Source: Flavobacteriales bacterium
GTDB taxonomy: Bacteria > Bacteroidota > Bacteroidia > Flavobacteriales_D > CAJJDF01
Direction: 5' to 3'
Length of the DNA: 20,811 nucleotides
Assembly: GCA_020630395.1 (NCBI GenBank)
Contig: JAHDBM010000049.1
Coordinates: 1-20,811, forward strand
Positions within the stretch are counted from its first letter, which is position 1. The number at the start of each line of letters is the position of its first letter. The translations under genes were made by a program, and so were the position numbers. The notes beneath the pieces were generated by a model. It saw only the letters and a program-made list of their open reading frames with translations. It was not told where the DNA came from and ran no database searches. Positions 1-20,811 of this stretch are shown here, one piece after another.

Positions 1-72
1 ATGATACATTTGAAGGAGAACAGTCATTCAAAGGTTATATTTATTTAACGAAGTAGTAAAAAGAAAATAAAG

Positions 73-104
73 AAAAAGGCGATCATGAAATGATCGCCTT
101 TTTT
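73..104. terminator. Rho-independent terminator hairpin, usable in both directions
   Basis: GGCGATCA-tgaaa-TGATCGCC stem-loop (78-98), preceded by an A-run and followed by TTTTTT. It lies just downstream of the minus-strand SPFH gene stop, and downstream of a possible plus-strand ORF ending at 48. Confidence 0.6.
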
Positions 105-130
105 ATGCATAACACTAAATCAACTTCAAG

Positions 131-1234
131 CTATTTATTCACTGAAAAAATCTCTTTTAATTGAGACACCATACCTCCGTTACCAGAGACTGTAATCTCA
201 CCTATTTTATCTGCAATTTTTTCCACATACTCCATTTCTTTTAATTTAAATAACATTTCGTTATCGTCCATTAACTTAGCAGTATTTAATAAACTTCTTG
301 TAGCTGCAGTTTCTTCTCTTCGAGTAATCATATTAGCTTGTGCCCTTTTTTGAGCAACCAATACCTGGTTCATTATTTCTTTAATATCACCTGGTAATAT
401 TATATCTCGAATACCAGCATTTATAAGTTTAATACCTAAATTCTCAGTTGCTGTTTTACTTTTGGCTATTATAAATTCGCCAACTTTTTCTTTAGTTGCT
501 AAAATTTCATCAAGAGTAAGGTTACCAACATATTCTCTTAACTGCATTTGCAATAGCGTATATAATTGTTTTATGTAATCCTTATTTTCAACAAGCACTT
601 TATTAATATCGGTTATTTTATAAACTGCATCAAAGTTAATTCGCAAATTAGCTTTATCACTCGTTAAAATTTCTTGACCAATTAATTCCATGTTTTGCTG
701 ACGAACATCTATTCTCTTAACTTCTACTTTAGAAGCATTATTCCAAAACACATAATTTCCTGGAGTTAACGTTTCTTGCAATTTATCATCTATAAACAAT
801 AAACCTTTTTCATTTGACAATATATCAAATGCACGTATGTTTCTTAATACTAATGGATTTTTTAAAACAGATTTTTTTATCTCTTTAGGTACTTGTAATT
901 CATCAGTGTTATAGATTTTAAAACTATAGTCAATAGGTTCTTTCCAAAAGGCATAAGTACCAGCAGTTAATATAGAATTAAACAGGTTGTTTTTGTACAC
1001 AAGCGCTATTTCGTTATCATTAACAACCACCACATCAAGAAGATTTGCCAACTCATTATTTTTAACAAGAATAGCAATATCTATATGAGACGTAAAAGGT
1101 TGCATTTTGTTATAAATTACTACTTTTTCTTTTGCTTTTAACCAGTATTTACCCGTTTGTAAAACTTTAGTTAATTGTTGATTTTCGAATACTAATGCTA
1201 CTTCGTAAGCATTTATTTGTGTTTTGTTAAACAT
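131..1234 (-). CDS. SPFH/band-7 (stomatin/flotillin-like) domain protein
   Basis: 367-aa ORF. The C-terminal half (…ILPGDIKEIMNQVLVAQKRAQANMITRREETAATRSL…) resembles the SPFH-domain core followed by a coiled-coil tail. A terminator lies downstream. Confidence 0.7.
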   Translation of the reverse strand: MFNKTQINAYEVALVFENQQLTKVLQTGKYWLKAKEKVVIYNKMQPFTSHIDIAILVKNNELANLLDVVVVNDNEIALVYKNNLFNSILTAGTYAFWKEPIDYSFKIYNTDELQVPKEIKKSVLKNPLVLRNIRAFDILSNEKGLLFIDDKLQETLTPGNYVFWNNASKVEVKRIDVRQQNMELIGQEILTSDKANLRINFDAVYKITDINKVLVENKDYIKQLYTLLQMQLREYVGNLTLDEILATKEKVGEFIIAKSKTATENLGIKLINAGIRDIILPGDIKEIMNQVLVAQKRAQANMITRREETAATRSLLNTAKLMDDNEMLFKLKEMEYVEKIADKIGEITVSGNGGMVSQLKEIFSVNK

Positions 1235-1608
1235 GTTGTTTTGTTTTTAGTGTTATTATTTATTTTAATAGGTTTTGCAACCACATTTTGTTTGTTTAAG
1301 TAGGATTAAGAATGTTTAATCAATTCCCGCAAAGCGGAGAAAAGAAATCGTTACAATCTCGATAAGCGTTCTAGAAAAAAGGGAAAAACAATGAACCGAA
1401 GTTTATTCTTTTTTGCTGATTTCTGTACTGACTTAGTTTGATTATAAATCGATAAAATTTCGCAAAGCTTTTTGTGAATTTCTTTCTTTAAAAGTCTAGA
1501 CCAATAAAGAAAGACGACTAAACATTTTTATATCCTGTTTTCCTTTAAGAGCAGATTTTCATCTGCGGTTTGCTAGATTAGAAGTCTAGTGCGTTTACCA
1601 ATTTCGCC

Positions 1609-1680
1609 ACTTTGGTTACCCAAAGGCAGGATTCGAACCTGCAGATTAAAACTATTGCTCTACCCACTGAGCTATTTTTG
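1609..1680 (-). pseudogene. Pseudo-tRNA: canonical 5' half and T-arm, but truncated anticodon region and mismatched acceptor
   Basis: Minus-strand read: GCAAAAA-TA-GCTCAGTGGGTAGAGC, then only 13 nt, then GCAGG-TTCGAAT-CCTGC-CTTTGGGTAACCA. The D-arm and T-arm are canonical. The anticodon arm is missing and the 3' acceptor does not pair with the 5' strand. Confidence 0.4.
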
Positions 1681-1925
1681 CTTTTACACAAAAAATGGGA
1701 ATCGAACCCATGACCTATAGTATTGGTGGATTTTTTGGAAAAACCCCTAACCTTCAAGTCAAGTTGTATACAAATAATAGATGCTTCTCAGCAATTATCC
1801 GCACATTGGTGCTATACAGAAACACACAACAAGACCTGCTTGATATTTTAAATATTATGTATGTTAAAGAACGATCATTAAGTTTCCTTAATGGGCCCCC
1901 TCGCCATAATGCGAGGAGGGAATAT

Positions 1926-1953
1926 TGGTACCCCTTATCAGATTCGAACTGAC
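1926..1953 (-). pseudogene. tRNA 3'-end fragment (T-arm + acceptor 3' strand + discriminator + encoded CCA)
   Basis: Minus-strand read: GTCAG-TTCGAAT-CTGAT-AAGGGGT-A-CCA. No complementary 5' acceptor strand (ACCCCTT) or D/anticodon arms were found upstream. Confidence 0.35.
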
Positions 1954-2248
1954 ACTTTCGCTTTTACACGACCTGATTGGCTCTAAATGCGCTTCCCTAC
2001 TTTTGGTCCTCCAATTTTGGTGCTTCTGCAAAATCTATTTATATAACAGTGTGCGTTATACAACATCATCCAATCACTCCATGGCTTCGATAAAGGTCTT
2101 TTGCTACAGCTCTTCCCTTTGAGCTAAAGAGGTATTTCATATTGACAAAACAAAGATTACAAACACCTGCGCAATGATTTCGCGTAGATAAAAAATAGAA
2201 TAGCAATAACTTTTACTTATATTAAAATGTATTAATCAATACTCCTAG

Positions 2249-3433
2249 ATGAAGTCTATACTAAATAGTATTTTAATATTACTTGTTTCTATCTGTACCA
2301 TTTATACGGTTGCATTTTCACAGCAATTTGTACCAGGAACATCTGTTTTAGATACAACAGGTTATGTAGAATATATTCCTGGAAATTTACCAGTTATAAT
2401 TTCGGTACCGCACGGAGGATATCTAGAACCTAGTTCAATACCACAAAGAAATTGTAGTGGTTGTACTTATATAAGAGATGCTTATACACAAGAGCTAGCC
2501 AGAAGCTTACAAGTTGATTTTTTTAACAAGACTGGTTGTTATCCTCATGTAATAATTAATCTATTACATAGAAATAGATTTGATGCTAACCGTTCAATTG
2601 CAACAGCTGCCGATAGTAATGTAACGGTAGAGCAATCCTGGTATGCTTATCATGAATATATAGATTCGGCAAAAGCAAAAATTACTAGAGACTATGGAAA
2701 AGGGTTATTTATTGATCTTCATGGTCATGGCCACACCATCCAAAGATTAGAATTAGGATATACCTTATCAAAAGCTCAACTTCAATTGTCCGATTCTGCA
2801 TTAGACTCTCTTCAATATGTAAACATGAGTAGTATAAAATCATTAACACAAAACAACTTATTGTCTTTATCTCACTCACAATTATTAAGAGGACCAAATA
2901 GTTTTGGAACGCTTAATGAAAACAAAGGAATACCAGCAGTTCCTAGTATTCTAGATCCATTTCCCGTAGGGACAGAACCCTATTTTAGTGGAGGTTACAA
3001 TACCGATCGTCATGGTTCAGTTAATGGAGGAACGATAGATGCTATTCAAATTGAATGTAACCAAGATGTCCGTTTCGATTCGTTAACAAGAGCATTATTT
3101 GCTGATAGTTTAACTGATGTAATAAATGAATTTATTAATTTACATTATATTAATTCGTATATCGGGAGTTATTGTAATTTGACAAATAACATTTGTAAAA
3201 ATAACTTCGAAGAAATACTGATATTTCCTAATCCTGCTAATCAAACAGTATATTTTAATACTAAACAAACTCACCTTGAAGTTTCCATTTACGATTTAGT
3301 AGGAAATCATATACATAAGATGAAACTAGTCAAGAATACAATGGATATTAGCTTTTTAAAAAAAGGAGCTTACTTATTTTATATATCAAAAGACAATAGG
3401 TTTATTGGGGTCAATAAAGTAATAAAACGATAG
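2249..3433 (+). CDS. Secreted T9SS-sorted protein; N-terminal domain resembles a zinc hydrolase of the carboxypeptidase-like superfamily (N-formylglutamate amidohydrolase / AstE-AspA / M14 type)
   Basis: Signal peptide MKSILNSILILLVSICTIYTVAFSQQ. Motifs ISVPHGGYLEP, IRDAYTQELAR and FIDLHGHGH. The C-terminal ~75 aa (ILIFPNPANQTVYFN…IYDLVGNHIH…GAYLFYI) match the Por/T9SS C-terminal sorting domain pattern. Confidence 0.6.
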   Translation: MKSILNSILILLVSICTIYTVAFSQQFVPGTSVLDTTGYVEYIPGNLPVIISVPHGGYLEPSSIPQRNCSGCTYIRDAYTQELARSLQVDFFNKTGCYPHVIINLLHRNRFDANRSIATAADSNVTVEQSWYAYHEYIDSAKAKITRDYGKGLFIDLHGHGHTIQRLELGYTLSKAQLQLSDSALDSLQYVNMSSIKSLTQNNLLSLSHSQLLRGPNSFGTLNENKGIPAVPSILDPFPVGTEPYFSGGYNTDRHGSVNGGTIDAIQIECNQDVRFDSLTRALFADSLTDVINEFINLHYINSYIGSYCNLTNNICKNNFEEILIFPNPANQTVYFNTKQTHLEVSIYDLVGNHIHKMKLVKNTMDISFLKKGAYLFYISKDNRFIGVNKVIKR

Positions 3434-3443
3434 GTTTAGATTA

Positions 3444-3481
3444 AAAAACACCCCTAACAAATTAGATTTATTAGGGGTTTT
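3444..3481. terminator. Terminator hairpin between convergent genes
   Basis: ACCCCTAA / TTAGGGGT 8-bp stem (3450-3457 and 3471-3478) with a 13-nt loop. A-rich on one side, TTTT on the other. It sits between the stop of the plus-strand gene (3433) and the stop of the RHS gene (3489). Confidence 0.5.
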
Positions 3482-3488
3482 CATGTGT

Positions 3489-6400
3489 TTAATAATTATT
3501 AGTCATAATGTATCCAAGTGGTGTACCGGCAGGCGCAGGCCTAGTAGGTACGATAGGAGGTAATGGTTTATCTCTAAGACCAACTTTTTCAGCAAAAGGT
3601 ATTAGAGTAGATGATTTCCAATTTTGATACCATTCTGTATGAGAAGCAGCTTCAGCAATGTCCCATCCTAATCCTAGAGCCTTGGCATATGGGTGTTTAC
3701 CTTCACTAATTAATGCAACTCCAACTTTAATTGATGTAACAAAACCGCTCTGCCTTCCTTGTCTATATTGGTTTAAATCATCAAGAACTCCAATCGCAGT
3801 GCCGGCCTTACCTAGTCCATTTGCAACCTTGTTAACTTTGTTTTGTAAAATTACGGTATGTCCTCTTGCACCATATTTACCCCAACTGGATCCATTTAAT
3901 TTATTTCTTCTCCACTTACCATCTACTAGTGATCGCCATTTTCCATCTTTTATTAATTGACCTGAGAAAAAGTTTAAGGAATGACCAGTCCATGCCATGG
4001 TTTGAGTAATATAATCCCACCTATTAAAGGCTGGTTTATGTATAATAACATTTGTAACTGTAGACATTTGGTAATACACACCATCATCTCCTCTTACTAT
4101 TTCAGGGGCATGATCTTCTTGATAAGCGCTTATAGGACAATCTGGGCAAGGAGGATCATTGTGTGATCTATGGTTTAATGCAGTAATAACAAGTCCTTTT
4201 CCTGCACCTGCAAAAAAGTTACCTCCACTTATAACACTCGTAATTCCGCCAGATGCTGCACCAGCCGCATAGGCTTCTAATGCACTTGCATTATCGGTTA
4301 AAGATCCAAATCCTGAAGAGACAACAGAAGTTAGGAATCCACTTCCAAAACTACCACCTTGCATTATTGAACCAAAGCCACCTACCATACCGTGTGCTCC
4401 AGCTCTTAGTAACTCTTTTCCTGCCGAACCAGTAGCTCCAATTGCTGATCCTATACCAGATGTAGCAGCAGAAGTTACACCACCTACAATAGCACCAGCT
4501 ATAAATCCTGTGGCAAAACTACCACCTTGCTTATGATTACTTATTCCTTGAACAATTCCACTAATTACAGCACCAATTCCTATAGCAGCTATAATACCTA
4601 AATCTCCTTGAGGATCGGCATACATAGCAGGGTTATTATTCATACTTACATAAGGAGAATAAGCCGCAACTGCATAACCCTTTGGATCTACTTGATACCA
4701 TCTTGCCATAGATGGATCATAAGTTCTATATCGGGTAAAACCTAAATTTAAATCGAAAGAAAATTCGTATTCGATTCCATTATATAAATAATTGTTTTCA
4801 TGTCCATTAGATGCATTTGTGTTATTAAGGCTTGTTCTAATGTTGAAATGCTGCATCCCATAAGGATAGTAATCGGTTGCTTGAAGTATTTCATTGTCCT
4901 CGATAGATCCATTATCGTTTAGGTCGCTATATACTGCTCGTGTATTGCCTAAATGATCTTGTATGTAGTAATCATATCTTGGCGTACTGTGTATGTTGTT
5001 AACTCTATAAAAACCACCATTAATGGTTTCATCATTATTTGTGTAAATAAAGCTGCCAATATAATCTGTAACTTCAGTTATCGATCCATTGTGAGTAACC
5101 GTTTTTTGAAGTCTACTTCCATTAGCATCAAATAACCATTGTATTTTACCAGTTTGATCTGATTTTTCTATTTCATATGGAAGGTCAAAATAATTGTACA
5201 AAATATTAATTTGTCTACTAGGATCATATGTAATATTACCATCTAAGTCATATAAATATTTCTCATTACCATTCCAGGAGTATTGATTTTTAGACTCATA
5301 ACCTGGAGAATGATGGGTATAAATAGGAGAATAGTTATATTCCCTAATGCGCTCAAGTCTATTATAATAATTGTTCTCATACATATAATATAAATCATCA
5401 ACTTTTACTCTATTATAGCCTTGAACAATATTATTGTAGCCTACACCATATCGTATTAACCTTTCCAAATTTCCTTGATCATCATAACTATAAGAACAAT
5501 CATATAAGCCCACAGATTGATTACCATTACCCTCAGAGTAAATAGCTTCAGTTAATCTACCTATGTAATCGTAGCCATAATCATAGTTTTTCCAGGATTC
5601 ATTTCTGTGTTTCCATCTAATAGCTGATAGTTTACCATCTCGGTAGGTGTTCACACCAGTTAAACTTGTATTATTTGTTTCATAAATGAATGACAAACTA
5701 AAAATATCATCAGCTGTTGGGTTTGCATTTATACCCACTAAATGATTTTTTTCGTAGGTATAATCTATTGTTTGAAGCGCTCCGTTATTATTAACTCCGT
5801 TTTGACTTTGACTAATTGTTCCATCAGCATTAAAGGTATTATGTGATAAATGTTCTGTGTGTCCATTAATGGTTTGGTAAGCATCAGTAGCTATGCCTTG
5901 AGGAGTATAAGCTGTTTCATTTTCAATTACAACTGGATTGGCGTTAGCTGTTTTTCTTTGTGTTACACGCCAACTAATTATGTTACCTGCAAAATCATAG
6001 ACATAATTATCAGTTACTTTGGAACCGCCAAGGTGATTGTCTTTTTCTACACGTAATAACCTTCCATATGTATCGTAATCATTTATAGTTACCAGTCGAT
6101 TGGAGGTTAATTGAAATCCATTAAACATGGCAGTTTCTTGTCGAACCACTTTGTTAATGCTAGTTCCAGAGTTACTGTAAAAAGTTTCATTCCAGATATT
6201 TGTTGCTAATAAATTTTCAACATTGGGTTCTCCATTTAAATCGATATCACCCGATCGAATTAATCGCCCTTTCGTGTCATATTCGAATACGTTCCATTTA
6301 TTTAAACTGTTTAATTTGCTGGTTTGTTTTGCGACTAGCTGGTTAAGACTGTTATATCTAAACTTAACTATTCCTTTATCAGGAGATTTTAACTCTATTA

Positions 6401-9400
6401 AATTACCTTGCCCATCATATTTTTTTAAGAAAACAGAATTTGTATTACTTGTAGAAACAGAGGGAGGTATTACTTTAATTATTCTAGCTTTATGATCGTA
6501 TTGTGTATAAGCATCTAGATGATCGTTAACTGTTTGATAGGTGGTTCTTGCTAATACTGTTTTTCCTTCTACGTCATTAAACGTAATTGTTTTTTTTCCT
6601 TCAGGTGTTATTACTGTTGTTTTAAATAGTTTACCCTCTGGAAAGAACCCTCCATTATCTAAGTTTTTTACATTATCTGTGGATAAATTGTGTCCGTATG
6701 AATAATAAGTTGGTTCTCCTTGTGGAGGTGTTACCTCCATTAATCTACCTAATGGAGACAATTCATATACATATTGTGTATATTTTGCTATAGCTGGATC
6801 AGGGAATAATTGAAATTGTCCATTGTTTCCACCTTCAAATTCTTGATATTGGAAAATATCTTTACCTACTTCATCATAATGTGTTATGTTAACCAAATCT
6901 AGTCCATTTACCGAAGCATTTTCATCTACCGCAACAATAACTCTTCCAATACCATCAAAGTAATTTCGAGCAGCTTTGTCTGCTACAGGGTTTTCGGGAA
7001 TTTGTGTGTAACTCACATTTGTTCTTGTATAAGGGTAATCATCATTTTTTATATCGCCCATGTGGTAGCTGTGGGTTGTAATGATGTTACCTCTAGCCTC
7101 TGTTTTGGTGATTAGTCTTCCAAATTGATCATAAACAAAATCAATTTCTTCGCCACTAATAGAGGTTATTTTAGATACTAATCGGGTATTGGGATAATAA
7201 TCGCTATAAGATGTATTACCGTTAAAAGATGTACTAATTAATTTATGATCTTCGTAGGTCATAACTTGTTCTCCCCATCCTGGTTTTTTTGTTCTTAAAA
7301 TATTTCCGTCTCCATATTGAACTAAGGTATCAGTTGGTATCCAACTCCCTGTATAATCGTCTTCTACGTTTTGTGTTCCTAAAAATTTATAGCCAACATG
7401 TGGGTATAGTTTAGGCATAAATAGACTTTGTGTGTTCAACATATGGCGGTAATCAATAATACCGTATACATCTACTAATGGATGATAAGATGCAGTATTC
7501 ATCACGCCATTTTCATCAAAAAGTTCGAATTTTGTTTTTACACCACCAGTTTGTATTTTTTCTCCATTTACTCGTTTAAACACCTCTGTTTTTAAAGGTA
7601 TGTTTTGCAAGTTTAACGCCAGTAAAACTTCATCTGCCAAGGTACTATCATCTACTAAATCAAACGCATAAGAATATTCTTCTTCTCTTCTATTACCATT
7701 ACTGTTTGTTGTTACTTTAGCTTCTGGTGCAATGTGTGGGTTAATTGTATTGTAATAATAATCGGTTCTAACATCAACACCATCTTTTATCGACTCTATG
7801 GTTTGCAATTGATAGTAACCATCTTTAATGTAATATTCACTACACGATATGAGGTTTACTTTATGGGTTCCAAAACCTCCGTTATCTCTTCTAAATGATA
7901 CAATTTCTCCAATCTTGTACAGTTTTTCGGTTGAGTGTAAATTCCAATATGAATCGTAGGGAGTATAAGTTGTTTTGGCAACTTCATTATTAAAGGCATC
8001 TACCATAATTATTTCAGATACTTGGCCCGTAAATGGATTAAAAATTGGAGGTGTAAAAGGAAACTTATGTTCATTAGGAGTAACCCAATCTTGCATTTCT
8101 TGTTTAAACTTATAAATGGTTTTTCCATTTCTAGGAAGATGAACTTCCTTTACTTCTGTATAAGCAATAGGTGTCCCGTTATATCCGCTTAACGGCATAA
8201 AACTTTGATCACTAAAATATATTCTCTGAAAATATGCATCACGTGCCCATGTAGGTAAGTTTACTCCATCATCTCTATGGTGAAGGTTCCAGCTACTTGA
8301 ATTTGGGACTTCTCTTTGAGCGTAATCAAATTTATTAATATTCATGCTAAAAATAGGTTCAAATAATCTTTCACCACTAGACTCTGTAGAATTACCAACA
8401 GTATATTCAAATTCAGTTATTATATCATTATCAGTTTCTTCAATTCCATCTTCAACTGTTATCCTTTTTATTCTAAGTCCAGGCGCAAGCTTGTTAGGGT
8501 CAGGTACGATTGATGGTGTTTTTAGTTTTAAAGAACCTGGTCCACCTTCTATAGTAACTTTAAATTTATAATTAACATTAGCAGTTAATCCTTGTAATGG
8601 AGATGTACCATCTTCTTCTTTAATTGGGAATGTAATATTACCCGAGTAAGTTTCATGATTTTGGATATTAAAAGACCGAGTAAGTGCTAAATCGTTAGTA
8701 GCAGTTTCAAAAATTTCGATTGTCATGTTTGCTCGGCCATCAATAGTTGGGTCGTTACAACCTTCTATGGTAAAATCTTCTAAGTCGTATGGAGATCCTG
8801 TATTGTTGTGATTATTATCAATTGGATCGTTTCCTCCTACAGGTGTAAGATGCCCACCATTTCCACCATCATTTATAAAATGATTAATAGCTAGATTCAC
8901 GGTAAACGTGCTATTTCTTAGTTCTTCCATTGAAGAAAATGTATAAGTAGCTTCATCTTCTAATTCATTACAACAAGCTAATTCACCATATTCGCACCCT
9001 TCAAGTAAAAAGCGAGTATAGAAATTAGATAGTTCTAAAAAAGAATATCTATGCCCTTCCCAATCATAAGAAGTTGAGCCTCCTGTAGGATATTGAACTT
9101 TTGTTAATACTCCATATTTTGCTTTTTCTTCATTTGCAGATCTATTGGCACCACCCTTATGTTTGACGATTACTTGATTTGTAACTGGGTCAACAAGTCT
9201 TTCTGTTCTTGATGGGATATTATCTGATCGGTAATTGTTTAATGATGCTCCATTGTAATATCCCATTTCATCTGTAGCTTTTGATAACCTACTAGGAAAG
9301 TATGGCTCGTTATCATTAGATGAGTCGGGAAAATGATACGTTAATTCGTAGGGAGGCATTTGTATGCTTTGATCACAAGATACCTCTTGAATACTTTTTA

Positions 9401-10679
9401 GAAATAAATTTTTGTTTTCGGCAACATCAGTTGGGTTGTTCAATAAATTAATATCATCATCATGGGTATATTCGTATGCTAAAATATATTCTTTACAAAA
9501 TGAATTATTACCACTATTAGCTGATGCACCAATGTTTTTAGTAATAATTTTATTTAGTTCTCTAGGTATATCGTATGGTGTATAAGGTATAAAGTTTGAT
9601 GCATGGTTACCCCATCTATCTATGTCTTCACGAGCATTTTCATATTCAAATTCAATAATGTCAAGGTCACTTTCAATTTTTTGTAATCGAACTCCTTTAA
9701 TAAGGTTTACATCATAATTATGTCTAGCACCATAATCTTCTATACGATAAGAAAATCTTGTGCTACTTGTATTAGCAGCAACTGATCCATTTACCCCATA
9801 AATACTGGTAGGGCTTCTTTCTTTTACCCCATTAAGATTTCTTGAATCATCAGTTATTGATTCGTCAATTTCATAATTTTTGAATCGAAAAGTATTTCTT
9901 GCAGGCGTTTTTACTAAATAAGATTCTTGTTCATAATAAAAGTTTAGATTATAGTCTAAATTATAATCTTGCATAGCAAGCAAGTGCCAACTTGTAATGA
10001 TTGTGTCTTTTATTATTCTATTTCTATTTTTAACGGTATTTCCATTTTGGTCTATAGTATATTCATATTGTTCTGTTGAGCTTGTTTCAATTGCATATCT
10101 TCCTGCAAACCTTCCAAAAAAGTAGTTGGTTCCATCAACATCAATAAGAGTAAAGCCAATTATTTTTCCATTTTCTCTAAATCTACTTATTCTTATATCA
10201 CTTCTTGGAATACAGTGGGCGTGTCCATTCTTATCAAAATAAAATTTACCAGACAACCCGTTTACATTAAAGCTGTACATATCTGGCTCAAGATCTTTGT
10301 TAATATGGGTAGCTTCATGATCTGAGTCATCATCAAGATCAAATACTAAGTTATTTTGATATCCTGTTAGGCCTTCGTCATCTGGTTTATCTTGTACTTC
10401 TCGTGATATTACTCCTCCAGCTATAAGTGACCAACCTTTTCCAACCATTGATGCAGGAGTGTTAACAATTAAGTTTCCTTGGTGGTAAGATAAACCAACA
10501 GATGTAGCTAATGAGCCTTCTTTAACAGATCCAATTGGAATACTTATGTTTGGACTTCCTGTATATTGACTAACAGGACTATTACCATATGTTCCCAAGC
10601 TAGCTGCCGAAGGAGATGCTTGAGAAAGAAATTGATTAATAGTGATTATAAAACTTAAAATTAAAAGAGTAGACTTCAT
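3489..10679 (-). CDS. RHS/YD-repeat polymorphic toxin (2396 aa): N-terminal signal peptide, C-terminal variable toxin region after the DPxGL motif
   Basis: Signal peptide MKSTLLILSFIITINQFLSQA. Dozens of YD-type repeats (YVYDFAGNII, YSYDDQGNLERL, LYDLDGNITYD…). RHS core end …RYRTYDPSMARWYQVDP…NPAMYADPQGDLG at ~nt 4598-4633. Downstream of that come a Gly/Ala/Ser-rich hydrophobic segment and a ~230-aa domain I cannot assign. Confidence 0.9.
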   Translation of the reverse strand: MKSTLLILSFIITINQFLSQASPSAASLGTYGNSPVSQYTGSPNISIPIGSVKEGSLATSVGLSYHQGNLIVNTPASMVGKGWSLIAGGVISREVQDKPDDEGLTGYQNNLVFDLDDDSDHEATHINKDLEPDMYSFNVNGLSGKFYFDKNGHAHCIPRSDIRISRFRENGKIIGFTLIDVDGTNYFFGRFAGRYAIETSSTEQYEYTIDQNGNTVKNRNRIIKDTIITSWHLLAMQDYNLDYNLNFYYEQESYLVKTPARNTFRFKNYEIDESITDDSRNLNGVKERSPTSIYGVNGSVAANTSSTRFSYRIEDYGARHNYDVNLIKGVRLQKIESDLDIIEFEYENAREDIDRWGNHASNFIPYTPYDIPRELNKIITKNIGASANSGNNSFCKEYILAYEYTHDDDINLLNNPTDVAENKNLFLKSIQEVSCDQSIQMPPYELTYHFPDSSNDNEPYFPSRLSKATDEMGYYNGASLNNYRSDNIPSRTERLVDPVTNQVIVKHKGGANRSANEEKAKYGVLTKVQYPTGGSTSYDWEGHRYSFLELSNFYTRFLLEGCEYGELACCNELEDEATYTFSSMEELRNSTFTVNLAINHFINDGGNGGHLTPVGGNDPIDNNHNNTGSPYDLEDFTIEGCNDPTIDGRANMTIEIFETATNDLALTRSFNIQNHETYSGNITFPIKEEDGTSPLQGLTANVNYKFKVTIEGGPGSLKLKTPSIVPDPNKLAPGLRIKRITVEDGIEETDNDIITEFEYTVGNSTESSGERLFEPIFSMNINKFDYAQREVPNSSSWNLHHRDDGVNLPTWARDAYFQRIYFSDQSFMPLSGYNGTPIAYTEVKEVHLPRNGKTIYKFKQEMQDWVTPNEHKFPFTPPIFNPFTGQVSEIIMVDAFNNEVAKTTYTPYDSYWNLHSTEKLYKIGEIVSFRRDNGGFGTHKVNLISCSEYYIKDGYYQLQTIESIKDGVDVRTDYYYNTINPHIAPEAKVTTNSNGNRREEEYSYAFDLVDDSTLADEVLLALNLQNIPLKTEVFKRVNGEKIQTGGVKTKFELFDENGVMNTASYHPLVDVYGIIDYRHMLNTQSLFMPKLYPHVGYKFLGTQNVEDDYTGSWIPTDTLVQYGDGNILRTKKPGWGEQVMTYEDHKLISTSFNGNTSYSDYYPNTRLVSKITSISGEEIDFVYDQFGRLITKTEARGNIITTHSYHMGDIKNDDYPYTRTNVSYTQIPENPVADKAARNYFDGIGRVIVAVDENASVNGLDLVNITHYDEVGKDIFQYQEFEGGNNGQFQLFPDPAIAKYTQYVYELSPLGRLMEVTPPQGEPTYYSYGHNLSTDNVKNLDNGGFFPEGKLFKTTVITPEGKKTITFNDVEGKTVLARTTYQTVNDHLDAYTQYDHKARIIKVIPPSVSTSNTNSVFLKKYDGQGNLIELKSPDKGIVKFRYNSLNQLVAKQTSKLNSLNKWNVFEYDTKGRLIRSGDIDLNGEPNVENLLATNIWNETFYSNSGTSINKVVRQETAMFNGFQLTSNRLVTINDYDTYGRLLRVEKDNHLGGSKVTDNYVYDFAGNIISWRVTQRKTANANPVVIENETAYTPQGIATDAYQTINGHTEHLSHNTFNADGTISQSQNGVNNNGALQTIDYTYEKNHLVGINANPTADDIFSLSFIYETNNTSLTGVNTYRDGKLSAIRWKHRNESWKNYDYGYDYIGRLTEAIYSEGNGNQSVGLYDCSYSYDDQGNLERLIRYGVGYNNIVQGYNRVKVDDLYYMYENNYYNRLERIREYNYSPIYTHHSPGYESKNQYSWNGNEKYLYDLDGNITYDPSRQINILYNYFDLPYEIEKSDQTGKIQWLFDANGSRLQKTVTHNGSITEVTDYIGSFIYTNNDETINGGFYRVNNIHSTPRYDYYIQDHLGNTRAVYSDLNDNGSIEDNEILQATDYYPYGMQHFNIRTSLNNTNASNGHENNYLYNGIEYEFSFDLNLGFTRYRTYDPSMARWYQVDPKGYAVAAYSPYVSMNNNPAMYADPQGDLGIIAAIGIGAVISGIVQGISNHKQGGSFATGFIAGAIVGGVTSAATSGIGSAIGATGSAGKELLRAGAHGMVGGFGSIMQGGSFGSGFLTSVVSSGFGSLTDNASALEAYAAGAASGGITSVISGGNFFAGAGKGLVITALNHRSHNDPPCPDCPISAYQEDHAPEIVRGDDGVYYQMSTVTNVIIHKPAFNRWDYITQTMAWTGHSLNFFSGQLIKDGKWRSLVDGKWRRNKLNGSSWGKYGARGHTVILQNKVNKVANGLGKAGTAIGVLDDLNQYRQGRQSGFVTSIKVGVALISEGKHPYAKALGLGWDIAEAASHTEWYQNWKSSTLIPFAEKVGLRDKPLPPIVPTRPAPAGTPLGYIMTNNY

Positions 10680-10703
10680 TTTTTTCTTTTTATAAAATGT
10701 TTA

Positions 10704-11864
10704 TTAGTTGTTTTTGATAAATTTTGAAGTAATAATTTGTTGATTAACATTTACTTCAATGGTGTATATTCCTCCAGAAAGTGATTCAAGGTTTAAGAAT
10801 TTTGTTCTACCTTTTATTGATGTCTCTAGCTTAGTTTTTCCTTGTGCATCTATTACTTTTATAGAAAAATCTTCCATTAATTCTTCTGAAAGCGTAACAG
10901 TAATATTATCTATAGTTGGGTTTGGGGATACAGCAATATTTATATTAGGGTAATAATTCTCGTCATAAATATCTATTGGTTCTGCATCACAATCAATATT
11001 TTTATTTCTTAGTATTTTACTCTTTGTAATTAAGTTTGCGGCTAATATTCTTCTAATTTGGCCATGAGTAAAACTATATAAACACTTATCATTAGTGTTA
11101 TCCATGTAGTTAAAGTAAAGCTCTAGTTTTCCGTCTATTGTATTAACATGTCCGTCTGCAGGGCATTCGTCATTTGGGTCATTATGTAGAGGCGTGTCAT
11201 ATACTTTATCATCTTTTCCATTTTGATACCATAAATCATATAAACCCATAGAATTTCCTAGTAAGTGGATAAGTGTAGCACCTTCATTATAGCGTTTAAA
11301 CTTTGCTACCTCTTGCATACCAAAAAAACTTCTATTAATTGTTACATGAGTGTTTTCTATTTTCATCCATGGCATTAAAGACCAACCAGCAATTGTATCA
11401 TTAAGAGGTAGTATTGTAACAATTAGGAACTCATTAGGTTTCCAAAAAGCAGTGTCGAACCTTTGTAAAATGAATTTTGAGTATTCAATGCCTAATTTGT
11501 TGTTTTTTTTGGCTAAACAAAACGTTATGCTTGGCAATCCATCAATTTGAAAAGCTTCATTAACTTTATTTAATTGATCTAGTATATTGGTATGAGTTAA
11601 TTTGTTTTTTTCAGCTCCATAAACTTGATGAAATACAACTGGAATTGTTTGATCTTTTATTGCACCTCTAAAGATGTAGTTCTCAATTTTTTGCTCAATT
11701 TGATTTTTTGTTTTTTTTATTGAATCATTTTTTAATTGTTCAGATTCCTTTTTTTGCGTTTCATAATTTCTGGGAACAATAGCACTTTGAGCATAACCTA
11801 AAGTAGATTCTAACATTAGTAGAATATAGGTTAAACAACATAATATCATTTTTTTTGATTGCAT
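10704..11864 (-). CDS. T9SS-sorted M43 (cytophagalysin/pappalysin)-like protein with degenerate zinc-binding motif (probable pseudo-peptidase)
   Basis: Signal peptide. M43-type motifs VYDTP…C…NYMDNTNDKC…FTHGQIRRI. In place of HExxHxxGxxH it has HLLGNSMGLYD, which lacks the catalytic Glu and the second and third His. C-terminal T9SS CTD (IAVSPNPTIDNITVTL…GGIYTIEV). It sits 24 nt upstream of the RHS gene on the same strand. Confidence 0.6.
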   Translation of the reverse strand: MQSKKMILCCLTYILLMLESTLGYAQSAIVPRNYETQKKESEQLKNDSIKKTKNQIEQKIENYIFRGAIKDQTIPVVFHQVYGAEKNKLTHTNILDQLNKVNEAFQIDGLPSITFCLAKKNNKLGIEYSKFILQRFDTAFWKPNEFLIVTILPLNDTIAGWSLMPWMKIENTHVTINRSFFGMQEVAKFKRYNEGATLIHLLGNSMGLYDLWYQNGKDDKVYDTPLHNDPNDECPADGHVNTIDGKLELYFNYMDNTNDKCLYSFTHGQIRRILAANLITKSKILRNKNIDCDAEPIDIYDENYYPNINIAVSPNPTIDNITVTLSEELMEDFSIKVIDAQGKTKLETSIKGRTKFLNLESLSGGIYTIEVNVNQQIITSKFIKNN

Positions 11865-12028
11865 GGTTAGGTTTTTTGATCTAATTTATTTGCAAAGGTA
11901 TAAAATTAGTTCTCACAACCTATGCTTATAACAAAAAAGTTTTGTTTTTAACAATTTGTTATTTTTAAATCTTATTTTTTTAATAAGATCCTAAATGGGA
12001 ATATTAGAATAATTTTTATAACTAAAAG

Positions 12029-12099
12029 GGTGTCTTCGGGGATCGACCCCTGTTCTCTTGCTTCACAGGTAAGCACTTTACCGAATAAGCTAAAGACAC
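12029..12099 (-). tRNA. tRNA-His(GTG)-like, atypical (6-nt T-loop, no encoded G-1)
   Basis: Minus-strand read: GTGTCTT-TA-GCTT-ATTCGGTA-AAGT-G-CTTAC-CUGUGAA-GCAAG-AGAA-CAGGG-GTCGAT-CCCCG-AAGACAC-C. Perfect 7-bp acceptor stem, U33 and A37 present, anticodon GTG, discriminator C73 (the His identity element). The T-loop is one nt short. Confidence 0.5.
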
Positions 12100-12108
12100 T
12101 ATAAAAAA

Positions 12109-12179
12109 TTGCCCCGACAGGGATCGAACCTGTAGTACAAGGCTCAAAATCTTGGGTGTTGCCGTTACACTACGGGGCA
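12109..12179 (-). tRNA. tRNA-Gln(TTG)
   Basis: Minus-strand read: TGCCCCG-TA-GTGT-AACGGCA-ACAC-C-CAAGA-UUUUGAG-CCTTG-TACT-ACAGG-TTCGATC-CCTGT-CGGGGCA-A. Perfect acceptor stem with U1-A72 (typical of Gln). D-arm and T-arm are canonical. Anticodon UUG. One A31·C39 mismatch. Confidence 0.75.
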
Positions 12180-12438
12180 TTTTAAATTCCTATCCAGATT
12201 CGAATTGGGACTGTAGAGTTTAAGTCTACTATCTCTGCCAATTGGATTAGAGGGACATTGTTGTAATCAGAGCGGGTTAAACAGCTAGCTTTTTATTAGC
12301 TTAAAAGATTTATCTGCTTATTTAGGAATTTCACAAGTTACATTGAGTAGAATTCGGGCTGAAATCTAATTTTTTAACATATGTAAAATTTATTGTGACT
12401 TTTTAGTCTTTCATTTGTAGTAGCTAAACTTATACAAT

Positions 12439-12849
12439 ATGAAATCACTTAATAAGAAACAAATTGGATGCTATGCTATGTTTATATTAATGATACTTTC
12501 CGCATCTTTTAAAATTCTACGTTATGGGCCATCTGTACATTTTTATGTTTATCCTTTACCAGATATAATGTTAAACTCTGTTGGATATATAGAGCTTATT
12601 TGTGGAATTTTATATCTCATTGGAGTTAAAAAAGTATCATTTAGAGTTTATGGAGGCATAATTGTAATACCTCTATTGATTGGAGCTGTTGGCTCTCATA
12701 TTGCGTTTGGATGGTTCAATTTGTTTGATGGAATAAGTGAACCTTTTCACTTTACTTTACCATCATTTATTATTTTATGTCTTGCCATTTGGATTTCACA
12801 TAAACCTATTGTAAAATTTGTGAAGTCAGGCTTTAAAATGGTTGAATAG
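12439..12849 (+). CDS. Small polytopic membrane protein, DoxX-like
   Basis: 136-aa ORF with 4 predicted hydrophobic helices. The …GYIELICGILYLIG… segment resembles DoxX-family proteins. Confidence 0.45.
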   Translation: MKSLNKKQIGCYAMFILMILSASFKILRYGPSVHFYVYPLPDIMLNSVGYIELICGILYLIGVKKVSFRVYGGIIVIPLLIGAVGSHIAFGWFNLFDGISEPFHFTLPSFIILCLAIWISHKPIVKFVKSGFKMVE

Positions 12850-12897
12850 AAAGGAGAACCCTTTTGGTTTGTATGGCTTTTTATTAAATAAAAAAAG

Positions 12898-12972
12898 TAC
12901 AGAAGGAGAGACTCGAACTCTCAAAAACCTGATTCTAAGACAGGCGCGTATGCCAAATTCCGTCACTTCTGC
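12898..12972 (-). tRNA. tRNA-Leu(TAG)-like with Leu-type D-arm and A73 but only a 5-nt variable loop (atypical)
   Basis: Minus-strand read: GCAGAAG-TG-ACGGAATTTGGCATACGC-G-CCTGT-CUUAGAA-TCAGG-TTTTT-GAGAG-TTCGAGT-CTCTC-CTTCTGT-A. 75 nt. The D-arm closely resembles bacterial tRNA-Leu (…CGGAATTGGTAGACGCGC). Anticodon UAG. The long variable arm expected for Leu is absent. Confidence 0.5.
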
Positions 12973-13027
12973 ATGTGTTAAGATGCTGTTCTTTATTTAC
13001 TATTACATTTGTTCAGTCCATATTAAT

Positions 13028-13050
13028 TGAATGCTTAGCATTCCGAATCC
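13028..13050. repeat. Hairpin-containing ~23-nt motif, copy 1 (TGAATGCTTAGCATTCCGAATCC)
   Basis: GAATGC-TTA-GCATTC perfect 6-bp hairpin followed by CGAATCC. 20 of 23 positions match the copy at 13731-13752. Confidence 0.4.
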
Positions 13051-13107
13051 TTATCTTCCGATAGAAAGTCGGATGCAGGATCCATTATGCTAATGGAGCC
13101 TTTTTTG

Positions 13108-13179
13108 TATGGGAAACAGGATTCGAACCTGCAACCTCCCGCGTCCAAGGCGGGTAAACAGCCTTCGTTATCTTCCCAT
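13108..13179 (-). tRNA. tRNA-Pro(TGG), copy 1
   Basis: Minus-strand read: ATGGGAA-GA-TAAC-GAAGGCT-GTTT-A-CCCGC-CUUGGAC-GCGGG-AGGTT-GCAGG-TTCGAAT-CCTGT-TTCCCAT-A. Perfect acceptor and anticodon stems, anticodon UGG, discriminator A73. Position 8 is G, which is unusual. Confidence 0.75.
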
Positions 13180-13204
13180 ATATAAATACTCACAGTATTT
13201 TTTG

Positions 13205-13276
13205 TAGAAATAGCAAGAATCGAACTCTCACCTTTGGGTTCGTAACCCAATATTCTATCCGTTAAACTATATTTCT
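13205..13276 (-). tRNA. tRNA-Arg(ACG)
   Basis: Minus-strand read: AGAAATA-TA-GTTT-AACGGATA-GAAT-A-TTGGG-UUACGAA-CCCAA-AGGT-GAGAG-TTCGATT-CTTGC-TATTTCT-A. Perfect acceptor and anticodon stems, anticodon ACG. One T-stem mismatch. Confidence 0.75.
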
Positions 13277-13364
13277 ATTTTGTCTGAGAAGCAGGATTGA
13301 CATAGTCTTTCCTGCAATTGCTCAGCCCGAACCAAATTTAAGTAAACTTGTTTTGGTTTCTTCG

Positions 13365-13436
13365 TCTGAGAAGTAGGATTCGAACCTGCGACCTCTCGCG
13401 TCCAAGGCGAGTAAACAACCTCCGTTATCTTCTCAG
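13365..13436 (-). tRNA. tRNA-Pro(TGG), copy 2 (paralog of copy 1)
   Basis: Minus-strand read: CTGAGAA-GA-TAAC-GGAGGTT-GTTT-A-CTCGC-CUUGGAC-GCGAG-AGGTC-GCAGG-TTCGAAT-CCTAC-TTCTCAG-A. Same architecture as copy 1 with a different acceptor stem (G72 here). Anticodon UGG, A73. Confidence 0.75.
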
Positions 13437-13526
13437 TTGAGTAGTGCCGATCCAGTAGATAGGACAATTAAATTAAGAGACAGTTAATCTAAATCAATAG
13501 GATATTATTGCGGCACTTGTAAAAAG

Positions 13527-13597
13527 TAGGAATAGCAAGAATCGAACATGCAGCTTTGGAGCTCTCCCCCAATGTTTTGCCATTAAACTATATTCCC
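13527..13597 (-). pseudogene. tRNA-like paralog of tRNA-Arg(ACG) with non-canonical anticodon loop GGAGAGC (no U33)
   Basis: Minus-strand read: GGGAATA-TA-GTTT-AATGGCA-AAAC-A-TTGGG-GGAGAGC-TCCAA-AGCT-GCATG-TTCGATT-CTTGC-TATTCCT-A. It aligns position by position with the Arg tRNA at 13205-13276. The anticodon loop lacks U33; a nominal anticodon would be AGA. Confidence 0.45.
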
Positions 13598-13730
13598 ATG
13601 TAATATGTTCCAACATTTTTTCTGTCAGTTCGAGTGATTTTTGCGAACAGCTAAAATTATATCGAGAACAAAAAAACAAGTGGAAGCAGTAGGATTAGTT
13701 CACTAATGTGTATATTTTAATTGTGTTCAC

Positions 13731-13752
13731 TGAATGCTTCGCATTTCGAACC
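13731..13752. repeat. Hairpin-containing motif, copy 2 (TGAATGCTTCGCATTTCGAACC)
   Basis: Near-identical to 13028-13050. Both copies sit in spacers of the tRNA array. Confidence 0.4.
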
Positions 13753-13874
13753 TACAGGTTCCGAAGAAACCAGATTTTACTTCATTAACGTGTTTATATT
13801 TAAAGGTATTCAGTGAATTCGCCAGCTCATTTCAGTCTGGCTAGCCAACCAATTGCTCAATACTTCCATAAAAG

Positions 13875-13947
13875 AGACAAGAGTGAGATTCGAACTTACA
13901 CAAAACAGGTTTGCAGTCTGTTGCCTTAGCCGTTCAGCCATCTTGTC
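13875..13947 (-). tRNA. tRNA-Cys(GCA)
   Basis: Minus-strand read: GACAAGA-TG-GCTG-AACGGCTA-AGGC-A-ACAGA-CUGCAAA-CCTGT-TTTGT-GTAAG-TTCGAAT-CTCAC-TCTTGTC-U. Perfect acceptor stem. U33 and A37 present. Anticodon GCA, discriminator U73 (the Cys identity element). Confidence 0.75.
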
Positions 13948-13953
13948 TTTATG

Positions 13954-14040
13954 CGGAAAGAGTGGGAGTCGAACCCACACGAGTCATTATCTCCGAACAG
14001 TTTTCAAAACTGTGGCCACCACCAATTGGCTTGCCTTTCC
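13954..14040 (-). tRNA. tRNA-Ser(TGA), type II with long variable arm
   Basis: Minus-strand read: GGAAAGG-CAA-GCC-AATTGGTGGT-GGC-C-ACAGT-UUUGAAA-ACTGT-(TCGGAGATAATGACTCGT)-GTGGG-TTCGACT-CCCAC-TCTTTCC-G. Ser-type D-arm with GG. Anticodon UGA, G73. One extra nt between acceptor and D-stem (or an 8-bp acceptor). Confidence 0.7.
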
Positions 14041-14078
14041 GTTTTTTATTTTTATCAATAAGTCAAAGTTTGAGACAC

Positions 14079-14110
14079 AAAAAAAGCGTCTCGGTAAGGA
14101 GACGCTTTAT
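14079..14110 (-). terminator. Intrinsic terminator (strong in minus orientation) upstream of the tRNA array
   Basis: AGCGTCTC-ggtaag-GAGACGCT 8-bp stem (14085-14106). In minus-strand sense it is followed by TTTTTTT. It would block read-through into the tRNA array from higher coordinates. Confidence 0.5.
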
Positions 14111-14519
14111 AATTATTGATAGATATCAATAGATCATAAAAGGCAATTCTCCTGGTTATATATTTTCTGCGAAGAGGGATAACATAATCGTAATGCTTCT
14201 AGCTGAAGACTCGGGAGTATATACCCAAGTGTTTCTATAATTTGTTTGTTATTTAATTTAAAATGTTTCATGTGTATAATGCTATACATATTTATTGTTT
14301 TCGCTCTGCAAATATCAAAATCATTTTTTTAAAAAACAAATAAAAAATCAATTTATTTTATTGATAATCAAATATTTAAGCTAAAATATAGACGGTTTTC
14401 TCCCTGTCCACCTATTGGTAGATATTACATGTTTTTACAATCGACTGTCTCTCAATTATTTCTTGTTTCAAATGCTATTTTTTAGTTTCTTATTTCATCA
14501 GTTGTTTTTAGTAAAAAAA

Positions 14520-14560
14520 AATCAAAAAAAAAGCGTCCAATATATTGGACGCTTCGCTTT
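14520..14560. terminator. Perfect 22-nt palindrome hairpin flanked by A-run and T-rich tract (terminator-like in both directions)
   Basis: AGCGTCCAATA|TATTGGACGCT (14532-14553). Preceded by AAAAAAAAATCAAAAAAAAA, followed by TCGCTTTTAGTTT. Confidence 0.45.
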
Positions 14561-14888
14561 TAGTTTAAAAATGGATATAAAATCAGTTCATATTTTCGCA
14601 TAAAGTTACATATCGTCCTTGTTTATCAACATAATTCGATTGATAAGCACTCGGTCGAAGCTCAAGGCAAAAAAGAATATGTAAACTGTTTCTAGTCATT
14701 ATTATACAAAGGTATATAAAATAATTTACTGAATGATGATTTCTTTTATCTCACGAATATCTATTTAAACATGACGAATATCTATTCAATTTAAACAGAA
14801 ATAGACTACCTCTTTACTAGTGCTATGTTCTACAGTAGTTTTAGACATAAGTTTTTTAAAATTAAAGTTTAATATAAACCATTATAAT

Positions 14889-15347
14889 ATGAAGTATTTA
14901 TTAATTGCTGTAGTTGGTCTTGTCAATATAGGTTACAGCCAAAATAGTGTAAATAGTTCCGGAGGAGATTTATCGGGATCGGGAAGTATTAGCTATAGTG
15001 TAGGCCAAATAACAACTAAAACAATAGCTAATTCAGGAGGAACATTATTCGAAGGAGTTCAAAGAGCCGAAGATCAATACACAACTGGAATTATGACTCC
15101 ATCTGTTGTTAAAATTGAAATAGTAGCCTATCCTATTCCGACAAGTGGAAATGTAACACTAAAATCGAGCGGTAATACAACCATGTCTTATAGCTTATAT
15201 AATAATCAAGGAGCATTACTATTATCAGGTGTACTTAATAATGGGTCTACAATTATAGAAACAGAACACTTAAGTAATGGGATATACAATTTAAAAGTAA
15301 CAGGAAAACATAATCTAAATAAGAATATCAAAATAATTAAAAACTAA
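14889..15347 (+). CDS. Small secreted protein with T9SS C-terminal sorting domain
   Basis: I start at the internal Met (MKYLLIAVVGLVNIGYSQ signal peptide); the ORF track begins at 14820. C-terminal region VKIEIVAYPIPTSGNVTL…GIYNLKV matches the T9SS CTD pattern. Confidence 0.6.
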   Translation: MKYLLIAVVGLVNIGYSQNSVNSSGGDLSGSGSISYSVGQITTKTIANSGGTLFEGVQRAEDQYTTGIMTPSVVKIEIVAYPIPTSGNVTLKSSGNTTMSYSLYNNQGALLLSGVLNNGSTIIETEHLSNGIYNLKVTGKHNLNKNIKIIKN

Positions 15348-15349
15348 GC

Positions 15350-16300
15350 GTGATGAAAAAATTAATAACAATATTAAGCGGAATAATGCTCATGGTAAAC
15401 AGCTTTTCCCAAGCACCAGAGAAATTTAGCTACCAAGCTGTCGTACGTGATGCAACTGATAATTTAGTAGTGAATAGTACGACTCCTATTAAAATAAGTT
15501 TATTAAAATCTACTATTACTGGGACAGTAGTTTATGAGGAAACACACACACCTACTACAAATGCAAATGGTTTATTAAGTATTGAGATAGGTGGAGGAAC
15601 CGTTTTAAGTGGTATTTTTGAAAACATTGATTGGGGCGGAGATAAATATTTTGTTAAAACAGAAATAGATGTAGATAACAATGCAAGTTATGATGTAACT
15701 GGAACAAGTCAACTATTAAGTGTCCCTTATGCTTTGCATGCAAAAACAGCAGATAGTTTAGCAGGATTATCTAGTGCTAACTTAGCTGATCTAATAGCGT
15801 TAGTAACGCCACCTCAAATAGGAGATTTTAGACATGGAGGAATTGTATTTTGGATAGATCCATCAGATCCATGGAGTGGTTTGGTTTGTGCTGTGGATGA
15901 CCAAACTGCTGGTACTACAGTAAGATGGTCTAATAACACTTCTGTTACTGGGGCTTTTGATACCATTATTGGAAGTGGACAATCTAATACAACAATGATT
16001 GTTGCCTCTCAAGGTTTAGGAGTATATGCAGCTAAAATGTGTGATGATTTAACGTTAAATGGATTTTCAGATTGGTTTCTTCCTTCAAAACACGAGTTAA
16101 ATGAAATGTACATTAATAAAACAACTGTTGAAAATGCATCTATTGCAAATGGAGGTACTGGGTTTGGTCTTCATTACTGGAGTTCTTCAGAGATAAATGG
16201 AAATGCAAATCTAAGTGTTATGCAATCTTTTTCTTTTGGGGCTCAATATAATGCTGCTAAGTTGAATTCAGCCAATGTTAGAGCTGTAAGAGCTTTTTAA
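15350..16300 (+). CDS. Secreted protein with C-terminal DUF1566 (Lcl C-terminal domain-like) module
   Basis: Signal peptide MMKKLITILSGIMLMVNSFSQA. Begins PEKFSYQAVVRD. C-terminal …LNGFSDWFLPSKHELNEMYINK…HYWSSSE resembles DUF1566. 3-nt gap to the upstream gene suggests an operon. Confidence 0.6.
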   Translation: MMKKLITILSGIMLMVNSFSQAPEKFSYQAVVRDATDNLVVNSTTPIKISLLKSTITGTVVYEETHTPTTNANGLLSIEIGGGTVLSGIFENIDWGGDKYFVKTEIDVDNNASYDVTGTSQLLSVPYALHAKTADSLAGLSSANLADLIALVTPPQIGDFRHGGIVFWIDPSDPWSGLVCAVDDQTAGTTVRWSNNTSVTGAFDTIIGSGQSNTTMIVASQGLGVYAAKMCDDLTLNGFSDWFLPSKHELNEMYINKTTVENASIANGGTGFGLHYWSSSEINGNANLSVMQSFSFGAQYNAAKLNSANVRAVRAF

Positions 16301-16311
16301 TCAATTTTGTT

Positions 16312-16326
16312 TATCCCTTAGGGATA
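16312..16326. repeat. TATCCCTTAGGGATA palindromic motif (copy A of CCCTT(G)AGGGATAT)
   Basis: Palindrome with 7-nt arms (TATCCCT / AGGGATA) around a central T; the centre does not self-pair. It lies just beyond the 3' terminator of the RtcB-PrfH cassette. Confidence 0.35.
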
Positions 16327-16390
16327 TCTTTTTCTCTGAGTCGACTATTTGGTAAAATAATCTTGGAGTGATGTTGTTTAAGAGAGAAAA

Positions 16391-16437
16391 GCAGAAGGAA
16401 CTATTTATTGTTTCTTCTGCTTTTTTTGTTTCTGTTT
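16391..16437. terminator. Terminator hairpin, usable in both directions, between convergent transcription units
   Basis: GCAGAAG-(17 nt)-CTTCTGC followed by TTTTTTT on plus, and by a T-rich tract in minus sense. It overlaps the last codons (KQ-rich tail) of the minus-strand TPR ORF. Confidence 0.5.
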
Positions 16438-16896
16438 TACTCGTTTGTTTACTTCATTTAAGTAATTCATATAATCACTATTATACGTTTCAGTTTTAGC
16501 CAACTTAATAGTTTTTATGGCCTTTTTATACTGATGTTTATATTCATATAGCAGAGCTTTTTTTGCATAGATTACTCCTTTATCAATTCCTTTAATCGTT
16601 AATGTGTAATCAATTAACTTAAACGCTTCTTTATATTTTTCTAAAGATATTAGAGAAGAGATATAGTAAGGGTAAATTTGTAAGCAATACATGTCGGCTG
16701 CTAATGCATCCTCATAATAATCAATAGCTGTTATATAGTCCTTAAGTTGTTCGGCAAATACACGTCCTTTTAATAAAAGAGCATGTGCTTGATCATCTCC
16801 ATACGATAAAGCATAATCCAATGCTTCCATTGTTTGTGGCAAATCGTAGGGGTAATGATCTATTGCCTCTAATAAATATTTTGTTGCAAGCGTCAT
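16405..16896 (-). CDS. TPR-like repeat protein with Lys/Gln-rich C-terminal tail; last gene of the RtcB-PrfH cassette
   Basis: 163 aa. Helical repeat pattern with Tyr/Ala/Leu periodicity (…ALLLKGRVFAEQLKDYITAIDYYEDALAAD…). Its start overlaps the prfH stop (ATGA). Confidence 0.5.
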   Translation of the reverse strand: MTLATKYLLEAIDHYPYDLPQTMEALDYALSYGDDQAHALLLKGRVFAEQLKDYITAIDYYEDALAADMYCLQIYPYYISSLISLEKYKEAFKLIDYTLTIKGIDKGVIYAKKALLYEYKHQYKKAIKTIKLAKTETYNSDYMNYLNEVNKRVKQKQKKQKKQ

Positions 16897-17555
16897 GTTA
16901 ATTTAAATTTTTCTCCTTTAAAAACTAAGGAAGCATTCCCTCGTTCTAATTGAAGATGATTATTCCATTTTTGTTCAATTGTTTCTTCTTTTTGTTTCCT
17001 GTTTTTGGCCTCAATTTTTTCTTGCAAACGTGCAATAGCAAGTTTTTTATTCTGCAATTGAGATCTACTGTCACTCGAAACAGCCATTATCCCAGTTGGT
17101 TTATGAATAACTCGAATAGCCGAACTTACTTTATTGGCATGTTGGCCTCCAGGTCCAGAACTTCTCATTGCTTGAAACAATAAGTCTTTCGATTTTAGAG
17201 ACAATGCAGTTTCTGTATTTATCTGATTGCAACCAATAAACCAGTTTTTTCGTTTATGATTTTTTCTAAAAGGAGAGTTTCCAATCCATTGTATTGAACC
17301 TAACCAAGGTTGTATAAATGTTGCTACTTGTTCACCTTTTATTTCAATAGTTATTGACTGAAAGCAATTGTCGTATTTACCTCTAATCATTTCTTTTATC
17401 GCCACCTTTATATTACTGTTTTGGCATTTTTTTTCGAAATAATTAAAAGCTTTATATACGAACCATTCACATTCTGATGGCCCCCTACCTGCTGTAAATT
17501 GTATAGTTTTTGTGTTCATTTTAATTCGGTTTTTCTGATAATAGTTTGTTTCCAA
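16893..17555 (-). CDS. prfH: Peptide chain release factor H (PrfH / RF-H), GGQ-containing
   Basis: …MRSSGPGGQHANKVSSAIRVIHKPTGI… is the class-I release factor GGQ peptidyl-hydrolase motif. The ~205-220 aa size is typical of PrfH. It is paired with rtcB as in described rtcB2-prfH loci. An alternative start MNTKT at 17519 would sit 1 nt after the upstream stop. Confidence 0.8.
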   Translation of the reverse strand: METNYYQKNRIKMNTKTIQFTAGRGPSECEWFVYKAFNYFEKKCQNSNIKVAIKEMIRGKYDNCFQSITIEIKGEQVATFIQPWLGSIQWIGNSPFRKNHKRKNWFIGCNQINTETALSLKSKDLLFQAMRSSGPGGQHANKVSSAIRVIHKPTGIMAVSSDSRSQLQNKKLAIARLQEKIEAKNRKQKEETIEQKWNNHLQLERGNASLVFKGEKFKLT

Positions 17556-18066
17556 TTATTTCTTTGTTTAGTGCTAATAATGCAATAGCTGCTTGAACTG
17601 CCCAGCACTTATCACTAGAATGTATATTCGAATAAAAACTTAGTAGTTTATCTGGTCGCACTATTTGCCAATCATCAATTAATATAAATGGTAGATTAGC
17701 TGATTCAAAAAAATCAATTGTTATTCTTGTTTCTCTATCATCATCCAGACTAACTATTTTTTCATATCGTCTAAAATTTTCATTGCTAGGTCTATTGTAA
17801 TATCGCGTCCATACTTTTTTGAAGTTTTCTGCAAGTAAAATTGTCATTACTTGTGGAACATTTCTTGGATTCACAAACAAATCAATATCCTTGTGGTCAT
17901 GTGCATGTTTATATTCTGTATGATTTTTAGGAGACATAAAGTGCCAAGCCCAACCGCCAGAAATAATTACCAATGGTTTTATTTTTTCTAAAATTTCTAA
18001 GCCTTGATTAATTCTATAATCCGGCCATTTTTCTCCATATCTTTTTTTGTTATGTGGTGCTCCCAT
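17521..18066 (-). CDS. Nucleotidyltransferase-fold protein (minimal NTase-like), unknown specificity
   Basis: 181 aa. VIISGGWAWHFMS…(13 aa)…HKDIDLFV fits the hG[GS]…[DE]h[DE]h pattern of the Pol-beta-like NTase superfamily. It lies between rtcB and prfH on the same strand. Confidence 0.45.
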   Translation of the reverse strand: MGAPHNKKRYGEKWPDYRINQGLEILEKIKPLVIISGGWAWHFMSPKNHTEYKHAHDHKDIDLFVNPRNVPQVMTILLAENFKKVWTRYYNRPSNENFRRYEKIVSLDDDRETRITIDFFESANLPFILIDDWQIVRPDKLLSFYSNIHSSDKCWAVQAAIALLALNKEIIGNKLLSEKPN

Positions 18067-18115
18067 AATATTGATTTTTATTAGCTAGCATTATCTTTTT
18101 AATGCTGGCTAGCAT

Positions 18116-19507
18116 TTAATAATTCATTCGGACAATTTTTGGTTTAAAACTGCCCACTACTTCAACCAATTCTTCTTGGTTTTTCATTACACGATTAATG
18201 TTTTTATATGCCATAGGCGCTTCATCAATTCCTCCACCAATAAGTTCTACTTCGTGCAACTTCAATTGCTTTTTAATTTCACTTTTGGTAAAATGTTCAT
18301 GACATTCACTTCTGGAATAAGCTCTTCCTGCTCCATGAGATGCAGAATTTAAACTCCCCTCATTTCCTAGCCCTCTTACAATAAAACCAGGAGCTGTCAT
18401 AGAACCCGGAATAATTCCCAGTTCACCTTTGGCTGCTGGAGTAGCACCTTTTCTATGAACAATACATTCTTTACCATTTATTATTTCTTTCCATGCAAAA
18501 TTGTGATGGCTTTCTATAGTAGCAAGCGTTTTTGTTCCTAGTAGCTTTTCCATTCGTTTATGAATATTATCATGACATGCTTTCGCATAATCACCAGCTA
18601 AGTTCATGGCTAACCAGTATTCTTGTCCGTCATGTGTATTTAAATCAAGCCAAGCTAAATGCTGCACTTGCTTTGGTAACGGACATTGTTTGGTAGCCAA
18701 GTAGGTGTATTGTTTTGCAATATTTGCTCCCAACCCACGTGAACCACTGTGCGATAATAACCCAACATAATCTCCAACAGGTAAATCCCACTCTTTGTTA
18801 GGATCCGTAATGGAAACCGTTCCAAACTCCACAAAGTGATTTCCTCCTCCAGAAGTTCCAAGCTGTTTATACGCCTTTATTTTAAGTCTTCTTAATAAAG
18901 GAATATCTTGAAATTCTGTTCTCGAAAATATTTCATGATCATGTTTTACCTTATGCGTTTCGTACATTCCAAATTTGGTATGCTCCGCTAGGTGGTTTTT
19001 AAACTGATCCTTTTTTCCTTTTAAGTACGAAACCGGAATAGGAAAAATAGAAAGCGCCATTCTACATCCAATATCAACTCCAACTCCGTAAGGAATTACA
19101 GCATTATCGGTTGCAAGAACTCCTCCAATTGGCAATCCATAACCATGATGCGCATCTGGCATTAAAGCACCTTGCACAGCAACAGGAAGTTTTAAAGAAT
19201 CGAACAGTTGGTACTTTGCTGCATCAGCAATTTCATCTTCTCCGTAAATTTTAAAAGGCACACGAGTTGATTTTAATTGGTGCTTTTTTATTTCTACAGG
19301 ATCTTTTAATGCCTCAGCAACTTTTCCCCAAATGTGATTTCCTTCATACTTTTCAGGATTAAGAAATACATCTTTTGCTTCGTTTAAAATCTTCTCTTTG
19401 CTTTCTTTTTTTCGGTATCTACTTATTTGACCTAGTGTTATATTAATCGTATTGTCTTGCGGGAATCCTAATTTTATTAGGTCTTTCCCTTTTAGTTTCT
19501 TTCCCAT
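18116..19507 (-). CDS. rtcB: RtcB-family RNA 3'-phosphate ligase
   Basis: RtcB signature blocks: GVDIGCRM, HHGYGLPIGGV, HSGSRGLGANI, GGNHFVEFG, IVHRKGATPA, ASHGAGR. 463 aa, with an N-terminal extension relative to a ~408-aa RtcB. Confidence 0.9.
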   Translation of the reverse strand: MGKKLKGKDLIKLGFPQDNTINITLGQISRYRKKESKEKILNEAKDVFLNPEKYEGNHIWGKVAEALKDPVEIKKHQLKSTRVPFKIYGEDEIADAAKYQLFDSLKLPVAVQGALMPDAHHGYGLPIGGVLATDNAVIPYGVGVDIGCRMALSIFPIPVSYLKGKKDQFKNHLAEHTKFGMYETHKVKHDHEIFSRTEFQDIPLLRRLKIKAYKQLGTSGGGNHFVEFGTVSITDPNKEWDLPVGDYVGLLSHSGSRGLGANIAKQYTYLATKQCPLPKQVQHLAWLDLNTHDGQEYWLAMNLAGDYAKACHDNIHKRMEKLLGTKTLATIESHHNFAWKEIINGKECIVHRKGATPAAKGELGIIPGSMTAPGFIVRGLGNEGSLNSASHGAGRAYSRSECHEHFTKSEIKKQLKLHEVELIGGGIDEAPMAYKNINRVMKNQEELVEVVGSFKPKIVRMNY

Positions 19508-20175
19508 AATGTATCTATTATACTTCTTGACGAAGTGTTTTTAAAACGAGCTAATTGTTGATTAGATAGATGTCTATCTTTTCTTTTTTTTAGCAATTCG
19601 TTTATGTATTTGTATCCATACTCCAAGCCTATGTTTGCTTCGTAATACCCTTTCTTTTCTAGTTTATGCCATAACAAAGACTCTTCACTAATAAGACAAG
19701 GATCTATTACTTTAACATGCGTGTTGTAAGCTCTTGTATATTTTATTTTGTAGGCGTTTTTTGGTATTTTGATATAATATCTAGTTCTCCACTTTTTATG
19801 TTCCCGATAGTTAAATGATGTACATAGTTTTTGCGCTTTTTTAGAGAGCTTTCCATATTGTTTTTTACTGATGGTTGGAAAATTTAGGTAGATCATTGCC
19901 TTAGATGTTTGATTATCCCAATGCTTTTCACATTCCTTTTTGTTTCTTCCCCAATAGAGTTTCTCTATCTTTTCGAAAACCTCTAATATGTATTGCTCAT
20001 TTTTATATCGTTCTACATTGGTTGTAATAACTATTTCTTTATACCAACCATGTCGAATAGGTTGTGCTAGTTTTTTATATCCTAGTGCTTTTTGTTCATC
20101 CCAATTTGCACGTATGTCTTTCCAAACTTGCCGAACCTCTTTTCGCCTGCGTTCTTTTATATGAACTGGTTTCAT
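19492..20175 (-). CDS. Highly basic Lys/Arg/Tyr-rich hypothetical protein; first gene of the RtcB-PrfH cassette
   Basis: 227 aa. No recognisable catalytic motif: no P-loop, no HGT/Tpt1 motif, no SAM-binding motif. Its stop overlaps the rtcB start by 16 nt, suggesting translational coupling. Confidence 0.5.
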   Translation of the reverse strand: MKPVHIKERRRKEVRQVWKDIRANWDEQKALGYKKLAQPIRHGWYKEIVITTNVERYKNEQYILEVFEKIEKLYWGRNKKECEKHWDNQTSKAMIYLNFPTISKKQYGKLSKKAQKLCTSFNYREHKKWRTRYYIKIPKNAYKIKYTRAYNTHVKVIDPCLISEESLLWHKLEKKGYYEANIGLEYGYKYINELLKKRKDRHLSNQQLARFKNTSSRSIIDTLWERN

Positions 20176-20191
20176 TTCTTAACCCATTAAA

Positions 20192-20205
20192 CCCTTGAGG
20201 GATAT
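20192..20205. repeat. CCCTTGAGGGATAT (copy B), 17 nt upstream of the cassette's first start codon
   Basis: Same orientation and near-identical to copy A. Located in the 5' leader/promoter region of the minus-strand cassette. Confidence 0.35.
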
Positions 20206-20371
20206 TTAATTTTTAATTTGTTTTCGATCGAATCCAGTAAACGCTCCTGCTAAACTGAACTCTTAGATTTTAATAGCGTATTTCATTGTTATTGATTTTT
20301 GCTCTTGCAATAGCAAGAAAAATTATACGTAGTTGATTAATTGTTTCCAGACTTGGAAAATGAGAGTCATA

Positions 20372-20403
20372 AAAAAAGTCCGAAACGTTAGCTTCGGACT
20401 TTT
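20372..20403 (-). terminator. Rho-independent terminator for the upstream minus-strand gene
   Basis: AGTCCGAA-acgttagc-TTCGGACT 8-bp stem (20377-20400). In minus sense it is followed by TTTTTTT. It insulates the cassette at 16405-20175 from the gene ending at 20663. Confidence 0.6.
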
Positions 20404-20662
20404 CAATTATGCGATTTTGAAGTTTTGTTAACTCATGCAAAAAGATATCCAAAGCATGTTCTTTCCAAACCCTGGGTTTGCAAGAACGGTTGTATGTAAA
20501 TTAAGATTTAACATGTTATACTTTAGTTTAAAAATTTATATTCTTTTTGTTTTCGTTACACAAAGGTAAGGTGAAAAATTTCTTATTTCCAAACACTTAA
20601 CGCAGATATTTTTTTTAGGGTTGCCAATTACTACGTAGTAGTAAGATTTTTTTAAAATGCAA

Positions 20663-20811
20663 TTATTTTTTTGGAAATGGGCTGATATAATCATTTTCAC
20701 CTAACCATTTTTTAAAATAATTAAGACAAATTTCATCTATATTTTCGCGATTAGCTCCTTCCCAATATGATTGCCATGTTGTGTACTCTAATTCTTGTTT
20801 TGCATAAGACA
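20663..20811 (-). CDS. Partial CDS (C-terminal 49 aa visible, continues beyond window end), unknown product
   Basis: Open frame on the minus strand reading …SYAKQELEYTTWQSYWEGANRENIDEICLNYFKKWLGENDYISPFPKK* with stop at 20663-20665. Terminator 260 nt downstream. Confidence 0.3.
   Translation of the reverse strand, partial: SYAKQELEYTTWQSYWEGANRENIDEICLNYFKKWLGENDYISPFPKK

Follow-up and report, generated by a model that had tools for sequence, protein, structure and literature searches.

How the cargo of an RHS protein leaves its protein cage and passes across target membranes is still poorly understood. For the RHS class that includes Tse5, RhsA and Rhs1, encapsulation of the C-terminal fragment and autoproteolysis are established (PMC10684867), and the C-terminal fragment of Tse5 is pore-forming (PMC9637101, PMC10684867). 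EsxX, a toxin of the glycine-zipper kind, has depolarising activity (PMC12744356). Tde1 needs its glycine-zipper region to be translocated into prey, and this region alone, when over-expressed, is bacteriostatic (PMC10240207). In T5SS toxins, DUF637 serves as a pre-toxin domain (PMC3482391, PMC4725963).

We analysed an RHS/YD-repeat gene of a Flavobacteriales bacterium, located in a 20,811-nt stretch of DNA (contig JAHDBM010000049.1), hereafter called the window (Table 1). Its product contains RHS shell repeats (Pfam RHS_repeat PF05593, 8e-12) and matches NCBIfam YD_repeat_2x (TIGR01643, 1.2e-5); the Rhs_assc_core domain scored 35.3 bits (cut-off 32.5) over profile positions 1-75 of 76. The YD repeats, the core with DPxG(L/D) and a variable C-terminus that breaks at a defined boundary are those of an RHS polymorphic toxin; the further hallmark of such toxins, a cognate immunity gene immediately downstream, was not found. 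DPxGD was preserved in every aligned relative (alignments A3 and A4), and by analogy with established RHS biology the window protein is expected to be cleaved at DPQGDLG. The C-terminal fragment past this motif comprises 368 aa (aa 2029-2396, nt 3492-4595); an earlier note on this DNA had placed it at 3489-4597, the right span with an end 2 nt off. A full-length Saprospiraceae RHS protein shared 36% identity with the window protein over 505 aa, and the similarity stopped at the NH(R/K)xH junction. No second RHS-core or module cassette was found within the window. The GC3 of the C-terminal module and tip was native, and the higher GC at the 3' end is explained by Gly and Ala codons. Therefore, the 3' end is not a fresh foreign insertion, and its higher GC is no evidence of recent horizontal transfer. 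The co-oriented T9SS-cargo gene lies 24 nt before the RHS start and is possibly co-transcribed with the RHS gene.

Table 1. Features of the RHS locus and its neighbourhood in the window.
Feature	Residues	Position (nt)	Strand	Basis or remark
Convergent gene, FGase-like domain and T9SS C-terminal sorting domain		2249..3433	plus	Pfam, NCBIfam
Hairpin terminator common to both convergent genes		3450..3478	minus	13-bp stem, then GTTTTTT
RHS/YD-repeat polymorphic toxin gene	2,396 aa	3489..10679	minus	single ORF
Variable toxin tip	aa 2174-2396 (223 aa)	3492..4160	minus	member of a very rare family
CPDCP (CxxC), just past the junction	aa 2178-2182	4134..4148	minus	direct reading
NHRSH junction motif, module/tip boundary	aa 2169-2173	4161..4175	minus	homology to other RHS proteins ends here
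Conserved Gly/Ala/Ser-rich pre-toxin module	aa 2029-2173 (~145 residues)	4161..4595	minus	homologues, alignments, AlphaFold2
DPQGDLG, expected C-terminal autoproteolysis site	aa 2022-2028	4596..4616	minus	motif located; cleavage presumed
RHS repeat-associated core domain, autoprotease/plug region	aa 1937-2025	4605..4871	minus	TIGR03696
Sec-type signal peptide, MKSTLLILSFIITINQFLSQA	aa 1-21	10617..10679	minus	read off the translation by eye
T9SS-cargo gene, upstream, co-oriented		10704..11864	minus	Por_Secre_tail 1.2e-10, TIGR04183 4.9e-12
PrfH-like RF-1 protein gene		16893-17555		same window
RtcB gene		18116-19507		same window

The stretch directly behind DPQGDLG had been described in the earlier note as Gly/Ala/Ser-rich and hydrophobic, and both composition and hydropathy bear this out. 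Residues 2029-2168 contain 24% Gly, 16% Ala, 13% Ser and 11% Ile, and the mean Kyte-Doolittle value over the first 19 residues is 2.03. Clear TM-like hydropathy is limited to the first helix; that of helices 2-6 is modest. GxxxG motifs occur at 5.7 per 100 aa in residues 2029-2168 versus 0.30 in the remaining protein, but the 8 motifs observed equal the number in composition-preserving shuffles (7.8 +/- 2.1). The label 'glycine-zipper-like' therefore holds for the composition of the segment and not for a periodicity beyond chance.

Homologues of this segment (35-55% identity) were found in 31 proteins and at 28 genomic loci; the loci belong to Bacteroidota and to a few Proteobacteria. Within Bacteroidota it is widespread, gut Prevotella and Muribaculaceae included, and its carriers are RHS toxins and orphan cassettes. 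Certain residues (GGSFGSGF, RAGAHG, GGNF and NHxxH) are conserved across taxa as far apart as Flavobacteriia-like organisms, Prevotella and Luteimonas; at the junction in A4, N162 is invariant and H163 is at least 90% conserved. AlphaFold2, run with the 21-sequence alignment A4, predicted six helices with three GG[SN]F turns (pLDDT 62.6). Judged by its homologues, the Gly-rich segment is a conserved pre-toxin module, not low-complexity filler. The earlier note had compared it with membrane-insertion or translocation segments; delivery or membrane insertion is also our best reading of what would now be the role of a conserved unit. Overlooked at that time was that the ~140-aa segment, as its distribution indicates, is a shared pre-toxin domain with an NHxxH junction.

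A Foldseek search of PDB with the model of the module returned no match at E<0.2, and neither the A4 module alignment nor the full protein gave anything significant in sequence and profile searches of PDB. A weak profile match (E=0.06) to a mosquito SGS RHS protein (SGS4) covered only the end of the RHS core and the first helix. The only recurrent Pfam match to the module was DUF637 (PF04830), obtained with 5 of 21 members at E<=10 (best 9.5e-7). The window module itself scored 10-11 bits (E=0.33-0.59), far under the cut-off of 26.6 bits, and reached the threshold of no other Pfam model and of no NCBIfam model; one relative (P0031) passed this threshold with 27.6 bits. Like the DUF637/PT637 pre-toxin domain, the module immediately precedes the boundary behind which a polymorphic toxin starts. 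These results suggest that the module and DUF637 are distantly related, not that the module is a member of that family.

In the relatives, the module is followed by unrelated tips, each with its own downstream gene. They include a colicin-E3-type Cytotoxic domain (PF09000, 6e-16, in cassette P0012), a SAA-like tip (9e-30), Tae4 amidase tips (4.5e-11 and 4.6e-12) and, from precomputed annotation, a DUF8209 tip. A co-oriented ORF starts within -26..+37 nt of the stop in 19 of the 21 module-bearing genes with complete tips. The products of these tip-specific genes have 0 to 3 predicted TM segments, often none, and two immunity families, groups A and B, each track one tip family and not the module. 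The orphan cassettes begin inside the RHS core or the module, and those of locus L006 adjoin recombinase genes. The module was also found with immunity-like genes in polymorphic arrays.

The tip of the window protein falls outside the named toxin families, as the earlier note had stated: its last 233 aa gave no Pfam or NCBIfam match at E<=1, and neither the tip nor its family alignment (A2, the window tip with P0009, P0021 and P0033) had a PDB match in sequence or profile searches. No match was returned by a word-indexed search of 5.8 billion proteins, by PHROGs searches or by tblastn of a plasmid collection, and exhaustive phmmer against 1.84 billion representatives recovered the window protein itself as the sole match. 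A scan of genome contigs added no relatives, and a metagenome scan added only P0033-like loci. Pairwise BLASTP, however, connected the tip to three orphan cassettes, P0009 (26% identity over 194 aa, E=4e-9), P0033 (7e-9) and P0021 (2e-6), and a profile search with the tip family recovered these three only. The tip of L012, a full-length RHS protein, joins them with an hhalign probability of 92.7% against the A2 profile. By these similarities the tip has distant relatives, which the earlier note had missed, and is one of five lineages that make up a very rare family (the window, P0009, P0021, P0033 and L012). A kinship with the abundant Bacteroidales 'group B' tips was considered and rejected (weak BLAST chain of 6e-4 and 8e-3; hhalign 0.24%); the group B tips have GNSTIGSNGxFY...GFYGNQYV as a motif, along with a Gly-zipper tail.

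Members of the tip family share the motifs DG(K/R)(W/Y)..., PYxxAxGxGW(D/E) and WY. Invariant in the tip proper are only G, G, W and one acidic residue; no catalytic-type residue is invariant. The window tip is the most divergent member (21-31% identity), with ~20 extra residues behind CPDCP, a Pro-rich insertion close to the C-terminus, and AE instead of the GR that follows the GW(D/E) motif in its relatives. CPDCP is present in the window protein, P0009, P0021 and P0033 and absent from L012; a CxxC behind NHxxH is also found in the unrelated tips P0018 and P0019. Hydropathy revealed no TM-like segment in the tip, and single-sequence AlphaFold2 gave an unusable model (pLDDT 31).

In the three orphan cassettes, a gene 3-13 nt downstream of the tip encodes a protein of 123-149 aa with 2-3 strongly hydrophobic segments. 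These partner proteins (3-TM, group A) are mutually homologous (E=8e-8), and their genes form tandem paralogues in P0033 loci. An HMM of the group-A proteins found nothing in a six-frame translation of the window, while positive controls scored 63-190 bits. In agreement with the earlier note, the stop codon of the RHS gene is followed by the terminator and then by the convergent T9SS gene (Por_Secre_tail 1.4e-9, FGase 3e-7, TIGR04183), and no co-oriented ORF of plausible size lies 3' of the stop. The convergent gene fills the spot where an immunity gene would be. Three ORFs were discarded as candidates. The 136-aa 4-TM ORF at 12439-12849 shows no relationship to the family (hhalign probability 0.3%) and is a conserved gene that a related genome carries without an RHS gene; the 32-aa ORF at 3386-3484 (minus strand) runs across the hairpin of the terminator as well as the last part of the convergent gene and is spurious; the 62-aa TTG ORF at 2709-2897 (minus strand) is antisense within the well-supported FGase gene. 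Clearly, the cognate immunity gene is absent next to the RHS gene of the window. The absence is unusual because 19 of the 21 related genes have a nearby co-oriented ORF. L012, with a tip of the same family, likewise has no adjacent 3-TM gene.

We propose, with a probability of about 55%, that the cargo is bipartite and combines a membrane-delivery module with a membrane-acting antibacterial tip whose cognate immunity gene is missing from the locus. After export, the RHS core would cut DPQGD|LG, and the 368-aa fragment so freed would be held in the RHS shell. The module, the constant 'handle' of a large Bacteroidota family of RHS toxins and orphan cassettes, would insert into or associate with the target membrane and bring the tip out of the shell to the place where it acts; its function would resemble that of CdiA pre-toxin/entry regions and of the glycine-zipper N-terminus of Tde1. 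It would additionally provide homology for cassette swapping. Because the module precedes both periplasmic (Tae4) and cytoplasmic (E3 rRNase) tips, the role of an 'inner-membrane entry domain' would be too narrow. The tip would be the actual toxin and would attack the cytoplasmic membrane of other bacteria by a non-enzymatic mechanism. Since three orphan-cassette relatives pair with 3-TM proteins and no catalytic-type residue is invariant, the tip is most likely membrane-acting and non-enzymatic and not an RNase. Its membrane target is assigned through association with only three partner genes. Both full-length RHS members, the window protein and L012, are without the 3-TM gene, so the association may not apply to them. 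The immunity gene could lie elsewhere in the genome, or be dispensable if the producer is not a target.

Several other explanations were weighed against this one. The module may be a flexible packing segment or 'plug' that keeps the cargo soluble or unfolded in the RHS shell and serves mainly as a recombination handle. Its place directly behind the cleavage site and ahead of tips for different compartments would fit, as would the modest hydropathy of helices 2-6, the L006 cassettes beside recombinase genes, and the orphan cassettes that start in the RHS core or module like substrates of homologous recombination. However, residues conserved at the protein level across distant taxa speak against a linker and for a domain that is folded and functional. 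To our knowledge, proteobacterial RHS toxins mostly manage without a comparable pre-toxin segment, and the explanation seems unlikely. Rather unlikely, too, is that the module itself is the toxin, a glycine-zipper pore former with the 223-aa tip as an accessory domain for targeting or regulation. Its 24% Gly, its hydrophobic first helix, a predicted six-helix bundle resembling Gly-rich membrane proteins, and the precedents of the Tse5 C-terminal fragment (PMC9637101, PMC10684867), EsxX (PMC12744356) and the Tde1 region (PMC10240207) would speak for such an activity. But the module is the constant part and precedes bona fide toxins that have tip-specific downstream genes; a toxic constant module would demand a common immunity gene, and none was seen, the group A and B families each following a tip family. 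In a toxin of the Tse5-CT type, the pore former is the variable, immunity-matched part, which the module is not, and its GxxxG content does not go beyond composition. We give still less credence to the idea that the module is a self-inserting, Tim17/22-like half-channel that the RHS cage deposits in the prey membrane as a general protein conduit for any tip. If this very doubtful idea were true, the window and L012 tips, which sit on full-length, Sec-exported RHS proteins of T9SS-bearing Bacteroidota, would need no immunity gene, as self and prey would be told apart at delivery, perhaps by T9SS-anchored partner proteins whose genes lie next to them.

Other alternatives concern the tip and its target. 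Decay of the toxin, with loss of a superfluous immunity gene, would account for the divergence of the window tip, its two insertions, the AE in place of GR and the lack of an immunity gene; the 7.2-kb ORF is nevertheless intact and its codon usage native, the tip still has the family motifs PYxxAxGxGW(D/E), WY and RD, and the same absence at L012 hints at a pattern, all of which makes decay improbable. The earlier note had also raised a eukaryote-directed, Tc-toxin-like effector in no need of immunity. The absent immunity gene, a Sec leader instead of a T6SS-type N-terminus and the SGS4 match over the RHS-core/first-helix region (E=0.06) agree with it, whereas no TcA/TcB-like partner or TcB-like N-terminal part was detected within the 20.8-kb window, the module accompanies antibacterial tips (Tae4, colicin E3) and immunity-like genes in arrays, and three of the four tip relatives, the orphan cassettes, adjoin immunity-like genes; we consider a eukaryotic target highly improbable. 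Hardly credible at all is an RNase tip from which the RtcB-PrfH cassette would protect the producer by a non-canonical route. RtcB and PrfH-like genes are indeed nearby, as the earlier note had reported, and a colicin-E3-type domain follows the module in P0012. But the tip matched neither Cytotoxic (PF09000), which P0012 as a control hit at 6e-16, nor any nuclease family; its orphan-cassette relatives are partnered by 3-TM proteins; and the cassette lies ~6.2 kb from the RHS gene, with the T9SS-cargo gene, a tRNA array and oppositely oriented genes between them. The earlier note is confirmed in what it observed of the C-terminus and the missing immunity gene and partly supported in its interpretation.

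Under the bipartite reading, the module offers a testable candidate for the missing delivery step of RHS toxins. Newly described here are a very rare toxin tip family and a matching family of 3-TM immunity-like proteins, and the two full-length examples without an immunity gene depart from the toxin-immunity rule, a minor exception but a real one. Should the ideas on delivery and tip be wrong, the locus would simply add another polymorphic RHS toxin whose tip lacks annotation.

Compared with known systems, the pairing of the tip's orphan-cassette relatives with small multi-TM proteins resembles CdiA-CT EC93/CdiI, pore-forming colicins and Tse5/Tsi5, and a multi-TM pattern of immunity proteins has been noted for Imm-CdiI and Imm17 (PMC3482391). 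The window tip, however, has no sequence or fold match to any of these toxins, no obvious hydrophobic hairpin and no immunity gene in the window. With Tde1, a T6SS DNase, the protein shares a Gly-rich helical segment N-terminal to the toxin, proposed in Tde1 to permeabilise the target membrane (PMC10240207). No sequence similarity to Tde1 was detected, however, and the Tde1 region is ~50 aa long and adaptor-binding, whereas the module has ~145 aa and sits on an RHS cage.

The repeats, the core with DPxG, the variable C-terminal toxin and the orphan cassettes in relatives are features in common with the RHS toxins Tse5, RhsA and Rhs1. The window protein differs from them in the ~145-aa helical module between cleavage motif and tip, with NHxxH as a second boundary, in a Sec leader that replaces PAAR/prePAAR, and in the absence of an adjacent immunity gene. 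Like the CdiA pre-toxin region (DUF637/PT637 with a VENN-type boundary), it has a small constant helical domain before a boundary motif and a polymorphic toxin, and as in CdiA-CT, with its entry domain and toxin, a constant delivery part would be joined to a variable killing part (PMC4725963, PMC3482391, PMC9424206). In contrast to CdiA, the carrier is an RHS shell and not a T5SS filament, the module lies past the RHS cleavage site, and its DUF637 score in the window is below threshold. Whereas CdiA entry domains are receptor-specific, one module here serves both periplasmic and cytoplasmic tips.

The window RHS gene is a single ORF on the minus strand (3489-10679) encoding 2,396 aa, and the stretch 3489-4597 singled out in the earlier note corresponds to the 368 residues past DPQGDLG plus the stop codon. 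The Gly-rich hydrophobic segment claimed to follow that motif was borne out by computed composition and hydropathy: residues 2029-2168 contain 24% Gly, 16% Ala, 13% Ser and 11% Ile, and the first helix of the module (the Gly/Ala/Ser-rich stretch, aa 2029-2173) is strongly hydrophobic. The segment had also been called glycine-zipper-like. Because its 8 GxxxG motifs equal the expectation from shuffles (7.8 +/- 2.1), we use "glycine zipper" as a compositional term only. GC3 of the module (0.11) and of the tip, the variable C-terminal part (aa 2174-2396; 0.21), matches that of the adjoining genes (0.18-0.24); therefore, the higher GC at the 3' end of the gene reflects Gly/Ala codons, not recent import. 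The terminator and convergent T9SS gene described beyond the stop codon were both found.

Features of the window RHS gene and of related loci
Feature	Location	Details
Sec-type leader	N-terminus of the 2,396-aa RHS protein	MKSTLLILSFIITINQFLSQA
RHS repeats	window RHS protein	PF05593, 8e-12
RHS repeat-associated core	aa 1937-2025	TIGR03696
DPQGDLG motif	aa 2022-2028	end of RHS core
Hairpin, 13-bp stem + T-run	3450-3478	3' of RHS stop
Convergent gene, FGase-like domain + T9SS sorting domain	2249-3433	its end next after hairpin
Full-length RHS, same rare tip family, no adjacent small immunity ORF	L012, JANQSS010000112.1, 117-7698	
Partner gene of tip relative	L001, 1500-1949	149 aa
Partner gene of tip relative	L002, 1085-1465	126 aa
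Partner gene of tip relative	L003, 6411-6782	123 aa; with tandem paralogue
Colicin-E3 "Cytotoxic" domain tip	P0012	6e-16
Serum-amyloid-A-like tip of RHS cassette, behind module	P0018, ENA metagenome protein	PF00277, about 9e-30 (8.6e-30)
Tae4 peptidoglycan amidase tips	L013, L020	about 5e-11, 5e-12
DUF8209 tip and many unannotated tips	module-bearing proteins	

We recovered 31 proteins with the query RHS core and the Gly-rich stretch, most of them orphan cassettes of 300-400 aa that begin within the RHS core and have the entire Gly-rich stretch in common. Module alignments A3 and A4 showed conserved blocks, including GNNFFxGAGKAA, ELxRAGAHGxxGG, QGGSFGSGFLSG and GGIGSxxxGGNFxxGxGQG, and a near-invariant (L/F)NHxxH at the module end. 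Scanning a single genome per species added 28 module loci, the nearest in Saprospiraceae MAGs and the others in Prevotella, Hoylesella, Hallella, Muribaculaceae, Porphyromonadaceae and a few Proteobacteria (Luteimonas). The BLASTP match between the window protein and the full-length RHS of the Saprospiraceae locus L012 (36% identity, 505 aa) terminated exactly at NH(R/K)xH. By these alignments, the Gly-rich segment represents a conserved domain rather than a linker. A CxxC lies 0-9 residues past NHxxH in the window (4134-4175) and in homologues P0009, P0021, P0033, P0018 and P0019, whose tips include several unrelated ones, and is not present in L012; NHxxH and CxxC may form a His2-Cys2 metal site where module and tip meet.

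Past the junction, module-bearing sequences are mutually unrelated (tips in the table). An abundant gut-Bacteroidales tip family, marked by a GNSTIGSNGxFY...GFYGNQYV motif and, at the C-terminus, a Gly-zipper double-helix tail, was found in L014, L015, L017, L019, L024 and L034 (Muribaculaceae, Porphyromonadaceae, Bacteroidales, Prevotella). Tandem arrays of as many as 5 paralogous 3-TM proteins (~170-185 aa) come after it, and neither family had a Pfam model above threshold. In L006 (ENA ERZ28496113 ctg14553, 3683-20697), each orphan RHS C-terminal cassette with its immunity gene is preceded by one recurring unit of an HTH regulator, a DnaG-like primase and two tyrosine recombinases, in at least two full copies, with a third beginning at the locus edge; recombinases may thus drive a toxin-cassette system here.

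As the earlier note had it, the terminal domain matches no named toxin family: the last 233 residues had no match in Pfam, NCBIfam or PDB sequences. A word-indexed search of 5.8 billion proteins was also empty, and exhaustive phmmer of the tip against 1.84 billion cluster representatives returned only itself. In pairwise BLASTP, the tip matched those of P0009 (26% identity, 194 aa, E=4e-9), P0033 (E=7e-9) and P0021 (E=2e-6); P0009 and P0021 have CPDCP-like motifs after NHxxH, as in the window. A tip-family profile found only these three among the 5.8 billion proteins, a metagenome scan added only P0033-like contigs, and the L012 tip joined the family by hhalign (probability 92.7%, E=4e-7). By these comparisons, the tip family is genuine, with five lineages, but very rare. 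Beyond the junction, only two glycines, one tryptophan and one acidic position are invariant in the five-way alignment, a set that does not suggest the active site of an enzyme.

Every orphan-cassette member of the tip family is followed, after 3-13 nt, by a small co-oriented gene. The partner proteins in L001, L002 and L003 are mutually homologous, each with 2 or 3 strongly hydrophobic segments of ~19 residues in an identical layout. An HMM built from them gave 63-190 bits on these three loci and nothing elsewhere, and found no match in the window translated in all six frames. Integral-membrane immunity proteins are a known signature of membrane-acting toxins, e.g. CdiA-CT(EC93)/CdiI (PMC3482391). 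From this, we infer that the cytoplasmic membrane is the target of the tip family.

The genomic loci include 21 module-bearing genes whose tips are complete; for 19 of them, a co-oriented ORF (60 aa or longer) begins -26 to +37 nt from the stop codon, and the called genes of L006 and L007 likewise pair toxin and small gene. The downstream genes vary with the tip (0 to 3 predicted TM segments); thus, immunity tracks the tip, not the module. Unlike these 19, the window RHS gene has no cognate immunity gene downstream, as the earlier note had stated, nor is there room for one; the absence is a genuine anomaly. A 32-aa ORF across the terminator and a 62-aa ORF antisense within the FGase gene are spurious. 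The informative exception among the 21 is L012, the sole other full-length RHS with this tip family, whose next gene encodes a T9SS-sorted protein of 469 aa. With n=2, the lack of adjacent immunity in full-length RHS genes of this family is a lead, not a rule. Two T9SS-cargo genes flank the window RHS gene.

A 136-aa 4-TM ORF (12439-12849) was rejected as an immunity candidate: it is unrelated to the 3-TM immunity family and is a conserved gene, sharing a 90% cluster with a protein of "uncultured Aquimarina sp."; in a related genome it adjoins a cNMP-binding regulator, away from any RHS gene. It splits an array of ~10 tRNA genes (12028-14040, minus strand: His, Gln, Leu x2, Pro x2, Arg-ACG, an odd Ser-AGA, Cys, Ser-TGA). 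Two weak tRNA-like Rfam matches lie on the other side (1546-1681), which places the RHS block between tRNA or tRNA-like sequences. Adjoining the array is an RtcB-PrfH RNA-repair cassette on the minus strand (16405-20175). It includes additional, uncharacterised members: its co-oriented genes are a 227-aa ORF, RtcB, a 181-aa ORF and the genes for a PrfH-like RF-1 protein and for a TPR protein. A 316-aa protein (15350-16300, plus strand), with an N-terminal Bdellovibrio "mosaic adhesive trimer" match and an Lcl C-terminal (Legionella collagen-like adhesin) domain, is encoded beside another T9SS-cargo gene.

The architecture is solid: the gene encodes an RHS cage with a Sec leader, followed by a conserved cleavage motif, the constant module of six predicted helices, a boundary motif and a polymorphic tip. 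As to mechanism, we infer that the cage would be exported and its core would cut between DPQGD and LG, on the model of other RHS proteins (PMC10684867). The freed module-tip fragment would exit upon prey contact, and the module would join or insert into the target membrane and place the tip, which in the window would perturb the membrane. A precedent is Tde1, in which a Gly-rich helical segment, the glycine-zipper N-terminus, is needed for delivery, not killing (PMC10240207). Since the module is found in front of both Tae4, an enzyme of the periplasm, and the E3 rRNase, which works in the cytoplasm, its role must be broader than inner-membrane entry; the alternatives are cage exit, membrane tethering and a recombination handle, and its role may instead be purely structural or one of packing.

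That the module itself is a pore-forming toxin, like Tse5-CT (PMC9637101), is disfavoured, as the module stays constant and no immunity partner is shared by its carriers. The window tip could be a decayed toxin, in keeping with its extra insertions and one changed motif, but the intact 7.2-kb ORF, the motifs that are kept and the parallel case of L012 speak against this. Two further explanations of the missing immunity gene were among those in the earlier note. Support for a eukaryote-directed effector comes only from negative evidence. Protection by RtcB-PrfH against a tip acting as an RNase is argued against by a tip that is not nuclease-like, by the membrane partners of its orphan-cassette relatives, and by the cassette's position ~6 kb off across the tRNA array.

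Compared with RHS polymorphic toxins, the window gene is alike in repeats, core and variable tip but lacks their adjacent immunity gene. Its C-terminus would work like that of CdiA, with a constant pre-toxin/entry part and then a variable toxin. DUF637 (PT637), the small helical pre-toxin domain directly before the boundary motifs of CdiA (PMC3482391, PMC4725963), was the only Pfam family recurring on the module (5/21 members at E<=10; best E 9.5e-7), and one module relative reached its gathering threshold. The module may be distantly related to DUF637, whereas that of the window (E=0.33-0.59) falls outside the family by the Pfam threshold. The conserved helical domain that follows the RHS cleavage site and has an NHxxH boundary of its own matched nothing above threshold in the Pfam and NCBIfam libraries searched. 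Neither the tip nor its family of 3-TM partners is annotated either, and the architecture is testable.

Follow-up and report, generated by a model that had tools for sequence, protein, structure and literature searches.

Organization of the locus

The window, meaning the whole stretch of 20,811 nt that was analysed from a Flavobacteriales bacterium contig, carries a tRNA array that lies between an RtcB-PrfH operon and a Band-7/SPFH gene. ARAGORN called eight tRNA genes at 12028–14040, and the Rfam tRNA model (RF00005) found nine at 12029–14040 that reach its 29-bit gathering score (30.0–57.9 bits, E = 2e-10 to 0.01), together with a sub-threshold tenth at 12185–12256 (23 bits). The array tRNA genes are real, in agreement with the first-pass annotation, which had counted nine co-oriented tRNA or tRNA-like genes by eye; its Arg paralog corresponds to 13526–13597 and its short-armed Leu to 12898–12972. 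All array tRNA genes are on the minus strand, and the order of transcription is therefore Ser(UGA), Cys, Arg-like, Pro, Arg(ACG), Pro, Leu(UAG), Leu(UAA)-like, Gln, and His. Besides the nine threshold-passing genes, three more degenerate tRNA-derived units lie in the gaps, giving 12 units:

13953..14040, minus strand: tRNA-Ser(UGA), class II, G73, first gene of the array (ARAGORN; Rfam tRNA 38.8 bits)
13874..13947, minus strand: tRNA-Cys(GCA), U73, acceptor stem GACAAGA (ARAGORN; Rfam 52.2 bits)
13681..13867, minus strand: Tyr-derived tRNA gene, twice interrupted (exons align with Tyr(GUA) of loci L012, L023, L029, and L169)
13526..13597, minus strand: tRNA-like paralog of Arg(ACG) (called Ser(aga) by ARAGORN; Rfam 49.2 bits)
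13364..13436, minus strand: tRNA-Pro(UGG), G8 and non-canonical D-arm of the family type (ARAGORN; Rfam 30.0 bits)
13204..13276, minus strand: tRNA-Arg(ACG), 36% G+C, acceptor stem AGAAATA (ARAGORN; Rfam 57.9 bits)
13107..13179, minus strand: second tRNA-Pro(UGG), same G8/odd-D-arm type (ARAGORN; Rfam 34.1 bits)
~12985..13100, minus strand: Glu(UUC)-derived remnant (comparison with Glu of L003–L005)
12898..12972, minus strand: tRNA-Leu(UAG), class I (no long variable arm), A73 (Rfam 48.4 bits)
12439..12849, plus strand: 136-aa hydrophobic ORF splitting the array, candidate gene (ORF list)
12185..12256, minus strand: degenerate Leu(UAA)-like tRNA (Rfam 23.1 bits, below gathering score; ARAGORN at relaxed threshold only)
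12109..12179, minus strand: tRNA-Gln(UUG), U1-A72 (ARAGORN; Rfam 52.4 bits)
12028..12099, minus strand: tRNA-His(GUG), C73 (ARAGORN; Rfam 45.8 bits)

The small membrane-protein gene that had been taken as the sole interruption of the array is present as the 136-aa ORF but runs in the opposite direction; related array loci have no counterpart of it, it has no PHROG match, and its best family match, to DoxX, is weak and not significant (E = 0.16). The gaps are also not otherwise empty as supposed, since they hold the Tyr- and Glu-derived units.

Condition of the tRNA genes

Window copies are 81–97% identical to array members at other loci, with few deviations at conserved columns and with compensatory changes in their stems relative to homologs, as in tRNA-Cys compared with L002 and L023. 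No family-conserved column differs in tRNA-Ser (0 of 38; 91% identity to the L098 copy) or in the first tRNA-Pro (0 of 39; 97% identity to the L163 copy), one differs in Arg(ACG) (of 31) and in Gln (of 28), and three of 39 differ in the second tRNA-Pro. Against the tRNA-Sec model the Ser gene scores 45.8 bits, under the gathering score of 47. Leu(UAG) is 87% identical to the L098 copy, and its length is 72–76 nt in 49 of the 52 Leu(UAG) genes of the array family. The class-I Leu, the G8 of Pro, and the missing G-1 of His, previously flagged as structural oddities, are present. Most such features, the class-I Leu and the G8 of Pro among them, are shared across the array family and do not set this copy apart. 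tRNA-His has A at position -1, so that no G-1 is encoded, and G at position 54, where the family has U54.

The remaining units are less intact. The Tyr-derived gene has a 54-nt insert at 37/38 (~13776–13829), a 50-nt insert in the T-loop at 58/59 (13696–13745) across which the T-stem pairs at five of five positions, and an anticodon loop reading CUGAAA; as encoded, it is probably not a decoding tRNA. Inserts of ~50 nt recur at these two positions in array tRNAs, with the exons intact. The Arg(ACG) paralog has an anticodon loop (GGAGAGC) without U33, all four of its deviations from family-conserved columns fall inside that loop, and it is judged to be a tRNA-like gene and no normal decoder. The Glu-derived unit keeps the acceptor 5' strand, the anticodon arm (UCCGA CUUUCUA UCGGA), and a T-loop insert motif, TTCGGAATGCTAAGCATTCA, at 13028–13047, but lacks a 3' exon and is hence a pseudogene, while the Leu(UAA)-like unit deviates at five of 41 conserved columns. 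About four of the 12 units are degenerate and some seven or eight look still usable, so the earlier view of a largely functional array was too generous.

It is very improbable that the genes form an ordinary housekeeping tRNA operon, of the kind a low-GC Flavobacteriales genome would have. Such an operon would be co-oriented, chromosomal, and free of neighboring mobile-element genes, as is the case here; however, tRNA G+C is 36–54%, with the AT-rich acceptor stems first reported, and the Rfam scores (30–58 bits) are low by bacterial standards. Several genes have non-canonical architectures (a class-I Leu, Pro with G8, His without G-1), the Pro genes are duplicated, and pseudogenes are present. 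Moreover, relatives carry anything from one to 16 tRNAs at the syntenic site, and the same tRNAs are found in phages.

The RtcB-PrfH operon and the Band-7 end

Genes for RtcB and PrfH lie 2.9 kb upstream of the array:

19492..20175, minus strand: p227, conserved basic protein, first gene of the RtcB operon
18116..19507, minus strand: RtcB RNA ligase (PF01139, E = 3.2e-82)
17521..18066, minus strand: 181-aa protein (weak NTP_transf_5 match, E = 0.049)
16893..17555, minus strand: PrfH, peptide chain release factor H (TIGR03072, 224.9 bits against a cut-off of 166.65, E = 6.5e-67)
16405..16896, minus strand: TPR protein (Pfam TPR matches; kept in 14 loci)

RtcB is 73–80% identical to PrfH-adjacent RtcB of Flavobacteriales MAGs. 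The 181-aa protein, which has a 58% identical homolog in L013, is possibly a PrfH-associated nucleotidyltransferase; an RFH-associated NTase has been described, and a TPR gene is listed as an accessory of PrfH-RtcB operons (PMC6514570). PrfH-RtcB2 is reported to rescue and repair ribosomes damaged by colicin E3 (PMC9304027; PMC9223846). The first-pass suggestion that the array replenishes tRNAs lost to RNases fits this context.

On the other side of the array are:

2249..11864, strand unspecified: inserted block between the array and the ncRNA/Band-7 part (T9SS-tailed FGase-like protein, 2396-aa RHS protein, T9SS-tailed protein)
1540..2140, minus strand: cluster of conserved tRNA-like ncRNAs upstream of Band-7 (Rfam tRNA 33.1 and 30.9 bits)
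131..1234, minus strand: Band-7/SPFH protein, conserved end of the module (PF01145, E = 1.2e-25)

Conservation of the ncRNA cluster is seen in a 19-locus alignment. It includes a YrlA-like tRNA mimic at 1653–1719 (RF02553, 32.3 bits, E = 7e-5, below the gathering score of 69); the closed acceptor hairpin of these mimics occurs as at least 13 different self-complementary sequences, and a ‘p85’ ORF overlapping the cluster has stop codons in homologs.

Leader ORFs and terminators

Upstream of the array and of the RtcB operon, the following elements were found:

14083..14108, minus strand: intrinsic terminator, proposed attenuator (terminator scan; hairpin -12.5 kcal/mol)
14134..14289, minus strand: 51-aa leader ORF, MYSIIHMKHF... 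(ORF list and comparison across arrays)
14439..14454, minus strand: conserved hairpin AATTGA-GAGACAG-TCGATT, upstream of the array promoter (one mismatch)
14530..14555, minus strand: terminator closing the upstream transcription unit (terminator scan)
20371..20514, minus strand: second leader ORF and terminator, upstream of p227-RtcB-PrfH (28-aa ORF at 20428–20514; hairpin at 20371–20403)

A conserved intrinsic terminator stands 9–50 nt before the first tRNA in nearly every array, that of the window included (43 nt upstream of Ser), and hairpins homologous to it, of the form RGCRYCTCC...GGAGRYGC plus a T run, are found ahead of nearly all arrays. In a soil subfamily, the terminator is so near the first tRNA that a promoter has no room between them; the 43-nt spacing of the window may hold a separate promoter. 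Leader ORFs of 30–55 aa precede the array terminators, and in at least 14 of the 17 distinct subfamilies their stop codon is 22–31 nt upstream of the hairpin (27 nt in the window); the ORF is maintained through in-frame indels across 29 distinct sequences. This arrangement predicts a translation-sensing attenuator. What speaks against it is that the leader peptides lack a run of regulatory codons and are under weak selection (38% of single-nucleotide codon differences are synonymous); because they use nearly all amino acids, they would sense a general failure of translation.

An anti-terminator, AGGAGA..GC, is predicted within the 3' end of the 51-aa ORF. When the nascent RNA of the window is folded, the terminator 5' arm pairs upstream at eight of eight positions, which none of 200 shuffles matched. 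Anti-terminators are predicted in all 12 representative loci, the per-locus pairing being reached by 0–70% of shuffles and thus often no better than in shuffled sequence. Taken together, a leader-peptide terminator that senses failing translation appears to switch the array on.

The hairpin motif at 14439–14454 recurs in L002, L012, and the soil subfamily, and the hairpin of the 14530–14555 terminator also follows PrfH in L002. Before the RtcB operon, the 20371–20403 hairpin (AGTCCGAAGC..GTTTCGGACT plus a T run, -14.4 kcal/mol), which a simple terminator scan did not call, is shared with L002, L006, L013, and L131. A leader-ORF-plus-terminator unit of similar design heads both the array and the RtcB operon.

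Related loci

Related Flavobacteriales carry homologous tRNAs in the space between a p227-RtcB-PrfH-TPR operon and a Band-7/SPFH gene that has YrlA-like RNAs ahead of it. Of 80 PrfH loci examined in GTDB genomes, the only ones with co-oriented tRNAs adjoining the operon are eight from the closest relatives, which are Flavobacteriales, and one from Acetatifactor. In L131, 16 tRNAs follow the operon; Polaribacter cellanae has one tRNA-Tyr and a YrlA-like RNA between TPR and Band-7, and L011 a single tRNA (Phe) at the syntenic position. Band-7 homologs with 43–53% identity stand directly after arrays in L004, L011, L012, L029, and ~24 metagenome loci. With the odd-D-arm Pro tRNA as query, 84 metagenome arrays (up to 16 tRNAs) and two real phages were recovered, and in the phage contigs the odd Pro tRNA adjoins Gln, His, Leu, and Ser genes; the class-I Leu(UAG) of the window is 81–87% identical to tRNA-Leu in Vibrio and Cronobacter phage tRNA arrays. 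In the soil subfamily, neither RtcB nor PrfH lies within ~7 kb of the array, so linkage to these genes is not universal, and the array–Band-7 link is the stronger one.

From these comparisons, the predicted ancestral order is a leader ORF and terminator, p227-RtcB-(NTase-like)-PrfH-TPR, a second leader ORF and terminator, the co-oriented phage-type tRNA array, YrlA-like tRNA-mimic RNAs, and Band-7/SPFH. The window is by this measure an eroded, rearranged copy, with degenerate units, an opposite-strand ORF in the array, and its module split ahead of the Band-7 end by a 9.6-kb RHS/T9SS block found at the corresponding position in none of the related loci compared. The description of the array as accessory and of phage or mobile type holds as regards its variable gene number and phage relatives, but its setting is a chromosomal RNA-repair island with Band-7, and the prophage or ICE context that had been envisaged was not borne out, the 20.8-kb window having no phage, integrase, or ICE genes.

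Erosion raises the question of whether the array is decaying phage or mobile-element cargo with no current function in the host, adjoining the repair operon because tRNA-rich regions are hot spots of integration and recombination. The roughly four degenerate units, the ORF and RHS/T9SS interruptions, the phage relatives, window scores (30–58 bits) below those of other family members, and duplicated tRNA 3' ends in related arrays would all be expected of such cargo. Nevertheless, we consider it quite unlikely, given that many divergent lineages share the position, the order, the leader ORF, and the terminator, that the window Ser, Pro, and Leu genes remain 87–97% identical to distant copies with zero to three conserved-column differences, and that phage and integrase genes are absent from the window.

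Proposed function

In the interpretation toward which we lean, the array provides the tRNA part of an island, conserved in Flavobacteriia, that responds to RNA damage, and it supplies attenuator-gated spare tRNAs. In healthy cells, ribosomes would read the short leader ORF through and cover the anti-terminator at its 3' end, allowing the terminator to form and leaving the array silent. If ribosomes stalled, because tRNAs or ribosomes had been cut by RNase toxins (anticodon nucleases, colicin-E3-like rRNases) or under other translational stress, the anti-terminator would pair with the terminator 5' arm and transcription would enter the array. Spare tRNAs would then be provided, mostly for amino acids with two-codon boxes and for Pro, Arg, Leu, and Ser, while PrfH would free stalled ribosomes and RtcB would reseal broken RNA. 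Some observations sit awkwardly with spare tRNAs, namely the degenerate units, a His gene without G-1 and with G54, and two Pro genes of just 30–34 bits.

Alternatively, the array RNAs could have no part in translation and serve the Band-7 scaffold and RtcB as cofactors, sensors, or decoys in the shape of a tRNA, comparable to Ro with Y RNAs; they would then tether the repair enzymes to tRNAs that have been broken, or sequester tRNase toxins. A ‘Band-7-associated tRNA’ of this kind has been predicted (Burroughs and Aravind, 2016, as cited in bioRxiv 10.1101/312249), and a ‘sponge’ role has been discussed (PMC8421152). Bona fide tRNA mimics with a YrlA-like core and closed acceptor hairpin belong to the same module, a lone tRNA remains in some lineages (Tyr in Polaribacter, Phe in L011), and certain units cannot decode (those carrying the 37/38 and 58/59 inserts, and the Arg-like one because of its loop). 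We nonetheless regard this as unlikely: the majority of the family are canonical tRNAs of 50–74 bits whose anticodon loop and discriminator base are intact, the anticodon set is near-complete, non-redundant, and conserved in order, as in decoding sets, and phages carry the same tRNAs amid structural genes, the phage stretches compared having no Band-7 gene.

Comparison with known systems

The island matches the RNA-repair system with a Band-7-associated tRNA next to RtcB that was predicted by Burroughs and Aravind (2016), as far as that prediction is relayed in bioRxiv 10.1101/312249. Both have the RtcB ligase, Band-7, and tRNA or tRNA-like genes in one conserved neighborhood, with a YrlA-type tRNA mimic adjoining Band-7. 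In contrast to the one tRNA-like gene of the relayed account, up to 16 tRNAs occur here, linked to PrfH, TPR, and p227, preceded by a leader-ORF-plus-terminator unit, and with recurrent inserts within tRNA genes; the original may already describe some of these differences.

Cyanobacterial L-arrays, such as the trn operon of Anabaena, are likewise sporadically distributed sets of co-oriented, supernumerary, and partly non-canonical tRNAs, with rtcB neighboring or co-regulated (Santamaria-Gomez et al., 2021; PMC8421152). The Anabaena array is induced by translational stress together with rtcB, and induction by impaired translation is predicted here as well. The present arrays belong to Bacteroidota, are shorter (9–12 units here, up to 16 in relatives), and are physically tied to Band-7 and tRNA mimics; control in Anabaena is through promoter repeats and the TrcR repressor (PMC8421152), whereas transcription attenuation is predicted here. 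The RtcB2-PrfH rescue and repair module also combines PrfH and RtcB in one operon, with Flavobacteriia as a main host (PMC9304027; PMC9223846; PMC12829566); adjacent tRNA genes, Band-7, and leader ORFs go unmentioned in PMC12829566 and PMC1586002.

Phage tRNA arrays (T4-like and T5-like, e.g., Cronobacter phage LPCS28) share the repertoire (Lys, Glu, Tyr, Asp, Pro-UGG, Asn, Leu-UAG, Arg-ACG, Phe, Gln, Trp, and Cys), the class-I Leu(UAG) at 81–87% identity, and the AT-rich stems, but the present array lies on a bacterial chromosome within a repair island and is predicted to be gated by a terminator. Leader-peptide attenuation is not a mechanism for which Bacteroidota are known. The proposed attenuator resembles those of trp, his, and phe in having a short ORF followed by an intrinsic terminator, with alternative pairing that overlaps the end of the ORF; unlike them, its leader ORF has no codon run for one amino acid, and its predicted target is a set of tRNA genes.

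The tRNA array and its genes

The best-supported reading of the window is that its tRNA array represents a translation-stress-gated reserve tRNA set inside an RtcB/PrfH/Band-7 RNA-damage island, with both function and regulation inferred from synteny, conservation, and predicted structure. ARAGORN called eight tRNA genes between positions 12028 and 14040, while nine matches reached the gathering score of the Rfam tRNA model (30.0-57.9 bits; E = 2e-10 to 0.01) and a tenth, Leu(UAA)-like unit scored 23 bits, confirming the array proposed in the first-pass annotation. The array tRNA genes lie on the minus strand throughout, transcribed in the order Ser(UGA), Cys(GCA), an Arg(ACG) paralog with the anticodon loop GGAGAGC, Pro(UGG), Arg(ACG), Pro(UGG), Leu(UAG), the degenerate Leu(UAA)-like unit, Gln(UUG), and His(GUG). 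Apart from the interval that holds an ORF at 12439-12849, neighboring genes are 5-280 nt apart, close enough for co-transcription. That ORF, of 136 aa, had been described as a small membrane-protein gene interrupting the array; the ORF is there, but it runs on the opposite strand and the homology is unsupported. Nor are the gaps otherwise empty, since the larger ones contain two further tRNA-derived units:

13681-13867, minus strand: Tyr-derived gene with two inserts of ~50 nt
about 12985-13100, minus strand: Glu-derived remnant

The sequence features that had been remarked upon stand. The AT-rich acceptor stems are present (tRNA G+C 36-54%), as are U73 in Cys, G73 in Ser, and C73 in His; His has no encoded G-1, the base at -1 being A; and G8 occurs in both Pro genes, together with an odd D-arm.

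Related loci and family traits

A search with the window PrfH (peptide chain release factor H) across 185,579 species genomes returned 80 loci. Co-oriented tRNA genes adjoin the PrfH operon in eight of these, all within the group of closest relatives (Flavobacteriales, Crocinitomicaceae, Fluviicola); outside that group they are found in one Acetatifactor locus and are lacking from about 65 others. With the window proteins as tblastn queries, the order p227-RtcB-PrfH-TPR, tRNAs, Band-7 was found conserved in four related loci (L004, L011, L012, and L029), p227 being a basic protein encoded by the first gene of the RtcB operon. The Ser(UGA), Cys, Gln, Leu(UAG), and odd Pro genes are homologous between loci and their stem changes are compensatory.

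The D-arm and anticodon arm of the odd Pro gene, a tRNA-Pro(UGG) with G8, were used as a pattern in the search for more arrays, which retrieved 84 metagenome loci (many on contigs of 100 kb-1.6 Mb) and three contigs from a viral collection. Nearly all are co-oriented arrays, with up to 16 tRNAs. A recurring order is His, Arg, Lys, Arg, Ser, Asp, Pro, Glu, Met, Asn, Cys, Tyr, Glu, Leu, Phe, Gln, Trp; the order in a marine variant is Ser, Ser, Cys, Tyr, Asp, Pro, Glu, Lys, Leu, Leu, Arg, Gln, His, Phe, Arg. The window array is a depleted, eroded copy of the marine variant. Among the loci found with the Pro pattern, Band-7 lies downstream in about 24 and RtcB is present in 11; locus L131 is complete, with p227-RtcB-PrfH-TPR ahead of 16 tRNAs. 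The distribution is sporadic, the syntenic site holding 0-16 tRNAs depending on the relative (a single tRNA-Tyr occupies the array position in the complete genome of Polaribacter cellanae), and the description of the array as accessory-looking holds.

On comparison with these loci, the oddities of the window tRNAs are mostly traits of the array family. Leu(UAG), 75 nt long in the window, measures 72-76 nt in 49/52 array-family genes and therefore has no long variable arm; every Leu(UAA) gene of the family is 75-77 nt, and the mean G+C of array-family tRNAs is 42-56%. Window members share 81-97% identity with their nearest array relatives. Deviations at family-conserved columns amount to 0/38 in Ser, 1/31 in Arg, 1/28 in Gln, 2/44 in His (one of them U54 to G), 3/39 in Leu(UAG), 5/41 in the Leu(UAA)-like unit, and 4/31 in the Arg paralog, where the anticodon loop holds all four; the values for the two Pro genes (0/39 and 3/39) are partly circular because the Pro gene itself was the search pattern.

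Several relatives have peculiarities of their own. Among the PrfH loci outside the Bacteroidota, only that of Acetatifactor (L081, 3117-3986) has co-oriented tRNAs beside it (Lys, His, Tyr, Ser), to which an extra 92-nt unit is added, with the anticodon UUA according to ARAGORN at a relaxed threshold. An array adjoining PrfH in L025 includes a tRNA-Ile with a UAU anticodon (18896-18969), a species uncommon among bacteria and characteristic of phage arrays. In the soil subfamily (L082, L083, L086, and others), tRNA-Cys(GCA) is 83 nt long in 32/41 array copies, with a 12-nt variable region and an extended D-arm that are unusual for a Cys tRNA. In L096 (regions 616-6391 and 9458-11067) and L111 (region 836-7774), soil-subfamily arrays adjoin an upstream MoxR-vWA-beta-propeller ternary conflict system (bpMoxR, bpX2, bpX0/bpX1), and are followed by genes for an RNaseH-like protein, an RNase T-type exonuclease, and DinB before Band-7 is reached. 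In L002 (7530-7621) and L012 (11753-11860) a complete tRNA is followed 60-100 nt on by a duplicate of its own 3' end, comprising the 3' strands of the T-stem and acceptor stem; these duplicates resemble att-site remnants or products of T-loop recombination.

The repair genes and their surroundings

The genes upstream of the array share its orientation and encode p227, RtcB, a 181-aa protein faintly resembling nucleotidyltransferases, PrfH, and a TPR protein. Pfam assignments in the module include:

18116-19507, minus strand: RtcB (PF01139, E = 3.2e-82)
131-1234, minus strand: Band-7/SPFH protein (PF01145, E = 1.2e-25), directly after a tRNA-like cluster

PrfH belongs to the TIGR03072 equivalog (224.9 bits against a curated cut-off of 166.65). 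RtcB scores 151.3 bits against TIGR03073, the PrfH-linked subfamily, below the cut-off of 271.8; it is the operon-mate of PrfH and is 73-80% identical to the PrfH-linked RtcB of relatives. The p227 family (19492-20175, minus strand, in the window) is strongly basic, with R41, G43, W44, E47, C118, and T152 among its invariant residues and with H42 and H153 nearly so. It is confined to Flavobacteriia, in every case as the first gene of an RtcB-PrfH operon; a confident AF2 model of p227 gave no fold match.

The window as a whole resembles a Bacteroidota chromosome, encoding an RHS protein of 2396 aa as well as three proteins that carry T9SS sorting tails. The RHS/T9SS block at 2249-11864 looks like an insertion separating the array from the Band-7 end, since relatives keep p227-RtcB-PrfH-TPR, tRNAs, and Band-7 in order, and because of this intervening block the main array lies 10.8 kb from Band-7. 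The RHS-repeat protein (3489-10679, minus strand), which with its T9SS-tailed neighbors interrupts the repair module, ends in ~245 aa beyond the RHS core and a Gly/Ser-rich stretch; this C-terminal part matched no Pfam family and may be a new toxin tip.

A putative leader attenuator

In almost all arrays the first tRNA begins 9-50 nt downstream of a conserved intrinsic terminator (RGCRYCTCC, loop, GGAGRYGC, T run). The gap is 9 nt in the soil subfamily, which leaves no room for a promoter, so that the array there must be reached by read-through. An ORF of 30-55 aa precedes the hairpin, its stop codon falling 22-31 nt short of it in at least 14 of 17 distinct subfamilies. The corresponding elements of the window are:

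promoter-like GATATTTGC
14134-14289, minus strand: leader ORF
14083-14108, minus strand: terminator, also called by a terminator scan

The leader peptides have a common N-terminal (L/I)-H-x-I motif and draw on almost the full set of amino acids; runs of regulatory codons are absent from them. In the best-sampled subfamily the leader ORF is kept in 29 distinct sequences with in-frame indels. The peptide itself is under weak selection, which would be expected if being translated counts for more than what is made. When the nascent RNA of 12 representative loci was folded minus the 3' arm of the terminator, the 5' arm was predicted to pair with a GGGAGA-type motif located in the last part of the ORF in 12/12 loci. 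Shuffled controls reached the observed anti-terminator pairing in 0/200 cases for the window and in up to 70% for other loci. Upstream of the array promoter, a hairpin with a covarying stem and the invariant loop GAGACAG (14439-14454, minus strand, in the window) is conserved in the marine and soil subfamilies.

A second unit stands ahead of the repair operon:

20371-20514, minus strand: 28-aa leader ORF and hairpin ahead of p227-RtcB-PrfH, matching the array unit in design

Its hairpin, AGTCCGAAGC..GTTTCGGACT, recurs in L002, L006, L013, and L131; a simple terminator scan left the hairpin at about 20371-20403 uncalled, and it was recognized by RNAfold and conservation only. Because this unit matches the design of the array leader, the arrangement suggests that the array and the repair operon may be co-regulated. 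Under such a scheme, unfinished translation of the leaders by ribosomes would open both the repair operon and the tRNA array.

Interrupted tRNA genes

Between T-loop positions 58 and 59, 31 genes of the array loci (27 distinct sequences) contain an insert of ~50 nt. The genes affected are those for Met, Asp, Pro, Arg, Gln, Ile, Cys, and Leu, in addition to the Tyr- and Glu-derived units of the window; this insert type occurs in at least 10 tRNA species. Inserts at 58/59 or 37/38 are found at many sites in loci L082-L165; those in the window are:

13696-13745, minus strand: insert at 58/59 of the Tyr-derived gene
13776-13829, minus strand: insert at 37/38 of the Tyr-derived gene
13028-13047, minus strand: T-loop insert motif of the Glu-derived remnant

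In 19 aligned cases, the T-stem around the insert is 98.9% paired, with compensatory changes at 4/5 pairs, and the first hairpin of the insert is 100% paired, with one pair varying between GC, AU, and CG; the overall covariation score is 0.340 versus 0.148 in shuffles, of which 0/500 reach 0.340. The insert ends and one hairpin are conserved. Interrupted genes keep exons that share 96-100% identity with their uninterrupted orthologs and are at least as conserved as neighboring tRNAs, in a comparison that carries a best-hit bias. A second insert type is located at 37/38 in class-II tRNAs, namely Ser(UGA) and Tyr-like genes including that of the window, whose two inserts are mutually complementary over about 10 nt. 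ARAGORN in intron mode gave mostly artefacts in which neighboring tRNAs were fused.

The inserts may represent introns that are spliced out, selfish mini-elements that spare genes can tolerate, or expansions with a function. Searches of the array at E up to 5 and of 12 related loci at gathering thresholds recovered only the tRNA clan, plus chance-level weak matches well below gathering scores; the inserts are thus not a known RNA family such as a ribozyme or group I intron. Like protein-spliced tRNA introns of the bulge-helix-bulge (BHB) type, they lie at 37/38 or another loop site and leave the exons intact. Unlike those introns, they showed no BHB motif at the junctions inspected, and the window proteins matched no endonuclease family, EndA-type enzymes included. 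That the inserts are removed from RNA and the halves rejoined by the linked RtcB is compatible with the intact exons, the conserved ends and covarying hairpin, and the spread over at least 10 tRNA species, but we regard it as improbable. Were it true, bacteria would have a protein-dependent form of tRNA splicing, or else a "pro-tRNA" that stays unusable until the repair pathway is active; interrupted tRNA genes beside RtcB raise the question of whether bacterial tRNAs may be spliced by cut-and-ligate chemistry.

tRNA mimics next to Band-7

Weak Rfam tRNA matches at 1546-1612 and 1618-1681 precede Band-7. A YrlA-like core at 1653-1719 (minus strand) matches RF02553 at 32.3 bits (E = 7e-5) over model positions 23-85 only, below the gathering threshold of 69 bits and hence short of a scored YrlA member, in the layout T-arm, acceptor stem closed by a loop, D-arm. 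This closed acceptor stem is perfectly self-complementary in every locus, in at least 13 differing sequences, a strong covariation which indicates that the module holds true tRNA mimics besides tRNAs; the core is probably the equivalent of the YrlA tRNA-mimic core. A permuted tRNA gene at about 1600-1640 was considered and set aside in favor of the YrlA-type closed acceptor hairpin. The "p85" ORF (85 aa, 1695-1952, plus strand) was rejected as a gene, stop codons being present in its homologs; the ORF lies antisense to a conserved non-coding region of ~330 nt ahead of Band-7, aligned in 19 loci. At 1926-2133 (minus strand) lies a tRNA-like RNA of ~205 nt with an acceptor stem (ACCTCTT/AAGGGGT), D-arm, T-arm, and encoded CCA end, in which about 130 nt of conserved sequence replace the anticodon arm; it has homologs in L112, L146, and L091 and is called by ARAGORN as an intron-containing tRNA.

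Relationship to phages

The first-pass annotation had interpreted the array as one typical of phages or mobile elements, a view that is partly supported. Two of the three viral contigs are from real phages (L166 and L168), with terminase (phrog_6681, E = 5e-99), portal (phrog_6547, E = 1e-140), and virion proteins, beside which lie tRNAs in the order Pro-His-Ser or Pro-Gln-His-Leu-Leu. Among 50,697 phage records, blastn with the whole array matched Leu(UAG) and, weakly, one Ser, and nothing else; only the former has clear phage relatives, being 81-87% identical to tRNA-Leu of Vibrio phages and of Cronobacter phages S13 and LPCS28. The LPCS28 relative is a 78-nt tRNA-Leu(tag) within an array of equal isoacceptor repertoire. 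By these searches, the array as a unit is absent from sequenced phages. "Phage-type" is a justified term because real phages carry array-family tRNAs and Leu(UAG) has phage relatives; "prophage" is not, since no phage or integrase family was matched among the window proteins scanned (0/3 scanned ORFs matched PHROGs). The "mobile-element island" part of the interpretation is not supported.

Relation to known systems

Some bacteria have an RtcB gene beside that of a Band-7 protein, together with a "band 7-associated tRNA" that is predicted and has a strong likeness to real tRNA (Burroughs and Aravind, 2016, as summarized in 10.1101/312249); the same summary describes YrlA as occasionally adjoining Band-7 and the system as a prediction, without experimental validation. 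The window shares with it the RtcB ligase, Band-7, and tRNA-like non-coding RNA beside Band-7. The PrfH-RtcB2 module is experimentally characterized and reportedly acts on ribosomes that colicin E3 has cut, both releasing and repairing them (PMC9304027; PMC9223846), with TPR and NTase genes as accessories (PMC6514570). Two PrfH papers (PMC12829566; PMC1586002) make no mention of tRNA genes, and the literature searched, which lacked the 2016 paper of Burroughs and Aravind, contained no report of tRNA genes beside PrfH or of T-loop inserts in bacterial tRNA genes. The window is a member of these known kinds, plus features not found described.

A tRNA array unit has been defined as at least 20 tRNA genes at a density of at least 2 per kb (Tran et al., 2016; PMC4758250), a size that neither the window, with 9-12 units in 2 kb, nor its relatives, with at most 16, attain. 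With phage and prophage tRNA arrays the window has phage sequence relatives in common, but it differs in that no phage or prophage genome surrounds the array. As in leader-peptide attenuators, a short ORF and then an intrinsic terminator directly precede the tRNA genes, although the leader has no run of regulatory codons. If the proposed scheme is true, a silent phage-type tRNA reserve would be wired to the same stress signal as PrfH and RtcB, that signal being stalled translation of the leader peptide; Band-7-associated tRNAs, so far only predicted, would gain a concrete, testable function; and the leader ORF and terminator would provide a simple genetic handle on the sensing of attack by tRNase or rRNase toxins. 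The accessory L-array of Anabaena is silent, induced by translational stress, co-regulated with rtcB, and aids survival (Santamaria-Gomez et al.; PMC8421152). The window array shares its co-orientation and sporadic distribution, and phages carry homologs; under the proposed scheme, stress-induced accessory tRNA arrays would extend from cyanobacteria to Bacteroidota, with a different control mechanism.

Follow-up and report, generated by a model that had tools for sequence, protein, structure and literature searches.

The trn operon of Anabaena sp. PCC 7120 belongs to the long tRNA arrays, spread by horizontal transfer, that are known as L-arrays (Santamaria-Gomez et al. 2021, PMC8421152). As described in the accessible passages of that paper, it is a dense array with rtcB nearby and roughly one tRNA per amino acid, and its tRNAs are aminoacylated as a set and were assayed in polysome fractions, although three of the genes are pseudogenes. 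The same passages mention neither PrfH or SPFH neighbours nor the missing variable arm of the Leu tRNAs. The four Leu genes of the Anabaena array all lack the long arm, which its Ser(GCU) and Tyr genes have, and its tRNA-Leu(UAG) has the design of the gene considered here, with a 5-nt variable region, A73, G1.U72 and the D-arm GUGACGCAAUUGGCAGACGU. The window, by which we mean the whole stretch of 20,811 nucleotides that was analysed, carries a comparable dense array with rtcB nearby, but one that is chromosomal, in a member of the Bacteroidota, shorter, interrupted by insertions and partly decayed.

Short tRNA-Leu(UAG) genes are also carried by phages, among them T5-like Demerecviridae (of Vibrio and E. 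coli), Cronobacter Straboviridae, Zobellviridae and Aeromonas phage APT65. Many are present in cultured phages, 74-78 nt long and annotated tRNA-Leu(tag); in the T5-like coliphage TrudiRoth the Leu gene has 77 nt against 94-95 nt for Ser. They share with the window's gene the D-arm, the anticodon loop CUUAGAA, the T-arm GAGAGUUCGARUCUCUC and A73, and the copy in Vibrio phage VspSw_1 has the exact Flavobacteriales acceptor stem (GCAGGAA/UUCCUGU), but the phage genes, as a rule, have an encoded CCA and no mispaired stem position. No explicit description of a short-arm tRNA-Leu in phages or arrays was found in the accessible literature, a coverage that leaves the sequencing of phage T5 tRNAs in the 1980s outside.

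Class-II tRNA-Leu has in common with this gene A73, a 3-bp D-stem with G13/A22, A14, A15-U48, G18G19, A20a and a Leu anticodon, its identity being independent of the anticodon (PMC9976931). The window's gene differs in the absence of the long arm, in A37 for G37, in C32 for U32 and in G1.U72. Animal mitochondrial tRNA-Leu, which is class I, also has a short variable region, and its identity rests on A73 and A14 without the arm (PMC9976931). The likeness ends there: the D- and T-loops of the gene are complete and canonical (G18G19, UUCGA), its stems are of normal length, and it has no sequence relationship to mitochondrial tRNAs and no organellar context, so that the term 'mitochondrial-like' used in the initial annotation does not fit.

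A further described system is the PrfH-RtcB2 module (PMC9304027, PMC9223846). The window resembles it in having a PrfH equivalog about 0.5 kb from RtcB on the same strand, but a 181-aa ORF lies between the two, and TIGR03073, the model for the RtcB associated with PrfH, gives 151.3 bits against a curated cutoff of 271.8. The RtcB of the window matches the NCBIfam RtcB models below their curated cutoffs and can clearly be assigned, as a divergent branch, to the RtcB family. The window also departs from the module in that the PrfH/RtcB pair is coupled to a tRNA array, a coupling of which no description was found in the literature searched.

Table 1. Features of the window in order of position, with strand and the evidence for each.
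Feature	Position	Strand	Evidence and remarks
SPFH/Band-7 protein	131..1234	-	Pfam PF01145, 1.2e-25; array far-side flank in relatives
Two degenerate tRNA-like remnants adjoining the SPFH gene	1546..1681	-	Rfam 30.9 and 33.1 bits; truncated arms
Lineage-specific insertion splitting the island	2249..11864	.	Pfam Por_Secre_tail and RHS_repeat
tRNA-His(GUG)	12028-12099	-	ARAGORN; Rfam 45.8 bits; downstream array end
tRNA-Gln(UUG)	12109-12179	-	ARAGORN; Rfam 52.4 bits; downstream array end
Decayed short-arm tRNA-Leu(UAA) remnant	12185..12256	-	Rfam 23.1 bits (gathering score 29)
136-aa hydrophobic ORF	12439..12849	+	Flanked by Leu(UAG) and the Leu(UAA) remnant
Short-variable-arm (class-I) tRNA-Leu(UAG)	12898..12972	-	Rfam, family profile, alignment, mismatch count, folding
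tRNA-Pro(UGG)	13107-13179	-	ARAGORN; Rfam 34.1 bits
tRNA-Arg(ACG)	13204-13276	-	ARAGORN; Rfam 57.9 bits
tRNA-Pro(UGG), duplicated unit	13364-13436	-	ARAGORN, Rfam
Arg(ACG)-like paralogue, duplicated unit	13526-13597	-	Comparison with 13204-13276
tRNA-Cys(GCA)	13874-13947	-	ARAGORN, Rfam; upstream array end
Long-arm tRNA-Ser(UGA), 88 nt	13953-14040	-	ARAGORN, Rfam; upstream array end
Second lineage-specific insertion	14820..16300	+	Pfam; between array and TPR/PrfH
TPR protein	16405..16896	-	Weak Pfam TPR matches; recurs between PrfH and array
PrfH (release factor H, ribosome rescue)	16893..17555	-	NCBIfam TIGR03072 224.9 bits, cutoff 166.65; Pfam RF-1
181-aa ORF between RtcB and PrfH	17521..18066	-	No family match; 66% identity in Tamlana
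RtcB-family RNA ligase	18116..19507	-	phrog_1075, 9.7e-95
227-aa ORF upstream of RtcB	19492..20175	-	Conserved in Tamlana and Wocania, 52% identity

The window is part of a Flavobacteriales-type (Bacteroidota) chromosome and not of a phage. An origin as phage DNA was considered and rejected, most ORFs being without a PHROG match and T9SS sorting domains, RHS, SPFH and PrfH being present. The array comprises 9 tRNA genes, together with remnants, within 12028-14040, or about 4.5 per kb over 2 kb; the remnants number 3-4. Its density exceeds that in the definition of a tRNA array unit by Tran et al. (at least 20 tRNA genes at at least 2 per kb; PMC4758250), while the number of genes is lower; intact arrays of the Flavobacteriaceae have 10-19. 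RtcB lies 4 kb and PrfH 2.9 kb from the array, which gives it the rtcB neighbourhood by which L-arrays are recognised.

The gene in focus was read on the minus strand (12972->12898) as GCAGAAG UG ACGG AAUUUGGCAU ACGC G CCUGU CUUAGAA UCAGG, followed by UUUUU GAGAG UUCGAGU CUCUC CUUCUGU A. This parse, with 75 nt, the anticodon UAG, A73 and UUUUU as the whole variable region, confirms the position, strand and layout given in the initial annotation, which had described a Leu-type tRNA with a Leu-like D-arm that lacks the class-II arm. Against Rfam RF00005, the scoring it had proposed, the gene gives 48.4 bits (E 8.8e-8, gathering score 29) in an end-to-end match (model 1-71). Against a profile of the 77 other members of its family, with the gene itself left out, it gives 69.1 bits (E 4.9e-21, nhmmer); this profile is an HMM without structure and was used alongside the Rfam scores. 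Both matches are therefore far beyond chance. Measured by the features of class-II tRNA-Leu, the gene has 5 nt where the long arm is a stem-loop of more than 10 nt, and A37 where CUN-reading tRNAs typically have G37 (m1G37); a tRNA with A37 is presumably not a TrmD (m1G37) substrate. The core used by LeuRS is present throughout (A73, U8-A14, A15-U48, G18G19, A20a, G18-U55, G19-C56, U54-A58). There are, however, irregularities: the acceptor stem opens with the G1.U72 wobble, the 3-bp D-stem has an A10.C25 mismatch and the base of the anticodon stem a U31.U39 mismatch, and the D-loop has one additional U. No CCA is encoded.

The family sample comprises 78 distinct sequences including this one, from a viral and a bacterial set, and the gene has all the family traits: a 5-nt variable region ending in U48, CUUAGAA, the T-arm given above, a Leu-type D-arm and A73. 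The search patterns fixed the T-arm and the anticodon loop, so that the breadth of the family, and conservation in these two parts, are limited by ascertainment. In IMG/VR the variable region has 5 nt in 42 of 120 matches and 11-19 nt in 75. On bacterial chromosomes there are at least 119 loci with the short-arm pattern, mostly in Flavobacteriales and Terriglobales, and among the matches listed they always lie in dense arrays, bar one lone gene. This lone copy, without an array, is at a Cytophagales locus (L219). Near-identical tRNAs extend from Vibrio and E. coli phages to Flavobacteriales, Acidobacteriota, Planctomycetota, Cyanobacteria and others, and two short-arm sequences are common to the viral and the bacterial set, giving the patchiness across phyla and the link to phages and mobile elements that characterise L-arrays. 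A blastn search of the family consensus against plasmids gave mainly 5'-half matches to ordinary long-arm Leu genes; a search of E. coli genomes with the gene itself, a short query against a very large database, gave no match at E<=1. The gene can thus be recognised as a clear member of a widespread short-arm lineage shared by phage tRNA clusters and mobile bacterial arrays. Such a tRNA is not the exception it was first taken for, nor 'engineered-looking', since the design is common in cultured phages, IMG/VR contigs, the chromosomal arrays of Flavobacteriales and Acidobacteriota and the Anabaena operon. That tRNA-Leu in bacteria is invariably type II is correct for housekeeping genes, as reviews state (PMC9976931), but not for phage and array-borne ones.

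Across the 78 sequences, 99.2% of stem cells are paired, and double changes occur in 14 of the 15 unconstrained pairs. The covariation score is 0.673, against 0.201 after shuffling (reached in 0 of 500) and 0.07-0.14 for slid alignments. The cloverleaf with a 5-nt variable region has been kept by compensatory evolution. U8, A14, A15, G18G19, A20a, U48, A73 and the T-loop partners are invariant (78/78), while G1.U72 is found in about half of the family. A73, U8-A14, A15-U48, G18G19, A20a and the T-loop partners are what E. coli LeuRS is reported to require (PMC9976931). Outside the arm, short- and long-arm tRNA-Leu sequences are up to 95.7% identical, and the closest long-arm relatives are tRNA-Leu(UAG) genes that differ essentially in the arm alone.

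The other isoacceptors of the same bacterial arrays, which lie outside the search pattern, are also short: Leu(CAA) in 44 of 44 genes and Leu(UAA) in 28 of 30. The long arm is kept there in Ser (113/113) and in Tyr(GUA) (75/75). In cytosolic tRNA-Ser the long arm has been called 'the major identity element'. Leu tRNAs could shed an arm that bacterial LeuRS would not require, and Ser and Tyr tRNAs would retain it because their synthetases use it; the pattern thus agrees with an arm-independent LeuRS, and matches the prediction from in vitro work on the E. coli enzyme. Arm-independence has been demonstrated for E. coli LeuRS, while in Aquifex LeuRS the orientation of the arm matters (PMC2377443); its extension to the LeuRS of Bacteroidota is by analogy.

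The best explanation, and in our view a probable one, is that the gene is a supernumerary short-arm tRNA-Leu(UAG) of the phage/L-array lineage, in a partly eroded Flavobacteriales array that belongs to a recurrent island. Its original role was most likely that of an additional, supernumerary tRNA-Leu for CUA, which makes up 16% of the Leu codons in the window. The tRNA would be transcribed along with the array and have CCA added post-transcriptionally. As its identity elements and the charging of the Anabaena set suggest, the host LeuRS would leucylate it by reading the discriminator and the elbow, and not the arm or the anticodon; the charged tRNA would decode CUA and probably also CUG. By analogy with the Anabaena array, and given the neighbouring PrfH and RtcB, the array may supply a reserve of tRNAs for times when translation suffers damage or inhibition.

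Whether this particular copy still functions is about an even call. The strongest competing view, to which we give a little less than an even chance, is that it is a pseudogene: a formerly functional tRNA-Leu(UAG) that has ceased to be processed or charged, in an array undergoing dismantling. No other of the 78 members has two stem mismatches, and A10.C25 is private to this copy. The predicted minimum-energy fold is 4.1 kcal/mol more stable than its cloverleaf, the second-worst value of the 78, and restoring G10 regains about 4 kcal/mol. The Rfam score is 12-18 bits below those of close relatives (60.6-66.3 bits), and ARAGORN, which calls the relatives tRNA-Leu(tag), does not call it a tRNA. 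The suspicion of a decaying copy in the initial annotation thus finds some support, and the state of the neighbours points the same way, as do the insertions that split the array. In intact arrays the gene order is Leu(UAG)-Leu(UAA)-...-Gln-His, and the place of Leu(UAA) is taken by the remnant at 12185..12256, which is clearly dead (loop CUUAAAC, T and acceptor stems broken, a non-cloverleaf fold). The Arg(ACG)-like paralogue has the loop GGAGAGC with G33 in place of U33, is labelled 'Ser(AGA)' by ARAGORN, and is probably a pseudogene. The remnants beside the SPFH gene probably once formed the distal end of the array, before the RHS/T9SS insertion severed them: 1575-1612 gives an nhmmer match (18.4 bits, E 3e-5) to the 5' half of short-arm Leu genes, and the gene order in Aquimarina (L137) is the basis for their placement. 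In intact arrays, too, Pro(UGG) has an Rfam score of about 33 bits.

Several observations weigh against loss of function. On the profile built without it, the gene scores above the median of the family (67.0 bits; range of self-scores 46.2-75.7), and its identity and tertiary nucleotides are all intact. A Crocinitomix genome (L201) has an identical anticodon arm with U31.U39, and this mismatch has therefore been inherited and tolerated. While 67 of the 78 members have no mismatch, ten others have one. In the Anabaena operon, Leu(UAG) has a comparable Rfam score (50.3 bits). The folding test is also a weak one, as the cloverleaf is the exact predicted minimum in only 22 of the 78.

A less probable reading, which we regard as rather unlikely, takes the family to be mainly non-decoding, a decoy or sponge for tRNA-targeting nucleases or toxins, with the loss of the arm and the C32/A37 loop tuning recognition. 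The arrays do adjoin RtcB and PrfH, which stand for the repair and rescue of nuclease-damaged translation components. We know of no toxin that recognises the Leu long arm. For Anabaena, a sponge role has been raised and cleavage of the operonic tRNAs reported (PMC8421152). CUUAGAA differs at three positions from UUUAGGU, the Leu(UAG) loop of the E. coli/Shigella host in the study of Shigella phage Sf14 (PMC12482277), and such loop changes in phage tRNAs have been linked to nuclease resistance (PMC12482277, PMC10264068). On the other hand, the conservation of A73 and every other LeuRS identity element suggests selection on charging, and the aminoacylation and polysome assays of the Anabaena tRNAs also speak for use in translation. 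The two roles are compatible, since a decoy could decode as well.

Charging by a synthetase other than LeuRS, so that a different amino acid is inserted at CUA (recoding or deliberate mistranslation), is very improbable. The class-I body does remove one feature that marks Leu, the tRNAscan isotype scores of the Sf14 Leu(TAG) are close (Leu 67.4, Ile2 65.7, Lys 63.4; PMC12482277), and in Anabaena two other operonic tRNAs showed aberrant acid-gel mobility (PMC8421152). The D-arm, A15-U48, A20a and A73 are nevertheless Leu-specific and invariant, the high identity to long-arm tRNA-Leu outside the arm argues for the same specificity, there is no G3.U70, and the isoacceptors UAG, UAA, CAA and GAG all share the short form in the same arrays (UAA with the two exceptions counted above). 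A UAG anticodon does not suit anticodon-reading synthetases.

A faulty parse can be dismissed: the reverse-complement loop UUCUAAG would give the amber-suppressor anticodon CUA, but the plus strand has no Rfam tRNA even at E<=1, the minus strand carries both the canonical T-loop GUUCGAGUC and every neighbouring tRNA, while re-alignment uncovers no hidden long arm, there being only 5 nt between the anticodon stem and the T-stem and the 77 homologues aligning without insertion.

The island around the array recurs in the order SPFH, tRNA array, TPR, PrfH, orf181, RtcB, and is split in the window by the RHS/T9SS insertions. The neighbourhoods of 45 Bacteroidota and 63 Acidobacteriota-like array loci among the matches listed were compared. 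Among these matches, the 45 Bacteroidota loci have homologues of PrfH in 5 cases, of the TPR protein in 9, of RtcB in 10 and of SPFH (about 50% identical) in 14; RtcB is also beside 9 of the 63 Acidobacteriota-like arrays. RtcB homologues 77% identical to that of the window stand beside arrays in Tamlana, Wocania and a further locus (L215). In Flavobacteriaceae, the physical linkage of array, PrfH and RtcB suggests that repair and replacement go together when the translation apparatus is damaged.

Among phages and the mobile tRNA arrays of bacteria, short-arm Leu is a large exception that selection maintains. It amounts to a natural experiment on the purpose of the class-II arm, for which cultured strains and well-studied coliphages are available as test systems. 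More speculatively, and with a low probability, arm loss in every Leu isoacceptor, together with the C32/A37 loop, may be not neutral trimming but the selected hallmark of a mobile 'spare translation kit'. The phage-derived arrays with PrfH, RtcB and SPFH would then form a single island able to restore translation when toxins have cut tRNA or rRNA, the armless Leu tRNAs escaping a nuclease, or a dependency on modification, that disables the host's class-II tRNA-Leu. If a stronger form of this were true, armless tRNAs would be the sole CUN/UUR decoders in some Bacteroidota or Acidobacteriota (compare the lone copy at L219). The family is also relevant to annotation, because ARAGORN missed the copy in the window.

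The insertions appear to be confined to this lineage. That at 2249..11864 encodes a 2396-aa RHS-repeat protein and two T9SS-sorted proteins, one FGase-like and one of 386 aa; that at 14820..16300 encodes a T9SS-sorted protein of 175 aa and one of 316 aa with an Lcl C-terminal domain. Neither has homologues beside the other arrays (0 of 45 Bacteroidota loci among the matches listed in both cases). The 136-aa ORF has no Pfam or NCBIfam family match and is absent beside the other arrays compared. Scans near the array for sigma-70 promoters and the Bacteroidota-type TTTG...TAnnTTTG promoter gave no convincing candidate. A terminator-like hairpin (14083-14108) is located just upstream of the array.

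Read 5' to 3' on the minus strand, the short-arm tRNA-Leu(UAG) of the window is GCAGAAG UG ACGG AAUUUGGCAU ACGC G CCUGU CUUAGAA UCAGG UUUUU GAGAG UUCGAGU CUCUC CUUCUGU A, with anticodon UAG and discriminator A73. Because merely 5 nt separate the anticodon stem from the T-stem, there is no hidden long arm. The initial annotation had proposed covariance-model scoring; the tRNA is matched over its whole length by the Rfam tRNA model, with 48.4 bits and E 8.8e-8 against a gathering score of 29, and the annotation's parse (UAG, A73, no long variable arm) is upheld by this full-length match and the 5-nt variable region. The acceptor stem has a G1.U72 wobble and CCA is not encoded. Two stem positions are mismatched, A10.C25 in the D-stem of three pairs and U31.U39 at the base of the anticodon stem; the D-loop has one additional U, and position 37 is A, not G. 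ARAGORN called eight neighbouring tRNAs in the window and missed this one. A plus-strand amber suppressor (the reverse complement of the loop gives a CUA anticodon) was rejected, as no plus-strand Rfam match occurs there, even at E<=1.

Relatives are found in both phages and bacteria. In blastn against cultured phages, the entire tRNA aligned without gaps to 74-78-nt genes annotated tRNA-Leu(tag) in unrelated groups: Zobellviridae and T5-like Demerecviridae (Vibrio), T4-like Straboviridae (Cronobacter) and Aeromonas phage APT65. The commonest variant of the family (the short-arm tRNA-Leu(UAG) sequences of phages and tRNA arrays) matched 80 phage records, 28 with at least 80% query coverage. 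Among these records is T5-like coliphage TrudiRoth, where tRNA-Leu(CTA) is 77 nt long, versus 94-95 nt for both its Ser tRNAs. An IMG/VR scan in which CTTAGAA and GAGAGTTCGARTCTCTC had to lie 8-34 nt apart gave at least 120 matches; among the 120 listed, 42 have a variable region of 5 nt, 3 have one of 7 nt and 75 have one of 11-19 nt. Arms of intermediate length are present, and outside the arm short and long forms reach 95.7% identity (e.g. loci L015 and L055), so the short form arose from an ordinary tRNA-Leu(UAG) essentially by losing its arm.

A scan of GTDB species representatives, with the pattern limited to the short form, gave at least 119 loci, many on megabase-sized contigs. Among the matches listed, about 45 are from Flavobacteriales and other Bacteroidota (carriers are Aquimarina, Kordia, Tenacibaculum, Tamlana, Psychroserpens, Wocania, Winogradskyella, Flavobacterium, Crocinitomix and Cytophagales), about 60 from Terriglobales (Acidobacteriota) and a few from other phyla. 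The view that a short-arm Leu tRNA would be exceptional is thus not borne out, the same design occurring in several unrelated phage families and on bacterial chromosomes. The Flavobacteriales consensus, GCAGGAA UG GCGG AAUUGGCAUA CGC G ... CUUAGAA ... AUUUU GAGAGUUCGARUCUCUC UUCCUGU A, agrees with the window tRNA in G1.U72, D-arm and A73 and likewise encodes no CCA; the additional D-loop U of the window tRNA recurs in a Tenacibaculum MAG. The acceptor stem of T5-like Vibrio phage VspSw_1 is exactly that of the Flavobacteriales, an identity that points to exchange of short-arm Leu tRNAs between phages and arrays. Against a profile of the 77 other family members the window tRNA scores 69.1 bits (E 4.9e-21; family median 67.0). 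The window tRNA belongs to a widespread lineage of armless tRNA-Leu, maintained by selection, whose members pass between phages and mobile tRNA arrays.

Two further observations concern these loci. In VspSw_1, a GOLLD RNA lies in an unannotated region about 100 nt from the short-arm tRNA. Viral contigs and genomes of Pyrinomonadaceae and Chthonomonadaceae also carry a separate family of UAG tRNAs with a short arm (L008, L020, L033, L036, L087, L105, L114, L142, L198, L200, L204 and others); its T-arm and A73 are the same, but its D-stem is of the ordinary 4-bp kind (GUAGCCCAAYNGGNAGAGGC).

Selection is visible in the alignment of 78 distinct short-arm, Leu-type sequences. Standard pairs fill 99.2% of stem cells, and 14 of the 15 stem pairs left free by the search pattern show double-sided changes. 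The covariation score is 0.673, versus 0.201 for shuffled alignments (0 of 500 as high) and 0.07-0.14 with slid partners. The T-arm and anticodon loop are uninformative on conservation, since both belonged to the search pattern. U8, A14, A15, G18G19, A20a, U48 and A73 are invariant. These are elements on which E. coli LeuRS reportedly depends for leucylation; the anticodon and long arm are inessential to it, and armless variants remain active (Giege and Eriani 2023, PMC9976931). Homology and the intact LeuRS determinants in the sequences strongly indicate a leucine identity for the lineage. The lineage is an unremarked exception: no paper explicitly describing phage or array tRNA-Leu genes with a short arm was found in the literature searched, which excludes older subscription literature.

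ARAGORN was run over all retrieved loci, and genes outside the search pattern were counted. In the bacterial array loci, 44 of 44 Leu(CAA) and 28 of 30 Leu(UAA) genes are short, while all 113 Ser and all 75 Tyr(GUA) genes are long. The long arm is contacted by bacterial TyrRS (T. thermophilus complex). In cytosolic tRNA-Ser it has been termed ‘the major identity element’. Most simply read, these counts mean that a tRNA can do without the arm only if its synthetase ignores it, with the caveat that arm orientation matters to Aquifex aeolicus LeuRS (PMC2377443). This rule, Leu losing the arm and Ser and Tyr keeping it, appears to be unstated in the literature searched. The arrays also contain other armless ‘class-II’ oddities, namely a ‘Ser(CGA)’ of 71 nt (Anabaena operon) and ‘Tyr(AUA)’ calls of 72 nt from two Flavobacteriales arrays, which may be pseudogenes or identity-changed tRNAs.

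At every bacterial locus examined except L219, the short-arm Leu(UAG) gene is part of a dense array with 3-31 tRNAs, and a 75-nt Leu(UAA) often comes directly after it. The exception, a solitary gene with no second tRNA in its 8-kb block, could hint that the armless form is used outside arrays in some Bacteroidota. Such ‘tRNA array units’ or ‘L-arrays’ are described as horizontally transferred and supernumerary to housekeeping tRNAs, with Bacteroidetes among the host phyla and, in cyanobacteria, rtcB and other RNA-processing genes nearby; translational stress induces the array of Anabaena PCC 7120, and of the 26 tRNAs encoded there, 23 were seen in vivo and were aminoacylated (Santamaria-Gomez et al. 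2021, PMC8421152). All four Leu genes of this array on plasmid pCC7120delta (UAA, GAG, UAG, CAA) are short-arm, at 75-78 nt, versus 90 nt for Ser(GCU) and 87 nt for Tyr; the missing Leu arm is not mentioned in the main text of that study. Anabaena Leu(UAG) resembles the window tRNA in its 5-nt variable region, A73 and G1.U72, and has the D-arm GUGACGCAAUUGGCAGACGU. As an object, the window tRNA is an L-array or phage-type tRNA.

Coordinates of features in the window and in retrieved loci (L-numbers: phage, viral-contig or bacterial loci carrying short-arm UAG tRNAs)
Feature	Locus	Position	Strand	Remarks
Short-arm tRNA-Leu(UAG)	window	12898-12972	-	
tRNA-Pro(UGG), two copies	window	13107-13179; 13364-13436	-	
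tRNA-Arg(ACG)	window	13204-13276		
72-nt ‘tRNA-Ser(AGA)’ of ARAGORN	window	13526-13597	-	paralogue of tRNA-Arg(ACG), in duplicated Pro-Arg unit
Long-arm tRNA-Ser(UGA)	window	13953-14040	-	45.8 bits, RF01852
10-bp hairpin, T-run	window	14083-14108	-	
136-aa ORF	window	12439-12849		
RHS/T9SS block	window	2249-11864		members 2249-3433 (+), 3489-10679 (-), 10704-11864 (-)
T9SS/Lcl pair	window	14820-16300	+	
Two degenerate tRNA remnants	window	1546-1681		
Island parts	window	16405-20175; 131-1234		
GOLLD RNA	L002 (VspSw_1, MH925094)	1678-2098		185 bits, RF02032
Long-arm tRNA-Ser(UGA)	L158; L181; L191	4537-4622; 1201-1287; 6084-6169		48-51.5 bits, RF01852
71-nt ‘Ser(CGA)’	L246 (pCC7120delta)	2430-2500		
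72-nt ‘Tyr(AUA)’	L149; L224	7016-7087; 7324-7395		
Solitary short-arm Leu(UAG)	L219 (Cytophagales MAG, CBDICC010000048)	6590-6664		
Rfam tRNA match over 156 nt	L158 (Tamlana)	5686-5841		43.2 bits

Along the minus strand, the window array runs Ser(UGA), Cys, an Arg(ACG)-like duplicate, Pro, Arg(ACG), Pro, the short-arm Leu(UAG), the 136-aa ORF, a dead Leu(UAA) remnant (23.1 bits), Gln and His. The Arg-like duplicate has GGAGAGC in place of UUACGAA as its anticodon loop, with G33 replacing the universal U33, and is probably a pseudogene. The Pro(UGG) tRNAs reach no more than 30-35 Rfam bits, and their D-arm is atypical or shortened; as otherwise intact arrays (L146, L181, L191) show this too, it is a conserved array trait and not decay. 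The long-arm Ser(UGA) of related arrays matches the tRNA-Sec model RF01852 (gathering score 47), the window copy falling just below; given the UGA (Ser) anticodon, this is most likely model cross-talk.

The suggestion that the Leu(UAG) gene is a decaying copy has some support. Among the 78 family members, 67 have no stem mismatch and 10 have one, while this tRNA alone has two. The predicted minimum-energy fold of this tRNA is 4.1 kcal/mol more stable than its cloverleaf, the second-worst gap among the 78 (median 1.1), and restoring G10 alone is predicted to regain about 4 kcal/mol. Its 48.4 Rfam bits compare with 60.6-66.3 for close relatives, but are on par with the 50.3 of the Anabaena operonic Leu(UAG). 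Against decay, every identity nucleotide is intact, and U31.U39 is inherited rather than a fresh lesion, since a Crocinitomix genome has the identical anticodon arm. The copy is mildly damaged and its array is eroding, so the chances that it is still functional are roughly even. CUA makes up 16.3% of Leu codons in the window ORFs, so a UAG-anticodon tRNA would have work. Most likely the window tRNA would serve to decode CUA as a supernumerary member of a reserve set of tRNAs linked to PrfH and RtcB. Promoter scans, which cover Bacteroidota promoters poorly, gave no convincing candidate near the array. Just upstream of the first array gene is a strong hairpin with a T-run after it; should this be a terminator, a separate promoter for the array would have to lie in the next 40 nt.

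A phage origin of the window was rejected, as most ORFs lack a phage-family match and Pfam and NCBIfam point to a Bacteroidota chromosome, with three T9SS C-terminal sorting domains, a 2396-aa RHS-repeat protein, SPFH, PrfH (TIGR03072, 224.9 bits; cutoff 166.65) and RtcB ligase. By tblastn of window proteins against 8-kb blocks of the retrieved loci, which gives minimum counts, arrays in the 45 Bacteroidota loci are flanked by SPFH in at least 14, RtcB in at least 10, TPR in at least 9 and PrfH in at least 5; RtcB also flanks the short-arm-Leu arrays of at least 9 of 63 Acidobacteriota-like loci. RtcB identity is 77% in Tamlana, Wocania and L215. The order is orf227, RtcB, orf181, PrfH, TPR, array in Tamlana and PrfH, TPR, array, SPFH in Aquimarina, the window having the same order reversed. 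An island of orf227, RtcB, orf181, PrfH, TPR, tRNA array and SPFH recurs in Flavobacteriaceae (L158, L191, L215, L137, L201). No description of a physical coupling of PrfH/RtcB to a tRNA array was found in the literature searched, and this coupling deserves follow-up.

The RHS/T9SS block, the T9SS/Lcl pair and the 136-aa ORF adjoin none of the other arrays (0 of 45 Bacteroidota loci) and are insertions specific to the lineage of the window. In all, the genes inserted in and around the array encode the RHS-repeat protein and four others that are secreted or T9SS-sorted. The RHS/T9SS insertion divides the main array from the two degenerate tRNA remnants, which adjoin SPFH. Just past the Tamlana array, the 156-nt Rfam match may be a tRNA gene with an insertion or intron.

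Follow-up and report, generated by a model that had tools for sequence, protein, structure and literature searches.

The window analysed here, a 20,811-nt stretch of DNA, carries a genuine operon from marine Flavobacteria with five genes for ribosome rescue and RNA repair, and in front of it lies what appears, from its sequence, to be an unreported RNA switch that seems to turn the operon on upon ribosome stalling. The arrangement of the five minus-strand genes is far beyond chance, since all 80 related loci, which come from different species, have this gene set too. The cassette and its surroundings comprise the following features:

19492-20175, minus strand: A227, a very basic protein of 227 aa (pI 9.9), fold unassigned
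18116-19507, minus strand: RtcB, a 3'-phosphate/5'-OH RNA ligase with a conserved N-terminal extension of ~70-90 aa
17521-18066, minus strand: NT181, a small Pol-beta-fold nucleotidyltransferase (NTase) of 181 aa from a narrow family
16893-17519, minus strand: PrfH (release factor H), most likely 208 aa from ATG 17519, without C-terminal tail
16893-17555, minus strand: extended version of the PrfH ORF, with an upstream TTG start
16405-16896, minus strand: TPR protein of 163 aa with a short Lys-rich C-terminal tail
16384-16427, both strands: bidirectional intrinsic terminator at the operon end, 18-bp stem (scan match), overlapping the TPR stop codon
12028-14040, minus (cassette) strand: eroded long tRNA gene array of nine tRNA genes, eight found by ARAGORN and one by Rfam (12898-12972)

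All five ORFs lie where the sequence-only reading had placed them, and that reading was also right about the 16 nt shared by A227 and RtcB, the 49-nt gap between RtcB and NT181 and the 4 nt (ATGA) over which PrfH and TPR overlap. The 35-nt overlap of NT181 and PrfH, in contrast, depends on the upstream TTG and is an artefact, because PrfH most likely starts at the in-frame ATG 17519, 1 nt past the NT181 stop. Indeed, homolog alignments start at residues 13-16 of the TTG-extended ORF, and residues 1-208 from this methionine align with residues 1-208 of the solved, 231-aa Capnocytophaga gingivalis PrfH (CgPrfH; PDB 9mor; E 4e-57, GGQ present), from which we take the protein to be, most likely, 208 aa long. 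Terminators had been proposed on both sides of the unit. Both hairpins are strong: the downstream one (16384-16427) folds on the minus strand with a dG of -15.9 (z -5.5) and is followed by a U-rich tail, and the upstream one (20365-20403) with a dG of -21.5 (z -6.2), followed by U7. The latter, however, is a predicted attenuator within the operon's own leader. Its assignment as the end of another gene was rejected, as it is part of the conserved leader of the five-gene operon. The view of the cassette as a single, tightly coupled unit around the known RtcB-PrfH rescue and repair pair is supported.

Across the 80 related Flavobacteriia loci of the census, NT181 adjoins RtcB and PrfH without exception, with RtcB retaining 60-79% identity, while the TPR gene is present in 72 and A227 in 61. 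The sequence-only reading would have been undermined had the three accessory genes never been found together with rtcB-prfH in other genomes; as all three co-occur with the pair across genera, it came through that check. The linkage holds where Aquimarina has a changed gene order and where other genes have been inserted; the overlap of A227 with rtcB is conserved, and NT181 lies tight against PrfH, as PrfH does against the TPR gene. Furthermore, modules can be told apart within the cassette: A227 goes with PrfH, as in two Capnocytophaga loci with the order leader-A227(-ZnR)-PrfH and no RtcB, NT181 or TPR gene, and NT181 travels with RtcB and tRNA arrays, jumbo phages included.

RtcB matches the Pfam RtcB family at 277 bits, and its catalytic Asp, Cys and His motifs align to those of P. 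horikoshii RtcB; it remains under the cut-off of TIGR03073 (release_rtcB; 151 versus 272 bits). PrfH passes TIGR03072 (225 bits, cut-off 167). In both its core activities, the E. coli RtcB2-PrfH module (Tian et al. 2022, PMC9304027; Maviza et al. 2022, PMC9223846) agrees with the window: its PrfH frees the peptide from ribosomes cut at the 16S rRNA decoding centre, and RtcB reseals. Both PrfH proteins are short and tail-less (208 aa in the window, 204 aa in E. coli). However, the window has five genes rather than two, with the NTase standing between rtcB and prfH, and its RtcB, with the N-terminal extension and sub-threshold TIGR03073 score, belongs to a different subfamily. The basic and TPR proteins, the leader-peptide attenuator and the nearby tRNA array are also additional to the E. 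coli module.

The closest solved relative, CgPrfH of the PrfH-CT subfamily (Tian et al. 2026, PMC12829566), stems from a bacterium of the same class. It uses a basic C-terminal tail of 20-25 residues on non-stop ribosomes, and nearly all PrfH proteins of the related cassettes are of this tailed type: 74 of the 79 called ORFs have at least 220 aa, 66 of these 229-238 aa, and a basic tail forms the C-terminal end of every one sampled. A deletion of ~70 nt relative to the related locus L081 takes the tail away from the window protein, which is, judging by this alignment, a natural tail-less version. It should, therefore, rescue damaged ribosomes only. The CgPrfH report treats PrfH and RtcB as a pair, and the NTase, TPR protein, A227 and leader go unmentioned; the two Capnocytophaga loci described above flank PrfH with the leader and A227 (plus ZnR), not with RtcB.

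The 227-aa protein is strongly basic (pI ~10), as had been noted, and is a probable ribosome- or RNA-binding partner of PrfH. Identification of the 163-aa protein as a TPR protein holds across its family, where 10 of 13 members match TPR_19 (best E 8e-10), with the window protein itself under the Pfam TPR thresholds. Its Lys-rich tail is a conserved feature and, in other genera, can be as long as ~40 residues. These features suggest that A227 and the TPR protein serve as ribosome- or rRNA-binding helpers on the PrfH side.

The sequence-only reading held the three extra genes to lie outside the described module. This overstates their novelty, because Burroughs and Aravind (2019; PMC6514570, section 2.4, Fig. 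4G-I) had already listed, in silico, accessories accreted around RFH-RtcB: a gene for a TPR protein, a Pol-beta NTase that had not been characterised before and is unrelated to RlaP, and highly charged helical proteins. The gene content is the same as that of our cassette, their zinc-ribbon protein is present in loci related to the window, and A227 is likely to be their charged protein lacking homologs. The roles proposed there (scaffold, end refilling, rRNA binding) are also the same, the end-refilling role essentially so. Their account is, however, a short descriptive list; newly reported here are the attenuator in the leader, the linkage to tRNA arrays, the split into modules, the occurrence of the NTase in phages and the tail-less PrfH variants.

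Pol-beta motifs and fold bear out the assignment of the 181-aa protein as an NTase. Its family has a distinctive HDHxDxD and H/C signature and a near-neutral charge (median pI ~6.5). A Pol-beta NTase likewise found among RNA-repair genes, and also in phages, is RlaP (PF10127; Carruthers et al. 2025 preprint, PMC12776372), which stands in the order rtcB-rlaP-rtcA in Pseudomonas, extends RNA 3'-OH ends by one or two NMPs, and is proposed to put back nucleotides lost to ribotoxins that excise bases after cutting RNA. NT181 is half its size, carries its own signature and has no detectable sequence relationship to it (no match to PF10127 at E<=1). Bona fide RlaP genes share five islands with NT181, and the two are therefore probably not redundant. 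Phage relatives of NT181, whose carriers include jumbo phages, were never found with PrfH (0 of 19); tRNA genes lie within 6 kb in 9 of 16 distinct loci, in arrays of at least three in 7 of those 9, and RtcB is near in four loci. NT181 may act on the RtcB side by extending RNA 3' ends, those of tRNA being the likeliest substrates; the role in end healing, CCA repair or tailing that the sequence-only reading had suggested is putative. The product of an NTase is a 3'-OH, against the 3'-phosphate that RtcB requires, a problem of chemistry also raised by the authors of the RlaP report (PMC12776372).

The tRNA array had been correctly located, and it is a conserved companion rather than a coincidence. 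In 17 of ~34 marine loci the cassette is followed, on the same strand, by an array of 5-19 tRNAs, and the window array is homologous to these, matching those of L010, L011, L019, L045 and others in gene order, at 72-96% identity. Arrays are absent beside the Chryseobacterium and Aquimarina cassettes, and in the window two opposite-strand genes separate the array from the cassette. Cyanobacterial L-arrays (2021, PMC8421152) are similarly long, same-strand and horizontally mobile, with RNA-processing genes including rtcB enriched nearby; they are co-regulated with rtcB under translational stress, with induction upon impaired translation, and have been suggested to provide replenishing tRNAs or decoys. 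The window array is, by comparison, short and eroded, with nine genes of low Rfam score (30-58 bits), and its co-regulation with the cassette is putative. Anabaena L-arrays are controlled by promoter direct repeats and a repressor, rather than by a leader peptide as in the window system, and no PrfH or NTase is reported with them. The RHS gene does lie where it had been placed (3489-10679), but the proposed toxin link was not upheld: none of the 108 related loci encodes a homolog of the RHS protein.

The leader upstream of A227 combines a promoter box and a small ORF of 28 codons with four strands that pair in mutually exclusive ways, and appears to be a trp-like sensor of ribosome stalling:

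20561-20568, minus strand: Bacteroidetes-type -7 promoter box TACCTTTG (TAnnTTTG, pattern match), ~47 nt 5' of the small ORF start
20518-20526, minus strand: strand Z CUAAAGUAU, directly 5' of the small ORF start, predicted to pair with A as anti-antiterminator
20428-20514, minus strand: small ORF MLNLNLHTTVLANPGFGKNMLWISFCMS, 28 codons plus stop
20466-20480, minus strand: hairpin P (CAAACCC-A-GGGUUUG) within the small ORF, a possible RNA polymerase pause hairpin
20447-20456, minus strand: strand A UGCUUUGGAU, codons 20-23 of the small ORF, predicted to pair with Z or, as antiterminator, with terminator arm B
20371-20403, minus strand: attenuator terminator with arms B AAAAGUCCGAAGC and C GUUUCGGAC, then U7 (fold and covariation)

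A covariance model of the leader matches the window at 20370-20514 (87 bits, E 5e-11). One copy per locus, on the cassette strand, was found in the window, in all 78 assessable census loci, in L081 and in both Capnocytophaga PrfH loci; the same search found none in phage loci (n=16). The -7 box is aligned 5' of the small ORF in most related loci, and no second box of the TAnnTTTG type occurs between the attenuator terminator and the A227 start. In all loci examined the ORF has 24-28 codons, with an invariant ATG and a stop 17-28 nt 5' of the hairpin; obvious regulatory codons were not identified in it. The A:B duplex reaches -13.8 kcal/mol, versus -6.5 ± 1.9 in shuffles, and the terminator keeps 80-91% nucleotide identity across genera. 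Paired cells amount to 99.5% for B:C (three compensatory pairs), 93.8% for A:B (compensatory pairs 68-118 and 69-117; 17-52% with a slid partner) and 85% for hairpin P (39 sequences; both-side changes in 4 of 5 pairs), counts that are inflated by relatedness, as they reflect few independent events in essentially two or three clades, with most stem positions invariant. Three-way compensatory changes in A, B and C split the marine clade from the Chryseobacterium and Capnocytophaga clade.

To our knowledge, there is little documentation of transcription-translation coupling or leader-peptide attenuation in Bacteroidota, the host group of this leader, where ribosome-dependent attenuators have rarely been described. 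Known examples (trp, pheL and the antibiotic-sensing vmlR, msrD and yxjB; PMC6851288, PMC10314930) share with it a short leader ORF and intrinsic terminator, a mutually exclusive antiterminator and an upstream anti-antiterminator. In these, the position of the ribosome on the leader selects termination or read-through, as it may do here. The window leader differs in being a new sequence family with no Rfam match and no regulatory codon run, and in its predicted target, which is an operon for ribosome rescue and RNA repair and not a gene for biosynthesis or resistance.

Could the conserved element instead be an independent small gene, encoding a protein or sRNA with its own terminator, while the cassette uses its own promoter 3' of the hairpin? 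The small ORF does have its own promoter box and strong terminator, its peptide is partly conserved in the marine clade (RELGS...LRD), a sigma-70-like TATAAT lies at 20322-20327, and the terminator lies a variable 27 to ~360 nt from the first gene, and as far as 0.8-1.6 kb from it in L004 and L030. Nevertheless, we consider this quite unlikely: the element is always on the cassette strand and directly 5' of the first gene, be that A227, PcfJ-like or RtcB, and accompanies PrfH even at loci without RtcB and NT181. Moreover, a plain small gene would need neither A-B complementarity held through correlated changes in A, B and C, nor the strand A nucleotides conserved in L008 despite a frameshift in its small ORF.

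Two other readings concern NT181. The best whole-chain structural matches of the protein are antibiotic NTases, and it might be a small-molecule nucleotidyltransferase of the LnuA/ANT(2'')-Ia type, the cassette then serving both to rescue and repair ribosomes and to inactivate a natural product that targets them. This is unlikely, given that tRNA-modifying NTases match nearly as well in structure (TglT 9.9, MenT1 9.4, MenT4 8.0), that NT181 is far under the antibiotic-NTase family cut-offs (12-13 bits versus 21 and 300), and that it is strictly linked to RtcB in all 80 bacterial loci; nor does antibiotic resistance make much sense for relatives within jumbo-phage tRNA arrays and beside phage RtcB. 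Very unlikely is a MenT/AbiEii-like toxin that blocks tRNA 3' ends, which would make the cassette a defence system (toxin-antitoxin or abortive infection) rather than one for repair, its antitoxin being A227 or the TPR protein. PADLOC returned no matches, the AbiEii/DUF1814 profile does not match, and no cognate antitoxin-type gene (AbiEi or MenA) adjoins NT181, which sits between two repair and rescue enzymes, translationally coupled to PrfH. Its relatives are also carried by phages inside their own tRNA arrays, and the leader logic, with induction upon ribosome stalling, fits a repair response.

The reading that we prefer is that the region is probably one inducible operon that deals with translation machinery when it is damaged or stalled, the Flavobacteriia version of PrfH-RtcB ribosome rescue and RNA repair. 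A ribosome reading smoothly to the stop codon of the small ORF would mask strand A, allowing the terminator to form and keeping the operon off, in the manner of trp. Once expressed, PrfH would enter the empty A site and release the peptide, as shown for the E. coli and C. gingivalis orthologs (PMC9304027, PMC12829566), although the window protein lacks the tail needed for non-stop rescue; A227 and the TPR protein may assist it by binding the ribosome or rRNA. RtcB would reseal 2',3'-cyclic-phosphate/5'-OH breaks, as its orthologs do, with NT181 beside it perhaps adding nucleotides to RNA 3' ends, those of tRNA being the likeliest. Finally, the downstream same-strand array may supply replacement or decoy tRNAs, as proposed for the cyanobacterial L-arrays.

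The five minus-strand ORFs from which the sequence-only reading built its cassette were all recovered, as follows:

19492-20175, minus strand: ORF of A227, a basic protein of 227 aa
18116-19507, minus strand: ORF of RtcB, 463 aa
17521-18066, minus strand: ORF of NT181, a Pol-beta nucleotidyltransferase (NTase) of 181 aa
16893-17555, minus strand: ORF of PrfH as listed, with a TTG start; ATG 17519 is favoured
16405-16896, minus strand: ORF of the TPR protein, 163 aa

Of the packing described for these genes, the 16-nt overlap of A227 with rtcB, the 49-nt spacer between rtcB and the NT181 gene, and the ATGA shared by prfH and the TPR gene all stand; the 35-nt overlap of NT181 with prfH does not, as it stems from a TTG further upstream. 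At 17519, 1 nt past the NT181 stop, there is an in-frame ATG, and homolog alignments begin at residues 13-16 of the TTG-extended ORF. Since the alignment of the solved PrfH of C. gingivalis (CgPrfH; 9mor) begins at the Met encoded by this ATG, the predicted PrfH is most likely a protein of 208 aa starting there. Strong U-tract hairpins flank the genes both upstream (dG -21.5, z -6.2) and downstream (dG -15.9, z -5.5). A regulatory hairpin in the RtcB-NT181 spacer was considered and dropped as not significant (z -1.7; 13/200 shuffles); among relatives the length of this spacer ranges from 4 to 426 nt.

One genome per species was scanned, which revealed an NT181 relative in 224 genomes, and the best 80 loci, all of them from Flavobacteriia, were taken for comparison. 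Within these best 80 of 224, RtcB and PrfH each adjoin NT181 in 80/80 loci, the TPR gene is present in 72/80, A227 (sought with iterated HMMs) in 61/80, and a PcfJ-like protein occupies the A227 slot in 6/80. The linkage is kept in Aquimarina, where the order differs (A227-RtcB-PrfH-TPR-NT181), and in loci where a basic-tailed multi-zinc-ribbon protein, or one that is Ntn-hydrolase-like, is inserted between NT181 and PrfH. Furthermore, the 16-nt A227/rtcB overlap is identical wherever full-length alignments were obtained (16/16 loci), and tight spacing also holds from NT181 to PrfH and from PrfH to TPR in every locus compared. The sequence-only reading would have been refuted had the three extra genes never occurred with rtcB-prfH in other genomes; they recur with them across the census, and the five-gene cassette is a genuine conserved unit.

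The cassette is less novel than was thought. The three partners had been placed outside the described module; however, Burroughs and Aravind (2019; PMC6514570, section 2.4) had already listed in silico the accessories of RFH-RtcB, RFH being their name for PrfH. According to these authors, the core gained four accessory gene kinds, among them a TPR gene with a proposed scaffold role (accessory 1), a ZnR protein whose C-terminus carries positive charge (accessory 3), and a protein with highly charged helical regions and without detectable homologs (accessory 4). The window belongs to their accreted system, defined by a core that shares its neighbourhood with a TPR gene and a novel Pol-beta NTase: the four genes lie in a single operon here and in 72/80 related loci (best 80 of 224). 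A227, which is very basic, partly helical and without a profile match, is a candidate for accessory 4, and the ZnR protein, absent from the window, occurs in six census loci and in L108, a further related locus. The gene content has thus been known in silico since 2019, and its novelty was overstated. The experimental papers handle PrfH-RtcB as a pair, without accessory genes (E. coli: PMC9304027, PMC9223846; C. gingivalis PrfH-CT: PMC12829566), and no experimental link between PrfH and an NTase was found in the searchable literature. As far as that literature shows, the putative stall-sensing leader attenuator, the linkage to tRNA arrays, the modular split and the phage distribution of the NTase, all described below, are new. 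A227, NT181 and the TPR protein have no match in PADLOC or PHROGs.

The PrfH assignment is clear, at 224.9 bits against an equivalog cut-off of 166.65 for TIGR03072 (IPR017509). In alignments its SSGPGGQHANK stretch falls on the GGQ region of CgPrfH and on that of E. coli PrfH, and it matches RF2 over the codon-recognition-like and GGQ domains only, being a two-domain protein without the release factor N-terminal domain. PrfH-CT proteins are defined by an extra basic C-terminal tail and a total of 225-250 aa (Tian 2026); the window PrfH falls outside this class, ending at the residue aligned to CgPrfH 208. Among related PrfH ORFs, 66 of the 79 called are 229-238 aa long, and all sampled C-termini finish in a basic tail (...FKxQKKEKNYKSKRNQLK...). 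Compared with a 73%-identical relative, L081, the window misses ~70 nt covering the tail and the spacer, a deletion that produced the ATGA junction of prfH with the TPR gene. By analogy to CgPrfH-deltaCT, the subject of experiments in PMC12829566, the tail-less window PrfH should be limited to rescuing damaged, not non-stop, ribosomes.

RtcB scores 277.5 bits against Pfam PF01139, and alignment with P. horikoshii RtcB shows that it keeps the DxxC, GNHF, HSGSRG, HHN and SxxHGAGR motifs, whose residues in the P. horikoshii structure serve metal binding and GMP-His catalysis. At 151.3 bits it remains below the cut-off of 271.8 for the proteobacterial PrfH-linked type (TIGR03073, release_rtcB) and thus belongs to a distinct RtcB subfamily with an N-terminal extension. 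The conserved N-terminal 70-90 residues of the PrfH-linked RtcB of Flavobacteriia have no match in solved RtcB structures, and the length is 463 aa in nearly all 80 loci (best 80 of 224).

NT181 has the hallmarks of a Pol-beta NTase, namely hG[GS], the DxD pair, a third acidic residue and an alpha-beta-alpha-beta-alpha-beta core. No match to the RlaP profile PF10127 was found at E<=1, and NT181 falls outside the MenT and AbiEii tRNA-modifying toxin NTases, having neither a match to the AbiEii profile nor an adjacent cognate antitoxin gene. Membership of the ANT(2'')-Ia or Lnu families was rejected (Aminoglyc_resit, 12.2 bits vs 21; Lnu(P), 13.5 vs 300), the likeness to antibiotic NTases being one of fold level only.

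The 163-aa protein is sub-threshold in the window (TPR_12, 22 bits vs 30.1); TPR_19 does pick up 10 of 13 orthologs (best E 7.8e-10), and it is accordingly classed, from these profiles, as a predicted TPR repeat protein. Its tail is Lys-rich in all orthologs, with 10 residues in the window (16405-16440) and up to ~40 elsewhere (orthologs of L007, L008, L015 and L037), and resembles the basic tails of ArfB and PrfH-CT, which probe the mRNA channel. In the window, the TPR protein retains this tail and PrfH is without its own. As to A227, two or three tandem paralogs stand upstream of RtcB in Tenacibaculum (L007 at 2218 and 3654; L008 at 1728 and 3857; L016; L020; L028), where the leader directly precedes the paralog nearest RtcB.

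This leader is the element to which the upstream hairpin belongs. The hairpin, which had been regarded as a mere bracketing terminator and does not mark the end of another gene, consists of AGUCCGAAGC, a variable loop and GUUUCGGACU, followed by a U tract, and its nucleotide identity is 80-91% in loci whose proteins are just 45-78% identical. It lies 27-360 nt upstream of the first gene, whichever this is (A227, PcfJ-like or RtcB), with a gap of 0.8-1.6 kb in L004 and L030. In a wider alignment the leader begins with a TAnnTTTG promoter box, and ~45 nt 3' of this box an invariant ATG opens a putative ORF of 24-28 codons, whose stop falls 17-28 nt ahead of the hairpin. As the TAnnTTTG count in the window, 24 vs 34 expected, is not above chance, only the aligned, conserved box upstream of the small ORF was used.

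Within the small ORF lie a covarying hairpin, P, and a strand, A (GCUUCGnGAC; in the window GCUUUGGAU), which is complementary to the terminator 5' arm, B; the 3' arm is termed C. Predicted energies of the A:B duplex are -12 to -14 kcal/mol, where shuffled ORFs give -6 +/- 2. Strand A of L008 keeps its nucleotides although a 1-nt indel alters the reading frame across it, and in the window and L081, where the peptide changes from LRD to LW, the A:B pairing is retained via G.U wobbles. Covariation was counted on 39 leader sequences, with the partner strand slid as control.

Pairing and covariation of the leader helices in 39 leader sequences
Terminator B:C: 99.5% of cells paired; control 21-57% (joint with P); 3 compensatory pairs
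Antiterminator A:B: 93.8% of cells paired; control 17-52%; compensatory at 68-118 (AU 24 / GC 7) and 69-117 (CG 23 / UA 11)
Hairpin P: 85% of cells paired; control 21-57% (joint with B:C); compensatory in 4/5 pairs

The compensatory A:B positions covary with strand C too (118-145, 117-146), so that A, B and C change jointly, between the marine clade and that of Chryseobacterium plus Capnocytophaga; the leader covariation amounts to few independent, clade-level events. A further strand, Z (CGAAG core, directly 5' of the ATG), pairs with A in 36/39 loci, at a median of -9.3 kcal/mol vs -4.0 for shuffles, and in the window and L081 an AAAG in Z faces CUUUG in A.

A covariance model detects one leader per locus, on the cassette strand, including the window match at 20370-20514 (87 bits, E 5e-11). 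It finds the leader in 78/80 census loci (best 80 of 224), the two misses lacking upstream sequence, as well as in L081 and in both Capnocytophaga PrfH loci, and in 0/16 phage loci. Rfam holds no family for it; the only matches there, to MicC, Thr_leader and Yfr10, are sub-threshold and driven by the terminator. The putative short leader ORF, the terminator and the covarying antiterminator, which overlaps this ORF and excludes the terminator, give this element the predicted structure of a ribosome-dependent attenuator, and its geometry is shared with the four-strand attenuator of the trp type. With no ribosome on the leader, or with one at the stop codon, the terminator would form; the stall to be sensed would result from cleavage of the decoding centre, from tRNA depletion or from inhibitors of translation, so this sensor would suit the genes under its control. 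Alternatively, a second promoter downstream of the leader hairpin may be at work.

The idea that the hairpin mimics the 16S decoding-site strand was examined and abandoned, since marine leaders have just GAAG in common with 16S. In Chryseobacterium leaders (e.g., L031 3402-3537) the terminator 5' arm and loop read GAAGUCGUA, identical to 9 nt of the 16S rRNA 3' region, a stretch that contains the colicin E3 cut site. This identity is probably a coincidence; it may instead reflect rRNA mimicry for autoregulation.

The tRNA array that had been noticed near the cassette proved to be a conserved association. At least 17 of ~34 marine Flavobacteriaceae loci outside Aquimarina, a lower bound given flanks of 6 kb, carry 5-19 tRNA genes as an array beyond the TPR gene. 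The distance to this gene is 0.7-4 kb, and the array invariably shares its strand and follows it; no downstream array was seen in the Chryseobacterium loci or in the eight Aquimarina loci (0/8), and in L056 three tRNA genes stand upstream of the cassette. The backbone gene order is common to the loci, and the window array follows it, with 72-96% identity to array tRNAs elsewhere. In the window (12028-14040) there are nine tRNA genes, eight called by ARAGORN and one by Rfam only, a Leu(tag)-like tRNA at 12898-12972 (48 bits). Relatives have 11-19 tRNAs spaced by 4-150 nt; here gaps reach ~720 nt, and Rfam scores are 30-58 bits vs 50-74 in other arrays; by its sequence, the window array is eroded. 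Its 'Ser(aga)' gene (13526-13597) is 82% identical to the array tRNA-Arg(acg) and without a long variable arm, and is thus an Arg-like copy with a changed anticodon. A 136-aa ORF without a Pfam match (12439-12849, plus strand) sits on the opposite strand in the largest gap and may be an insertion that disrupted the array. Two weak tRNA-like Rfam matches (31-33 bits) occur at 1546-1681, distant from the array.

CCA is encoded by only 4 of 200 array tRNA genes (window, L001, L003-L005, L010, L011, L013, L019, L023, L026 and others). C occupies position 74 in 95% but position 75 in only 2% (there A has 71%, T 21%), and 86% have A at position 76, so that these genes read CAA or CUA. In phage arrays with an NT181 relative, CCA is encoded in 25/35 tRNAs. 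The C74/non-C75 pattern was set aside as a sign of a CCA role for NT181, as C74 is also found in 4/5 non-array tRNAs; the pattern is probably lineage-wide. Long, horizontally spread L-arrays have been described in phyla that include Bacteroidetes (Santamaria-Gomez 2021; PMC8421152), the criterion being many specificities on one strand, closely spaced and longer than accretion predicts. Such arrays, silent in normal growth, are switched on when translation is stressed, and in cyanobacteria rtcB is among their neighbours; PrfH and NTases go unmentioned in that paper.

Parts of the cassette also occur apart. Two Capnocytophaga PrfH loci consist of leader-A227-PrfH, one of the PrfH proteins being 94% identical to CgPrfH; in C. 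canimorsus a ZnR protein lies between A227 and PrfH, and neither RtcB, NT181 nor TPR was found within the flanks of the two loci. Conversely, 19 viral contigs, many of 200-620 kb, encode NT181 relatives at 35-56% identity; PrfH, TPR and A227 were found in 0/19 of these, and RtcB within 6 kb of the phage NT181 in 4/19. Among 16 distinct phage loci, nine have tRNA genes within 6 kb of NT181, seven of them as arrays of at least three. L103 has the order NT181, RtcB, tRNA-Ile, L105 has NT181 flanked by tRNA genes to either side, and the distance from NT181 to the start of a downstream tRNA gene is 14 nt in L096. The recurrent neighbour of phage NT181, an HD-family nucleotide phosphohydrolase (phrog_318), was discounted as specific evidence, being common. 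Distant metagenomic relatives have neither RtcB nor PrfH nearby, their surroundings being phage-like or containing restriction enzymes, and the NT181 family is thus not confined to repair cassettes. The settings of L083, L084, L085 and L086 comprise small same-strand ORF arrays with a TnpB/Cas12f-like gene, an N6/N4 DNA methylase with DUF3846, and a MjaI-type restriction endonuclease.

A genuine RlaP (PF10127, E 2.6e-28) occurs together with NT181 in five islands (L011 1796-2869, L013 1802-2893, L026 2216-3307, L019 11235-12317 and L024 2-556). In L011, L013 and L026 a second RtcB paralog lies just upstream, next to RlaP and before the leader and cassette, so that such islands hold two RNA ligases and two different repair-associated NTases. 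DEDD-type 3'-5' exoribonucleases are recurrent downstream of the cassette, with one close homolog beside a phage NT181. Seven islands share a conserved protein of ~590-630 aa without a Pfam match, in many cases with a DEDD exonuclease after it (L081 1573-3348; L007, L016, L018, L020 and L036 at ~8.5-11 kb; L026 11939-12538).

Homologs of the window SPFH/Band_7 protein (131-1234, minus strand), 52-55% identical, lie downstream of the cassette in three loci (L015 10821-11906, L017 9127-10218, L024 9393-10484), and this protein may be a loose island member. The window genes at 2249-3433, 3489-10679, 10704-11864, 14820-15347 and 15350-16300 encode three Por_Secre_tail (type IX secretion sorting) proteins, a 2396-aa RHS-repeat protein and a Lcl_C-domain protein, which indicates a Bacteroidota origin. 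Those at 14820-15347 and 15350-16300 are on the other strand and separate the cassette from the tRNA array. The proposed link to the RHS toxin was not borne out, the RHS protein having no homolog in any related locus.

From this distribution we infer that A227, ZnR and probably TPR act with PrfH on the ribosome, and that NT181 acts with RtcB on RNA ends, most likely those of tRNA, without being simply redundant with RlaP. For the orthologs it has been shown that PrfH frees the peptide of a ribosome whose 16S decoding centre is cut, and that RtcB closes the cut again (PMC9304027, PMC9223846). A227 and TPR would serve as helpers, NT181 would add nucleotides to an RNA 3' end, and the tRNA array would give replacement or decoy tRNAs.

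The main rival to such a role is that NT181 is a small-molecule (antibiotic) NTase. Its top structural matches are indeed antibiotic NTases, and its charge is near-neutral, as is the pI of the whole family, a property that does not separate RNA from small-molecule substrates; the phage relatives in tRNA-array contexts argue against this alternative. The main objection to RNA-directed addition is chemical, in that the 3'-OH left by an NTase is unusable by RtcB. The RlaP authors (PMC12776372) face this difficulty as well and suggest either a 3'-kinase yet to be discovered or that nucleotides are added and then trimmed; the exonucleases present in the islands make the latter at least conceivable. 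We tentatively propose a joint reading, quite possible if short of probable: an unrecognised leader-peptide attenuator controls the PrfH operons of Flavobacteriia by directly sensing early-decoding stalls, and the marine operon heads a translation first-aid island of PrfH with A227/TPR/ZnR for peptide release, RtcB for ligation, NT181 as a new tRNA-directed 3'-end NTase that is shared with the tRNA arrays of jumbo phages, 3'-5' exoribonucleases, RlaP and a full spare tRNA set.

To our knowledge, PrfH-RtcB is the sole system that both rescues and repairs ribotoxin-cut ribosomes, and it has been studied so far as a two-gene pair in E. coli and as isolated C. gingivalis proteins. In the class to which about a third of PrfH genes belong, the unit found in nature goes beyond this pair and apparently includes a sensor of its own. 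To the question of how the operon detects damaged ribosomes, the leader offers a concrete and easily testable answer, and it may be one of the rare leader-peptide attenuators known from Bacteroidota. The split into modules would place A227 and TPR with PrfH on the ribosome, and NT181 with RtcB on tRNA. The presence of NT181 in the tRNA arrays of jumbo phages suggests a general tRNA-maintenance activity of which phages also make use, presumably against host defences that target tRNA. The array link carries the stress idea of the cyanobacterial L-arrays to another phylum and joins it to ribosome rescue. If the proposal is true, the rescue and repair genes would constitute a self-reporting damage response of the translation apparatus.
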